Below, in pieces: positions 1-52,866 of a stretch of 52,866 nt of DNA. The notes beneath the pieces are model-generated. The model was not told where the DNA came from. It saw only the letters and a program-made list of their open reading frames with translations, and searched no databases. The position numbers and the translations under genes are program-made. Within the stretch, counting starts at the first letter, position 1. Every line of letters begins with the position of its first letter. This DNA is from a virus (taxonomy: Duplodnaviria; Caudoviricetes), in the IMG/VR virus record IMGVR_UViG_3300017971_000066, positions 1 to 52,866 of that record, one strand, 5' to 3'.

Positions 1-123
1 CATAAGCAGTGCTAATATTTCCAGCACCTTCATCTATTTCGACTTCAGAGTATGTACCATACGCATTTGCAGTCGTACCTGTGGCTGCTGACTGTTTAAG
101 AACTTTATTGTAAGAACCATTAG
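1..123. repeat. Terminal direct repeat, copy 1 (circular-assembly overlap)
   Basis: Bases 1-123 (cataagcagt...gaaccattag) are identical to 52744-52866, and an ORF reads through the join in frame. Confidence 0.97.
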
Positions 124-2683
124 CAGCAGAGGTTACACCTGCATTATTTTCATAACACATATTAAGAGAACCATAAGCAGCACCTACAACTGTAGTAGAC
201 GTGCCATATGATTGTGCAGTATTATAAGTCCCAACTAAGGTAGAAACAGTACCAGAGCTATGACTAGCATTACTGACCATATAACTGCCGTAGATTAAAT
301 CTGAATCCCCTGTTGCAGTAATGTTAACAACTACTCCACCGATACGGTGCTCATTATTTACGTCACCCCCAGTAGCAGACGAATCTATATCAATATTAAT
401 ACCACGATGCCATGTGTCTGTTGTAGTAGCTACATCACCCGAAATAGCATAAGTCAGTAGGAACGCATTATACCCAGCATCAGCGACTGTATCTCCTTGG
501 GAGTACATTTCAAGACGACCATCAGGATAAAATATCCAAGGAAGATTAGCTCCGGGTAGATTTTGTGGGCGTATTCTAAAGGTGTCATTATACAAATATG
601 CTTGCCAATACTCATTGTCTGTATCAGCAGTTGCACCGTTATAAAAGTAAGCTGACCCACCTTGAAGAGCATCTGCACCGTAAAGGTACAAGTTTCCAGA
701 AGTAGTGTCCGACTCACCAACAAAAACGGAGCCGCCTTTAATAGTAGCATTAGCACTCGCTACGATATTTTGAGAGTTCTGTACAGTCAATGCAGTAGTC
801 TTTGCAGCCGTACCAGTCGATATTACTAATTCACCAGCAGACTCATCCCAGTGTAACCATGTGTTGCCGGCAGCAGCTATTTCAGTATCGTTAGCCTGAG
901 TTGCATGATTAGAAGCATATAACTTAACGTTACCGCCTTGTCCTGCTGTCCAACTACCATTGATGTGCAACATACCATCGTTGATGGAATTAAGAAGTAC
1001 ACCAGTATCTGCGGATGTCCCATCTCCTATGTTGACAGAACCTGCGTAAACACTAAGTGATCTGGTTTTAGTACCAGTACCACCACTAAGAGTTAACGTA
1101 CCTGCTGACTCATCCCAGTGCATGAAAGTCTGATTATCAGACTTAAGCAGCATATCGCTACCATTAGTATCAGTGCTACCACGTAAAGTAATAGCTGCAC
1201 CATCGCCAGCTACGTTACCTCCGCTTATTGTTAAAGCAGCAGCCGTGTCTATTTTTACAATGGCATAGTCTGTCGCAGTTGTTCCGAAATAAGTTTGACC
1301 ATCATGAACATTTAGTCTTTCACCAGTGCAATTATCATCAATACCGATAGAAGTGAAGGCACCATTAACTGTTAAATCATAGTTCTGGACTAAATTACCA
1401 GCTTGATCCCATGAAGCAAAAGTAGTTGAAGCGTTTTGCTGCAATAACAAGTCATCATTATTAACAACCCAGCGATACTGCTCAACAGTGGTGTCATAGT
1501 CAGCAGAAGTGAACAGGGAAATACTGCCGCCAGTTGCTATACCAGTACCATCACCACGAACATTAATAACGCCGCGAGTTGTATCGTTAACACCAACTTC
1601 AAGGCTACCTCCTAAGACATCCACATCACCGGCAAATGTTGCAGCTTGAGAAGAATCAATGGTAAGTGCTGTTGTTTTCGCACCTGTGCCAGTCAGTAAT
1701 TCAAGACTACCAGCAGACTCATCCCATCTTAAGAATGCATTAGTACCTGCTCTAAGGCTCATATCGTTAGCAGCTGAAGCATGAGCGCTGCCATACATCA
1801 ATATATTGGAACCAGTGTTAGCATTTGATGTTGAAGAAATCTGAAGAGCACCGTCAGAGTTTCTAGTGACTAAGGCCGCTGTAGCTGCGCTAGTGTTATC
1901 ACCAATACTAACTTTAGTATCTGCAACAACAAGACGAATTCCAGTGGCATTATCATCAATACCAACAGAAGTGAAAGCACCATCAACAGTAAAATTTGAA
2001 GCCCAGATACAATCACCATCATTGTATATTGTGGCGTAATCAAGATCAGAGTTACCCAGTACAAGGTTGTCACTATCGATTCTAAAGTTATGCCAGCTTA
2101 TAACTCCGTCTTGATCTCCGGCAGTATAAAGATATAAAGACCCTCCGTTGGTAGCTCCCGTTGCGCCACCGAAAATGTATACCGACCCTTTTTTAACATC
2201 GTTAATGCCGACTTGAAGTGTGGATACAGTAGAGCCGCCTTGTATGCTAACAGTGCCATCGCTTTCTAAATAAAGATAATCATCGTCTGTGTTTGGGCCA
2301 AGCCTAAAACCATCAGCAAAACTATGTAGTACCCAATAGTCAATAGTGGTGTCATAGTCAGCGGTTGTATACAGCCGAAATTCAGGTTGTTGCAAAAGAG
2401 TTGCACCTGCATACAGCGATAAGATTCCTTTTTCAGTATCGTTTGTTCCTATTGTCACATCGCCAGTGAAAGCACAAGACTCATCACTACCGACAGTCAA
2501 CCATGTGGCATCAGAATTATCCACTATGCCTGGTATGACATAATTTCCGCCGGCAGTCGTACCATCGCCGATGAACAGCTTCTTGCCATCGGTGGTGTAG
2601 ACCAGCTCGCCCTGCAGCGGGATGCCGAGCGTCGTCGTCCTGGCTGACTCAAGCCCGCGCAGTATTCTCAGGTGGTTTGACAT
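1..2683 (-). CDS. Long tail fibre / receptor-binding protein, 5' part (1145 aa in total; continues across the join to 51989)
   Basis: Translated by hand from ATG at 2683 (MSNHLRILRGLESARTTTLGIPLQGELVYTTDGKKLFIGDGTTAGG, an Mtd N-terminal-like domain). The frame stays open to base 1 and continues in frame at 52743 into the 51989..52597 ORF. Gly/Thr/Asp-rich with repeated FTSxGIDDN and WDESAG modules. Confidence 0.9.
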   Translation of the reverse strand, partial: MSNHLRILRGLESARTTTLGIPLQGELVYTTDGKKLFIGDGTTAGGNYVIPGIVDNSDATWLTVGSDESCAFTGDVTIGTNDTEKGILSLYAGATLLQQPEFRLYTTADYDTTIDYWVLHSFADGFRLGPNTDDDYLYLESDGTVSIQGGSTVSTLQVGINDVKKGSVYIFGGATGATNGGSLYLYTAGDQDGVISWHNFRIDSDNLVLGNSDLDYATIYNDGDCIWASNFTVDGAFTSVGIDDNATGIRLVVADTKVSIGDNTSAATAALVTRNSDGALQISSTSNANTGSNILMYGSAHASAANDMSLRAGTNAFLRWDESAGSLELLTGTGAKTTALTIDSSQAATFAGDVDVLGGSLEVGVNDTTRGVINVRGDGTGIATGGSISLFTSADYDTTVEQYRWVVNNDDLLLQQNASTTFASWDQAGNLVQNYDLTVNGAFTSIGIDDNCTGERLNVHDGQTYFGTTATDYAIVKIDTAAALTISGGNVAGDGAAITLRGSTDTNGSDMLLKSDNQTFMHWDESAGTLTLSGGTGTKTRSLSVYAGSVNIGDGTSADTGVLLNSINDGMLHINGSWTAGQGGNVKLYASNHATQANDTEIAAAGNTWLHWDESAGELVISTGTAAKTTALTVQNSQNIVASANATIKGGSVFVGESDTTSGNLYLYGADALQGGSAYFYNGATADTDNEYWQAYLYNDTFRIRPQNLPGANLPWIFYPDGRLEMYSQGDTVADAGYNAFLLTYAISGDVATTTDTWHRGINIDIDSSATGGDVNNEHRIGGVVVNITATGDSDLIYGSYMVSNASHSSGTVSTLVGTYNTAQSYGTSTTVVGAAYGSLNMCYENNAGVTSAANGSYNKVLKQSAATGTTANAYGTYSEVEIDEGAGNISTAY

Positions 2684-2686
2684 CGA

Positions 2687-4072
2687 TTAAAAGGTTCCGC
2701 CATCCAACAGATTATTTATTAAAGTTTTTACTGTGCTGGTCGCTGTAGCATCATAGATAGCCACCGAGTCTGCGGCGCCATCAACGGCAGCTGCAACAGA
2801 AAGGTTGTCCACATCTAATTCGAGGGACCGATCAGCAGATAGATCACCACCACCAGCCAGACCACTGTTAGCGTTAGTATTAATGTTGCGAGTATCGAGG
2901 ACATAGCCATCCAGATTTTTCTGTACGACGGTCCACTGGTCGCCGTTACTCAAGACGCCATTGGCCTCGGCAATCAGTACGTCACCAATTTCCAGAACAG
3001 GGTCTGTGCCAGTCGTGAAGTTATAGGTACCGGCTGCGGTAACCGTGTAGGTATCACCGACAGATGATGTGATTGTATTCAGGTTTGGCGAGCCAGCGCC
3101 AGCTGCAGCGGTAGGATCAAAGCCGCCTTTGTAGGTCATTTCTGATGCCAGGGCTGCTGAAATCTCTGCATCGACATAGGCCTTGATTGACTGCTGTGAT
3201 GCTACCTTGGTGGCATCGTTGCCCGTGAACGTGTCATCATCGAGGAACCATGACTTGCCGGATAGGTCTGTGGCGGTATCAGCCGTGTAGCCATTGGTAT
3301 CAATCGCAATCGTGTCGGCTGCAGTCTTGTATAAGAACTGAGAACCTGCACCAGCAGCGCCTGTCATTTGACCAGCAAGAGAAGTCAGTGCCGGGCCTAC
3401 AACCGGGTTGATCGTGACGTTGGACGCCGTGTTGGCGGAATAAGCGGCTGAGAAGTTTAGTGCTACCGTGGTGTTGGTTGCGCCAGCGGTCCCTGCAGCA
3501 GATCCCAGAGTGCCGTCATTAACAGTAGGTAGGTCAGAAGTAAGCGCCAGAGTACCTGTTCCGCCAGGAATGGTATGCGTATTCAGCGTGCCGACGCCGG
3601 CCATGTTACCGGTGGTATCAGCAATGGTGACTACAGAATTCTGAATCAATGTGCCAGATGTGGTGTCCCAGCGAGTTATTGCATTATCGGTTACCGCCGC
3701 ACCTGGACCGGAAACATCGCCAGATCCAGCTGGTGTCGCCCATTGACCATCGCCGCGCCAGAATGTTGAGCTGGTCGCGCCAGTGCCAGAGTTTAGATGT
3801 GATACCGGAAGGTTGCCGCTTACCTGGCTGGCCAGATCCACCGTCGCCGATATGGCGTAAGCGCCAGCGCCGGTTCTGCGCATGAAGCCGTTCGAGCTGA
3901 AGTCACCATCAACCAGCACCGAAGTCGAGCCGATCATAACCGGCGTGTTCGAGCTGTTGGCGATATACAGGTGGTTATCGTTTTCAGTAAAGATTAACTG
4001 ACCGAAGGCGACCGTTCCGACAGACCCAATCGCCGTACTTGTTGATCTTTTTATTCTTAGTTGGTTGGCCAT
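2687..4072 (-). CDS. Fibre-like virion protein (461 aa)
   Basis: N-terminal 'LRIKRS' Mtd_N-like start, the fibre motifs TFWRGDGQWATP, GDVSGP and ASQQSIKAYVD, and C-terminal LDGGTF. Confidence 0.8.
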   Translation of the reverse strand: MANQLRIKRSTSTAIGSVGTVAFGQLIFTENDNHLYIANSSNTPVMIGSTSVLVDGDFSSNGFMRRTGAGAYAISATVDLASQVSGNLPVSHLNSGTGATSSTFWRGDGQWATPAGSGDVSGPGAAVTDNAITRWDTTSGTLIQNSVVTIADTTGNMAGVGTLNTHTIPGGTGTLALTSDLPTVNDGTLGSAAGTAGATNTTVALNFSAAYSANTASNVTINPVVGPALTSLAGQMTGAAGAGSQFLYKTAADTIAIDTNGYTADTATDLSGKSWFLDDDTFTGNDATKVASQQSIKAYVDAEISAALASEMTYKGGFDPTAAAGAGSPNLNTITSSVGDTYTVTAAGTYNFTTGTDPVLEIGDVLIAEANGVLSNGDQWTVVQKNLDGYVLDTRNINTNANSGLAGGGDLSADRSLELDVDNLSVAAAVDGAADSVAIYDATATSTVKTLINNLLDGGTF

Positions 4073-4082
4073 ATTTTAGTCC

Positions 4083-4457
4083 TCAGAAGGTTCCGCCATC
4101 AATTATAGTATCTCCATCTTGTGATGCGAGACTGTGTTCATCTACCAGCTTGTCAGCTGTAATGTACTGGATCACAAAACTGTCAGCCGGCCAGACTTGA
4201 GCTATCGTTCCCTCAAGACCCCGCGTCATGCCAGTGATCGTATAAGGACCAGTGCCTGTCCTGCCGGTGTAAGAAACTACCTCAAATTTGGTCGGTGCAG
4301 AAAGTGAATCGGTTATGGTTGCCCAGGCTATGCCGCCAGCTGGATCTGGTGGCGTGGTCCATGGAGCGATAGCCGCTGCAATATCCATCGTGGATGATGC
4401 CTGCAACGTCTGCGTGGTTGTCTTTGATTGTACGAAATTGTTCCAGCTCGCTGCCAT
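4083..4457 (-). CDS. Virion structural protein (124 aa)
   Basis: Contains an 'EVVSYTGRTG...ITGMTRGLEGTIAQVW' motif typical of fibre-associated domains, ends IDGGTF and is coupled to its neighbours. Confidence 0.7.
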   Translation of the reverse strand: MAASWNNFVQSKTTTQTLQASSTMDIAAAIAPWTTPPDPAGGIAWATITDSLSAPTKFEVVSYTGRTGTGPYTITGMTRGLEGTIAQVWPADSFVIQYITADKLVDEHSLASQDGDTIIDGGTF

Positions 4458-5026
4458 TATGACCTCTGGATAGTAAATGAACCGTTACCGTTATCATTCC
4501 TATCGAGCGTGTAGTCGTCGTTGGTGATCTGGGTACCGTCGTTGTTGTAAGTATTAGGTTTGTTGACATCAAGATCCAGTCTGCGCCACATTTCATCAGA
4601 CCTGTTATTGATATCTGAAAGCTGTGTCTGCTCTTCTGGGCTTAGTCCTGAACCGACAGATACAAGCTGTAGACCGAGAGAGTTTGACGGTACAACAGAG
4701 CAACCGTTGGTGTTCACATATACGTCAATAAAGTTATTATTCGACCCTTTTAGATCGCAGCGCACAGCGGAGCCAGATATGGTTACCGTATAGCCATTGA
4801 TGATTTCATCGAACGGTGGATAATCCGCGCCAGCGAAATCAAGCCTGGCATTATCGTGTGCCAAGATTTGTTCTGCCCATAAACCATCAACAAATGATGA
4901 CTCAAGGCGTCTGATCTCGATCAAAAAGTCGGACATCTGCAGCTCATAACGATCACCCGACACCAGATTTAAGTCTGATGTCGGGATCGTTATTAACTTA
5001 GTCGTCCAGTTGACTGAATAGGCCAT
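4457..5026 (-). CDS. Hypothetical structural protein (189 aa)
   Basis: Stop/start overlaps with both neighbours; lies in the structural cassette. Confidence 0.7.
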   Translation of the reverse strand: MAYSVNWTTKLITIPTSDLNLVSGDRYELQMSDFLIEIRRLESSFVDGLWAEQILAHDNARLDFAGADYPPFDEIINGYTVTISGSAVRCDLKGSNNNFIDVYVNTNGCSVVPSNSLGLQLVSVGSGLSPEEQTQLSDINNRSDEMWRRLDLDVNKPNTYNNDGTQITNDDYTLDRNDNGNGSFTIQRS

Positions 5027-6816
5027 TAGGTCTGATCTTCAAGTACCACTGTGACTGAAACCGAGTTTGATCCTACCCCTGTAAAGGATATGGGTACAGG
5101 CTTATCTGGTGTAGTCTCATCACCATGACGGACCCAGCCAATGAAGTCGCGTGTACCAGAGGCGAATACAAAGGTGTTGCTCGCTGTCTTGGTAGTGCCT
5201 CCGCCTGTTGCGGACTCGTACAAGAAGGCTACCAGAATATCATCGGCTGCCACGATATTGCTATTCAGCGTACCGCCGTTCAGTGTTCCGCCTAGTGTGA
5301 ATGTGGTGCTTGTACGGGAGGTGTACTCGTAGAAGGTAATGAAGGTATCACCAGAGTGCTGCACACCAACATAGCCTGCTGCAGGCTCGTCTGAATCAAT
5401 CGCAGCGACAGTGATAGTTGTTCCGCCAGTAGTCTCGCCACCAGTTGCAGAATACTTATCGTAATCTGGTGAACTGAGGACAGGATCTTTTTCCGCCAGG
5501 AAGACGCGTGGATCATCGCCAGCATTACCGACTTCGACATTCACCGTCAGTGTTACGTTCTGAGGAACAGTAGGCTGCTGATTATCCAGAGAGGTAACAG
5601 AATCACCGAATTCCAATTCGCCAGCGCTGATACCAACGCCGAACGCGGCGATCCAAGCAGAGCCGTAGAACTGGCCGATCCAGTTGGCATTGGTAGCAAG
5701 AGCGCTTGATGCTTCAGACATAGCCTGGGAACCAGTCGCACCTGATAGAGTTACCGTAGCATCTGGCGGAACACCCGTTTCCAAGTGAATGACCATGCGC
5801 GTGTTTGATGAGCCTGCCGTGTTACGAACACCCATCAGCGTACCTGTACCGGCTGTAGCACCTGTGCCCCACGATACTTGTTCGTCCTGTACCCAAGTGC
5901 CAGAACCGGAAGTCAAGTTGTCACAGTCATAGACGCGTGCGGTCCACAAGTCACCATCAAAACCCCAAGGCGTGTTGGTGGTGTTGTAAGCAAACATCGA
6001 TTTAACGCGCTGATACAGTGATTTCTTATCAGCGTTACCGACGCCCACATAAGACAGGGTGCCGACGAATTCTTTGTCGCCGTTACCATCAACATCGATC
6101 AGGTCGATACCCTGCAGCCCGGTAGTAATAGAGCCCCAGGTATTTACGGTCGCTTCAGCAGTGTCGTTCTGCGAATCAGCAAAGGTGTTAATCGCCGCGA
6201 CTTTTTCACCAAGACCCAGCGTGGTTTCCCATACGGAATAGGTATCGCCCCAGTGGGCCGCTTTCACATTGACGCGAGAGCCGTCTATCTCAGCATCGGC
6301 TGCATAGGTTTTCACCAGTACGCGCAGAAGAGTGGAGCCATCGGTTTGGTTCCAGCCGTTAGCAACATTGCCCCAGAACTCTGTGACAAGCGCGTTGTTC
6401 TGCAAAATCTGCAGCGTGGTGGATGTGTTGGCTACAGAGCCCAGTACGATCAGACCTGAATATCTTTCCAGCTCGGCAGAAGCGTTCTGCTGCTCTACTG
6501 AGCCGCCAAAGAAATATTGTGCCGCCGTGTCATCGATATTGTATCGGACACCGTAGTTGGTGGTGTGATCCTGCAAGGTAATGATGGTACCCAAGGCCGC
6601 CGATGTGCTGGGGTTTGGTTTTGCCAGGTTGACCAGATCATCTGAACTGGTAGTGAAGTCCCATACCTTGTGTTGTAGTGCTCTATCGAGCCAGGTCACA
6701 TGGAATGTATCGGTACCGGAAACGTATCGAACATCACCGGTTGCACTGATACTGAACTGCGTTAAAAACGCGGCTACAGCGGTTGTCGCCGTAGCACCTA
6801 CGTCATAAATAGCCAT
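5026..6816 (-). CDS. Beta-rich structural protein (596 aa)
   Basis: Long ORF, Thr/Gly/Asp-rich, with an RBS (GGAG) upstream, in the late operon. Confidence 0.75.
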   Translation of the reverse strand: MAIYDVGATATTAVAAFLTQFSISATGDVRYVSGTDTFHVTWLDRALQHKVWDFTTSSDDLVNLAKPNPSTSAALGTIITLQDHTTNYGVRYNIDDTAAQYFFGGSVEQQNASAELERYSGLIVLGSVANTSTTLQILQNNALVTEFWGNVANGWNQTDGSTLLRVLVKTYAADAEIDGSRVNVKAAHWGDTYSVWETTLGLGEKVAAINTFADSQNDTAEATVNTWGSITTGLQGIDLIDVDGNGDKEFVGTLSYVGVGNADKKSLYQRVKSMFAYNTTNTPWGFDGDLWTARVYDCDNLTSGSGTWVQDEQVSWGTGATAGTGTLMGVRNTAGSSNTRMVIHLETGVPPDATVTLSGATGSQAMSEASSALATNANWIGQFYGSAWIAAFGVGISAGELEFGDSVTSLDNQQPTVPQNVTLTVNVEVGNAGDDPRVFLAEKDPVLSSPDYDKYSATGGETTGGTTITVAAIDSDEPAAGYVGVQHSGDTFITFYEYTSRTSTTFTLGGTLNGGTLNSNIVAADDILVAFLYESATGGGTTKTASNTFVFASGTRDFIGWVRHGDETTPDKPVPISFTGVGSNSVSVTVVLEDQT

Positions 6817-6832
6817 TTATTCTTCTCCTGAT

Positions 6833-8536
6833 TTAGACTCTTTTTAATCTGACCGTTATTGAAAAACCACTACTGGTGTATTGCCCATTAATGTCAGCCG
6901 GAACATAATCTTCCCCTGACAGATCCATATCTCTCGCCCAGCCTGTGACGTTAGTGTCAGCGTCATAGTCGATCTGGGTACTAATCACACCCGAAGCATT
7001 TGTCGCCCCATTGAGATAGACAGTGCCAGTATCGCCCACCTTGTGTAGGTAGACTCTTGATGTGGTACCGATTGCGCTACCTGTTACGTCATCAAGCACA
7101 GTTACCTGCAGGGTGATCTGGTTCGCGGTTACATTTACTGTAGCGGTTGATCCGCTTGGCAAAGCAACAGATGGCACAGACGCACCGTCTGCCACCGAAA
7201 TATTAAACGTACCGCTGGCGGCATTAATAAACAGCGCCTCATTGCCGTTGGCTGTCGATCCCTCGTAATACGGGGTAATCGGGCTACCAGTCGCACCAGC
7301 TCTGAAACCAGACAGCGTGTTACTCCATGAGTAGGTCGCAGCAGATCCGGTCAGCTCCACGGCGTACTGGGTATTAGTTGAATGTTTGGTCAGTGAACAT
7401 TTGTCCACTTTGTTCGTATTGGCGGTGGTCAGTACGGCATCACTGGTAACGGTTGAATCACTTACGCTCCAACTGTCCACTTCACCAGTGACTGTAATCT
7501 GGCCGCAACCTACAGCAGCACATCCGTTCGATGTGTTACCTATCGTTATGGAAGTCCGTGATGTCAGAACCACATTATCCAGTGTCTGGCCCGTTGCCGT
7601 GGTGACCGTACCGGGGCCATAAATTGAACCGCCACTCATCGAGAACGATGTAGCCGATGACGTGTCCATATTGACTCCCACGCCGCCAGCTGTTCCGATG
7701 GTGGAGTTTGTCAGGGTATGGGAGCCGGTAAAGTCACAGGTATAGGTGTAGGTCGAGTCCAGCACCGTGTCAGTGAACACCATTGTTTCACCGTCTGATA
7801 CCTGACTTGAGCCATCAAACTCGATATTGCCCTGCGCAAAGATAATCCCGTTTTCGTTAGAAAGAATACCTACTTTATTAGTATCTTGCGCGTTAAATGA
7901 TTCAAGAAATAATGCATCACTGGTAGTGGAGCCGGTGAATGTCAGGCCGTCACCGATGTCGTAGGCGTCAATAACAAAGTTGGCAAAACGTGTAGTCGCC
8001 GTGCCCACGTCTGTAACCACACCAAACTCGGTAATGTTACCAATCTGGGGTGTACCTGCGTCATCAGTAGTGAATCGGGTGGATAGGTCAATAGAGATTG
8101 CCCATTTTTTAAACCCGCCTAAATATGTGTCAGAACCAGCGATATTCCAAAAGCCTCGGTTCGTGCCGTCACCCAGCATCATCTGGTAGCCGCCGCTTGC
8201 CTCAGTTAAGAGTGAGCCTGATGCAAGAAACGTAGACCATGCCCAAAACAACCCACCGGGAATTTTTACTGTGCCGGAGCCGGTACTGCCAGACGTAAAA
8301 TCGTAGCTCGTACCTGGGGTGTGTAGCATCATGATGCGTTGTTTGTTGGTCGTGGTTTCAATGGCGTTGGAGCCTTCCACGAACAAGTCGGTAGAACCCA
8401 CCGAGTTCACGATAGACGGAGTACCACCGCCGCCTTCTAGTTTTACGAGTGACCAGTTGGTTGTGTTTTCACAATCCGCACCTGTAGCCCTTGTAACTAC
8501 AGAGAAAGTACCCGATGCGTTAATACTTACAGCCAT
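6833..8536 (-). CDS. Beta-rich structural protein, possible beta-helix plus Ig-like C-terminus (567 aa)
   Basis: Long Ser/Thr/Gly-rich ORF; C-terminal 'LQVTVLDDVTGSAI...ATNASGVI' resembles Ig/prealbumin-like domains. Confidence 0.7.
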   Translation of the reverse strand: MAVSINASGTFSVVTRATGADCENTTNWSLVKLEGGGGTPSIVNSVGSTDLFVEGSNAIETTTNKQRIMMLHTPGTSYDFTSGSTGSGTVKIPGGLFWAWSTFLASGSLLTEASGGYQMMLGDGTNRGFWNIAGSDTYLGGFKKWAISIDLSTRFTTDDAGTPQIGNITEFGVVTDVGTATTRFANFVIDAYDIGDGLTFTGSTTSDALFLESFNAQDTNKVGILSNENGIIFAQGNIEFDGSSQVSDGETMVFTDTVLDSTYTYTCDFTGSHTLTNSTIGTAGGVGVNMDTSSATSFSMSGGSIYGPGTVTTATGQTLDNVVLTSRTSITIGNTSNGCAAVGCGQITVTGEVDSWSVSDSTVTSDAVLTTANTNKVDKCSLTKHSTNTQYAVELTGSAATYSWSNTLSGFRAGATGSPITPYYEGSTANGNEALFINAASGTFNISVADGASVPSVALPSGSTATVNVTANQITLQVTVLDDVTGSAIGTTSRVYLHKVGDTGTVYLNGATNASGVISTQIDYDADTNVTGWARDMDLSGEDYVPADINGQYTSSGFSITVRLKRV

Positions 8537-8862
8537 CAGATTACCTCAAATATTTTTCCAGTATGATCGCTGACCAACTTACAAATGCCAAGCTGCTGTG
8601 CAGTATGAGCATCGGCATAGGTCATATCACCTTGCCCGGCGGCAATCAGTGTTTCTGTAGTGAAGTCTTCGATATCGATTGTAAACTGGCTGTCATCATC
8701 GAATACGATTGTATCGTTTTCGATCTTATAGTGCTTCAAGACCATGGTAAGAAAATACTGGGACGCTTCTGACGCGGTGTCTGGTATCCGCTGCTGGATG
8801 GTCTGGTTGACCATGAATATATAAGGATATTCATCATTTACATCTGTGTTCTTGATTGCCAT
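8536..8862 (-). CDS. Hypothetical protein (108 aa)
   Basis: ORF with 1-nt stop/start overlaps on both sides. Confidence 0.7.
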   Translation of the reverse strand: MAIKNTDVNDEYPYIFMVNQTIQQRIPDTASEASQYFLTMVLKHYKIENDTIVFDDDSQFTIDIEDFTTETLIAAGQGDMTYADAHTAQQLGICKLVSDHTGKIFEVI

Positions 8863-9191
8863 TAAATGAACTCCACATATTCGATGAGATCTTTCCTGTC
8901 GCCAGCTTCGTATCGATGGACATTCATTCTTTTTATCCTGTTGCCTGCAATCTCCTGCAGGATCTGCTGCACCTGATTCATCTGATCAGCATTCATCTGG
9001 TAGATAGTATCAACCGCCTGCTTCATCTGGGTAGCTACTTTCTCTGAATTGTCTGGAACAATAATCGGTGGTGGAGCTTCTGCAGCTGGTGCAACCGGAG
9101 TTGTTTTATTCGGTTTACGCTTGATCCTCGTATTCGATTTCCTCTCAAGCGCCGCCAGCTCTTTCGATGACAGTTGCCTCATCCCAGACAC
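8862..9191 (-). CDS. Hypothetical protein (109 aa)
   Basis: Coupled ORF overlapping the 3' end of the 1568-aa gene; Pro-rich linker and a helical segment. Confidence 0.7.
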   Translation of the reverse strand: MSGMRQLSSKELAALERKSNTRIKRKPNKTTPVAPAAEAPPPIIVPDNSEKVATQMKQAVDTIYQMNADQMNQVQQILQEIAGNRIKRMNVHRYEAGDRKDLIEYVEFI

Positions 9192-12100
9192 TCCTTCAGT
9201 TTCTCAAGCATATCCAGCTGTTGCTGCTGCTCTGCTACCAGCTCTTCGGCTGTTGCCCGTGTCTCGATCTCAATTTCATTGCCTTCTGGATCCAGCACGG
9301 TTTCTTTATCAACCAGCTTTATTTTAGCAAGTGGCCTGCCTTTTTTCTCAGTCTGTTTGTCAATATTATCCATGAATGCAGCCATTTCTGCATCCTGCTG
9401 ACTCACTGTTTCTTGAGCTTCTGGTTTGCGTAGCGCATACCCGGTATTTCCACTGGAATCACCGACTTCAACAATCTCGTAGCTGCTGTAGCCATTCTTC
9501 GTCTGGAAACTTTTGGCGGCGCCTTTTGTTGCGAACGGTTTCCCATTCTTCGGCACCACGTCTGTTTCCTGCAGTGTTCTGCGTTCCAGCTCTTCTTGTG
9601 CCTTGCGCTCCTCTGCCTCGCGCTCGGCGCGAGCCATGTCTTTCTTTTCCTGCTCACGGAACTGCTTCAGCTTTTTGTCACGTTTGGCCTGCTCTTCTGC
9701 TTGGCGCTCGCCTCTTTTTGCGTCATATTCCGCTTCAAGATTTTCGGCAAAAGCAATAGTATTTTCTTCGCCGGTCAGATCAAAAGTCTTGGTCCGTGCG
9801 TCTGCTCGGCCAATGGTGTTGGCCACGGAATACAGGCCAAGGTCTTTGCCTTCGATCATATTGTCATTGATCGCTATTCCTGCCAGGCCGGCAATATAGC
9901 CATCAACGAATTTTTTCTTCTCCCCAGCTGGCAGCCTGTCCTCATAAGACTTGTCGAACATTGCTTCGCCTTTCGCTCTCGGAGATCCTGGCTCTGCCGC
10001 TTTTTGCTCGACTGGTTTGTGGTTTGCCACGAAGAAGGCATAAGCGATACCCTCTGGCGTCAATGAACGCAGACCTTCATCTTTCTCAGCCCTGCTCCAC
10101 ATTTTATGCATTAATGATCCTTGTTTAGGATCTACGTTTGCAGTCGGCAGGTTCGGATTAAAGTTGCCCCAGAAGTCGGTCTTCTTGGTGTAGTCATCGC
10201 CAAAATGATGTGGCTCAAACTTCAGTGTTGCCTCTGGCATTCCCATTTCGGAAGCGATTCTACCAACCGGGTTTTCCAGTACAGTAAACTGTGTAGGTTC
10301 CGCCAGGCCAATCAGCATGTCCGTCATAGCTACCAGCGCTTTGGTGTACTGCTTTGGCTCATTGAAGTATTCTGCAGCGTCTGGTCCGAACATGGCATTT
10401 ACCATGTCGTTGTCCTTTGGATCGTGTCGCTCATTCCACCACCGAGCACCAGATGCTGCAAAACAAGTACAAGGCGGCTGCGCGATTACGCCGACGATCT
10501 CGAACCCAGCGTCCTTAATTTCCTGAATCTGCCCCACTGGCGGATACTTAAAAATATCATCGCCAAGTTTGAGGTCATACTGAACAACCTGGTAGCCAGC
10601 GTCCTTCCACGGCTTACTGATTTCACCTGTTGCGTCAAACAGGGAAATGATAACTCTATTGCTGTTATCTTCGTTTTTGCCTGCGTCTTTGGCAGCCTGC
10701 TTCCAGCCTTTGATAATCTTATTTGCTTCAGCCTGTGATACCTGCGGAGGTGTCTGCTCCTTCTTTCTTAAATTTACCCTACCCTGGGTAGGTGTGAAGT
10801 ATTCTTCAGAAACGGTAAAGCCGTCCCAGTTACCGAATTCATCACGAAATGCATCTTCAGCCGCTTCTGCTTCTTCGTCGATCTTATAGTCAATACCAGC
10901 GACAGCCTCTTCAGATCGCTTTAGCACACGGGCATCATATTCTTCAAATGTTTCACCTGGGCGCTGAATCAGCTGATATTCATTTCCGTCAGCATAGCCT
11001 TCGATACCGTTTGTGTACCAAAGATGATCTATGACCTTGCCGTTTTGGACAGCAACAAAACTCATTGTCTCATTCTGCCCAGCACCAAGGATCTCGAAGT
11101 CTGCGCCTTCTTCCACTCTCACTAACCTCATGAATGCAGAATCAGTATCACCTTCAATATCATTGGCAAGCTCAGTTACCCGGTACTCAACTTCGCGTCC
11201 GCCAGCCTCATTCCTGTCGATCTTGACAATAATGTCACCAACTTTGAAATGATCTGTGAGCTTTTCCTTCGGGTTATTCTTAACAAAGAATGACGTATCA
11301 GATTGTGGGTTTGGCTCAATTTCAAACTGCTCAGTGAACTTCAGGCCAATATACTCTTCTGTCTCAGTCTTCTCGATCTGATCCAGCAGATTGGTCTGGC
11401 CACGCGCTTCTCGCTGATCAACTTCTCGATCTGAGCCGGTCAGGGTAAATTCACCTTCAGGTTCAGGCTCTGGCTCTACCTTTTGCGCTTCGCGCTTGGC
11501 GATGTCTTCTTCGGTGTATGTTTCGAGCTGGAAGTCCTCTGCCTCATCTTGCTTGCGACCTTCTTGCACTTTTTGCCCATCGGCATTCTCCTTCAAACGT
11601 GTTAATTCACGAACGATGGCGGCATCGCTCAAATTGCGTTCCAGTAGGTTCATAACAACCTCTGGATCCACACCAGCATTTTCTGTAGCTACAACAAGAT
11701 CAGCAATAGACCTGGTTTCCGTATCCCAGTCAGACTCGTAATATTCCTGCGCAATGCCATCGATGTTCTCTTCGGCCAGCGTTTCGTGAACATAGTCCTG
11801 ACCTTCGACGCGCTCCATTTCCAGCATGTCCAGCATGCCTTCCACCCATTCTTGCTGGCGAATACCTAGACGTTTTCCCGCCAGGGCTTTATCGACGGCA
11901 TTTCTCAGCGCTTTGACGCTGGGATATCCACCACTCTGGAACCAGTCGGGATTGATGGATGGCGTGCGCCCTGTGATACGGTCGTTCTCGTCGTAGGTAT
12001 ACTGGATGTCACCACCTTCAACCAGCTCGGCAGTCATATTCTTCAGGCCAGCCCTGAATGTTATATCCTGAATACGATCAAGACCCTTTGGTCCGCCGAA

Positions 12101-13885
12101 ATCTTTTGGCGGCTCGCCTTTGACTTGCTCAGGCATACCGCGCTCATCGAACATCTGTTCCTGCTCGGTTTCCTGTATTGGCTGCGGCGTTCTGAGCGCC
12201 TGCAACACGTCCTGTGCAAACTTCTTGGCAAAGCGCACGCCTTCGCCCGTGGAAATGCCCTTGGCCTCAATACCGGCTTTTTTCAGATCCCTGCGGATAG
12301 CACCGGGATCTCCCTCTACCATCAGGCTACCCTGCTCGGTAATGCGCATGCCGTACCTGGTGGTTGGGCCTTCAGTCGTGACCGGGGCATGACCCATATT
12401 AATAGGGGCCGGCAGACCAGCTCTGTGCGGGGTCGCGGGTAGTGCTGGCTGGCCTACTGGCATTGCAGCATCAGTTGGCTGCAGCTGTGGCTGCACCAGA
12501 ATTTCTTCATTGATGATCGGGCGCGTTAATGCCTCGACCTTTTTGTATTCTCTTTCGACGTGCGGCAGCGGATGTGATGTCGCGGCATCCGTATAAGGAT
12601 TTGGTCGAAGGCGATCCATGTCAGCCGTGCTTTGGTATGGCTGGACGATATCAGTTGTGTTAAAGCTGACTGGTTCTAGAGCTTTTGCTGCCGCTTGTTC
12701 TTCAGCCGCGCGCATGTCCTGCTGAAATTTAGCAAATCCCTGAACCTCTTCAGGTTTGGTCATGTCCACGCCGGTATTGTCGGTTACCGCATCGGTGACG
12801 GTATCACCGGTTTTCAGCTTGTTGACCACGGCCAGCTCGCCGATACTCATTGGAGCCGACATCAATGATTCCAGTACAGCATCCGTGGCGGACGCTTCAC
12901 CGGTTGCAGCTAATTCGCCGGCATATTCACCGATACCCTCGGCGAATGTCTCATTCGAGAATGCACCAACACCACGGGCGATATTCTTACCCTTGGTGGT
13001 CGCTTCGGTAAATGCTTTACCACCGGCTGCGACAACCTGTTCGGCAATATTCCTGTCAGCCATGGCAGCAGCAACGGCTGTTTTGTCGGCCACATCAACG
13101 CCATTGCGTGCCAGAACCTTGGATACAGCTTGCTCTACAGCTTTGCCAGGTACGCCAAGAATCAACTTTGACAGACCCATGGAAAGAGCATCAACACTGG
13201 TAATTACGCCACCCTTGATAATGCCCTCAGACAAGGCGTCGATACGCTCTTGCTCGGTAAATTCTTTGTCTTTGGCCTTTTCTGTTGCCTTGAAGCCGGT
13301 TTCGATCAAGGTGTTGCCAGCGAACAATCCGATAAGGCCGCCAACAACTGTGCCGACTGGACCTGCTGCTGTGCCGACTGCACCACCGGCCATCATGCCG
13401 CCCATAGCGACACCCATGTTCGGCAGCTGGGCACCCAGCTCATCGAGCGCACCCAATGGCGATTCCCAGATAGCACCGGCTACATTGGAGATACCATCAA
13501 GAATACCTTCATCGCCCTCTTCCATACGCTTTGCCAGCGCATCATAAAAGAGCTTCTGATCATCAGTGACGTTGGCCGATTCAAGATCAGCAGCATTGGC
13601 CACGACATCATCGAGATCGCCAACAGAAGTATTCCAGGCCGCCTTGGTGCCAGCCCAAAGTTTCTGGAAACCACCTCCTACAGCGCCCAGCCAGCTGTCA
13701 TCGATCCAGTCTCTTTCTTCCTCATTGGCCACTGGCTCCCAGTCATCCATTGAGGCACCAACTGGCTCCCAGTCATCCATTGAGGAACCGACTGGCTCCC
13801 AGTCATCCTGGCTCCACTCATCCGCAGCGTTTTGCTGACGATTGAGAATATCTCTCTGTTCGTCAGATAAATAGCCGTATGCCAT
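9179..13885 (-). CDS. Large internal virion/ejection-type polyvalent protein with an embedded C5 cytosine DNA methyltransferase domain (1568 aa)
   Basis: Last of the ejection-type gene block, with a Gly/Ala-rich hydrophobic N-terminal third. At ~10020-10660 it carries MTase motifs SLFDATG (motif I variant), QPPCT (IV), LENPVG (VI), YTKKTDFW and RSLTPEGIAYAFFVAN. Confidence 0.8.
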   Translation of the reverse strand: MAYGYLSDEQRDILNRQQNAADEWSQDDWEPVGSSMDDWEPVGASMDDWEPVANEEERDWIDDSWLGAVGGGFQKLWAGTKAAWNTSVGDLDDVVANAADLESANVTDDQKLFYDALAKRMEEGDEGILDGISNVAGAIWESPLGALDELGAQLPNMGVAMGGMMAGGAVGTAAGPVGTVVGGLIGLFAGNTLIETGFKATEKAKDKEFTEQERIDALSEGIIKGGVITSVDALSMGLSKLILGVPGKAVEQAVSKVLARNGVDVADKTAVAAAMADRNIAEQVVAAGGKAFTEATTKGKNIARGVGAFSNETFAEGIGEYAGELAATGEASATDAVLESLMSAPMSIGELAVVNKLKTGDTVTDAVTDNTGVDMTKPEEVQGFAKFQQDMRAAEEQAAAKALEPVSFNTTDIVQPYQSTADMDRLRPNPYTDAATSHPLPHVEREYKKVEALTRPIINEEILVQPQLQPTDAAMPVGQPALPATPHRAGLPAPINMGHAPVTTEGPTTRYGMRITEQGSLMVEGDPGAIRRDLKKAGIEAKGISTGEGVRFAKKFAQDVLQALRTPQPIQETEQEQMFDERGMPEQVKGEPPKDFGGPKGLDRIQDITFRAGLKNMTAELVEGGDIQYTYDENDRITGRTPSINPDWFQSGGYPSVKALRNAVDKALAGKRLGIRQQEWVEGMLDMLEMERVEGQDYVHETLAEENIDGIAQEYYESDWDTETRSIADLVVATENAGVDPEVVMNLLERNLSDAAIVRELTRLKENADGQKVQEGRKQDEAEDFQLETYTEEDIAKREAQKVEPEPEPEGEFTLTGSDREVDQREARGQTNLLDQIEKTETEEYIGLKFTEQFEIEPNPQSDTSFFVKNNPKEKLTDHFKVGDIIVKIDRNEAGGREVEYRVTELANDIEGDTDSAFMRLVRVEEGADFEILGAGQNETMSFVAVQNGKVIDHLWYTNGIEGYADGNEYQLIQRPGETFEEYDARVLKRSEEAVAGIDYKIDEEAEAAEDAFRDEFGNWDGFTVSEEYFTPTQGRVNLRKKEQTPPQVSQAEANKIIKGWKQAAKDAGKNEDNSNRVIISLFDATGEISKPWKDAGYQVVQYDLKLGDDIFKYPPVGQIQEIKDAGFEIVGVIAQPPCTCFAASGARWWNERHDPKDNDMVNAMFGPDAAEYFNEPKQYTKALVAMTDMLIGLAEPTQFTVLENPVGRIASEMGMPEATLKFEPHHFGDDYTKKTDFWGNFNPNLPTANVDPKQGSLMHKMWSRAEKDEGLRSLTPEGIAYAFFVANHKPVEQKAAEPGSPRAKGEAMFDKSYEDRLPAGEKKKFVDGYIAGLAGIAINDNMIEGKDLGLYSVANTIGRADARTKTFDLTGEENTIAFAENLEAEYDAKRGERQAEEQAKRDKKLKQFREQEKKDMARAEREAEERKAQEELERRTLQETDVVPKNGKPFATKGAAKSFQTKNGYSSYEIVEVGDSSGNTGYALRKPEAQETVSQQDAEMAAFMDNIDKQTEKKGRPLAKIKLVDKETVLDPEGNEIEIETRATAEELVAEQQQQLDMLEKLKECLG
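13731..13808 (-). repeat. 30-bp tandem repeat (~2.6 copies) encoding DDWEPV(G/A)
   Basis: actggctcccagtcatcc recurs at 13731, 13761 and 13791. Confidence 0.9.
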
Positions 13886-14664
13886 TATTTGATTTTCTCT
13901 ACAGTTCCGTCAGCATTTTTACGCCATACTGTGTTTGTAGGCCTGTGCCTCATTTCCATACCAACATCCATGCGCTCAATCATGGAAGGTGAAGGTCGGA
14001 AGTTACTGCCATTGCCGCCAGATCCTCCGCCGCCTGTGCCCTGCATGTTCATTAAAGTATTCAGCCTGTTACTCGCATTCTCATATTCCACATATAATGG
14101 ATCGCCTGGCTCTGGACGCATGCCGCCGTTTTGCTCTGTAAGGAGCTTCAGGTGATTCTGCAGTACCTTTTTATCGGTCTGGTCGGCTGTGGCTGAATAG
14201 CGCGATTGCTCGACTTTGCGCAATGGCGTAAATGATGGCTGCGGCTGCACTGGGCCTTCATCAGAATAATTAACACCCTCATCGAATAGGCCAAGCGCAC
14301 CTGGCCTCTTCTCCACGACATGCTGATTTTTTGTTATAGGATCTTCAGTCAGCATGTAATCAGGTTTGCGGTATTTATCCTGCATCTTGTACTGATTTTC
14401 AGTCGATTCGAGCGCACGCCGATGCTTCAGCTCATTCTGGCCTTCGGTATAGGCGCGCTCGTCACCCAGCAGACCTCTGTCATATTGACGCTGATCTACT
14501 CTATCGTCCAGTGTATCAGTGCGCTTTCGGTCATAGCGTTTCATCCATGATTCATCCTGTACCTGTATCAGCCGTTCTTTACGACGCATTTCTAGGATAT
14601 CCCCGGCCTGATCGGCAACAACGCCTGCTGCGCCGGCTGCAGCATTTGACCAGTTAAAACTCAT
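13885..14664 (-). CDS. Probable internal virion/ejection protein (259 aa)
   Basis: N-terminal 'AAAGAAG' followed by a charged helical segment; position in the ejection block. Confidence 0.65.
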   Translation of the reverse strand: MSFNWSNAAAGAAGVVADQAGDILEMRRKERLIQVQDESWMKRYDRKRTDTLDDRVDQRQYDRGLLGDERAYTEGQNELKHRRALESTENQYKMQDKYRKPDYMLTEDPITKNQHVVEKRPGALGLFDEGVNYSDEGPVQPQPSFTPLRKVEQSRYSATADQTDKKVLQNHLKLLTEQNGGMRPEPGDPLYVEYENASNRLNTLMNMQGTGGGGSGGNGSNFRPSPSMIERMDVGMEMRHRPTNTVWRKNADGTVEKIK

Positions 14665-15203
14665 TACAAAATGCCCCCCTGTTCAGGCGCTGCTTGCGCT
14701 TGAGGTTCTGCGCCCATCTGCTGTGCCATCTGGCCCATGCCCTGCGCAAATTCCTGCTCATTGAATTTACCTGGGTGTTTTTCTGCCCAGTTGGTAAGCG
14801 TGAGCTGAATGGTTTGAATGATCTCTTGCTGACCCAGCTCGTCGCCATTGATTACGCCTCCTGCTGCCATATCTTCGAGCAGAATCTCGAACAGCTTGAC
14901 ACCGATCTCGGCAGCGGCTTGTTGGGGTAATTCTCCAAATTCCTTTTCGAGTCTATCGAGAACCCCATTGATTGCTGTAGACATCGACACGGCGAAGGTT
15001 TGATTTCCGCCTTGCTGAAACATCTGAATAAGGTTTTCAAAATTTTCACCATACAGCATCTCGATAGCGTATTTCATGAGAGGTTTTACTTCCTCACTAA
15101 CGTCATCAAGTGTAGCAGACTGACCTTGCTGCTGCACCGGTTCCTGTGCCATTTCTGGACCAGCTGCTGGCGTCATTTCTTCTTCGTCGAGTAAGCCCTT
15201 CAT
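14664..15203 (-). CDS. Hypothetical virion-associated protein (179 aa)
   Basis: Gln/Met-rich coupled ORF beginning MKGLL and ending GGIL, a pattern common in podovirus core genes. Confidence 0.65.
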   Translation of the reverse strand: MKGLLDEEEMTPAAGPEMAQEPVQQQGQSATLDDVSEEVKPLMKYAIEMLYGENFENLIQMFQQGGNQTFAVSMSTAINGVLDRLEKEFGELPQQAAAEIGVKLFEILLEDMAAGGVINGDELGQQEIIQTIQLTLTNWAEKHPGKFNEQEFAQGMGQMAQQMGAEPQAQAAPEQGGIL

Positions 15204-16048
15204 GTTCTCACCATCCCCTCACGCTGGCGGTCCAGCATTTTTTTGTAGTTTGCATTCTGCCCACCCTGATAGAGCGGAGTATAACCGGTTTGACGTAACA
15301 GGCCGGCCTGCGGCGTGTAGCCTCTGCTTGCCAGGCTGCTGTTGATCTCGTTCATGCGAGCGATGTACTCGTCGGGATTATCGATTGACTGGTGTTCACG
15401 CGCATAGCGCTCTGCATCCAGATCACTCTGCAATGCATATTTCTCGCGCAGAAGATCAGTCTCGTCAGGCTTCAGACCAGCCTGAATGAACCCGGCGCCA
15501 ATCTGTGTCAGCCCTGGGTTTTTCTCCATCCAGCCGATAGGATCTGAAAGCAATCCGGATGGCTCACCTGGGGCTGTTTCGGCGACAACATCATTGCCGG
15601 CCAGCTTGTCGAGGATACCGCCTTCCGTTGCATTGCCAACTGAAGAGCCAGACGTGGTAATCGCGTTACCCGCTGCGTCGAAGTCCATTGAATCGAATGC
15701 TGCAAACTCTGCTGCAGAACCTGCTGGCAATACGCCTGAGATTCCTTCAGCACCGATAGCATCAAATGGCGCTGAACCGAAGTTTGCCCATTCACCAGAC
15801 GTGCCAGCGCCGAACAAAGTCTGAGCGCCGCCGGACGTGCCAGCAGACACAGCTATTTCCGAGCCGACATTCGCCGCTGCATCAGCGCCGTACCCAAGTG
15901 CCGTGGCACCCTTGTCGAACAGTGTCCCACCAAAGGCCATGCCCGCTATAGAACCGATCAGCTCATTCCCCGTGATCTTTGTGACCACATGACTTACTGC
16001 GGCACCAACAAGCACCTTACCAATAAACGCTACGACTGGACCTGACAT
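15200..16048 (-). CDS. Probable ejection/DNA transfer protein (282 aa)
   Basis: Hydrophobic Gly/Ala-rich N-terminus; position after the GNAT-like gene. Confidence 0.65.
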   Translation of the reverse strand: MSGPVVAFIGKVLVGAAVSHVVTKITGNELIGSIAGMAFGGTLFDKGATALGYGADAAANVGSEIAVSAGTSGGAQTLFGAGTSGEWANFGSAPFDAIGAEGISGVLPAGSAAEFAAFDSMDFDAAGNAITTSGSSVGNATEGGILDKLAGNDVVAETAPGEPSGLLSDPIGWMEKNPGLTQIGAGFIQAGLKPDETDLLREKYALQSDLDAERYAREHQSIDNPDEYIARMNEINSSLASRGYTPQAGLLRQTGYTPLYQGGQNANYKKMLDRQREGMVRT

Positions 16049-16471
16049 TTATATCACCTTTTTGGAGTAGAACACCCCATCCTCGTTATAACCCAAAATA
16101 TTCATCATTTTTCTGTACCTATCATTTTTACTTTCATCCGATAATATGACCGTATCGATTCCTTGGCTCGCTGCCCATTTCTCGAAATTCCTTATCAGAC
16201 GATGTGTAGACCGGTCAGAAAAACACATCAATTCTACGGCTCGCTTACTACCCCATATACTGGTATCCACCATGCCGCCAAACATGCCAACCAATTCTCC
16301 ATCGATTTCTACGACTTCAAAGTGAAAAGCAGGCAATACGGCCCCTACCGTTACCATACGGCGCAAATGCAATTCATCCATCGGCTGATCCCGATAAACG
16401 GTGAATGCATGCGCCTTTTTAAATAAAGGTAGCAGTTTTTTATAATCGTCAGGCCGAGCCTTTCTGATCAT
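16049..16471 (-). CDS. GNAT-fold acetyltransferase-like protein (140 aa)
   Basis: MIRKARPDD start, 'DGELVGMFGG', 'LIRNFEKWAASQG' and 'LGY' are GNAT hallmarks. Confidence 0.75.
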   Translation of the reverse strand: MIRKARPDDYKKLLPLFKKAHAFTVYRDQPMDELHLRRMVTVGAVLPAFHFEVVEIDGELVGMFGGMVDTSIWGSKRAVELMCFSDRSTHRLIRNFEKWAASQGIDTVILSDESKNDRYRKMMNILGYNEDGVFYSKKVI

Positions 16472-17541
16472 GTTGTAGTTGTGCCTGGCATAGAACTGAG
16501 TCCTGATAGGAAGTTCAGTCCAGCCTTCAGGTTACCAACAATGACAGACAGGCCATTTTTCTGCTGCGTGGCGCTCATGTCAGGATTATCAAGGAACGTG
16601 GAGATCGACTTGATGGTGTCTGAGTACATGCCGGCCATTGCAGAGTCCAGATTTTCCATGATGCTGTATTCCTGCTTCAGGGTTTCCAGATCCAATGCGT
16701 AACGCTGATCAATCGCTGACAGTCGTTCACGAATACTGGCATCAGCATTCATCAGGTAGTCACGGTAATCAGTATCCAGATACATCTGGTACTGCTGGGC
16801 TAGGTTTTGACTTGCTGTTGTGGCCGCTTGATTCTGGACATCAGCGAAATACTGATCTGACTTGTTGCGGGCATCCTGATTGGCCAGGCTCTGCTTATAC
16901 ATGGTTTCAGCGTCTTGCTGGGCAATCGGCATAGCCGACTCGATGGCAGCGCGCTGGGCGTTACCTGCAGCAATACTGGAATTGAGAAGGCCTCTGGCGT
17001 TCGCCTGTTCCATCGCTTGCTGGCGTGCCTGTTGGATATACGGGTTATCGGTATCGAGCAGCCCTTGGAGGCGCTTTTCTACCAACATCTGGTCAGTGAT
17101 TTCACCCAGTACAGGGTCATAACCAACAACTTCAGGCTTGAAGCCTTTACCAGTATCCCATGCGCCCATTGACTGCGGCTCAAAGATCCCGCCTTCGTAT
17201 GGTCCGCCAGGAGTATATCCACCTGTGCCGGAGCCGCCAGACAATGCATCAAACTGCTGCTTCCAGTAAGTGTCCATTTCGTTGAGCTGGTCTTGAACAC
17301 TGGTTACGTCACTGGGGCTGGCCAAATTATAGAAACTGTCATTCTTCACATACTGCGGAATCTCTGTGTAAGTTGATCCTCCGCTGTCATCCATCGGTTT
17401 TTGAATAGTTCCGATTTTGGTGTAGTTGCTATCGCCGGCAAATTTGTCACCGCCAAACCCTGTTAATATTGAGTAGCCAGGTGTAACAATATCTTGCGCG
17501 TTGTAATACTGGTCGAGTGGTTCGTAATAAGTGACTGCCAT
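16468..17541 (-). CDS. Probable internal virion protein (357 aa)
   Basis: 'NPYIQQARQQAMEQANARGLLNSSIAAG...AMPIAQQDA' motif typical of podovirus core proteins. Confidence 0.7.
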   Translation of the reverse strand: MAVTYYEPLDQYYNAQDIVTPGYSILTGFGGDKFAGDSNYTKIGTIQKPMDDSGGSTYTEIPQYVKNDSFYNLASPSDVTSVQDQLNEMDTYWKQQFDALSGGSGTGGYTPGGPYEGGIFEPQSMGAWDTGKGFKPEVVGYDPVLGEITDQMLVEKRLQGLLDTDNPYIQQARQQAMEQANARGLLNSSIAAGNAQRAAIESAMPIAQQDAETMYKQSLANQDARNKSDQYFADVQNQAATTASQNLAQQYQMYLDTDYRDYLMNADASIRERLSAIDQRYALDLETLKQEYSIMENLDSAMAGMYSDTIKSISTFLDNPDMSATQQKNGLSVIVGNLKAGLNFLSGLSSMPGTTTT

Positions 17542-17542
17542 T

Positions 17543-17803
17543 TTAGTCTCCGTTGTTCATTTTCAATAGCATTTGCTCAAGCAGTTTTCGCTGTGCGCTA
17601 ACTTGATCTAATATCAACCGCTGCCTGGCATCTGCTGCAGCCTGTTGGGTTTTTACTTCTTGAATAACTTGCTCATTCTGCACTTGCTGCGTCACAGCCT
17701 GCTCAAGCGTACTGATCTTCTGGAATCCTGCGCCAAATGCAGTTGTCGTGGAAATTACTGCGGCAATGATTGGCCATGCATCAATTATTTTTCTTATTTC
17801 CAT
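17543..17803 (-). CDS. Membrane-anchored coiled-coil protein (possible holin/spanin component)
   Basis: N-terminal hydrophobic segment (WPIIAAVISTTTAFGAG) then a Gln-rich coiled coil; start placed after GGTGGAG. Confidence 0.6.
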   Translation of the reverse strand: MEIRKIIDAWPIIAAVISTTTAFGAGFQKISTLEQAVTQQVQNEQVIQEVKTQQAAADARQRLILDQVSAQRKLLEQMLLKMNNGD

Positions 17804-18026
17804 CATCTCCACCAAGTAATTGAATGATAACTTCCTGTCGCTGCTCAACGGCCATTAACCGTATTTCCATCGCGTCACCGCGCTGCTTTGTAAATCTGTC
17901 GCCTTGTCCCATGAAATCTTGAGCGGCTTTCACAAAGTGTGCATGCTCTTCCTGCATTTCTGCTCTTACATAAACCATGTAGCCAAGAACAATAATGACC
18001 AGCATAAATATCAATTTTTCTTTCAT
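17781..18026 (-). CDS. Membrane-anchored protein (81 aa)
   Basis: N-terminal TM helix LIFMLVIIVLGYMVYV. Confidence 0.65.
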   Translation of the reverse strand: MKEKLIFMLVIIVLGYMVYVRAEMQEEHAHFVKAAQDFMGQGDRFTKQRGDAMEIRLMAVEQRQEVIIQLLGGDDGNKKNN

Positions 18027-18223
18027 CCGCCCATAAATAAGCGCTTTATGTCTGGCAGGAAATTCGCCAGAGCGATTGCGCCTATTAATCCGTAAGTAAT
18101 TTTTTCTTGCATAGCCAGGCGGCGCTCATGATGGTCAAGCCTTTCATTGTGTCTTGATATCACGTCTTCGAGTGCCTCAATTTTCCCATCACGCTTTCCG
18201 GCCTCATAATCATGATCGGTCAC
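18023..18223 (-). CDS. Coiled coil plus C-terminal TM protein (XhlA/holin-like)
   Basis: 'RLDHHERRLAMQEK' coiled coil followed by YGLIGAIALANFL; GTG start inferred. Confidence 0.6.
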   Translation of the reverse strand: MTDHDYEAGKRDGKIEALEDVISRHNERLDHHERRLAMQEKITYGLIGAIALANFLPDIKRLFMGG

Positions 18224-18225
18224 TA

Positions 18226-18579
18226 TTACCACCTTGGACCGAACCACCGCACAGCATAGTACATACTTTGGGCCTTAATCCGTGCCACGCCGTCTTCCAC
18301 CATTGCCTGGTAAAACATTTTGTCCACATCTTTTCTAGTCTCGCCTCTATGGTCAGCGTAATAGGAATCATGCAGCAAGGCTGCACGGCGATAATGTCCA
18401 GTGAAAGGTGAACCAATCGCCCGCCACAGGAATCTGGGTATTGAAGCGCCATCGTAAGGTACGTTGGTTTTTGCAGTCCAGACTTTGCCCTGCTGATCGA
18501 CGTAGCTCAATTCCTCGACCAGCATCATGTCTCGGCCATTTCTGACCCAGATTGTAATTGGTGTGCCTGAAAAACTCAT
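18226..18579 (-). CDS. DUF1353-like protein (117 aa)
   Basis: DGASIPRFLW, AALLHDSYY and MYYAVRWFG motifs. Confidence 0.85.
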   Translation of the reverse strand: MSFSGTPITIWVRNGRDMMLVEELSYVDQQGKVWTAKTNVPYDGASIPRFLWRAIGSPFTGHYRRAALLHDSYYADHRGETRKDVDKMFYQAMVEDGVARIKAQSMYYAVRWFGPRW

Positions 18580-18580
18580 T

Positions 18581-18820
18581 TCAATCCGGGGTAAACCCGT
18601 CCTCTTTCAAGCACATTGTTTTCCACGCCTCAATGCGTTCTGGCGTATTAAAGGATCTCCGGATAGCACCTACTGAGGCGCCATAGCAGATCGTGAATTC
18701 TGAAGCTGTCACTGCATCGTCATTGGCCTTGGCACCTGTGCGCACCACCTCAGAAATGCCAGAGCATCCACTCAGTAGCAACAAGAGTAGCAATGACAAT
18801 GATGCAAAAAAAATTCTCAT
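18581..18820 (-). CDS. Lipoprotein (79 aa), possible outer-membrane lysis/spanin component
   Basis: MRIFFASLSLLLLLLLSGC signal peptide with LSGC lipobox; GGAG RBS upstream of ATG 18820. Confidence 0.75.
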   Translation of the reverse strand: MRIFFASLSLLLLLLLSGCSGISEVVRTGAKANDDAVTASEFTICYGASVGAIRRSFNTPERIEAWKTMCLKEDGFTPD

Positions 18821-18830
18821 TCTTATCTCC

Positions 18831-18857
18831 AAAAAGAAAGCGGGACCGAAGTCCCGC
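18831..18857 (-). terminator. Intrinsic terminator
   Basis: Minus strand GCGGGAC-TTCG-GTCCCGC-TTTCTTTTT. Confidence 0.85.
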
Positions 18858-18863
18858 GAGTCA

Positions 18864-19100
18864 TTAGGCTGCCGCTTCTTCTGTCGGCTCTTCTTTTGAG
18901 GCTGCAAGTGACGCCTGCAGCTGCGCCATGATCGCATTGCGACCGAACTGCATCTGGTCCAGATTAAACTTGGTCTGGCCCATCTTGCGGTCAAGATCCG
19001 CCACATGATTAATTAGAGTAATCTGCTCTTCACTCAGCTGATCCTGGGTGTATTCAACTTCATCAATAACGATTCTTGGGGTTTCTTCATTTTTTCCCAT
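18864..19100 (-). CDS. Small coiled-coil protein (78 aa), possible fibre chaperone
   Basis: 'IVIDEVEYTQDQLSEEQITLINHVADLDRK' pattern commonly found after phage fibre genes. Confidence 0.7.
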   Translation of the reverse strand: MGKNEETPRIVIDEVEYTQDQLSEEQITLINHVADLDRKMGQTKFNLDQMQFGRNAIMAQLQASLAASKEEPTEEAAA

Positions 19101-19117
19101 TACGTTTTCCTCTTAGG

Positions 19118-19531
19118 TTATTGCCTTATCAGGCCTTTCAAATATGTCTTGAATTGCGTGCCAGTAATCGTGCCCTGGCCCTTCAAGACGCGTACATCAT
19201 TGACCACTTCAAAAAGTGTTTGCGCCAATGCTCTTACAACACCGGCATTATCCATCATATCAGCCGCGACTGCATCGTCTTCAGCATCAATTTCTACTGG
19301 TGTTTTGTCTCTGATCTCAGTGACCAATTCAACCCTATCAGCATAGATGGTTTCTACCGGGTTTTCATAGGTTTTATTAGGCCCAGTGCTGGTGTCATTG
19401 GTGATCCTGTTATACGGCACCCAGTAAGGTTTATCGATATGCAATGAGCCTGGCGGGATAACGGCTGACGGATCAATATCCCTTCGCTTTATAACTGTTA
19501 AAAGATCTCTCGTAATAAGTGCATGTTCCAT
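19118..19531 (-). CDS. Fibre-associated hypothetical protein (137 aa)
   Basis: ORF in the operon directly after the fibre genes. Confidence 0.65.
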   Translation of the reverse strand: MEHALITRDLLTVIKRRDIDPSAVIPPGSLHIDKPYWVPYNRITNDTSTGPNKTYENPVETIYADRVELVTEIRDKTPVEIDAEDDAVAADMMDNAGVVRALAQTLFEVVNDVRVLKGQGTITGTQFKTYLKGLIRQ

Positions 19532-19533
19532 AA

Positions 19534-20232
19534 TTAACTCGCTATAAATGAGGCTACTGCAGTTGAAAAATTAGTATAGGAGGCTTGATACAGTCCATAA
19601 GGTTTTTCTGTTGCTAACTGCTGAAAGTACGCGTGGCCATGTCCATATCGCACGGTTCCAGCATCCCATTGGTATTCGACCGTCAGGTTCTGCCCCAGAA
19701 TCGGATTGGTACCTGTGTCCCATTGACAGATGGCGCTCGCAAGAACTATGCCGCCGCCAAGAACATTAACGAACCAGTTATCTGCGCCAGCTCCGCCACC
19801 ATTATCTGTATCATGTACCGATAACGTCATACCACTGGCTACCACTATCCTGTGAATAGAAATACTTGAGTCCGACATGGTATTCGCGTCATTAGAATTA
19901 ACTGCGATGGTTGCTGTTGTGCCAGCAGTTACCTTGCGGTAGTAAATAGCGGTCCAGTGATCGAATGTCGGATTGTTATATTCAACAGCTAAAGTTCCAG
20001 CCTGGCCGCCAATATCGACATTACAGCCAATGTCAGCACTACTTGAGCAGACAGTCACAACAACATAACGATCTGAATCAGCAGCGCCGATATTGCTGCC
20101 ACTATAGGTATGAGTAGTGGCAATCGTGCTGTTGTTGTAATCCGCTATATGGTCTGCTTCGAGTATGTTCGCGCCACTGAAGTTTTGCGTTCCTGAGCCG
20201 AAACCGACTAATCGATTAGTTGTTAATGCCAT
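19534..20232 (-). CDS. Fibre-tip/beta-sandwich virion protein (232 aa)
   Basis: 'IGAADSDRYVVV...TAIYYRKVTAGTTATIAV' beta-rich pattern; coupled to the fibre gene. Confidence 0.65.
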   Translation of the reverse strand: MALTTNRLVGFGSGTQNFSGANILEADHIADYNNSTIATTHTYSGSNIGAADSDRYVVVTVCSSSADIGCNVDIGGQAGTLAVEYNNPTFDHWTAIYYRKVTAGTTATIAVNSNDANTMSDSSISIHRIVVASGMTLSVHDTDNGGGAGADNWFVNVLGGGIVLASAICQWDTGTNPILGQNLTVEYQWDAGTVRYGHGHAYFQQLATEKPYGLYQASYTNFSTAVASFIAS

Positions 20233-22280
20233 TAGTCGTCCGTTGGTGCGTCAGCTGTCCAGTGTAGTTTTACACCGATAAGCCTGGCATCTTGCGTGTA
20301 GGTGTCTGCTGCGTTGGCGGCATCACGATAGACCCTGAAATTCACCAGCTCTTCAGCGCCAGGTGAGCCAGCAACCGTAAATGCCGCGCCTTCTGCCGTA
20401 ATATGGCAGTCACCAGCGGCAAGGAATGTATCTACCGTGTTGGAGGCTGTGCCCCATGCAACGTCCATTGCGTCATTATCGGCTACTGCCGTTGCCTGTA
20501 TAGCCCACCTGACATTACCCGTGCCTGCTGTAGCGCCGTCTTTCCAGATAAATTGAGGAACAATCGTTCCTTCATTCCATGATTTTGGCATCTGGATAGC
20601 AAATTGCACCCTTTCAGCAAGGGAGGCATCGAAATCAAAACCGAAGACCTGCACATCATTGGTCGCCAATTCCTCACTGACTGCTGACGCCCCACTGGTA
20701 GTGCTTGGATACATGGCCGACGCAGGCATATAGATCGTGTGCTGCCCATCAATCGCATTGGCAATCTCATTCATCACGAACAAACGATTAGGAATATCGT
20801 CGTCAGCCGTTACCAGGGTTTCGTAGTTGGTTACACCAGCGACATTCAGCGTACCGTTAGCCTCGATCTGGAAACTGCTGGTAATGCGCGAACCTGTTGG
20901 ACCGCAGTCAAAAGTAATCGTGCCTGCGCTGTTATCCCACTCAAGAATATCGCCAGCCAGACCCCGTAGAATCAAGTCACCTGCGTTAGAGGCATTGTTG
21001 TCTGGAAAAATTGAAAGATAAGCCCCACCGAACGGATAGCCCAGCCTGATTTGGCCTTCGTCGTTATTGCCTGAAATGTAAAATACTTCAGCTACACCGG
21101 AAGTGTTGTTACTTAGCTCAAGTCTATTTGCCTGCAACTTCATCTGCTGGAATTTAGTTGTAAGGCCACCAGCATTCCATGCATGGGAACCACTTGAGCT
21201 GTTGGTGTAGGAATAGATGCCGTATGTGCCTATATCCATGGTAAGCAAGTTATCTTCAAGCTCAATATTGGCACCCCAGCCTGGGATATATCCTCCATTA
21301 ATGTGCAGGCCACCGGTGACAGGATTTCCTGTGAAGCCCCTGCTGATGGTGAATGTGGTTGTCAAATCATTACCGCAAATAATCTTATTGCTGGTTACTG
21401 TCACTTCAGTGGGTTTGGAGCTGCCTGTTCCTGATTTCAGCGTGAGCGTGCCACCTGATTCATCCCATTGCATCCAGGTTTCAGTGCCTGCTCTGAATAA
21501 CGTATCTCCACCATCCGTATCAGTAGAACCCCGCAGGATAATGTTGCTACCATCATCAGAACCATTACCCCCACCAATTATAAGTGACGCCGCAGTATCA
21601 GGCTTTAATATGGCATAGTCAGCAGCTGTCGTGCCGACATAGGTGAATGTATCATTAATTTTTATCCGTTCAGATGTGGCGTCATCGTTGATGCCGCGTG
21701 AAGTGAATGTGCCTACTTCTACTGATACATTCCCGGCGAAGGTAGCCAACTGACCAGCGCCCAGCGTTAATGCATTGGTGGTGCCGCCAGTGCGGAATTG
21801 AATGGAGCCATCGCTTTCCATTGCCAGGGTATCGTTGGCGCCTGACAAGAAACCGATACGACCTACGTTTGTATTCGTGTTTCCTTCTTCAAACTCGATA
21901 AAGCCGTTGAAATCTGTGGCGTTGGTCGCGTTGCTGTCGATGATGGTAAAAATCGGCGCAAGAGCTGTCTGGGTAAGAGCGCCACCTATAATTGCGCTAT
22001 CGTTGGCAAGCGTGAGTACCGGACCTACTGTCGCATTGTCATCGATGCCGACCGACGTAAATAGCCCGGTTACAGTCAGATTAGTGATATTCAGATCTGT
22101 TGCGCTGAGAGTAGCGGACTTCGCCTCTAAAGCTGTTCCAGCAGCATTAACCGTGATGATCTTGTTCGCGTTTCCTGTCAGTGTCGGCAGCTTGTCGAAA
22201 CCGTCCTCAATGGACTCGACATCTGAAGCAGTCCAGAATTCTCCGTCTACCTTGGTATTATCGTAATATTCGTTCGCCAT
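20232..22280 (-). CDS. Tail fibre protein (682 aa)
   Basis: Follows the nozzle gene; N-terminal 'SIEDGFDKLP...IITVNAAGTALE' anchor; shares modules with the 1145-aa fibre. Confidence 0.8.
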   Translation of the reverse strand: MANEYYDNTKVDGEFWTASDVESIEDGFDKLPTLTGNANKIITVNAAGTALEAKSATLSATDLNITNLTVTGLFTSVGIDDNATVGPVLTLANDSAIIGGALTQTALAPIFTIIDSNATNATDFNGFIEFEEGNTNTNVGRIGFLSGANDTLAMESDGSIQFRTGGTTNALTLGAGQLATFAGNVSVEVGTFTSRGINDDATSERIKINDTFTYVGTTAADYAILKPDTAASLIIGGGNGSDDGSNIILRGSTDTDGGDTLFRAGTETWMQWDESGGTLTLKSGTGSSKPTEVTVTSNKIICGNDLTTTFTISRGFTGNPVTGGLHINGGYIPGWGANIELEDNLLTMDIGTYGIYSYTNSSSGSHAWNAGGLTTKFQQMKLQANRLELSNNTSGVAEVFYISGNNDEGQIRLGYPFGGAYLSIFPDNNASNAGDLILRGLAGDILEWDNSAGTITFDCGPTGSRITSSFQIEANGTLNVAGVTNYETLVTADDDIPNRLFVMNEIANAIDGQHTIYMPASAMYPSTTSGASAVSEELATNDVQVFGFDFDASLAERVQFAIQMPKSWNEGTIVPQFIWKDGATAGTGNVRWAIQATAVADNDAMDVAWGTASNTVDTFLAAGDCHITAEGAAFTVAGSPGAEELVNFRVYRDAANAADTYTQDARLIGVKLHWTADAPTDD

Positions 22281-23767
22281 TAGCGCCTGCCTCTGCCTTC
22301 TAAATAGTCATAAGTGATGCCGTCGATCTCCCAGCCTATGTTCTGATCGTCGGAACTAAAAATCATCGCAATATAAGCGCCATGTCCGGGTATATCCAGC
22401 TGGCCCTCCGTTATTAATGTGCTGCCAAGTACCAGGCTGCCAAGCGCCCCAGATCCCAATGCCCCGCCGCCAGCTCTGGTAACAATCGATTTGTACGCAA
22501 TCTGCGGAACAATGCCGGCCTGCTCTACCTCAAAATCAGGTTTCACAAACAAAGAACCTGTCGCAACACCAACAGCTGGCATTTCAAAAATAGCACGGCG
22601 AAAACGCTTTCTTTTGCGCGGACTATCAATGAACGTGTACTGGGTGTACATGAGTGTGACGATATTGGCGCCATCAAAACTGGTGGCGGTATCCATTTCG
22701 TAGATATAGCCGTCAGTCGATCCCCAGTAGATAGCCTCGTCACCATTGCTATCTTCGGTTGATACAACGCATTTCACTTCCAATGGGAATTCAAACGTCG
22801 TAATACCGGCCAGAGTGTCACCCTGAAAGGTAAAGCTCATGCCGGTTGAGTCATTGAAGAACAATCTGTACTGCGATTTATTGCGCACAATGCACGATGC
22901 ATTCACCAGATTTTTTTTCGGTAACAACCAGTCATTAATATTGACCGAGATCATGGCATCCTGAAAATCGCCGAAACGATCTGACGCACCCAGCTCTGTT
23001 ACACCACGATCATCAAAGTATCTGACCCGTGCACCAAGCTGCTGCAGCGACCATTCGATTGCGCCGATCCGGTTACCGTGTTCAGACAGGTTGGACATGT
23101 TGAAGTCAGTGGCGGAAGAGCCTGACAGTAGGTTGGTTGAATTGCGTCCGAAAATGCCTAAAACACCACCGGCCATCTGCATAAACCCGGTAACGCCGTC
23201 TTCTATGCGAATTTCATTAGCACCACCAACGCCGGTATAAGCCGTCGGCACACCCAGATCTGAGTTGACTACGCTCTGATCATAGCTCAGAAACAGGTAA
23301 TTTTTGTGCGCAATAATGTGCTGCGGGGTATCAGTCGCCCAGCCAACAGTGATATCGGTCCATGTTGTGCCGTCCCATTGGAATGCCTTATGAGTACCGG
23401 AAACGCCGTACATCATCTTGGACGTACCAAAGTTGTAGTTCACAAATTCATAACGACCACCGGGGCTTAACCCGGTCTTCTTGGCTGTCCAGCCGGTTCC
23501 GGTTGATTCATGCATGGCAGCAGTTGCGCCGCCAACAGCATTACGGAATGCGTAGACCTTTCCGTCGTAAAACCATACACCGAGTATTGAGCCTTCGCCT
23601 GGCACAATGTTCGTGTCGTATTTTATATAACCATCCACACGGCGATAGCCACCAGTGATCTTCTGCTCGACATTCTTGGCAATCAGTAGCCTGCCTGGAT
23701 CCGACTGCAGCAGCGGCGTCTTGAGATCCAGACCGCCGCCCATTGCGAAGTATTTACTCTGCTTCAT
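22280..23767 (-). CDS. Tail nozzle / tail tubular B-like protein (495 aa)
   Basis: 'GGLDL..P', beta-propeller-like repeats and C-terminal 'PRKRKRFRR'; position after the adaptor. Confidence 0.75.
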   Translation of the reverse strand: MKQSKYFAMGGGLDLKTPLLQSDPGRLLIAKNVEQKITGGYRRVDGYIKYDTNIVPGEGSILGVWFYDGKVYAFRNAVGGATAAMHESTGTGWTAKKTGLSPGGRYEFVNYNFGTSKMMYGVSGTHKAFQWDGTTWTDITVGWATDTPQHIIAHKNYLFLSYDQSVVNSDLGVPTAYTGVGGANEIRIEDGVTGFMQMAGGVLGIFGRNSTNLLSGSSATDFNMSNLSEHGNRIGAIEWSLQQLGARVRYFDDRGVTELGASDRFGDFQDAMISVNINDWLLPKKNLVNASCIVRNKSQYRLFFNDSTGMSFTFQGDTLAGITTFEFPLEVKCVVSTEDSNGDEAIYWGSTDGYIYEMDTATSFDGANIVTLMYTQYTFIDSPRKRKRFRRAIFEMPAVGVATGSLFVKPDFEVEQAGIVPQIAYKSIVTRAGGGALGSGALGSLVLGSTLITEGQLDIPGHGAYIAMIFSSDDQNIGWEIDGITYDYLEGRGRR

Positions 23768-24435
23768 GCTAAAGGTTTGTGCGCCAGTTTGGTTTTAATG
23801 AGTAGGTTTTTCTTCATTTCGTCGTAGAATTTCACCCAGCGCTGCGAGCCCAGCTGCGCAAGCTCCGGCGCATACTCATAACCGGCATAGGTCATCATCG
23901 CGTAAAACACGATGGCCATGTGATATTCCTCCGGCATAGCTGGCTCGTCATCATTAGCTGCCAGAATAACTGGTGGGGTGCATCCCTCAATATCTATCTG
24001 GTAAATGTCATTGGGGTTCGGCCAAATACGCATCTGCGTGTTGGGGAGAATAGTGAAATACTCCGGCACGTCCTGCTTCGTCTGGTCTTCTTTGAAGTAA
24101 CGCTCTTTCCAGACCGCGTATTCCATGTATCTGAGCATGCGCATGGAGGTGCGGCCGGCAGCCACATTATGGGAATAGACTTTCTGCTTGGAGAGTTTTT
24201 TGATGTTTTGATTGGTGAAGATATCGTAGTCCATGGTACCGGCAACGGTATTGAAATTATCTTCTTTCCACATGAACCGCCAGTAACCTGGGGTGTTCTG
24301 AATCTCGGTCCACGCATCCCTGATCCAGTCTACTAGGCGCTCGTAATCGCCGGTCTGATCAATAACACTAGACGGACCAATGCCGGATACGCCGCAATGA
24401 AAACGCAGCTTTTTTGTCAGCTCAAGAAATGTCAT
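23764..24435 (-). CDS. Head-tail adaptor protein (223 aa)
   Basis: MTFLEL start, 'VPEYF...IWPNP' and 'PEEYHMAIV' adaptor motifs. Confidence 0.8.
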   Translation of the reverse strand: MTFLELTKKLRFHCGVSGIGPSSVIDQTGDYERLVDWIRDAWTEIQNTPGYWRFMWKEDNFNTVAGTMDYDIFTNQNIKKLSKQKVYSHNVAAGRTSMRMLRYMEYAVWKERYFKEDQTKQDVPEYFTILPNTQMRIWPNPNDIYQIDIEGCTPPVILAANDDEPAMPEEYHMAIVFYAMMTYAGYEYAPELAQLGSQRWVKFYDEMKKNLLIKTKLAHKPLA

Positions 24436-24658
24436 TCAGTATGTCCAATGCTTGTTGTTTGCTCTCGTATCTGTGACCAAGGCGCCTGACTTCAGCGCGC
24501 AGCTGCTTGGATGTCCAAGTGCTGTAATCAGGTTTTGGTGGCGCTTTTTTTTCTAACTCTTCCAGATCCACTACTTTCAAGTGCGGATTGGCTGCGGCGT
24601 ATTCATCGCTGTATGCGAACCGACGACCACCCGGTTTTACTTCAATATATTTTGTCAT
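24422..24658 (-). CDS. Small protein with Rho-N/HeH-like C-terminus (78 aa)
   Basis: 'DYSTWTSKQLRAEVRRLG...SKQQALDIL'; common position after capsid genes. Confidence 0.6.
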   Translation of the reverse strand: MTKYIEVKPGGRRFAYSDEYAAANPHLKVVDLEELEKKAPPKPDYSTWTSKQLRAEVRRLGHRYESKQQALDILNDIS

Positions 24659-24690
24659 TGGGTAATGCCCTCAATAAAGACCCTACCCAA

Positions 24691-24715
24691 TAACAAACCA
24701 GCCCCGAAGGGCTGG
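24691..24715 (-). terminator. Intrinsic terminator after the major capsid gene
   Basis: Minus strand CCAGCCC-TTCG-GGGCTGG-TTTGTTA. Confidence 0.8.
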
Positions 24716-24729
24716 AATGTCATTGGGGA

Positions 24730-25716
24730 TTACAGGTAAACGCAACCCTCGGTAATGCCTTCGCCTTTAACGATCTTAGAGCCGAAGACCTGTAGGCCAC
24801 GGATCAGAGCACCGAAAGTATCAGGGTTCGGCAAAGTTTCATTCTCAACGATCTGAGAAGCGAATGCCAGGCAAGAAGGATGGCCAGCGTAGACCATTGT
24901 TGCGTTGGCAGCTGCTTCGTCAGTTTGAGTGGCGGCTGGGAGATTGTTGCTCACATACAGCGTGAAACGATCAATCATGCCCAGACGACCATTACGAAGA
25001 ACAGACTTCGCGTCGCCCATGATGGACGCATCTTTGATGTCAGAAGACTTCAGGATACGAGCCATCCAGGCTGGGATTACCATCCAGCGACCAGTCTCTG
25101 GCACGTTCTGCTCATCAAGAGCCTGACCGTGTTTCAAGATGTAGTCGATCACAGTAGTAGCTGAGAGCTGAACTGCTTGGTTACCCGCAGTTGCACTGTC
25201 AGTACCCAGGTCCAGATTGCCAGAGACAGCACCGGCAGTGGCGCCTTTGTTTTCCGCCACGATATCGGCAGATCCTTTCAGATCAGACAATACAGTACCG
25301 TCAACCTGCACCTTCAGGGACTCGGAAGAGGCTTCCGCAAACTTGTCCATCAACGGCAGATCAGACTGGTATTTATCAACAGAGTCGATAGCCAGTGAGA
25401 ATGATTTACCTTTGTTGATGTTCAGCTCTACTTTGGTAGAAGTAGGAACCTGATAGGTCAGTGGCGCACCAACAGTGTAGTCACTGATAGTGATGTCTGG
25501 GACAACACGAATCTGGACGGTATCACCGTAGTTGCTAATTTCGCCTTCATACTCGGTGGAGGCGATTTCACCGAAAACAGTCGCTTTATAGAACTGTTCA
25601 ACCATTTTTCCAGACCATACGTCTGGGACGAAACCTACCGTACCGCCGGAGTGGTAATTCGCTGGGTAGGCGCCGCCTGAGATCCAGTCAGCACTGGAAC
25701 GTGTCAAACCTGCCAT
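24730..25716 (-). CDS. Major capsid protein (328 aa)
   Basis: FVPDVWSGK, YEGEI..GDTV, LDEQNVPETGRW and 'RGLQVFG' motifs; lies between the scaffold and a terminator. Confidence 0.92.
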   Translation of the reverse strand: MAGLTRSSADWISGGAYPANYHSGGTVGFVPDVWSGKMVEQFYKATVFGEIASTEYEGEISNYGDTVQIRVVPDITISDYTVGAPLTYQVPTSTKVELNINKGKSFSLAIDSVDKYQSDLPLMDKFAEASSESLKVQVDGTVLSDLKGSADIVAENKGATAGAVSGNLDLGTDSATAGNQAVQLSATTVIDYILKHGQALDEQNVPETGRWMVIPAWMARILKSSDIKDASIMGDAKSVLRNGRLGMIDRFTLYVSNNLPAATQTDEAAANATMVYAGHPSCLAFASQIVENETLPNPDTFGALIRGLQVFGSKIVKGEGITEGCVYL

Positions 25717-25753
25717 TTTAGAATCCTCTTAGTCATGGCGCGGCCCGACAAGG

Positions 25754-26632
25754 TTATCGAATTCGACCTTGTTTTTGAGCCGCAAAGATATCTTGCTCAA
25801 GACGTTTGGCCTCGTTCGGTTCGATCATTCCCAACCCTTTGCGCTTATAGAACTCTTTAATCTCCGGACCGGTCCAGATTTTACCCTGGGGCTGGCCGCC
25901 TGTTTCCATATTCGCGCCGGGATTCGGCGTGATCATCTGCTCACGGGGATCCACGTCCACTTGTCTTTGGTCTTGCCATTCACTGTAGATATCTGCAACA
26001 CGACGGACATCACCCATCTGCTTGGCTCGTATGGCCAAATCGCGTCTAGGTCTGCCTGATAATTCGTCTAGTCCACTTAACCAATGTCGGAAATCGGCAT
26101 TTCTGTCGATTTGCTCGCAGTCAGGGATCAGCTGCTTGAGTTTTTCCTTGAAGGACACCTCAGTTTGCTGCTGCTCCTTGCCTTGGCGAAGATCTCTTTC
26201 ATGCTTCAGCTGCGCCTTGGTTTGTTCCAATTCCGCTTCTGTGTCTGAAAGTTTCTGCTGGATAGGCTGTACCTTGGCGTCCATCATCTTACTGAATACG
26301 CTCGCGGTTTCCTCGTCGACCAGCTCTAGGTCTTCCCTCGAAAGTTCAAATGGTTTCTGCTCTGGTGCCTGCTTCAGTTGCTCTTCAAGACTGGAAATCC
26401 GATTTAACATGGACCTGTTATCGCCTTCGACTGCCGCCAGGTTTTGCCTGAGCTGATATATCGTGCTGTCAGCATGCTGCTTGTAAGATGAATAGCGATC
26501 CTTCCAGTTGTCAGGGGCTATCTTCTCACGCGATTCTGCTGGGGGAGCGGACTCGTCCGGTTTCCCGTATGCTTCTTTGTGGGCCTCATTGGCCCTCTTT
26601 GCATTTTTTACTACTTGTTCTGGCAATGCCAT
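25754..26632 (-). CDS. Scaffolding protein (292 aa)
   Basis: Coiled-coil, charged; ends EQDIFAAQKQGRIR; immediately upstream of the capsid gene; GAGG RBS before ATG 26632. Confidence 0.8.
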   Translation of the reverse strand: MALPEQVVKNAKRANEAHKEAYGKPDESAPPAESREKIAPDNWKDRYSSYKQHADSTIYQLRQNLAAVEGDNRSMLNRISSLEEQLKQAPEQKPFELSREDLELVDEETASVFSKMMDAKVQPIQQKLSDTEAELEQTKAQLKHERDLRQGKEQQQTEVSFKEKLKQLIPDCEQIDRNADFRHWLSGLDELSGRPRRDLAIRAKQMGDVRRVADIYSEWQDQRQVDVDPREQMITPNPGANMETGGQPQGKIWTGPEIKEFYKRKGLGMIEPNEAKRLEQDIFAAQKQGRIR

Positions 26633-26735
26633 ATTGTCACCTCTTTTGAGCCAGATTTCTGTGGGGCTTACGCGGTCCACTACTGGGATTCATGAAGTTA
26701 AAAGTTTGTCCTTTCGGACGGTTAATGGAAGAGAG

Positions 26736-26969
26736 CTACTGCTGATTCTTCCGAATTCTGGTTAATACCTCGTCCACGCTGTCGAACATGGCAAGCTGGT
26801 CCGCTATGAACTTCGCTTTGCCCTGGCCTCGGCTTAATTGGACGCCATCAATTATTCTGTTTTTCTTATCCTGTTCCGCCAGCTCCGCTTCCAGATGCTC
26901 CCGGTACTTCAGGAAGTCTGTAGACATGGAGAGCTTCTTCAGGCTCAGGTACAGATCGTTACTGGCCAT
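26736..26969 (-). CDS. Small head-assembly protein (77 aa)
   Basis: 'RGQGKA' motif; position between portal and scaffold. Confidence 0.65.
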   Translation of the reverse strand: MASNDLYLSLKKLSMSTDFLKYREHLEAELAEQDKKNRIIDGVQLSRGQGKAKFIADQLAMFDSVDEVLTRIRKNQQ

Positions 26970-29131
26970 TAAATGCCAGACCCGAACTGGGCTTTAATCT
27001 GTGCCTCATCCGCAATGACCTGACGCTTGTTCTGTGCTGCCAGGATCGCCTGCTGGTATTTCGCCTGCGCATCATGTACGGCTGATTCATATTCCAGTCG
27101 CAGCTTGTCGCGTTCGCGCTGGTCATCGACCTTGGCCAGCATGATCTTGAGCTGGCGTTCACGCTCGCGGTCCTGCATTTCCATCTTCTGGTCTTCCAGT
27201 CGTGACTGCATGCGGATCTTCTCTTTTTCAACAGCAGGATCCTGCTGCTGTCCCTGCTGGGCTGCCTGCTGCTGTTTCTGCTGCAGCTCTTCAAAAGTGG
27301 GCACGCGTACATCCATGTCCAGATCATTAACAACCTGGCGGAGTAGATCTGTGCGGCCTTCCAGCCCAAGAATCTGCATATCAACCGGGTTATTGGTCAG
27401 CTGCATGAACTCATTGCGGCGGGCCTGATTCGCGGCTTTGGCAATCATCGCGGAAGATCCACGGGCCACAACAGCAATATCGCCTTTGATGTCTTCATCA
27501 GGCTCGTACAGCATGTTCCAATGGAACTGGCGCAGAATACGCTTCTCGATCACGCCTTCATCCACATGACGGACCGCTTCTTTAATCGTCTTGGCGGCAT
27601 TCTCGGACATGATGGCAATACCCATCGCTGTCTGGGCACCCTGCGGCATACGCTGATCAATGCCATAGGACATCTTCGATACACCGGTGACGTCGGCAGC
27701 CTGCTCCCAGAAGTGAGTCAGCACCCCTAAAAGCTCCTGCGCATTGGAATCTGGCTGGAAGAACTGAATCGGTGACTGTGTGTTGCCGTTCGGGTCACTG
27801 GTCATCTGCCAGTTTTTCCACGGATACAGCGCCTCGATCTCTTCACCTTCCGGCAGCCGGTCAATCAGGGTAATGATCTGCGGACCAGATGAAATGCCCA
27901 TGTTGTTGGACAGGGCGCGGGCCGAAGCATTGGCCATACGCTGGTGACCACGCAGTAATTGCGGGATCGCTATGCCCCAGAAGTGACCTGGGCGGTTGCG
28001 GTAGCTCGCTTTGTAGTACGGACGGCGGTCCAGCGGATCACTGTTGATGCATGCCTTGATCACATGACGACCAATCAGGATGGCCTCGATCTGGTATTCC
28101 GCCAGAGGATCTTCGATCTGCTCGACCGGGATTCCCCATTCCATCAGCTCAGTACCCTGCGCAGAACCCCAGTAATGCAGCGCCTCGATCAACCCATCTT
28201 TGTCGGCAAACCAGTCGTCTTGCTCCTTCTCGAACAATCCCCACTCTTTGTAGCCTTGGTCATACTCCATCAGCACCTGACGGATCTTGTCTTCACGGTA
28301 ACCCGGTACAGATATCAGCCCGTAGATCTCGGACCGTGGCAGGCGCTTTCTGATAATCAGGTTGCCTTCATCGATCTCAATCTGTTCGGGACTTGGAAAT
28401 ACATCATACGGAGACACGCGGCGATCAATCTCGCACACAGTCTGTTTCATGACCGGTTTACCGCGCTGCCACTTCAGCTTGGACTTGCGCTGGTAGGATG
28501 TTTCGATAAATGCCGTCGGGTATGTGGTGAAATCGTCGATAAAATCCTCGAAAGCACCAGACCACTCAGAATCAACCAGCTGGTCCTCGATCTTCCTTTC
28601 CATCTTGTCGGACGCTTTAGCGACCATTTTGGCGATCTCGGACTTCTCCTTCTCCGCCAATTCATCAATGCGGGCCATCATCTGCGGCATCTGCGGCTTA
28701 ATACCCTGCTGCTGGGCCTGCTGAACCTCCTGATAGAACTGCCGCTTGATATTCTCAAGTGCCTTCTCATCGATCTCTGGTTCTGGTGTCGGATCCAAAG
28801 ACCACGGCTTATCACCGGCTGGCATCAGGATATCAGTCAGCCAGGCGGACGCTGCGACACACTGCATCTGCGTTAATGGCAGGTAGATATCAGAGCCACC
28901 CATCCGCTTGATCTCAGCCTGAACGTCCGGATCATACTGGTTATTGCGGGATCTCTGGCATTCCTGCAGAACACCTTCGATCTTGGACTTGTGCGACTTG
29001 TTAACCTCCCACTGGCGGCGAATGCGGGAAGACAGATTGTCGGTGAACATCTCGATAACGCGCTTCTGCTCTTCTTCTGCAGCGGCGTTCTCTTGTTCCA
29101 CCATCTCGGCGTTTGAGACAACTCTAAGCAT
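26969..29131 (-). CDS. Portal protein (720 aa)
   Basis: Follows the terminase; 'PWSLDPTPEP', 'FWGIAIP', 'TAMGIAIM' and a long C-terminal coiled coil. Confidence 0.9.
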   Translation of the reverse strand: MLRVVSNAEMVEQENAAAEEEQKRVIEMFTDNLSSRIRRQWEVNKSHKSKIEGVLQECQRSRNNQYDPDVQAEIKRMGGSDIYLPLTQMQCVAASAWLTDILMPAGDKPWSLDPTPEPEIDEKALENIKRQFYQEVQQAQQQGIKPQMPQMMARIDELAEKEKSEIAKMVAKASDKMERKIEDQLVDSEWSGAFEDFIDDFTTYPTAFIETSYQRKSKLKWQRGKPVMKQTVCEIDRRVSPYDVFPSPEQIEIDEGNLIIRKRLPRSEIYGLISVPGYREDKIRQVLMEYDQGYKEWGLFEKEQDDWFADKDGLIEALHYWGSAQGTELMEWGIPVEQIEDPLAEYQIEAILIGRHVIKACINSDPLDRRPYYKASYRNRPGHFWGIAIPQLLRGHQRMANASARALSNNMGISSGPQIITLIDRLPEGEEIEALYPWKNWQMTSDPNGNTQSPIQFFQPDSNAQELLGVLTHFWEQAADVTGVSKMSYGIDQRMPQGAQTAMGIAIMSENAAKTIKEAVRHVDEGVIEKRILRQFHWNMLYEPDEDIKGDIAVVARGSSAMIAKAANQARRNEFMQLTNNPVDMQILGLEGRTDLLRQVVNDLDMDVRVPTFEELQQKQQQAAQQGQQQDPAVEKEKIRMQSRLEDQKMEMQDRERERQLKIMLAKVDDQRERDKLRLEYESAVHDAQAKYQQAILAAQNKRQVIADEAQIKAQFGSGI

Positions 29132-29375
29132 TTATGCGTCCTGTCTGTTCATCGTGTAGTTCAACCAGCGTTTGGTAACCTGGGCGTGATCGATCAGCAT
29201 TAATCATGTCCCGGTTGGCTATCTTAAAATCTGTTATTGCCCGGCGTGCCCGGACCTCATCTTTCTTGGCCAGTGTCAGCGACTGAAAGAAATTGCCTTG
29301 GTAGTAATACACCCGGCCTTTCATCTGTTTCTTGGTTCTCACTTCCGCCAAGATCGTAATATCCATCATGACCAC
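29124..29375 (-). CDS. Hypothetical protein (83 aa)
   Basis: ORF overlapping both terL and portal. Confidence 0.55.
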   Translation of the reverse strand: MVMMDITILAEVRTKKQMKGRVYYYQGNFFQSLTLAKKDEVRARRAITDFKIANRDMINADRSRPGYQTLVELHDEQTGRINA

Positions 29376-30865
29376 CCGGATGCAGCCTTCGCTCTGACTG
29401 CACGCGCTTTCGGCCTCGCGTTCACCAGCAGGATCGGATTAGCAAATGACATCATCAAAGCATCCGCCATGTTGGGTGATTCAATACCCAGTCTGGCCAT
29501 ATCCTGCTTGGACATGATCTGGATCAGGCCGGTCGGGGTCCGCTTTAATGGGATCCTGCACACCTCGGATCTCAGCAGATCCAGCGACTCAATGCCTGAA
29601 TCGAATGAGATCAGCTCATCCGGGTCAAAGTATTTCTTCTTCTCTACCGCTTGGTAGGTTCTGTAAATCCGGTCACGAAGCAGCCAGTAGTATTGTGCGC
29701 GCTTGTTCTTAAACGTCTGCTTGTTGGTCTTCACACCTACATCACCAGCCGCTTCGTAAAGGTCGTCGGGTCTGTCTACGGAATTTGATCCCTTGAACAT
29801 TTCGACTTTAATTCGTTTGGGCATCAGCGCATCTTTAAACTGGCGCCGAAGGCCTACTCCCATTCCGTCACCGTCCCATAAGAACATATCGGGCTTTCGC
29901 TCTTCGCAGTATTCGATGGCCCAGTCTCCGCCTTCATTGATGTCGCCGATGTTTCGCTCTTGAGCATCAAGGATGACAACGCCGTGACGATAAGTAAGGC
30001 CTTTAGCGTCCGAACCATCGTCTGACGGGTCATGAGTGACAATTTCAATACCTCTTGGTTCAAATCCCAGCACCTTATGCGCATCTACGCAGGCATCAAA
30101 CCAATGAGGCATGATGATCGCGTTCTCGACTGTATCGGCATAAGCTCCCAGCCACTTGTGTTCATACGCTGCAGGACTCAGGTTTTCCTCGTCATCTGCG
30201 CGCTCAGATTCAAGACCAGACGCCTCGAACCACTTCTTTGGCATGTCAGTGTAGTTAATCTCGACGATCATGATGTTGTCGTCTTCGTAATAACCGCACC
30301 TGGCTAAATCTTTTTCAGCACGCTTGAGCCACTTCTGACTGATCGGATCCGTGCTGTTGCCCCGGTTCAGGGTGATCCAGATCTCCGGCATTTTGACATC
30401 TTCGCCGGCTATCACTCGTTCGGCATCTGCTGCAGATAATCGAAGACTGGCGGACAATACGCGCAATGTCTCAGCGCTTAGGCTGTCTCCTTCCTCTATC
30501 CAGAGCCCGTCAACACCGGAAAGCATTGACTTCAGGGATCCGATATTCCTGCCCAGGCCGCGGTAGAAGTTCCTGCCGCCACTGGCGTGATAAATGTGGT
30601 TGTTGTCGCTGGTGAATCCCTCGAACCCCAGCCGAACCGCTTCATCAAGCATCAGTCTGTGAACTGACTCGTCAATACTGTTCTGGAATTCACGACCGCA
30701 GCACCAGAGCTGCCCCATGCTCATCCCTGACAGAACGTAGTCAGATACGAACGTGGACTTGGTTGAACCTCGACCACCGACAATGATCTTGATTCTCTTC
30801 GATTTGAGAATCAGCGGCTCAAGTTTTTGAGCGCATTTAATCCTCATCCGGTGCAGTGCCGACAA
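29366..30865 (-). CDS. terL: Terminase large subunit (PBSX/Terminase_3-like, 499 aa)
   Basis: Walker A GGRGSTKS, REFQNSIDESV, Walker B LWIEEG and nuclease SPNMADALMM. Confidence 0.95.
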   Translation of the reverse strand: MSALHRMRIKCAQKLEPLILKSKRIKIIVGGRGSTKSTFVSDYVLSGMSMGQLWCCGREFQNSIDESVHRLMLDEAVRLGFEGFTSDNNHIYHASGGRNFYRGLGRNIGSLKSMLSGVDGLWIEEGDSLSAETLRVLSASLRLSAADAERVIAGEDVKMPEIWITLNRGNSTDPISQKWLKRAEKDLARCGYYEDDNIMIVEINYTDMPKKWFEASGLESERADDEENLSPAAYEHKWLGAYADTVENAIIMPHWFDACVDAHKVLGFEPRGIEIVTHDPSDDGSDAKGLTYRHGVVILDAQERNIGDINEGGDWAIEYCEERKPDMFLWDGDGMGVGLRRQFKDALMPKRIKVEMFKGSNSVDRPDDLYEAAGDVGVKTNKQTFKNKRAQYYWLLRDRIYRTYQAVEKKKYFDPDELISFDSGIESLDLLRSEVCRIPLKRTPTGLIQIMSKQDMARLGIESPNMADALMMSFANPILLVNARPKARAVRAKAASGWS

Positions 30866-31217
30866 AAGTAATCATGCCGGTATGTTTGTGCGTGTTCTCG
30901 CTGGTCACGACTTTCTCGACCTTATCCTGCCAGCCGAAGTTATTTTTCAGGTTGAAAATACAGCCGGCAGGGTTCCGCCCAGTGAGCAATCCCAGCTCGA
31001 TTCCATGCTCGACTCTGAGCTTTGCTTTTTTTACTGTGTCAGAAAATTTGTCTTTTTCCCCGTATTCCAGCAATCCCTGTCTGGTCAGATCCAGAGCAAG
31101 GCAGAGTCCAGTAACAGTAGCGGGAAGCTCATCGGCAGCGCATTCAGCGAAGTATCCATCGATCTTCTTCTGCATTTCTGCGACAGTTTTGAATTTGGGT
31201 GGTCTACCCGCGCCCAT
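30837..31217 (-). CDS. terS: Terminase small subunit (126 aa)
   Basis: GRPPKF, TVTGLCLAL and IFNLKNNFGWQDK; directly upstream of terL. Confidence 0.9.
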   Translation of the reverse strand: MGAGRPPKFKTVAEMQKKIDGYFAECAADELPATVTGLCLALDLTRQGLLEYGEKDKFSDTVKKAKLRVEHGIELGLLTGRNPAGCIFNLKNNFGWQDKVEKVVTSENTHKHTGMITFVGTAPDED

Positions 31218-31578
31218 CTTTCATAGTCTCCTGAATTGCTGCGCTCAGTTGTGATTGTGTTGGGATGAGAATAGTTGTCTCACCTTTTTCGTGTCTGTCT
31301 CTACGCTTATCGGATATTTGTTTAACGACCGCCAAGGCGATTTCCCCGATACCCGTGTTGGGATCTTTAGCCAGATGGCCCAGCTGGTCCCGGTCCAGAC
31401 TGAAGGTGATATCGATATTGTCCATGGTGACAAATCTCACAGTGAACCCGGAGTTATCATCGTGCCTGAAGAACTGCAGACCATTGTCGTCAGTATCAGG
31501 AAGTTTGCTGCGATCTGCCAGCTCGCCCAGTATCTCGGACATAACCTGGAAGATCTCACGAAAATTAAATTCTTGCAT
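31204..31578 (-). CDS. Hypothetical protein, first gene of the late operon (124 aa)
   Basis: GAGG RBS before ATG 31578; overlaps the terS start. Confidence 0.65.
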   Translation of the reverse strand: MQEFNFREIFQVMSEILGELADRSKLPDTDDNGLQFFRHDDNSGFTVRFVTMDNIDITFSLDRDQLGHLAKDPNTGIGEIALAVVKQISDKRRDRHEKGETTILIPTQSQLSAAIQETMKDGRG

Positions 31579-31834
31579 ATTACCTCGGAGGCTACTCGCG
31601 TTTCCGGGTTGGGGTGAAGGTACCCGCCAGCAAGGGAGGCTAACCGGCGGGCCTTCGTTCAACACAATAAACTACAGCTTGGAGTTTGATACCGGGAGTT
31701 TCACCCACTATCACAATTCAGTATATATCTGCACAGTGAATTTAAAAACCGGCATATCTATCGCTTTTAACCCAGCAAAACGTACAGTCTGCACGCATGG
31801 GGTAATTAGCGGACACTTTTTTTTCATCAAACCC

Positions 31835-31863
31835 TTGCATTATCGTGACGCGTCACATATATT
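31835..31863 (+). promoter_or_regulatory. Sigma70-like promoter with a palindromic operator in the spacer
   Basis: TTGCAT-17 nt-TATATT; perfect palindrome GTGACGCGTCAC at 31845-31856. Confidence 0.75.
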
Positions 31864-31916
31864 CGTATTAGAGCGTAAGCTCAGAACCAAAACTCACAAA
31901 CGAAAAGGAAAGGAAA

Positions 31917-32105
31917 ATGGACAGATACAATTCACAATACGAGGAATATGACGGTATTCAGGTAGAACACATCGAAACCATCGAGATCACTGCAGCAGCA
32001 GATGAAGATCTCCCATTCTATAAATTATTTGACATCCTCATGTTCGGGCTGGCCGCAGCAATTATCTGGCTCGGCGCTGTCGCATCACTCATCATGATTT
32101 ACTAG
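31917..32105 (+). CDS. Small acidic protein with C-terminal TM helix (62 aa)
   Basis: AAGGA RBS; C-terminal ILMFGLAAAIIWLGAVASLIMIY. Confidence 0.7.
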   Translation: MDRYNSQYEEYDGIQVEHIETIEITAAADEDLPFYKLFDILMFGLAAAIIWLGAVASLIMIY

Positions 32106-32115
32106 GAGCAAGACA

Positions 32116-32352
32116 ATGGAAAAAACCATCAAAATCTCAAACACCATCGATCTGACAGTCGTACCCAATGACGACCGGCCCGGCGTGAATATCTTCATCG
32201 AGAAGGTCGTCGAAAGACGTGGCCGCCGGATCACTGTAGCCTACGCCTCACTGGCTGTTGCCCAAGACTGGGAAGAGTTTGACGACGGCACCCGCGTTCC
32301 ACAATACGCCATCAAGGCAGCCGAGAAGCTGGCCGAGAAAGTCGGTTACTAA
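32116..32352 (+). CDS. Hypothetical protein (78 aa)
   Basis: AGGAG RBS; codon usage similar to neighbouring genes. Confidence 0.75.
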   Translation: MEKTIKISNTIDLTVVPNDDRPGVNIFIEKVVERRGRRITVAYASLAVAQDWEEFDDGTRVPQYAIKAAEKLAEKVGY

Positions 32353-32353
32353 A

Positions 32354-32411
32354 GTCGAAACCGCCTCCGGGCGGTCTGGCCGGGCGGTTCCCGGTCACTG
32401 ATGAGACAACC
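32354..32411 (+). ncRNA. Type II hammerhead ribozyme with a loop I / 3' tail pseudoknot
   Basis: GUC-GAAA-CCGCC(UCCG)GGCGG-UC^-UGGCCGGG(CGGUU)CCCGGUCA-CUGAUGA-GAC-AACC: full catalytic core, three stems and a GGUU/AACC pseudoknot. Predicted cleavage is after C32376. Confidence 0.93.
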
Positions 32412-32427
32412 AATTAGGAGCAATACA

Positions 32428-32985
32428 ATGACACTCAAATACGAAAAAACTGCAGAAATCGGCGACATGATCAAAGCCTATGACTTCCAGCCATACGCCG
32501 GCAGGGCGCCTTCGTTCATCGAGGGCAAGGTCGTCAACAAGGGCTATGACCTGTCTGTACCTTACGCCGCCTATGAAGTCGTCGTTACCCGCGACGTTTT
32601 CGGTGGTGAAGAAGAGCAGGCCCGCATCGGTGAAACCTTCTACGTGCCATTCGAGTCAACCATGGACTACGACGGCAGAGTAGAGGTTATCGTTAAACCC
32701 AGCCCAATGGTCGTCACTCGCAAGATTGGCCGCAACAAGGGCCGGCCCAGACTCTGGTTGGAGGGCAAGATCCTGACCGCTGCCGGCTTCGGGCCCGGTG
32801 ACCGGTACAATTTTGTTGAAGGCTGGATCATTAAAAACAACGAAGAAGGCTCCAGAAAGATCTCCGGCAAGGGTGATAAGCCCATCGTCGATATTCTGGG
32901 CCGGGCGCTGGAAGAGCTTTTCGATGAGATCCCAGAAACCGTGACAGTGACAGTCGCTGGTCCCGGTTTAATTTTAATCAGGTAG
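32428..32985 (+). CDS. Two-domain protein with a C-terminal AbrB/SymE-like domain (185 aa)
   Basis: AGGAG RBS at 32416-32420; C-terminal 'PRLWLEGKILTAAGFGPGDRY...PIVDI...VTVTVAGPGLILIR'. Confidence 0.7.
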   Translation: MTLKYEKTAEIGDMIKAYDFQPYAGRAPSFIEGKVVNKGYDLSVPYAAYEVVVTRDVFGGEEEQARIGETFYVPFESTMDYDGRVEVIVKPSPMVVTRKIGRNKGRPRLWLEGKILTAAGFGPGDRYNFVEGWIIKNNEEGSRKISGKGDKPIVDILGRALEELFDEIPETVTVTVAGPGLILIR

Positions 32986-32992
32986 CACAGCT

Positions 32993-33030
32993 GTTGGCGG
33001 TTTCATCATGGAATCGCCAACTTTTTTTTT
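32993..33030 (+). terminator. Intrinsic terminator
   Basis: Stem GTTGGCGGTTTC...GAATCGCCAAC followed by T9. Confidence 0.85.
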
Positions 33031-33041
33031 GGAGAAATAAC

Positions 33042-33380
33042 ATGAAATACACTGTAATAACCCAGTATTACGACGCTGACGAAGTGATCCAGACCGTAAA
33101 AGAAGAGTTTGGATCCATGTTAGACGCCAGAAGTGAAATGCGCCATGCACTGGAAGATGAGGCCACTATCCTTGTCAAAATCTGGGAAGGTGACTACAAG
33201 GTATCGCCAATGGAAACGGTACAGGGCAAGTCATTCAGGGAAATGGCGCTGACCCCTGCTGAACGTCAAGCGCGGCGCAGAGCCCGCCAGCAGGCAGCAG
33301 GCTTTAAGGAAGTTCGTGGGATCTGGGCAACCCCTGAACAGGAAATCAAAATCAAGCAGTTTGCCCGCTCGTTAGTTTAA
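33042..33380 (+). CDS. Protein with a C-terminal putative RHH/antitoxin-like DNA-binding domain (112 aa)
   Basis: GGAG RBS; 'ALTPAERQARRRARQQAAGFKEVRGIWATPEQEIKIKQFA'. Confidence 0.7.
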   Translation: MKYTVITQYYDADEVIQTVKEEFGSMLDARSEMRHALEDEATILVKIWEGDYKVSPMETVQGKSFREMALTPAERQARRRARQQAAGFKEVRGIWATPEQEIKIKQFARSLV

Positions 33381-33390
33381 CTTCCAATTA

Positions 33391-33434
33391 AAACGGGTTT
33401 TTTGCAGAAAAACTGCAGAAGGCCCGTTTATTTT
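33391..33434. terminator. Hairpin between convergent operons
   Basis: AAACGGG-TTTTT-TGCAG-AAAAA-CTGCA-GAAGG-CCCGTTT, followed by a T-rich run. Confidence 0.6.
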
Positions 33435-33778
33435 AACTTTCTTTCCAATTTGCTGTGCAGTTCATCTATCCAGCTGCGCACCGTGTTCCTGTGAATCTTC
33501 ATCTGCTGCGCAACCCGCGCATTCGAGTGACCGGCTTTGTACTTGCATTTACATAACCTGATCAGCTTGGGTGGTAGTTCACCGATGGCATGATCAATCG
33601 ACATCATCATGTCTTCGTCCAGTAGTGTTTTATCCCAGACAGTATCCGAGCCTTCCCCCGCTTCGATCTGTTTTCTTTTTATCAGCCGACCGATGACTGT
33701 CCCACCCCGGTTTATTATCATGTCGCCGCGACTCCAATCCCCCCACTGCCACAGCTTTTCTTCTACCGACTGTATCAT
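33428..33778 (-). CDS. Late-gene regulator, antiterminator Q-like with sigma region-4-type HTH (116 aa)
   Basis: 'EEKLWQWGDWSRG' N-terminus, 'IDHAIGELP' and a C-terminal HTH; last gene of the nin-like region. Confidence 0.7.
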   Translation of the reverse strand: MIQSVEEKLWQWGDWSRGDMIINRGGTVIGRLIKRKQIEAGEGSDTVWDKTLLDEDMMMSIDHAIGELPPKLIRLCKCKYKAGHSNARVAQQMKIHRNTVRSWIDELHSKLERKLK

Positions 33779-33890
33779 CCACCAGAACCTCTTTTGTCGA
33801 AAACCTGAACCCACAGTTCTGGCACTGCCTTCGGCGACGGTCCGTCGTTCGTATTACGTTCGTCTTCGCGTCGCACTTTGGGCATTTCAA
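33630..33890 (-). CDS. Zinc-ribbon protein (NrdR N-terminal-like)
   Basis: MKCPKC...RRRRQCQNCGFRFSTKE. Confidence 0.75.
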   Translation of the reverse strand: MKCPKCDAKTNVIRTTDRRRRQCQNCGFRFSTKEVLVDDTVGRRKAVAVGGLESRRHDNKPGWDSHRSADKKKTDRSGGRLGYCLG

Positions 33891-34138
33891 TGCACTGTCT
33901 CCCCGTGTGGTGTCATTATTATTTGCTCAGAGACATGAGATTCGAGCTGGATCACCATACGCAGGCACATATCGTAGGCCTTGATCATGATGTCGTCCGC
34001 CAGCTGGTAGTTTTCGTCCTGCATGGCATCAAGCGCATCCTCCAACGCATTGCGGGTGCCGTACAGGACCGCCGCTGATTGACCGAACAGCTGAATCATT
34101 TCCGCCTGCGTTACTTGCATGTTTTTCAGGTCTGCCAA
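33887..34138 (-). CDS. Hypothetical protein (83 aa)
   Basis: TTG start after GGAG; coupled to the zinc-ribbon gene. Confidence 0.55.
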   Translation of the reverse strand: MADLKNMQVTQAEMIQLFGQSAAVLYGTRNALEDALDAMQDENYQLADDIMIKAYDMCLRMVIQLESHVSEQIIMTPHGETVH

Positions 34139-34280
34139 TTTCGTTTATCTCCATGTCGTAATCTGGTCCGAGCTTACGGATAAGGTCGCGCATTGTTTTG
34201 TGTGCGTGTCTTGAGCTATCTTCGATCTCAGGAGAATAGTAGATGTGAAATCCGTGTATGACAATCTCGCAGAGTCTCAC
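34029..34280 (-). CDS. Hypothetical protein
   Basis: Start overlaps the stop of the upstream gene; overlaps the downstream ORF by 110 nt. Confidence 0.45.
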   Translation of the reverse strand: MRLCEIVIHGFHIYYSPEIEDSSRHAHKTMRDLIRKLGPDYDMEINEIGRPEKHASNAGGNDSAVRSISGGPVRHPQCVGGCA

Positions 34281-34588
34281 AGCCCAGCCCTGCGCAGCCG
34301 GTTCACCAACTCTATAGCCTCGTCTTCAGTTTCTATTTTGTGGATCTCACCTTTCCATGATGACCAAAATTCCTCTTCATCCTTCGTGAGCTTGCGGGCA
34401 CTGGGGTCTTTTTCGCCGTCTTTAATCTCGACCATGTGAGCTGGCCCGCCTTCGCGTACAGCCAGAAGAACATCTGGAAAACCTGGCACAGGATTAGCGT
34501 GAGTATGAGCGACAGAGCAACCAAGACTCCGCCAAAGCCTAACCAGAGCCGGCTGATTCGCATCGACCTTACAAGCATACTTAGGCAT
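34277..34588 (-). CDS. VRR-NUC-like PD-(D/E)XK nuclease / resolvase (103 aa)
   Basis: KVDANQ, GFPDVL, VEIKDG and LTKDEEEF..W.G motifs. Confidence 0.85.
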   Translation of the reverse strand: MPKYACKVDANQPALVRLWRSLGCSVAHTHANPVPGFPDVLLAVREGGPAHMVEIKDGEKDPSARKLTKDEEEFWSSWKGEIHKIETEDEAIELVNRLRRAGL

Positions 34589-34778
34589 CCTCGTCGATCT
34601 CTTCGGGTTTTGGTTTGTAGGCCCACTGTCGGCAGCGCTCGCCGATCTTGGGCCAGCCGTCCATGCCGATCAGACATCCGCCAGACCGGTGTTGCTGACA
34701 AGTGGAACAGTCTAGGATCGAAGCAGACCAGCCTCGACTAAAAGTTCTGTTGTGCGATGGGTACCTTCGTAAAACCAT
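34581..34778 (-). CDS. Small Cys-rich hypothetical protein (start uncertain)
   Basis: CSTC...C...C pattern filling the gap between two genes. Confidence 0.4.
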   Translation of the reverse strand: MVLRRYPSHNRTFSRGWSASILDCSTCQQHRSGGCLIGMDGWPKIGERCRQWAYKPKPEEIDEDA

Positions 34779-35020
34779 AAGCGCAGTAGCTCTTGTTTGT
34801 AATTTGTTTTTATTCTTCCGTCTACAGCATCATGACAAGCGCTGCATCCGTATGAACCATAGTCTACTTTTTTGCCGTCCGGGGATTTGAATACAGATTT
34901 TCTTCCCATCCCAGCCCCAGGTGCATGACAGAACACTACTGTCTCAGGGTTATGGTTGCAAATTCCGGGCACCCTGATCAGGCAGTCTTGGCCTCTTGCA
35001 GATTCTGTGATCTTGCTCAT
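34712..35020 (-). CDS. DUF1364/YbcO-like zinc-binding putative nuclease (102 aa)
   Basis: SARGQDCLIRVPGICNHNPETVVFCH...CSACHDAVDGR. Confidence 0.88.
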   Translation of the reverse strand: MSKITESARGQDCLIRVPGICNHNPETVVFCHAPGAGMGRKSVFKSPDGKKVDYGSYGCSACHDAVDGRIKTNYKQELLRLWFYEGTHRTTELLVEAGLLRS

Positions 35021-35628
35021 TTATGCGGCCACTCGTCGTTAAAGTTTATCAGCTTTTCTGGCTGCATACAGTATCTCATCCCGTCTTTTTTTGGCAGCTT
35101 GAAGAGATTTTCCGGGCGCTTCAGATCCTCCGATAATATCCAGCCGATGATTTCAAGCGGCGCCTTCTGGGCGAGTTTGTCTTTTGTTTTTGGCCACAGA
35201 TCATAGACCAGCAGGTATGCGTCGCATTCACGCGTGTCCTCATCTACCACCAGTAGGCCATTGTGATAACCTATCCCTTTCACATCGACAGTACATCCTG
35301 AATTCATTTTCAGATCATAACCGTGGCGTTTTTGTGATTCAGTTACCGTGTCGTAGTAGAGATTCATCATTCTGGCAGATGCGATCTCACCACGGGCGCC
35401 AATCGCATTGGCCAGCACATTCGGATCAACACCGGGAATGGACGGCGTGTCTGGTGCATGGCGATTGTTGGTATTGCCTGCTTTTATGTTCTGTTCATTG
35501 CGCAGCTGGGCCAAGTTTATAGCCGCCTTCCGTTCATGAAGATTCAGCTCGACGACGGTCCTGTCGAATTCCTCTTCGCTGAACAAGAAAATTTTTTGGT
35601 AGGTGTTTTCAATGGTTGGTCTTGGCAT
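35017..35628 (-). CDS. Putative PD-(D/E)XK-family protein (203 aa)
   Basis: 'GARGEIA', 'GYDL...TVDVKG' and 'IIGWI' motifs. Confidence 0.6.
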   Translation of the reverse strand: MPRPTIENTYQKIFLFSEEEFDRTVVELNLHERKAAINLAQLRNEQNIKAGNTNNRHAPDTPSIPGVDPNVLANAIGARGEIASARMMNLYYDTVTESQKRHGYDLKMNSGCTVDVKGIGYHNGLLVVDEDTRECDAYLLVYDLWPKTKDKLAQKAPLEIIGWILSEDLKRPENLFKLPKKDGMRYCMQPEKLINFNDEWPHK

Positions 35629-36097
35629 TTCTTAATTCTCCAAGTCTTCTCATTTCTTCTTCACTCGGAAACTCAACGTGAATCCCAAACAGCTCACCGG
35701 TTCCCCTGTCGAGATTCATGTAAACATCATTGACCTGGCGCTTGGATAAATGCCGGCTGCTCTTCACTTCCGGGTAAAGCGCTGCCTGCACACGGTCCCA
35801 CATTTCATGCTTACAGTTGTCCTTGGTCGGCATGATCGGCATGCGGATAGCTGTGCGCATATCAAGCCCGGCGTCGTTCATTGCCTTGGCCAGTCGCGTG
35901 AGATATAGCCACATGGCGTTCTGCTGTTTGCGTGTGAGCAGTTCGATCTCTTCGTTGGTCATGGCGAAGGTAGCTGGCTCGAACATCATGAAGGCCTCGA
36001 AGGCCTCATCTTGTGTGACGTTCGGATGGGTGTCTGCGTACATGGTGGAGATCTCTTTGTGCGTGATCTCCGATCCGCAATGTGGGCAAGCAATCAT
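35609..36097 (-). CDS. NinB/DUF1367-like protein with N-terminal CPHC (162 aa)
   Basis: 'TRKQQNAMWLYL..LA' and 'SSRHLSK' are NinB-like motifs. Confidence 0.65.
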   Translation of the reverse strand: MIACPHCGSEITHKEISTMYADTHPNVTQDEAFEAFMMFEPATFAMTNEEIELLTRKQQNAMWLYLTRLAKAMNDAGLDMRTAIRMPIMPTKDNCKHEMWDRVQAALYPEVKSSRHLSKRQVNDVYMNLDRGTGELFGIHVEFPSEEEMRRLGELRNAKTNH

Positions 36098-36381
36098 TTT
36101 GTTTCCCCAATGTGCTTACTAAGTGGTGCTGTTTCTATTAACGGCAGAATCCTAGACATAGGTTCATTGCGCCATTGTGGAGAAGATGCCATAGACTCTA
36201 TATCTTCTAAAACATCACGCAGTCGCTTGTTTTCGCCTTCAAGCCTTGCAATGGTAATCTCATACAACTGCCCTTGACTTTGATGGAACTCTATAAATTC
36301 ACGTTGCCGCTTGTTTTCTGCTTTCAGTATTTTTATGTACTGCGCAATCTCTAAGCCGCCCAGTTTTAAAGTATCAGTCAT
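36094..36381 (-). CDS. Hypothetical coiled-coil protein (95 aa)
   Basis: ATG within the GGAGAAAAGTGATGA coupling motif. Confidence 0.6.
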   Translation of the reverse strand: MTDTLKLGGLEIAQYIKILKAENKRQREFIEFHQSQGQLYEITIARLEGENKRLRDVLEDIESMASSPQWRNEPMSRILPLIETAPLSKHIGETK

Positions 36382-36556
36382 CACTTTTCTCCCGTAGGGC
36401 TTCATGTGCTCTACCAGTAACATCGCCTCGCTCCCTGATGATTAATACCAAAGCCTCACGATACCGATCACGTTCGGCTTTAAGTTCAGCGTTTTTTTGC
36501 TCAAGTTCGTTGATTCTTGGAACTAAAATAACTTCAATCTCGTAGTCACTCATCAC
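36374..36556 (-). CDS. Hypothetical coiled-coil protein (~60 aa)
   Basis: 'RINELEQKNAELKAERDRYREAL'; coupled ORF. Confidence 0.6.
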   Translation of the reverse strand: MMSDYEIEVILVPRINELEQKNAELKAERDRYREALVLIIRERGDVTGRAHEALREKSDD

Positions 36557-36785
36557 TTTTCTCCTGTAGTGCCTTTAAAATAGGCGCATAGTTCGTGCCT
36601 TGCATTACAGGACAAAGCCCAACAGCAGCCTCATGAGCAAACTCCATTGCTGATGTTTTTGTTTGCAGAGTTCCTAAATGTATATTATTTCCAAGGTGAA
36701 AATGTCCATAGACTTCCCAAAATGGTTTGATAGAACTGCCTCTATTATAGAAAGTCACTAATTTGTAATCCCATCTCTCACTCAT
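36546..36785 (-). CDS. Hypothetical protein (79 aa)
   Basis: GGAG RBS; AT-rich accessory gene. Confidence 0.6.
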   Translation of the reverse strand: MSERWDYKLVTFYNRGSSIKPFWEVYGHFHLGNNIHLGTLQTKTSAMEFAHEAAVGLCPVMQGTNYAPILKALQEKSDE

Positions 36786-36786
36786 C

Positions 36787-37011
36787 TTAGGCTCCTGCTT
36801 TATCGATGTGTTTATTTACTATACCCATAATTCCACTGGCAAGTTGTTTCACTTTGTGACTGAATATAGGATCATTTTGATAAGCATGAGTCCATGGCGG
36901 TTGTGATGTTTCTCTATTCATTCCAGTAAAAGGAAAAGGGTTCTCAAGTCGCCATTGATATTCTATTAACCCATCAACTAGCTCCTCATATATCGCTTGT
37001 TTATCAATCAC
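36787..37011 (-). CDS. Hypothetical protein (74 aa)
   Basis: Coupled ORF, AT-rich. Confidence 0.6.
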   Translation of the reverse strand: MIDKQAIYEELVDGLIEYQWRLENPFPFTGMNRETSQPPWTHAYQNDPIFSHKVKQLASGIMGIVNKHIDKAGA

Positions 37012-37295
37012 AATGACATCCTCAAAAATTGCTTACCCAGCTCAGGCACAGGGATTTCTGTTTTCTTCGGCGCAGATTGCGGTATGCCCTTTCTATGCTC
37101 GGAACTACACGCTCTACAATACTGTGTCGCCTTGTGTATCTTGTCGTATATCTGCCGCTTGACGAACCAATACTCTCGGCCACAATCGCAGCGTACAGGC
37201 CAGATCCAGTTACTATCTTCGTTCCGCTTTCTATCGCCGGTAACGGTGTAGTTTTGAAACACGGTACCTTCAGGGAATTTGTTAATCATTTCCAT
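37008..37295 (-). CDS. Cys-rich zinc-binding hypothetical protein (95 aa)
   Basis: 'WPVRCDCG...YCRAC', resembling the N-terminal modules of HNH/AP2 proteins. Confidence 0.65.
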   Translation of the reverse strand: MEMINKFPEGTVFQNYTVTGDRKRNEDSNWIWPVRCDCGREYWFVKRQIYDKIHKATQYCRACSSEHRKGIPQSAPKKTEIPVPELGKQFLRMSL

Positions 37296-37402
37296 TATTC
37301 ACTCCATCCATCACGTACAAACCAACCAGTAATAACGCCCAATATCCACATTGCCCACGGCACTACAAAATCCTGTGCTATCCATAAAAGTGCGTCAGTC
37401 AT
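37295..37402 (-). CDS. Small membrane peptide (35 aa; not in the ORF track)
   Basis: MTDALLWIAQDFVVPWAMWILGVITGWFVRDGWSE; GGAG RBS; its stop overlaps the next ATG. Confidence 0.6.
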   Translation of the reverse strand: MTDALLWIAQDFVVPWAMWILGVITGWFVRDGWSE

Positions 37403-37427
37403 ACATGCTCCACAAAGTTGTAATCGC

Positions 37428-38327
37428 TCATTGTGTCACCTCATCAAGATAATCATTGCCAATCGTGTCTGGCACAATCACTTCGCAGCCGATCCCCTTC
37501 AGGTACAACTTGTTGGCCAGCATGTAGGCTGCGCGCTGTCCGGTGAATGTTTTGTCATTGTCCGCCAAGATGATGGCGTGCTGCAGATGGTCTGGTGGAT
37601 CGAATAGCTCCATGCCATTGGCGCTGATCGTAGCTATGCCTGGCAGTTCAAATTCCTGAATACCGGCCAGTGTTGTCTCAATGCCTTCAGCAATCACGCA
37701 GACAGATCCCTTGCCCAAGTAAACAGCTGCCCCGGAGATCGTGCCATCAGCTGGCATGATTTTCTTCTGGCACTCCACGTCTGCTTTCTTACCATCAGCC
37801 AGGTATGTCACATGAAACGATTTGCGACGCATATTCTTGTCACTGATTCTGGCGATCATCGCATCGAACGTGCCGATCTGTTTGCCATTGTGGTAATACG
37901 GGCGCTTCATGTAGCGCAGTGAATTAAACCTGAACGTATTCAAACCACGGCCTTTCAGGTATTGGGAAACAGGATCCATACCAGACAGCTCTAGTGCATG
38001 CCTTGAAACATAGTCCAGCGCTGGCCTTGGGTCTTTCTTTTTTCGCACAGGATCTGGCTCGACGTAACCAACCACTTCTCTCACCTTGGCCGACGCCTGC
38101 TTAAAGTCCAGCTGCAGATAGCGCATGAGTAGATCTATGCCGTCGCTGGGCTTTGTTTCGCATTGATTGCATACCCATGTGCCCTTGCCTTGAAAGTCCA
38201 TAAACCTGAAGCGGTCCTTGCCGCCACACAATGGGCATGGCCCATGCTTACCGGTTAAAAATTCAGGATCCATGTACTGGGACAGAATATTTCGCCATCT
38301 GCCGTGCGCTGCTTGAATGATATTCAT
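37428..38327 (-). CDS. DNA primase (zinc ribbon + TOPRIM, 299 aa)
   Basis: HGPCPLCGGKDRFRF...CNQC; AEGIET; ADND. Confidence 0.92.
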   Translation of the reverse strand: MNIIQAAHGRWRNILSQYMDPEFLTGKHGPCPLCGGKDRFRFMDFQGKGTWVCNQCETKPSDGIDLLMRYLQLDFKQASAKVREVVGYVEPDPVRKKKDPRPALDYVSRHALELSGMDPVSQYLKGRGLNTFRFNSLRYMKRPYYHNGKQIGTFDAMIARISDKNMRRKSFHVTYLADGKKADVECQKKIMPADGTISGAAVYLGKGSVCVIAEGIETTLAGIQEFELPGIATISANGMELFDPPDHLQHAIILADNDKTFTGQRAAYMLANKLYLKGIGCEVIVPDTIGNDYLDEVTQ

Positions 38328-39799
38328 GATACTTTCCTTTTTGCGAATGCGATTTGACGTGACTTGATCCAGTTCAGCGTTTCTTCACTGGCTGGTACCC
38401 GTGGAGCATTGCGGTATTTGTTCGGCCATACTCCGAATTTTTCTTTGTACTTGTTGGAGGCCCAGCCTTCCCGGTAGTTGTGCATGTAAGCGTAATGCTT
38501 CAGCTCACCGAAGAATTGCTCTTTCTGCTCTGGCGTGGCGTCTTTGTTCAGCTTCTTTTTCTTCCTCAGCTCGACCAGTTCACCCTCTTCAACTTCCAGC
38601 TGACTCTGCCTGGCTGCCTCGAATCCGCAGGATGGACAGGTTTTTGTCTTGGGCGGTTTCATAAACCCGCATGATGGACATGCTTTCGGTAGCGGCTCGT
38701 CTTCTGGTTTGCGGTCGATCTTGGATCTGTTCTTTCCGTCGTCCAAGTGATCTGGATACTGGTCATCTGGCAAACCGTTGCGCAACATATTGCCGGCATT
38801 GTCCAGAATTATCACGTCGTCTTTGTCAGGATGTGTGCGCAATCCCCTGCCCAGCTTCTGGATGTGGCGCATTAGCGACTTGGTTGGCTGGGCATCGATG
38901 ATACAGCCGACATCTTTCACGCTGAACCCGGTGGCCAGCTTTGCCACAGAACACAGCACGTCGATCTGGCCTTGACGGAATTTTTCAATTTCCTCCTGAC
39001 ACTCAACCTGATCCATGTAGCCATTGACCGAAACAGATTTCACACCTGCCGCTCTGAATTCAGCAGCGAATCGCTCCGCATCTGCAACCCTTGGCGCGAA
39101 AAGGATTGTCTTGCGGCCAGCTGCCAGCTTGAACCAGTGCTTTACGATGTCACCGATCACGCGGGGAGTATATTTCTCACCCGCTTCCGACTTGGAGAAA
39201 TCATCACCCACAGTCTTTACGCCGCTCATGTCAGGAACGTGGTGACTGTAGGCCCGATAGTCGGACAGGAAACCATTGTCGATTAGCCATCTGGTTGATG
39301 GACCGTTGACCAAGTGGCTGTACTGCTTACCCAGTCCTTTGCGCCATGGTGTAGCGCTCAGCCCGATCACTGGTTTTACCGCCATGCGATTCATTGCTTC
39401 ATGAGTTTTATGGCAGATGTGAAATTCGTCGTGAATGATCAAGCGCTCCTGCTGGTAGGCCTTCCAGCCTGCAGGGTCCGCCTTCATGCGTGTCTCGATT
39501 GTCTGGATAGAGCAGACTTGGACAGGCTGCGAGTAGTCCGTGAGGAAGTGATCAGCCTGAATAACGCCAATGTCCTTGATCCCGAAGCTGTTGAACTCGA
39601 CGATGGTCTGGTCAACCAATGTCAGGAACGGCGCTGTGAATAAAACTCCGACGCCCTTGCTCAAAGCATCGTGGATAATATCTGCCGCCAGAACAGTCTT
39701 GCCGAAGCTGGTCATCGCCTGAACCCCAATGTGCGTGTGCCCATCACGCATCGCCTGGTAGATCTCGCGTTTCACTTGGAGCTGGTGGTCGTAAAGCAT
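38324..39799 (-). CDS. SF2 DEAH-type helicase (RadD/YejH-like, 491 aa)
   Basis: TSFGKT, DEFH, GLSATP, QKLGRGLR and a C-terminal CPSC..CPSC zinc finger. Confidence 0.92.
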   Translation of the reverse strand: MLYDHQLQVKREIYQAMRDGHTHIGVQAMTSFGKTVLAADIIHDALSKGVGVLFTAPFLTLVDQTIVEFNSFGIKDIGVIQADHFLTDYSQPVQVCSIQTIETRMKADPAGWKAYQQERLIIHDEFHICHKTHEAMNRMAVKPVIGLSATPWRKGLGKQYSHLVNGPSTRWLIDNGFLSDYRAYSHHVPDMSGVKTVGDDFSKSEAGEKYTPRVIGDIVKHWFKLAAGRKTILFAPRVADAERFAAEFRAAGVKSVSVNGYMDQVECQEEIEKFRQGQIDVLCSVAKLATGFSVKDVGCIIDAQPTKSLMRHIQKLGRGLRTHPDKDDVIILDNAGNMLRNGLPDDQYPDHLDDGKNRSKIDRKPEDEPLPKACPSCGFMKPPKTKTCPSCGFEAARQSQLEVEEGELVELRKKKKLNKDATPEQKEQFFGELKHYAYMHNYREGWASNKYKEKFGVWPNKYRNAPRVPASEETLNWIKSRQIAFAKRKVS

Positions 39800-39814
39800 A
39801 GGCCTCCCCTATGA

Positions 39815-39930
39815 GTATATTAATATAAATATATATATAACCTTCCTTGGCGGAAGATTTTAATATTGGTTCTTGGTTATTGGTTATTGGTTAGCATTGG
39901 GTTCGCAATACGGACGCTATGCGTTCGCAT
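39815..39930. other. Putative replication origin: AT-rich tract plus short repeats
   Basis: Nearly pure A/T at 39817-39840; TTGGTT(A/C) repeats at ~39866-39893; 16-bp CGCTATGCGTTCGCAT at 39915, repeated at 40078. Confidence 0.6.
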
Positions 39931-40249
39931 CACCATTGTTTCTCCATCGTTTTTTTGCGGATGCCCGTGCTTTGTCCGATTTGTCGTGAAATCGCTCTAT
40001 TTCCTGGGTAACTCGCTTGTTTATGTAGCCTTCTGGCGTTTCGTCGTAATACTCCTGCAGTACATAGGCTATGCATTCGCTATGCGTTCGCATACGAATT
40101 TGCTTGGCTACGACCTCAATATCGAGTGGAATTGGACGTTCATGTAAGAATTGCCAGTCGATTAACCGGCGGTAGGCGATATCCTCCAAAGGATCCAGAT
40201 GCGCCGTGTGCGTCTGGTAATCACCTATATTGAAATTGTAGTAATGCAT
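39917..40249 (-). CDS. DUF1376/YdaU-like replication initiator, N-terminal domain only (110 aa)
   Basis: MHYYNFNIGDY..HTAHL..LEDIAYRRLID. Confidence 0.85.
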   Translation of the reverse strand: MHYYNFNIGDYQTHTAHLDPLEDIAYRRLIDWQFLHERPIPLDIEVVAKQIRMRTHSECIAYVLQEYYDETPEGYINKRVTQEIERFHDKSDKARASAKKRWRNNGDANA

Positions 40250-40292
40250 TTGTTATTATTAACCCCGTTACGTTGACCCCGAATTAACGAAC

Positions 40293-40330
40293 AAAAACCC
40301 GCTCTGGCTGCCGGCCTGGCGGGTTTTATT
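40293..40330. terminator. Possible bidirectional terminator after the HTH gene
   Basis: AAAAACCCGC...GCGGGTTTT inverted repeat. Confidence 0.6.
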
Positions 40331-40505
40331 TTGTCAGCTCATCATAAAGACGCTGGATCTTTTTTACGCCGGGATCAGAAATCCTGCCCTGCCTTAATTT
40401 GTTGTACCAATCACGCTCGACCTGAGCGTTGTCGCACAATTCCTGAATGGTTCCCTTGTAGCTGGGGGCCAATGCCATGACGGCATCAAGTAAGTTTGTC
40501 TTCAT
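40326..40505 (-). CDS. Cro-like HTH protein (59 aa; not in the ORF track)
   Basis: Hand translation: MKTNLLDAVMALAPSYKGTIQELCDNAQVERDWYNKLRQGRISDPGVKKIQRLYDELTK. Confidence 0.8.
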   Translation of the reverse strand: MKTNLLDAVMALAPSYKGTIQELCDNAQVERDWYNKLRQGRISDPGVKKIQRLYDELTK

Positions 40506-40537
40506 AGTGTTACCGTGTTGTTTGTGTGTATATCCCG

Positions 40538-40566
40538 ATTATGGAAAAGATTCCATCATCTTGCAA
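40538..40566 (-). promoter_or_regulatory. Leftward sigma70-like promoter with an inverted-repeat operator
   Basis: Minus strand TTGCAA-17 nt-CATAAT; ATGGAA-AAGA-TTCCAT at 40541-40556. Confidence 0.7.
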
Positions 40567-40644
40567 GCGGCATAATAAATTTTAAATTGGGGGTTGGCAA
40601 GAGGCAAGAGTTATGTAATTATTTACATGGGAGGTACAACACAA

Positions 40645-40929
40645 ATGAACACCAATCAACACGAATATGCACATCTGGACGCAAAGGACGAGGCCTATCT
40701 TGTCAGTGAAGAGTACCTGGCTGCCTGCAAAGAGCAGAAGTTTGCAGACCGGGTGAAGGATGAAGAAAGCGCCGTTCAGGATGCGTGGGGCGAATTACTT
40801 ATCGATAACCCAGACATCATGACTGACCTGAAGGCCGCTCTTCTGGACCAAGAAAACGCTGATACGGCTGACCTTGGCAAGAGGGTTCTCGCAGCAATGT
40901 CTGAGTGGCTGCACTACGAAGACGATTAA
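40645..40929 (+). CDS. Acidic hypothetical early protein (94 aa)
   Basis: GGAGG RBS; first gene of the rightward operon. Confidence 0.7.
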   Translation: MNTNQHEYAHLDAKDEAYLVSEEYLAACKEQKFADRVKDEESAVQDAWGELLIDNPDIMTDLKAALLDQENADTADLGKRVLAAMSEWLHYEDD

Positions 40930-40992
40930 CCGGGGAAGCGCCGGCCACCCCACTTGTCAAGACATGGCCGGCACCAAATTCTGGGAGGAATA

Positions 40993-41229
40993 ATGGATAA
41001 AATTGATGAAATGGTATTGGTGCATATCTGGGAGGGTATGCGCGGTGATATCGCATTCCGTGAATATTATCGCGGAGAATTAAATGGAGTTTATCACGGC
41101 GCGGTGCGTACCAATCCTGAGCTGGCGGAAGCTGCTCATTTCCTCAACATGATCGACTCAAACCTTGTGATTATTGAATACGAAAATGCCTACAAAAAAA
41201 TATACAACACCTACAAAATTGTCGGATAA
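40993..41229 (+). CDS. Hypothetical protein (78 aa)
   Basis: GGAGGA RBS before ATG 40993. Confidence 0.7.
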   Translation: MDKIDEMVLVHIWEGMRGDIAFREYYRGELNGVYHGAVRTNPELAEAAHFLNMIDSNLVIIEYENAYKKIYNTYKIVG

Positions 41230-41236
41230 GGACTCA

Positions 41237-41371
41237 TTGATTGAGCCTCCGAAGGACTATCATGAAGAAGAGAAGAGGCCGACACAGCCTAAAAGCGGAA
41301 TGCTTGTCGATGCTGTCAGGGTTTCTTTTATTGCCGCGATTCTTATCGCATTAATCTTAAACCTACTCTAG
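41237..41371 (+). CDS. Small protein with C-terminal TM helix (start uncertain)
   Basis: AAGGA then TTG; C-terminal VSFIAAILIALILNLL. Confidence 0.55.
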   Translation: MIEPPKDYHEEEKRPTQPKSGMLVDAVRVSFIAAILIALILNLL

Positions 41372-41379
41372 GAGTTATT

Positions 41380-42201
41380 ATGAACGAATCAAAACCAAGT
41401 GATCTGATTCAGAACGAATCAGCACCAACAGATATCGTACCGAGCAATACGCCCGGTCCGATAACCTATCAACCGCCAACACCAATGCAGCAGCAGCTGG
41501 CACCACTCACACAGGCCATGCTTAACGGCACACTGGATGTAGAAAAAGTCAAAATGCTGCAGGAGATCCAGCGCAACGAGGAAGCCGCACAAGCAGAGCG
41601 CGCATTCAATAGCGCACTGGCGCAATTCAAATCAAACCCACTTACCCTGAAAAGGGATAGGACTGTTGATTACAGTACATCCAAGGGCAGGACCACATAT
41701 AATCATACCTCACTAGGCTATGCACTGTCCGTTGTTAATCCGATACTCAGTAAATACGAGCTGTCGCTGTCATGGCGTACTGTCACAGAGCCTGACGGCA
41801 CTATCATCGTTACCTGCAGACTGTCACATGCCATGGGTCACTTTGAAGAAACCAGCCTGCCAGGCATGCCAGATCAATCTGGTGGCAAGAATGACATTCA
41901 GGCGGTCGGCTCTACCGTGACATACCTGAAGCGCTATACCGCCTTCTCACTGCTGGGTCTGGAAAGTGAAGACGCAGATAACGATGGCGCCAAAGGCGCT
42001 GGCGGCGATACGGTCGAATACATTTCAGACGGACAGGCCAAAACCATTCGTAATCTGATTAAGCAAACCGAATCAGATGAAGCGAAATTCTGCACAGCTA
42101 TTAAAGCTGAATCAGTCGAGCGTATTAATGTCGCCGGCTATCACCAAGCAGTCAACATGCTTAAAAAGAAACTACAGGGAGCAAATAATGCCAAGAGCTA
42201 A
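41380..42201 (+). CDS. erf: ERF-family ssDNA annealing protein (273 aa)
   Basis: QAVGSTVTYLKRYT..SLLGL...DNDG is the ERF signature. Confidence 0.92.
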   Translation: MNESKPSDLIQNESAPTDIVPSNTPGPITYQPPTPMQQQLAPLTQAMLNGTLDVEKVKMLQEIQRNEEAAQAERAFNSALAQFKSNPLTLKRDRTVDYSTSKGRTTYNHTSLGYALSVVNPILSKYELSLSWRTVTEPDGTIIVTCRLSHAMGHFEETSLPGMPDQSGGKNDIQAVGSTVTYLKRYTAFSLLGLESEDADNDGAKGAGGDTVEYISDGQAKTIRNLIKQTESDEAKFCTAIKAESVERINVAGYHQAVNMLKKKLQGANNAKS

Positions 42202-42496
42202 AATGAATCCGATGGCCAAGCTGGCCAGACGCTGCGCCGAGCTGGCAGATCTTGAGGTTGAACTTGAGAGACAGCAGATCGAAGCGGGGGAAGAGCGCGA
42301 GAGACTACAGAAAGAACTGGCAGGACTTCTTGCTCTTAATTGCGAAGACGCCATAGACAGCAACACCCAGATCACTATACAGGCGCGCAAGGATATGGTG
42401 ATTGAGGTTGATTTCACTGCATGGGTTAATAGCGATAAATCGCTTGAAGATAATGACTCTGTTTCTTTCTTTTATCAGCCGGTGGAAACATGGTAA
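42188..42496 (+). CDS. Hypothetical coiled-coil protein (102 aa)
   Basis: GGAG RBS; overlaps both neighbours. Confidence 0.65.
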   Translation: MPRAKMNPMAKLARRCAELADLEVELERQQIEAGEERERLQKELAGLLALNCEDAIDSNTQITIQARKDMVIEVDFTAWVNSDKSLEDNDSVSFFYQPVETW

Positions 42497-43104
42497 TACT
42501 TGATATCGAGCAAGGCTCTGATGAATGGCTGGCCGCTAGGTTGGGAATACCTACGGCCAGCAACTTCGACGCCATCATTACGCCGACCGGGAAAAAGTCT
42601 ACCCAGTTTGCTGGTTATCAGAACAAACTGATAGCGGAGCAGCTGGCAGGCAAACCACTGAACAACTTCAAGTCCGAATGGATGAACCGTGGCAACGAGC
42701 TGGAACCAGAGGCCCGTATGTACTATGAGTTTGTGAAGGACGTTCATGTGGATGAGGTCGGAATTGTATTCAATAATAAACATCATGAGATCGGAGCGAG
42801 CCCTGATGGACTAATTGGCATCGACGGCGGTCTGGAAATAAAGTGCCCAGCACCCCATACGCATGTCGGGTATCTGCTTGCAAACAAGATACCGAACGAA
42901 TATATTCCACAAGTACAGGGAAACATGATGGTAACTGGAAGGAAATGGTGGGACTTTATGAGCTACTGCCCAGAGCTGGCAGAATCAGGCCGGGAGTCGT
43001 TGATCATCCGGGTACCAAGAGACACAGAATACATCAAGAACATGCGCATTTATATGAAGGAATTTCTATCTGGGCTGGCAGAGAAGAAAAGCAAACTAAT
43101 TTAG
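42490..43104 (+). CDS. Lambda-exonuclease / YqaJ-like exonuclease (204 aa)
   Basis: QGSDEWLAARLG..TAS, GNELEPEAR, GASPDGL, LEIKCP and QVQG. Confidence 0.93.
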   Translation: MVILDIEQGSDEWLAARLGIPTASNFDAIITPTGKKSTQFAGYQNKLIAEQLAGKPLNNFKSEWMNRGNELEPEARMYYEFVKDVHVDEVGIVFNNKHHEIGASPDGLIGIDGGLEIKCPAPHTHVGYLLANKIPNEYIPQVQGNMMVTGRKWWDFMSYCPELAESGRESLIIRVPRDTEYIKNMRIYMKEFLSGLAEKKSKLI

Positions 43105-43254
43105 CCTGGTTGGTTGAGTAAGACCCCAGCGGGCGGTGGGGCCAATAACACCCGCAGCCGAGGATTGGCGCTCCTTTCCGAGGTACTTTTTTTCCTCCAA
43201 GGCCAAGGCCGTCTGGTCCACGACACGGACCTCCATTAACCATAGGAGTATTAC

Positions 43255-43485
43255 ATGAGCAAAACCAAAACAGCATCGATCACTATTGATGGTGATCTTA
43301 TAGAAGCATTCGATATTGTCCGCCAGAACATGATGGATCTGGTACCGGGCATTAATCCCAACAACGCAGAAGTCGTGCGTGCTGCCATGTTTATGGCTGC
43401 AAACAGCATCGAGCGGAAAAAGGCGGGTGCAGCAACTGTTGCAAAGATCGGATCCGGCGGCGAAGGAGTAGCGAACAATGGCTGA
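43255..43485 (+). CDS. Small protein, possible RHH DNA-binding fold (76 aa)
   Basis: AGGAG RBS; beta-helix-helix pattern 'ASITID...[10 protein letters not shown]'. Confidence 0.6.
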
Positions 43486-43897
43486 TCGCGGAGTGAACAA
43501 AGTCATCCTAGTCGGTAGGCTGGGTCAGGATCCAGAAGTGCGTTACATGCAAAATGGTGACGCCGTGGCAAACATATCACTCGCAACCAGTGAGGAATGG
43601 AAGGATAAGAACACTGGCGACAAGAAATCAAAAACCGAATGGCATCGCGTCGTCGTCTACAGGAGACTGGGTGAGATTGCCGGGGAGTACCTGAAAAAAG
43701 GCGCCATGGTTTATTTCGAGGGCAAGCTGCAGACACGCAAATGGCAGGACCAGAACGGCAATGACAAGTACACCACTGAGATCATCGCACACCAGATGCA
43801 AATGCTCGGCGGTAATCAGCAACAGCAATCAGCGCCAGCAGACCAAGGTGCGCCAGCTGGTGATGATGGTGGTTTCGACGACGATATTCCTTTTTAG
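43478..43897 (+). CDS. ssb: Single-stranded DNA-binding protein (139 aa)
   Basis: [20 protein letters not shown]...TEWHRVV...[11 protein letters not shown]...FDDDIPF. Confidence 0.97.
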
Positions 43898-44000
43898 CTG
43901 AAAGAAACACGGGAGAAAATGCGAATGAGTGAGGCCACCCCGCAAGTCCGCAAGTCTGTTGACGAGGTGTTAATTAAAACTACTGTTATGGAGTACAAAG

Positions 44001-44318
44001 ATGATTGAAACAAAAGTTATTAAAGAAAAATACAGCGACGAGCCGCGTATCTACAAGCACGATACAGAAATACTGACGCAGCAAGCGAAGCTGGTATTAG
44101 ACTTTATTGAAAAATGGGGCATGGTTGCTGCTATTGATGCTGGCGAAGACTCTGCAGGCCGCCAGAAGATTGGCCTCATGCCTGAAGATGAAGTCGTCAC
44201 TCGCGCCATAAACATGGCCGAGATCGCATGGGCGAGGCTGGATGACATGGGCCTGATACATAAGCTGCCAGGTATCGTAGAAATGGAAGCTGAAGTGGCT
44301 GAAATTGACGATGAGTGA
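44001..44318 (+). CDS. Hypothetical protein (105 aa)
   Basis: GGAG RBS; 'GEDSAGRQK..LMP.DEVV.RA'. Confidence 0.7.
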   Translation: MIETKVIKEKYSDEPRIYKHDTEILTQQAKLVLDFIEKWGMVAAIDAGEDSAGRQKIGLMPEDEVVTRAINMAEIAWARLDDMGLIHKLPGIVEMEAEVAEIDDE

Positions 44319-44508
44319 TAACGACATCTTCAAACGATCCAGTATCTACAAGGTCGGTCAGTTTTACCAAGACCTTGGCGAGGCTATGGTAAACCCGGAG
44401 ACAACCATCGACGAGCTTTCGACGATTGGCTGGACCTACGGGTTTGATATTAAGTTCTTCCTGCAGCCGGTACGCGAAGTTGAGGCGCTGAAAGATCGGG
44501 AAGAGTAA
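44311..44508 (+). CDS. Hypothetical protein (65 aa)
   Basis: ATG overlaps the end of the upstream gene. Confidence 0.6.
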   Translation: MSDNDIFKRSSIYKVGQFYQDLGEAMVNPETTIDELSTIGWTYGFDIKFFLQPVREVEALKDREE

Positions 44509-44598
44509 CCAAATTCGGCCTGCTGCCCTTTCATTAATTATGGAAGCAGCTACGAAACTCACTGGCAGTGGGCCGAACCTATAGGGAGGAATACAGCA

Positions 44599-44778
44599 AT
44601 GCCAAAATCACACAAACCTCCGGCTAACCATCCGTGGCGGGTTGCCCCGGATAGGTTCTTCAGCAAAAAAAGCAGGCGCCTTAATATGGTCAAGGACGCC
44701 TATAGGAAAATTCAAAGGGAGGAAAGCAATGGCGAAAGAGAAGACGTTCGTAATCTACGCGAAGAGCAAGGTCGATGA
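44599..44778 (+). CDS. Small basic protein with KPPANHPWR motif (59 aa; not in the ORF track)
   Basis: GGGAGGA RBS; MPKSHKPPANHPWRVAPDRFF... Confidence 0.65.
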   Translation: MPKSHKPPANHPWRVAPDRFFSKKSRRLNMVKDAYRKIQREESNGEREDVRNLREEQGR

Positions 44779-44911
44779 TTCGGTCTGGTGTGTGCGGGTC
44801 GAGTGCCAAGACCTGCTGCAGGCCAGAGAGATCTGCCGCCACCTGAAGATAGACATTGACGACATCGGCGAGCTGGTCGATGAGATTCGATTTAACCCAA
44901 GGAAGCACTGA
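44729..44911 (+). CDS. Hypothetical protein (60 aa)
   Basis: GGAGG RBS before ATG 44729. Confidence 0.6.
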   Translation: MAKEKTFVIYAKSKVDDSVWCVRVECQDLLQAREICRHLKIDIDDIGELVDEIRFNPRKH

Positions 44912-45372
44912 TGAAGTTTCTAGTCAAAACACATGGACGCAGCGGCCTTATTCACCCGGTCTATATTGAAGCAGACTCTGCAGATATTGCGAAAGCTGAC
45001 CTAACTGACATTGGTCTGGAAGTGGATGATGAAGATATTTCTCAGATCATCGAGGGTGTATCGGATAGACGCAACAGTGAGTCAATAAAGCCTACTGGAA
45101 TTAAAAGATACAAGAAAGTCCCGGTTATTGTTGAGGCGATAGACTGGGTTAACACGCCGCTTGATATCCTGTTCGAGTTTGTAGGAGACAAGGCCGGCAT
45201 TGAAGTAAGAGATGATGACACAGCGGTAATGATCATCAATACCAAAGAGGGTGACATGACGGCAGACGAGGGTGACTACATCATTAAGGGTGTAGAGGGT
45301 GAGATCTATCCCTGCAAGCCCGGCATCTTCAAAAAAACCTACGAGGCGTTATGTCACGAAGATCCTAAATAA
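44911..45372 (+). CDS. Two-domain protein with C-terminal 'GDYIIKG..GE.YPCKP.IF..TY' phage domain (153 aa)
   Basis: KKVPVIVEA...TKEGDM.A..GDYIIKGVEGEIYPCKPGIFKKTYE; the N-terminus resembles the upstream ORF. Confidence 0.75.
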   Translation: MKFLVKTHGRSGLIHPVYIEADSADIAKADLTDIGLEVDDEDISQIIEGVSDRRNSESIKPTGIKRYKKVPVIVEAIDWVNTPLDILFEFVGDKAGIEVRDDDTAVMIINTKEGDMTADEGDYIIKGVEGEIYPCKPGIFKKTYEALCHEDPK

Positions 45373-45799
45373 GATTAACTTCGTGTGGTTCAGAGCCAAA
45401 TATCATTAAGGTAGGATCGATCTTTGCGCCATCGACTTCACAATCGATATGCACATGGTCGATCATGCCGGGGTAAACCTCATTAATACCCTGAGAAACC
45501 CCAATAGGCTGCCCAGTAAAGACAGATTGGCCAGCTTCCACAAGCGGATCCATATACAAGTAGCGCCATATTTTTCCCTTATCATCTTTGATCTCTACCA
45601 GGCGGTAGTGTTTCCGCTCTTCGTTATCCTGACTATACGGGAAACCAATGCGTGTGACCTTGCCGCCAACGACGCAACGGATCGTGCTGCCTTTATAGCA
45701 GGCCACATCGACGCCATCATGAAGCCGTCCGCCGCGAGAAGCACCGAAGTGCCCGCAGCCCCACTTGTCGCAGCCGCGTAATGGCGGGTAAATGTCCAT
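45365..45799 (-). CDS. M23-family metallopeptidase, LECT2-like; candidate endolysin (144 aa)
   Basis: HxxxD (HDGVD) and HxH (HVH) zinc motifs plus C-terminal IDP. Confidence 0.85.
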   Translation of the reverse strand: MDIYPPLRGCDKWGCGHFGASRGGRLHDGVDVACYKGSTIRCVVGGKVTRIGFPYSQDNEERKHYRLVEIKDDKGKIWRYLYMDPLVEAGQSVFTGQPIGVSQGINEVYPGMIDHVHIDCEVDGAKIDPTLMIFGSEPHEVNLI

Positions 45800-45807
45800 G
45801 TTATAAT
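45799..45807 (+). promoter_or_regulatory. Extended -10 promoter TGnTATAAT
   Basis: TG-T-TATAAT with an ATG 7 nt downstream. Confidence 0.6.
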
Positions 45808-45814
45808 TCCCCTT

Positions 45815-45898
45815 ATGGATATTTTGTTCTTATGGCTGTGCTTTGTAGGTATTGCCGGGCTGATCGCAGCCGTCTGGGATTACCTGTCAAATCACTGA
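45815..45898 (+). CDS. Antisense hydrophobic micro-protein (27 aa), probably leaderless
   Basis: MDILFLWLCFVGIAGLIAAVWDYLSNH; fills the gap between two minus-strand genes. Confidence 0.55.
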   Translation: MDILFLWLCFVGIAGLIAAVWDYLSNH

Positions 45899-48800
45899 TA
45901 CATTACCTCGCGATATGTTTCCATATACCGGTCCATGATCTTCAGCTCCTGCTCTTCAATTCGTCTGACCAGATCGTCGCGGTCCTTCTTGATGGCATTC
46001 TTCTTCTGTTTTTTCAGTTTGTTCAGCTGACTCTTGGTGAGCTTGTTTGTCCCGAATAGTTTGCGACGCTGCTTGATGTCGTCAAAAATCTTTCTGACCT
46101 GCGTATTATCGCCTTCGCTCTTGGCCCGGTTCACAGCTGCCTTCACATCCTCGATCTCGTAGAAGGCATCATAGAATGAGCGCTTGCGATCAGAAGGACC
46201 GACCTCGCCGATAACTTTCCTGGCAATAGGAATGTCGCGCCATTCCATTTCTGGACCTTGAGTTGCTGCGTTATATATAAACCTGCCACTATCCACAGCA
46301 ACGCGACCAGCAGCACCGGTCAATGTATCTGCAATCATGTCCACCCACTCAGGCGACCAGTCGATCAGTGACTTCTGGGTACCAGGGTTCTTGGTGATTT
46401 CTGCCAGCCATTTAGTGAAGGTCTTATATTCCTCTGGAACATTCTGATAGAACTTCGTGTGATCTGGCTGGCTCTTGTTGTAGTCCGGGTAAAGCGGTCC
46501 GCCGTGCCAGTCTTTGTTCTCTGATATCTTAGTAATCGGATCCGCGATGGTTGGCGTCAGAGTTTGCAGGAATGAGCCATCCTGTATCGGGTTAAAGGCT
46601 TGCAGCGAAGCAGAGAAAACTCTACCAGCAGATTCTGCTACAGAGTATCCATCAATGTTACCGCGTGCGGCATCAGTTGCCTTACCGATCTCCTGACCCA
46701 GAACATGGAATATATTGTAGCCCCATGGCAGTGGTATCTTGGCATAGCCATCGTCAAAGGTACCGGTTGGATCCATGATGATCAGGTTACGCTCTTTCAC
46801 ATGGTCTGGGATCTTGTCGTATTTTGACTCTTCGTCATCATCATCCTGACCCAGAGCCCTGTTTAGCATGTCCAGCGCTGTCGCAAAGCCTACGGTAGCG
46901 AGCAACATACCGCGCAGCTTCCAGTTGCCCTTGGCGAAAATAGCCCGCAGCATGCGCACAGTGCCCTGTATGGATGCGTTATAGAACAGGTAGGCAGAGT
47001 TAAGGACCATGCCCCATTCGCCTTTCCTGTTGAAGTCCACGGTGATCTCTTTAGAAATCCTGGCGGCTTCTTTGGCGCTTAGTCCATGCTCCTTGGCAGA
47101 GATAAAGGTCGATAGCCTGATACCGTTTTCTACAATCGTGTTGTAGTCCTCGATCCACTTGAGCATATCGAAGAATTGTTTCGCGCCAGGCTTCGTGCGA
47201 CGACGCAGATTCGATTCAATGCTCTTCATTAGTGAATCGATATCTTCATGGCTCTGCAGCCAGCCCGTCATGCCGCCAAGTTTTCGGAACTCCCTGAAGT
47301 CATCGGCATACTCAGCGGTTCCGTCACCACGCAGCACGCTACGAATAGCTCGCAGCGCCTTTGGCGCTCTGGCCATGGTGGTCAGCTCCATGTTATTTAC
47401 GTCTGTGTCCGTCAGGTTATATCCAGCGGTCTGCACATCACGGAAGAAGTTTGATATAACGAATTCCGGAGAAAGACTGGTATTGATTGCCGACAGGTAT
47501 CTATTGATCATCATCAGGAAGTTAATCAGTCGATTGCCCTGATCCATGTTCAGATTCTTCATGGCAGTGGCGATGCGTTCGGCATGCTCATTGTCGCTCT
47601 TGAACCAGATGTACTGATTCACGCCGTTGAATTTAACAGCCATCAACTGGTCATCAAGCATATTCTCGCGGCGCTTGGCCACTCCCAGTTTATCGAGATA
47701 AATATCTTCCGGCTTATCAACAACTGACCACATATTGTCATCAGGATTTTCGACCACGAAACGATACATATCCTGAGCAATCTTGTTCTTTTGGCCACGG
47801 ACGATACCAGCCTGCGCATTACCCACCAGATGCGCGATCATATTTTTATAGTCCACAGTCTTTTCAGAGCCGCCCCTGATCTTGCTTGGTTTTCCGCGCA
47901 TATCGAAACCGCGACCCCTGCCTGGCATATCACCAGCAACATCTTTACGGTTCAATGGAACGTAGTATCTGTAGTTTTGACGCCATGCCATTGCTTCTTC
48001 TTCAGTCAGCAGCTCATCGGCTACCAGTTGGTTGACGTGCCTATTGCTGACCTCATCGACAATCTCAGCAACACGGCGCAGCTTGTTGTTGTTGCCATAG
48101 CGTATCAGGATCCCTGCAGCTTCTTCGTTTGACATACCGGACAGCGCCTTGTTCGGACGGTCGGTAACCTCCATAGCCTCGATGTCAGCCAATAGCCTGG
48201 TAAGTCTTGCGTGTTCGCCTTCCAGATTAGCCATCTGCGGAGATCTTGCGGTAGCGCCGGCCTCGCGCAGCTGGGCCATATCAGCCTCTACAACTGATAT
48301 TTCCTCGGTAGTCTGCGCGATGCGTTCGTCTTTTTCCTGCTGGGTAGGGTTCCTGAAGCGCAGCACTTCATTGGCCTCTTCAGCATGTCTGGCGTGTAGG
48401 TATTTTCCTACATCCTCGAACGACATCCCGGTAGCCTTGATTGCGTCCGCCAGTGGTTCAACGTATGCCTGCTCGAAATCCTCGATAACCGCACGGGTTG
48501 CGCCAGGGTAAAGCGTGACAGTGCGCTCGACATCTACGGTATCAGGATTTGCCTCTTTGGCGGCCTCCTGAACCTTGCTCAATGCATGGAATCGATTGTA
48601 GAAAAGCGTCTTCAGCTTGTCGCCAGTGGTGAACGTATCATCGAAGCCGGTTTGCTCTGTGCTGTAATTGGAAGACTCTTCTTCAACGGTGTAGGATTTT
48701 TCACGGACGGTGTATTTCTTCTCGGCGCCCTTCATGACCAGCGAGAATGGAGAAGTCCACTGGTCAGCCATCAGCGCATCAATGACCACGCCATTTTTCA

Positions 48801-51306
48801 CAGCGGCTTGGGCGAGTGACTCAAGTGCAGTAGGAACATTGACCAAGAACATTTCACCCGCACCAGTCTGCCTGGAAAAAGCTCTCGCCTCGGCCAGCAG
48901 TTTACGGCGCTTGCGCATCTTGTTCTGCTCTGCATACAGATCCATAGCTGGGATAGATAGAATGCCGGCCACACCATTACGGTTGATGCTGACCAGCTGC
49001 ATCTGACCTTTATGGTTATCACGCAGCTCTTTGGCGAAGGCCGCCAGTGTATCTGGGCTGTTGATCGTATAACCCAGCAGCGGGTGATCCTTGGTTGGGT
49101 TCTTGCCGACTTCGTAGGAGTCTTTCGGAATGCGCTTGCTGATTACACTCTTGGTGCCATTCTCATCAATGAATCCGTAGGTGTTGCCATTGATAATGAC
49201 ATGGCCTTTGAATCCTTTGAGCTCAGTCTGGAAGACGCCAGTGATTCCGATATCAGCAGAAGACGCGTCCGGATTTCCGGATGGGTGATTGTGCTGCATC
49301 CAGAAACCGTCAGCTTCCAGCGTTTTCATTTGGGCCCGGATATCAGCTAATACCTGCTCTTTGTGTTCTTTGTTATTGAAGATCTGCACAACACCTGGCA
49401 TGCGCGATGTCAAGCCGGTCTGACCTACGATCTGATCGCCCTTGGTGTAGAATACTCGGAATGTTTCGACAGATGGGTTGCGGTATATTTCCGCCAGATC
49501 CGCCAGCTCTTGGTGATTCCTTACGACTTGTCCGGTGAGCTTGGTGGTTCCCCGGTCTTTGAAGTCGGCAGCAATTTGATTGGCGAGTATGGTACCCGAT
49601 CTCGCACTCCATAGAGAAACCAGTCCTTCGGCTTGCTGTCTGGCACGATTGTCAGCGTCGGTTTGTTTTTCAGGGTCAACTTCATACTTGAACTCAGACT
49701 CTACAGTTTCGCGGACCTTTCCTTCCGTTCCTTCTGCATCAACCTGGCTCTCTTCATAAGTTTCCGCAGCTCTGCTTTCTCGCTTGGAGTCCAGTCTGGA
49801 CTGAAGTGCCTGTAATAGTCCATCGATTTGTTCTGCTTCGGCATTTGATAGTTTCTCCTGTGAGTCCAGCCTTCTAATCACGTCGTTGATGTCACGCTTA
49901 ACACCCTCGGCGCCAGTGAAGTGACCATTGAAAGTTATCTGCCCACTAAAACAACCTATACCCCTGCCTTTATCACATTTCAAGCAGTTCCAGCGTTTCT
50001 TTTGACCGGAGTCAACAGGACAGACTTTATCTTTTACAATTATCGGGATGTCTTCAATGACTTCATTGGAGGCACCAAAATTCTTGTCGCCATAAACTGG
50101 CAGCACAACCTGCACCCGTTCAGGCTGATCATGCATCAACTTTTCTTCACGACCACCATTCAGGTTAATAGCCAGCGGCAGATCATTGCCAGCTGCCAGG
50201 TCAACATTACTGTCATCGATAGATAACAGTCTGGTGTTGCGAGCATCCACTTTCTGAAGGAATTCAGGTTTCTTCGAGAACACATGGGTCCGGATATTTT
50301 TCCGGTTCAGCTGGGTGATCATTTCTTGGTGAGCGTCTGTGCCGTCACCGATATCGAACATGCGCAGTGCTGTTGTTTTCCATGCAGCCCCGACGCCATC
50401 TTCTGAAGATTTGAATTCTTCAGCTGCCATGTTGGCGGCACGCACGGGATCGCGCTGCGTCATCAGATCGACCAGCTCGGCCTTGGCCTTGGAAGCTGGC
50501 CAGATGTGACGACCAGCTGTTGCATAACAGAATTTCGCACAGGCCTTGGATGGATCGCAGTTCTGCAAGGAGGAATTCACTGTGAATTGTGGTTTGCCAG
50601 CCTTGCCTAGAATCTTGTTTTTTTCCAGATAACGCCAGCCGCCTTCCCAGCCGTGCTGCTCAAGCATGTTTGCCAGCGTTTTATTCAGAGACTTGGCGTC
50701 TTCGGCTTTGATCTTGCCTTCAGCGACATCGATGATCTCCATGCGGTAGATCAGGCTGCGCTTTACTTCGCGTGCCCATGGGGTGGTTCTGTGAGCCTTG
50801 AGTCTTTCCTTTAGTTCCGGGCTGGCAGCCTTTGCCCAGTGGCGTTTTTCCACACGGCTATCCACATGCTGGGTGGTTACGGAAGCCTCGTAGCCTGTTT
50901 TACTTTCCTCTACGGTCATCAGGTCCAGATCACGGGCCTGCTTGTCGATAAACTCTTCAGTCAGCCTGGTAGACTCTGGTACCTGAATCTGATATTCAGA
51001 GCCTAGATCCTTGATGGTGCCATCAAACAGATCATCTGCAGTGACCACCTCGTCCTCGACAGGCGCTGCCTCAGTCACTTCAGGCATCACCATATCTTCA
51101 ATGACGCCGCCTTTATCACGAATCCTTCCCGCCAAGGTGTTGAAGTCCTCGACTGCCTGCACGATGGTATCATCAATCGCTCGCATGCCAGCCTCTGTCC
51201 GCGTCAGCCCGTCCTGCTGATATTCCTCGGCAAGAGACTGGATCTGCTCCTTGTATTCAGGTTTCAGATCTTTCGCTTTCTTCAGGCACTGGTTGAGCGT
51301 ACTCAT
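45892..51306 (-). CDS. Large polyvalent protein (1804 aa): Gp88-like Cys-rich domain, JAB/RadC domain, LPD38-like C-terminus
   Basis: CDPSKACAKFCYA, RMFDIGD and CP..C..C..C at ~49945-50600; HNHPSGNPDASSAD at ~49250-49295; C-terminal 'ITVDFNRKG...YLFYNASIQG...KIPLPWGYNIF...ENKDWHGGPLYP'. Confidence 0.82.
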   Translation of the reverse strand: MSTLNQCLKKAKDLKPEYKEQIQSLAEEYQQDGLTRTEAGMRAIDDTIVQAVEDFNTLAGRIRDKGGVIEDMVMPEVTEAAPVEDEVVTADDLFDGTIKDLGSEYQIQVPESTRLTEEFIDKQARDLDLMTVEESKTGYEASVTTQHVDSRVEKRHWAKAASPELKERLKAHRTTPWAREVKRSLIYRMEIIDVAEGKIKAEDAKSLNKTLANMLEQHGWEGGWRYLEKNKILGKAGKPQFTVNSSLQNCDPSKACAKFCYATAGRHIWPASKAKAELVDLMTQRDPVRAANMAAEEFKSSEDGVGAAWKTTALRMFDIGDGTDAHQEMITQLNRKNIRTHVFSKKPEFLQKVDARNTRLLSIDDSNVDLAAGNDLPLAINLNGGREEKLMHDQPERVQVVLPVYGDKNFGASNEVIEDIPIIVKDKVCPVDSGQKKRWNCLKCDKGRGIGCFSGQITFNGHFTGAEGVKRDINDVIRRLDSQEKLSNAEAEQIDGLLQALQSRLDSKRESRAAETYEESQVDAEGTEGKVRETVESEFKYEVDPEKQTDADNRARQQAEGLVSLWSARSGTILANQIAADFKDRGTTKLTGQVVRNHQELADLAEIYRNPSVETFRVFYTKGDQIVGQTGLTSRMPGVVQIFNNKEHKEQVLADIRAQMKTLEADGFWMQHNHPSGNPDASSADIGITGVFQTELKGFKGHVIINGNTYGFIDENGTKSVISKRIPKDSYEVGKNPTKDHPLLGYTINSPDTLAAFAKELRDNHKGQMQLVSINRNGVAGILSIPAMDLYAEQNKMRKRRKLLAEARAFSRQTGAGEMFLVNVPTALESLAQAAVKNGVVIDALMADQWTSPFSLVMKGAEKKYTVREKSYTVEEESSNYSTEQTGFDDTFTTGDKLKTLFYNRFHALSKVQEAAKEANPDTVDVERTVTLYPGATRAVIEDFEQAYVEPLADAIKATGMSFEDVGKYLHARHAEEANEVLRFRNPTQQEKDERIAQTTEEISVVEADMAQLREAGATARSPQMANLEGEHARLTRLLADIEAMEVTDRPNKALSGMSNEEAAGILIRYGNNNKLRRVAEIVDEVSNRHVNQLVADELLTEEEAMAWRQNYRYYVPLNRKDVAGDMPGRGRGFDMRGKPSKIRGGSEKTVDYKNMIAHLVGNAQAGIVRGQKNKIAQDMYRFVVENPDDNMWSVVDKPEDIYLDKLGVAKRRENMLDDQLMAVKFNGVNQYIWFKSDNEHAERIATAMKNLNMDQGNRLINFLMMINRYLSAINTSLSPEFVISNFFRDVQTAGYNLTDTDVNNMELTTMARAPKALRAIRSVLRGDGTAEYADDFREFRKLGGMTGWLQSHEDIDSLMKSIESNLRRRTKPGAKQFFDMLKWIEDYNTIVENGIRLSTFISAKEHGLSAKEAARISKEITVDFNRKGEWGMVLNSAYLFYNASIQGTVRMLRAIFAKGNWKLRGMLLATVGFATALDMLNRALGQDDDDEESKYDKIPDHVKERNLIIMDPTGTFDDGYAKIPLPWGYNIFHVLGQEIGKATDAARGNIDGYSVAESAGRVFSASLQAFNPIQDGSFLQTLTPTIADPITKISENKDWHGGPLYPDYNKSQPDHTKFYQNVPEEYKTFTKWLAEITKNPGTQKSLIDWSPEWVDMIADTLTGAAGRVAVDSGRFIYNAATQGPEMEWRDIPIARKVIGEVGPSDRKRSFYDAFYEIEDVKAAVNRAKSEGDNTQVRKIFDDIKQRRKLFGTNKLTKSQLNKLKKQKKNAIKKDRDDLVRRIEEQELKIMDRYMETYREVMYQ

Positions 51307-51653
51307 TGAATAATCCTCGTTTGTATTGCTGCTGCAATGATAGACAATAATTCGTCGTCTTCACGCATTAGTTGTTCTTTTCTGAGTGCTTCGTCAGTGA
51401 TTGGATAGTATTCACGATGAACGAATGGGAATCGGCGCCCACCATGTCTGGCCTCGATGACTTCTTCTACTGGAATATCACCACAGCCTACCCAGCCATT
51501 GGTGTAATATTCGGTTACGCAGGGCAGACCCCACGCCCAGTTGACTGCGCCATGACCAACACCAGCGCCTGGTGGCGGCTCTACCGGTGTCGTCGCTTCT
51601 GGGACATTCGGCCCGTAGGCTAGGGCACCGTAGCCTAAGTAACCGAATGCCAT
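51303..51653 (-). CDS. Hypothetical protein (116 aa)
   Basis: Coupled to the 1804-aa gene; ends 'REDDELLSIIAAAI'. Confidence 0.7.
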   Translation of the reverse strand: MAFGYLGYGALAYGPNVPEATTPVEPPPGAGVGHGAVNWAWGLPCVTEYYTNGWVGCGDIPVEEVIEARHGGRRFPFVHREYYPITDEALRKEQLMREDDELLSIIAAAIQTRIIQ

Positions 51654-51657
51654 CTAT

Positions 51658-51954
51658 TTAGATATCGTCGCCGTCAGTACCAGGGTTTAGCAACCCTTGA
51701 GCATCTGCATCGATATAGCACAGATTCAGTACACCGCGAACAGCCGTCTTCATTGCATCCGGGATCTCGTCGCCAGGCACAACACGGTATCCGTTTTCCT
51801 GATTTTCAGGAAGATTCATTACGCGATAGCTCATCTGACTTTCTGCAAGATTAATCGAGCCGCTTTGGGTGAACGCGAGATCGACGGAAATCTTGGTGAT
51901 TACCTGCTTAGTAATTGTTTGCTCTGTTACCGGAGCGCTTAGTGTTCTTGCCAT
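51658..51954 (-). CDS. Hypothetical protein (98 aa)
   Basis: AGGAG RBS; follows the fibre gene. Confidence 0.7.
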   Translation of the reverse strand: MARTLSAPVTEQTITKQVITKISVDLAFTQSGSINLAESQMSYRVMNLPENQENGYRVVPGDEIPDAMKTAVRGVLNLCYIDADAQGLLNPGTDGDDI

Positions 51955-51988
51955 TTTATTCTCCTATTAGTGAATAGTTTCATTGGAA

Positions 51989-52866
51989 TTACAACTCGTA
52001 TTGGATGTTAATTGCGCCAGCGTCAAAGGTATCTGTGCCGTTGACCGTGGTAATTCTAACGATATCAATAGCGCCAGATAACCCACTGTGGCCACCTGCT
52101 GTCTGGTGGAATTTAGTATTACCGTTTCCAAGCATACCGGTACAGGTCCAGACATGGTTGGTGCCATCTTCCAAACATAGCTCAAAATGCCCTGAATGAG
52201 TATCACCTGCATTATTTATATAAACATTAAAGCCCGCTGTAGATGAAGCAGTCGCCAGTGTAGTAGCACCAAAAATAATGGAACTTGCTGTATATCCGCT
52301 GGTTTGCGGCGTACTTGATGTGCCGACCTGTAAAAGGAGATCGCTTGTTCCACTGGTAGAAACGCCTGAAAACATGACCTTTATGCACTTAACGTTTGCT
52401 GGAATAGTGAAGTCTATAGATGTTCCTGATGTTGAAGCCTGCTCTGTGCCTAATGTAATTAGGCCATTACCAGCAGTAATAGCATCATCCACATACTTCT
52501 TATTTGGGATGTCATCATCAGCAGTAACTAAGTTTTCATAGTTAGTAACCGCACTAACATTCAATGTGCCATCTGTTTCAATGGCGAAACCACTCATCTG
52601 ATGCTTAATGCCTGAAGTCGGTATATAAACACCCCATGAAGTTCCGGGCAGCGTACCTTGGTAATCACCGTAGAAAAGAATAGCATTGCCAATAGCCGTT
52701 GTGGGAGAAGTAGTACGGTCGTTATCGATACGAGAAAGAACGCCATAAGCAGTGCTAATATTTCCAGCACCTTCATCTATTTCGACTTCAGAGTATGTAC
52801 CATACGCATTTGCAGTCGTACCTGTGGCTGCTGACTGTTTAAGAACTTTATTGTAAGAACCATTAG
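51989..52866 (-). CDS. Long tail fibre, 3' part (continuation of 1..2683)
   Basis: Open frame from the window end to the stop at 51989; C-terminal domain 'STSGTSIDFTIP...FDAGAINIQYE'. Confidence 0.9.
   Translation of the reverse strand, partial: NGSYNKVLKQSAATGTTANAYGTYSEVEIDEGAGNISTAYGVLSRIDNDRTTSPTTAIGNAILFYGDYQGTLPGTSWGVYIPTSGIKHQMSGFAIETDGTLNVSAVTNYENLVTADDDIPNKKYVDDAITAGNGLITLGTEQASTSGTSIDFTIPANVKCIKVMFSGVSTSGTSDLLLQVGTSSTPQTSGYTASSIIFGATTLATASSTAGFNVYINNAGDTHSGHFELCLEDGTNHVWTCTGMLGNGNTKFHQTAGGHSGLSGAIDIVRITTVNGTDTFDAGAINIQYEL
52744..52866. repeat. Terminal direct repeat, copy 2
   Basis: Identical to 1-123. Confidence 0.97.

Follow-up and report, generated by a model that had tools for sequence, protein, structure and literature searches.

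The DNA stretch analysed here, hereafter the window, covers the complete 52,866-bp record of an uncultured phage, with direct terminal repeats, a GC content of 49% and most of its genes on the minus strand. Its large terminase (TerL) is at most 43% identical to those of deposited phages, the best matches being Pseudomonas, Vibrio and Aeromonas phages, and the nearest genomic relatives of TerL lie in Gammaproteobacteria contigs, with 65-67% identity; the host is probably a gammaproteobacterium. Two very large minus-strand products are encoded elsewhere in the genome. One, of 1,568 aa (9179-13885), lies among the structural genes and contains an internal DNA methyltransferase domain at residues 1070-1301, and the similarity of the other, of 1,804 aa (45892-51306), is limited to the C-terminal portions of giant phage proteins without known function. 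Between the small terminase gene and an HTH/Q-like gene, beside the packaging genes, a plus-strand accessory island is located, the features of which are collected in Table 1. At six genome loci carrying TerL relatives, two of them at 65-67% identity, neither a hammerhead nor the island genes were found; the island is therefore dispensable accessory content, which may or may not be under selection.

Table 1. Features of the plus-strand island, of the hammerhead ribozyme within it and of the neighbouring genes, in window coordinates.
Feature	Position	Strand	Remark
Portal	26969-29131	-	
Large terminase	29366-30865	-	
Small terminase	30837-31217	-	
AT-rich non-coding stretch	31666-31916		GC 0.40
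Candidate sigma-70-type promoter, TTGCAT-17 nt-TATATT	31835-31863	+	by eye, 8/12 consensus positions
62-aa ORF, first island gene	31917-32105	+	hydrophobic C-terminal segment; no Pfam/PHROG match
78-aa ORF, directly upstream of the ribozyme	32116-32352	+	stop TAA 32350-52
Whole Rfam match, type II hammerhead	32353-32415	+	RF02276; identical result in whole-genome search
Stem II 5' strand GUC	32354-32356	+	partner GAC 32405-32407; sequence read
Core G12 A13 A14 and A15.1 (GAAA)	32357-32360	+	sequence and RF02276 alignment
Stem III hairpin	32360-32375	+	A-U and five G-C pairs, UCCG loop 32366-69
Predicted scissile bond	32376-32377	+	after C17 (C32376), before U1.1 (U32377)
Stem I hairpin, 8 pairs	32377-32397	+	loop CGGUU 32385-89; sequence, fold
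Core C3 U4 G5 A6 U7 G8 A9 (CUGAUGA)	32398-32404	+	sequence and RF02276 alignment
Stem II 3' strand GAC	32405-32407	+	sequence read
Pseudoknot tail AACC	32408-32411	+	partner loop I GGUU 32386-32389; sequence read
Shine-Dalgarno AGGAG of the 185-aa gene	32416-32420	+	sequence read
185-aa ORF	32428-32985	+	ATG 32428-30; fusion of two small phage-protein modules
Intrinsic-terminator-like hairpin	32993-33030	+	13 pairs, then T9; -18.7 kcal/mol, z -2.95
112-aa ORF, last island gene	33042-33380	+	GGAG 8 nt upstream; no PHROG/Pfam match
Second terminator-like hairpin	33391-33429	.	between the island and the convergent HTH/Q-like gene
HTH/Q-like gene	33428-33814	-	convergent with the island
YbcO-like gene	34712-35020	-	followed by primase and helicase

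Upstream of the island, the promoter scan returned no plus-strand promoter; the sigma-70-type candidate was found by eye, falls below the scan threshold and is regarded as a weak candidate for the island promoter. The spacer of this candidate, within the AT-rich divergent region, contains a perfect 12-nt palindrome, GTGACGCGTCAC (31845-31856), which may act as an operator. A 228-aa plus-strand ORF (31265-31951) was not accepted as a gene, since its translation resembles that of a non-coding frame, with a low-complexity product rich in Ser, Leu and Arg, and has no Pfam or PHROG match. The overlapping minus-strand ORF (31204-31665), which directly precedes the small terminase, more plausibly represents the gene at this position; it too gave no family match. 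Within the island, the initiation regions preceding the 78-aa and 185-aa ORFs, TAGGAGCAAGACAATG (32103-32118) and TAGGAGCAATACAATG (32415-32430), respectively, are nearly identical, with 15 of 16 bases alike. The 78-aa protein has a single viral relative (L005, 38% identity), and no hammerhead is present beside that homolog.

The ribozyme lies in the 75-nt gap between the stop of the 78-aa ORF (32352) and the start of the 185-aa ORF (32428), two plus-strand ORFs that both carry canonical Shine-Dalgarno sites. The first-pass annotation had described an intact type II hammerhead at 32354-32411 and had named the Rfam hammerhead models as a check on it. Each coordinate was re-read and is correct in the sequence, and the full length of the covariance model Hammerhead_II (RF02276; positions 1-66 of 66) aligns to plus-strand 32353-32415, with 45.2 bits against a gathering score of 37 and an E value of 4e-6. 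An open-ended stem II defines the type II hammerhead, and this is the topology observed, with stems I and III closed by loops and stem II open to the flanks. In stem III, A32360 and C32361-C32365 pair with G32370-G32374 and U32375, while stem I pairs U32377-G32384 with C32390-A32397, including one G-U among its eight pairs. The cleavage triplet is GUC, with C32376 as its last base, and the scissile bond was placed from the known chemistry of the family together with the model alignment.

The core listed in the available text of Perreault et al. 2011 (PMC3088659) consists of C3 U4 G5 A6 N7 G8 A9, G12 A13 A14, the A15.1-U16.1 pair and H17. All of these positions are occupied as expected, by CUGAUGA 32398-404, GAAA 32357-60, U32375 and C32376. 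The core-adjacent pairs 10.1-11.1, 1.1-2.1 and 15.1-16.1 correspond to G32405-C32356, U32377-A32397 and A32360-U32375, and the tertiary contact between stems I and II is provided by pairing of GGUU 32386-89 with AACC 32408-11. As read from the sequence, the element is a genuine, complete, pseudoknotted type II hammerhead in sense orientation in an uncultured phage. The genome-wide RF02276 search identified it as the sole hammerhead of the complete genome, and neither further ribozymes or structured RNAs at their family gathering scores (matches to E<=10 inspected) nor tRNAs were found in the window. A second GGUU, at 32344-32347 inside the end of the 78-aa ORF, is likewise complementary to the AACC tail and could rival loop I for it. 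A promoter-like match inside the ribozyme (32401-32429) was discarded, the region having five such matches against a shuffle mean of 7.1.

A search for the primary-sequence skeleton of the motif gave a single match in the window, and 100 dinucleotide-preserving shuffles gave none. Stems III and I both reappear in the nested minimum free energy (MFE) fold of 32345-32425, the energy of which is unexceptional (z -1.37; 15 of 200 shuffles fold as well). An ordinary fold energy is expected here, because the motif is defined by its core and tertiary contacts and not by energy, and the evidence therefore rests on the core and on covariation. The fold energy is the point that would fit an inactive relic or a chance match. 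Such an origin is hardly credible in view of the E value and full-length extent of the model match, the lack of the skeleton in the shuffles, the intact core, a pseudoknot in register with that of the relatives and a typical genetic context.

Against deposited phages, blastn of the region retrieved 15 records, all of them Streptomyces phages, at 81-89% identity, and the matches are limited to the ~60 nt of the ribozyme. A pattern scan of IMG/VR with the stem III and core of the window yielded at least 120 stretches; taken by stem II, stem I and tail together, these comprise 112 different combinations. The search pattern itself fixes stem III in this set; each of pairs 1-5 of stem I is formed in 110-112 of the 112 combinations listed, with 5-6 pair types per pair. 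Position-specific counts were made for the pairing between loop I and tail. For hammerheads whose stem I spans 6 bp and whose loop counts 10 nt, in-register pairing is Watson-Crick in 111 of the 120 loop-tail cells, while slid registers give 17-48, and one pseudoknot position displays three pair types. Hammerheads of the second class (8-bp stem, 6-nt loop) give 145 of 180 cells in register and 1-82 slid. These counts supersede a cruder test on the longest loop-tail helix, which gave a small excess (mean 4.09 with own partners, 3.45 with permuted partners and 3.24 with shuffled tails).

For the geometry of the window itself, an alignment of 16 sequences was assembled from 13 with the window's stem I together with L082, L084 and Paedore. 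In this alignment, 13 rows of which were picked by a pattern fixing stem I and the structure of which was derived from one row (the window), 97.3% of the cells are paired, compared with 85.4% in shuffles and 30-51% in slid controls, and 11 of the 21 pairs change on both sides. The middle pair of stem II is G-C in ten of the 16 relatives, C-G in four and U-A in two, and four of the six stem III pairs show changes on both sides. The pseudoknot keeps the same register, with 87.5% of its cells paired and one pair changed on both sides: two of its pairs are invariant (G-C in 16/16 each), the third is U-A in eight, U-G in three, C-G in one and unpaired in four, and the fourth is U-A in eleven, U-G in one and unpaired in four. 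Collectively, these sequence comparisons indicate that the stems and the pseudoknot covary among the relatives, and that pseudoknot covariation is strong in the two other geometry classes.

The position of the ribozyme between its neighbours is equally characteristic. The annotation had placed it 1 nt after the upstream stop (TAA 32350-52) and had counted 4 nt between AACC and AGGAG, and both distances hold on re-reading of the coordinates. A survey of placement covered 124 distinct related phage hammerhead sites, the window being left out. Upstream, an open frame of at least 40 codons was sought with its stop end within -6 to +10 nt of the first base of stem II, and this arrangement was found at 112 of the 124 sites; downstream, 102 sites have a Shine-Dalgarno site and a start codon no more than 40 nt past the ribozyme end, the ORF so opened again being at least 40 codons long. 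Both occur together at 95 of the 124 sites, versus 47 of 2,480 random same-strand sites, and at one of the 124 when the opposite strand is considered. By the measure of the survey, the spacing in the window (1 nt and 20 nt) is typical. With the window counted (125 sites), the stop-end offset is -1 in 37 cases and 0 in 26, and the stop often overlaps stem II. The packing of stop, ribozyme, Shine-Dalgarno site and start is the rule among related phage hammerheads.

This close apposition can also be read as a sign that the ribozyme is gated by translation, with ribosomes that terminate upstream or initiate downstream blocking its folding, so that cleavage would report ribosome traffic. The stop 1 nt from stem II, the ribosome-binding site 4 nt from the pseudoknot tail, the preferred offsets of -1 and 0 and the retention of the architecture at most related sites are consistent with such coupling. 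With the stop 1 nt away, a terminating ribosome would shield stem II together with half of stem III; this also counts against the operon-splitting role set out below, as cleavage may be less constitutive than that role assumes. Against gating, tight packing is the default of phage genomes, and folding during transcription would usually be quick enough to be complete before the first ribosome arrives. Translational gating as the role of the element is accordingly given a slim chance.

The role that we consider probable, with some reserve, is that a functional type II hammerhead splits the mRNA of an accessory operon into two independently stable and separately translated messages. The operon would comprise the 62-aa and 78-aa ORFs, the ribozyme and the 185-aa and 112-aa ORFs, expressed from one promoter. 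During transcription, stems III and I would fold and the 3-bp stem II would close; the 4-bp pseudoknot between loop I and the 3' tail would then dock stems I and II, and the RNA would cleave itself after C32376. At its 3' end, the upstream 62/78-aa message would carry the stem III hairpin, a 1-nt overhang and a 2',3'-cyclic phosphate. The downstream 185-aa message would begin with the fully paired stem I hairpin carrying a 5'-OH, and its Shine-Dalgarno site would lie 19 nt beyond that hairpin in weakly structured RNA. Since stem II is the open stem, each product should keep a closed hairpin at its new end, and since only 3 + 4 bp join the two products, they should separate. The ratio of upstream to downstream protein would in this manner be set without a host endonuclease.

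The predicted folds of the products display hairpin-capped ends and a mostly open ribosome-binding site. This agrees with the hairpin-capped, 5'-OH downstream RNA that had been anticipated in the first-pass annotation, as the predicted downstream product carries the fully paired stem I at its 5' end. It is well established that 3' exonucleases need a single-stranded toehold, and that RNase E, which prefers and is stimulated by a 5'-monophosphate, is impeded where a hairpin sits at the 5' terminus. These properties are put to use in synthetic hammerhead insulators, and, to our knowledge, Gammaproteobacteria do not possess RNase J. Splitting into two stable messages is judged the likeliest role because of these properties of the exonucleases and of RNase E, taken together with the hairpin ends.

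Cleavage could instead act as a negative control that lowers the expression of one side, through decay of either the 5'-OH downstream RNA or the upstream RNA left without a terminator. The upstream fragment does lose the operon terminators, and an analogy exists in the glmS ribozyme of Bacillus subtilis, where RNase J1 breaks down the 3' product, which carries a 5'-OH. An outcome of this kind is improbable here: stable terminal hairpins are predicted on both products, the likely gammaproteobacterial hosts would be without the enzyme responsible for glmS product decay, and in E. coli the usual effect of RiboJ-type insulators is a higher or more uniform downstream expression.

The downstream message had furthermore been described as a terminator-ended, monocistronic mRNA for the 185-aa gene. 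The terminator was recovered, as a hairpin followed by U9 that begins 7 nt past the ORF. The term monocistronic fits less well, since the 112-aa ORF follows, starting 12 nt after the U-tract and preceding the second terminator. Because this ORF lies between two terminators, some read-through is likely, and the monocistronic character of the message is uncertain.

For the 185-aa protein itself, which belongs to no Pfam or PHROG family, a full HMMER search at E<=0.001 returned 677 proteins. Of the 150 matches listed, almost all have a length of 85-110 aa and cover either residues 1-90 or residues 94-185; as each match covers one half, the protein is a fusion of two stand-alone phage modules. This two-module fusion is previously unnamed, and both modules are widespread, with no function assigned. 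In one case, a C-module relative makes up the N-terminal part of a C5 DNA methyltransferase of 690 aa. The fold predicted for residues 1-90 is an SH3/Sm-like barrel, and that for residues 94-185 an AbrB/MraZ-like double barrel (AF2), the module models reaching pLDDT values of 96.5 (N) and 95.4 (C). In VIA-align, the best partner of the C-module is MraZ 1n0e (Z 5.6, rmsd 2.8, 81 aligned residues), short of the trust level of about 8 of that tool, and comparison with B3, EcoRII-N, SpoVT, AbrB and MazE gave Z values of 2-4, also below that level. The N-module reached at most Z 6.7 with Sm/LSm, bL19 and Tudor-like barrels, which is too weak for naming its fold after any of them. Foldseek against the PDB gave nothing at E<=0.001 for either module, and a PDB sequence search with either module profile gave nothing below E 0.68. 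In the Atlas, the C-module has a neighbour cluster in which 13% of the members carry SymE_toxin. Nucleic-acid binding is at best a reasonable guess for the 185-aa protein.

The viral relatives of this protein were also compared with the distribution of hammerheads. The single-protein query found no relatives in viral contigs, and no homolog of the 185-aa protein was found in the loci compared, among them 120 with a hammerhead. A profile search of viral contigs with the C-module recovered 58 loci. Our own descriptor, which recovers 14 of 20 known sites, detects a hammerhead in one of these 58 loci, and at the Rfam cut-off one of 50 C-module records is positive, namely G009. A linkage of the gene family to hammerheads was rejected on these counts.

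The single positive record, G009 (= L134), is a complete phage of 42,222 bp that has the C-module gene as its sole gene in common with the window phage. Its hammerhead shares the stem I subtype of the window and precedes the C-module homolog by 333 nt, and the order on one strand (L134 1104-1827) is hammerhead, 39-aa ORF, C-module homolog. The subtype is not confined to this pair. The string formed by the 21-nt stem-loop I and the core in the window (32375-32405) is letter-identical in 16 IMG/VR contigs (L187-L202) with locus GC between 0.49 and 0.67, some of which are Streptomyces-phage-like; in these contigs, stems II and III differ and the neighbouring genes are unrelated. Identity of stem I and core across such base compositions suggests horizontal spread of a ribozyme subtype.

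Arrays of type II hammerheads were encountered in the Streptomyces phages Spernnie, Daudau and Paedore of the Arquatrovirinae (L002, L003 and L004), where 15,192 bases (~5 kb from each phage) contain 20 hammerheads at the RF02276 level. One ribozyme lies between almost every pair of small genes, always in sense with the flanking genes, and whole ribozyme-plus-gene units differ between the phages. In pairwise blastn of the three, many homology blocks start or end at a hammerhead. Our literature search found no paper describing these Streptomyces-phage arrays. One of the Spernnie copies is identical to the ribozyme of the window in stem I, loop I, core and AACC tail, has compensatory changes in stems II and III, and likewise lies between a stop codon and a Shine-Dalgarno site. 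The two settings differ in density and composition, the Arquatrovirinae arrays having 20 copies in 3 x 5 kb at ~66% GC and the window one copy at 49% GC.

From these observations, type II hammerheads might be regarded as portable intercistronic processing cassettes exchanged between unrelated phages, perhaps serving as short homologous joints for accessory-gene swaps. In its strongest form, this reading holds that the ~55-nt conserved sequence spreads as a cassette end or recombination joint between cistrons, with any effect on expression being incidental. The identical stem I and core string in contigs of different GC content, with differing stems II and III and unrelated neighbours, fits such mobility, all the more as stem I is elsewhere free to vary (5-6 pair types per position); the otherwise unrelated G009 and the coincidence of homology-block ends with hammerheads in the three Streptomyces phages point in the same direction. 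The sharing of stem I is, however, a raw count, and gene boundaries in phages are mosaic joints with or without ribozymes. The full catalytic core and the compensatory changes in all helices also argue for selection on cleavage and not on mere identity. We consider both forms of the idea unlikely, with an outside chance of being right. If the cassette reading were true, the type II topology would be favoured, as it alone leaves a protective hairpin on both products, and the window would represent a single-copy outpost of the Arquatrovirinae array system.

Splitting of the operon mRNA, the role preferred above, had been presented in the first-pass annotation as processing by a ribozyme located between genes. 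The location stands; as an idea, the role is not new, since Perreault et al. 2011 (PMC3088659) had already suggested that hammerheads cut long phage transcripts down to mRNAs of gene length. According to the available text of that paper, tandem prophage hammerheads cleave polycistronic transcripts of ~2 kb in vitro, and those of A. tumefaciens also do so in vivo (PMC3088659). A 2019 review, in the text available, puts forward the same role for phage and prophage hammerheads and calls their purpose undefined. In Olzog et al. 2021 (PMC8782182), three type II hammerheads located near phage-like genes of Desulfovibrio vulgaris are reported to cleave both in vivo and in vitro. No later functional work on phage hammerheads was found in the literature search.

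The type II hammerheads of phages and prophages (RF02276, PMC3088659) resemble that of the window in the core, the open stem II, the pseudoknot between loop I and tail and the sense orientation between phage genes. They differ in that the published prophage examples, as described in the available text, cluster around a gene that they flank, whereas the window has a single copy, in a phage distant in its TerL from those deposited and upstream of a gene for an unnamed two-module fusion. The D. vulgaris hammerheads (PMC8782182) are likewise of type II and lie near hypothetical or phage-like genes, including DNA-binding and HTH genes; for these, cleavage in vivo and in vitro is described, whereas for the ribozyme of the window it is predicted from the sequence.

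As an instance, the element adds little, being one more phage hammerhead of a curated family with a role already proposed in print. The effect of intercistronic self-cleavage on the two mRNA halves is an open question in the available text of the 2019 review, and the survey sharpens it, given the 95 of 124 sites between a stop and a Shine-Dalgarno site and the occurrence of one subtype across very different base compositions. The island offers a clean test case, with a single consensus-core ribozyme, one promoter region, four small genes and strong terminators. An engineered counterpart exists in RiboJ, a device derived from a satellite-RNA ribozyme that makes downstream translation independent of upstream sequence. 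RiboJ resembles the element described here in placing a hammerhead just upstream of a ribosome-binding site and in generating an mRNA led by a hairpin with a 5'-OH, and the ribozyme of the window differs from it in being natural, of type II and pseudoknotted.
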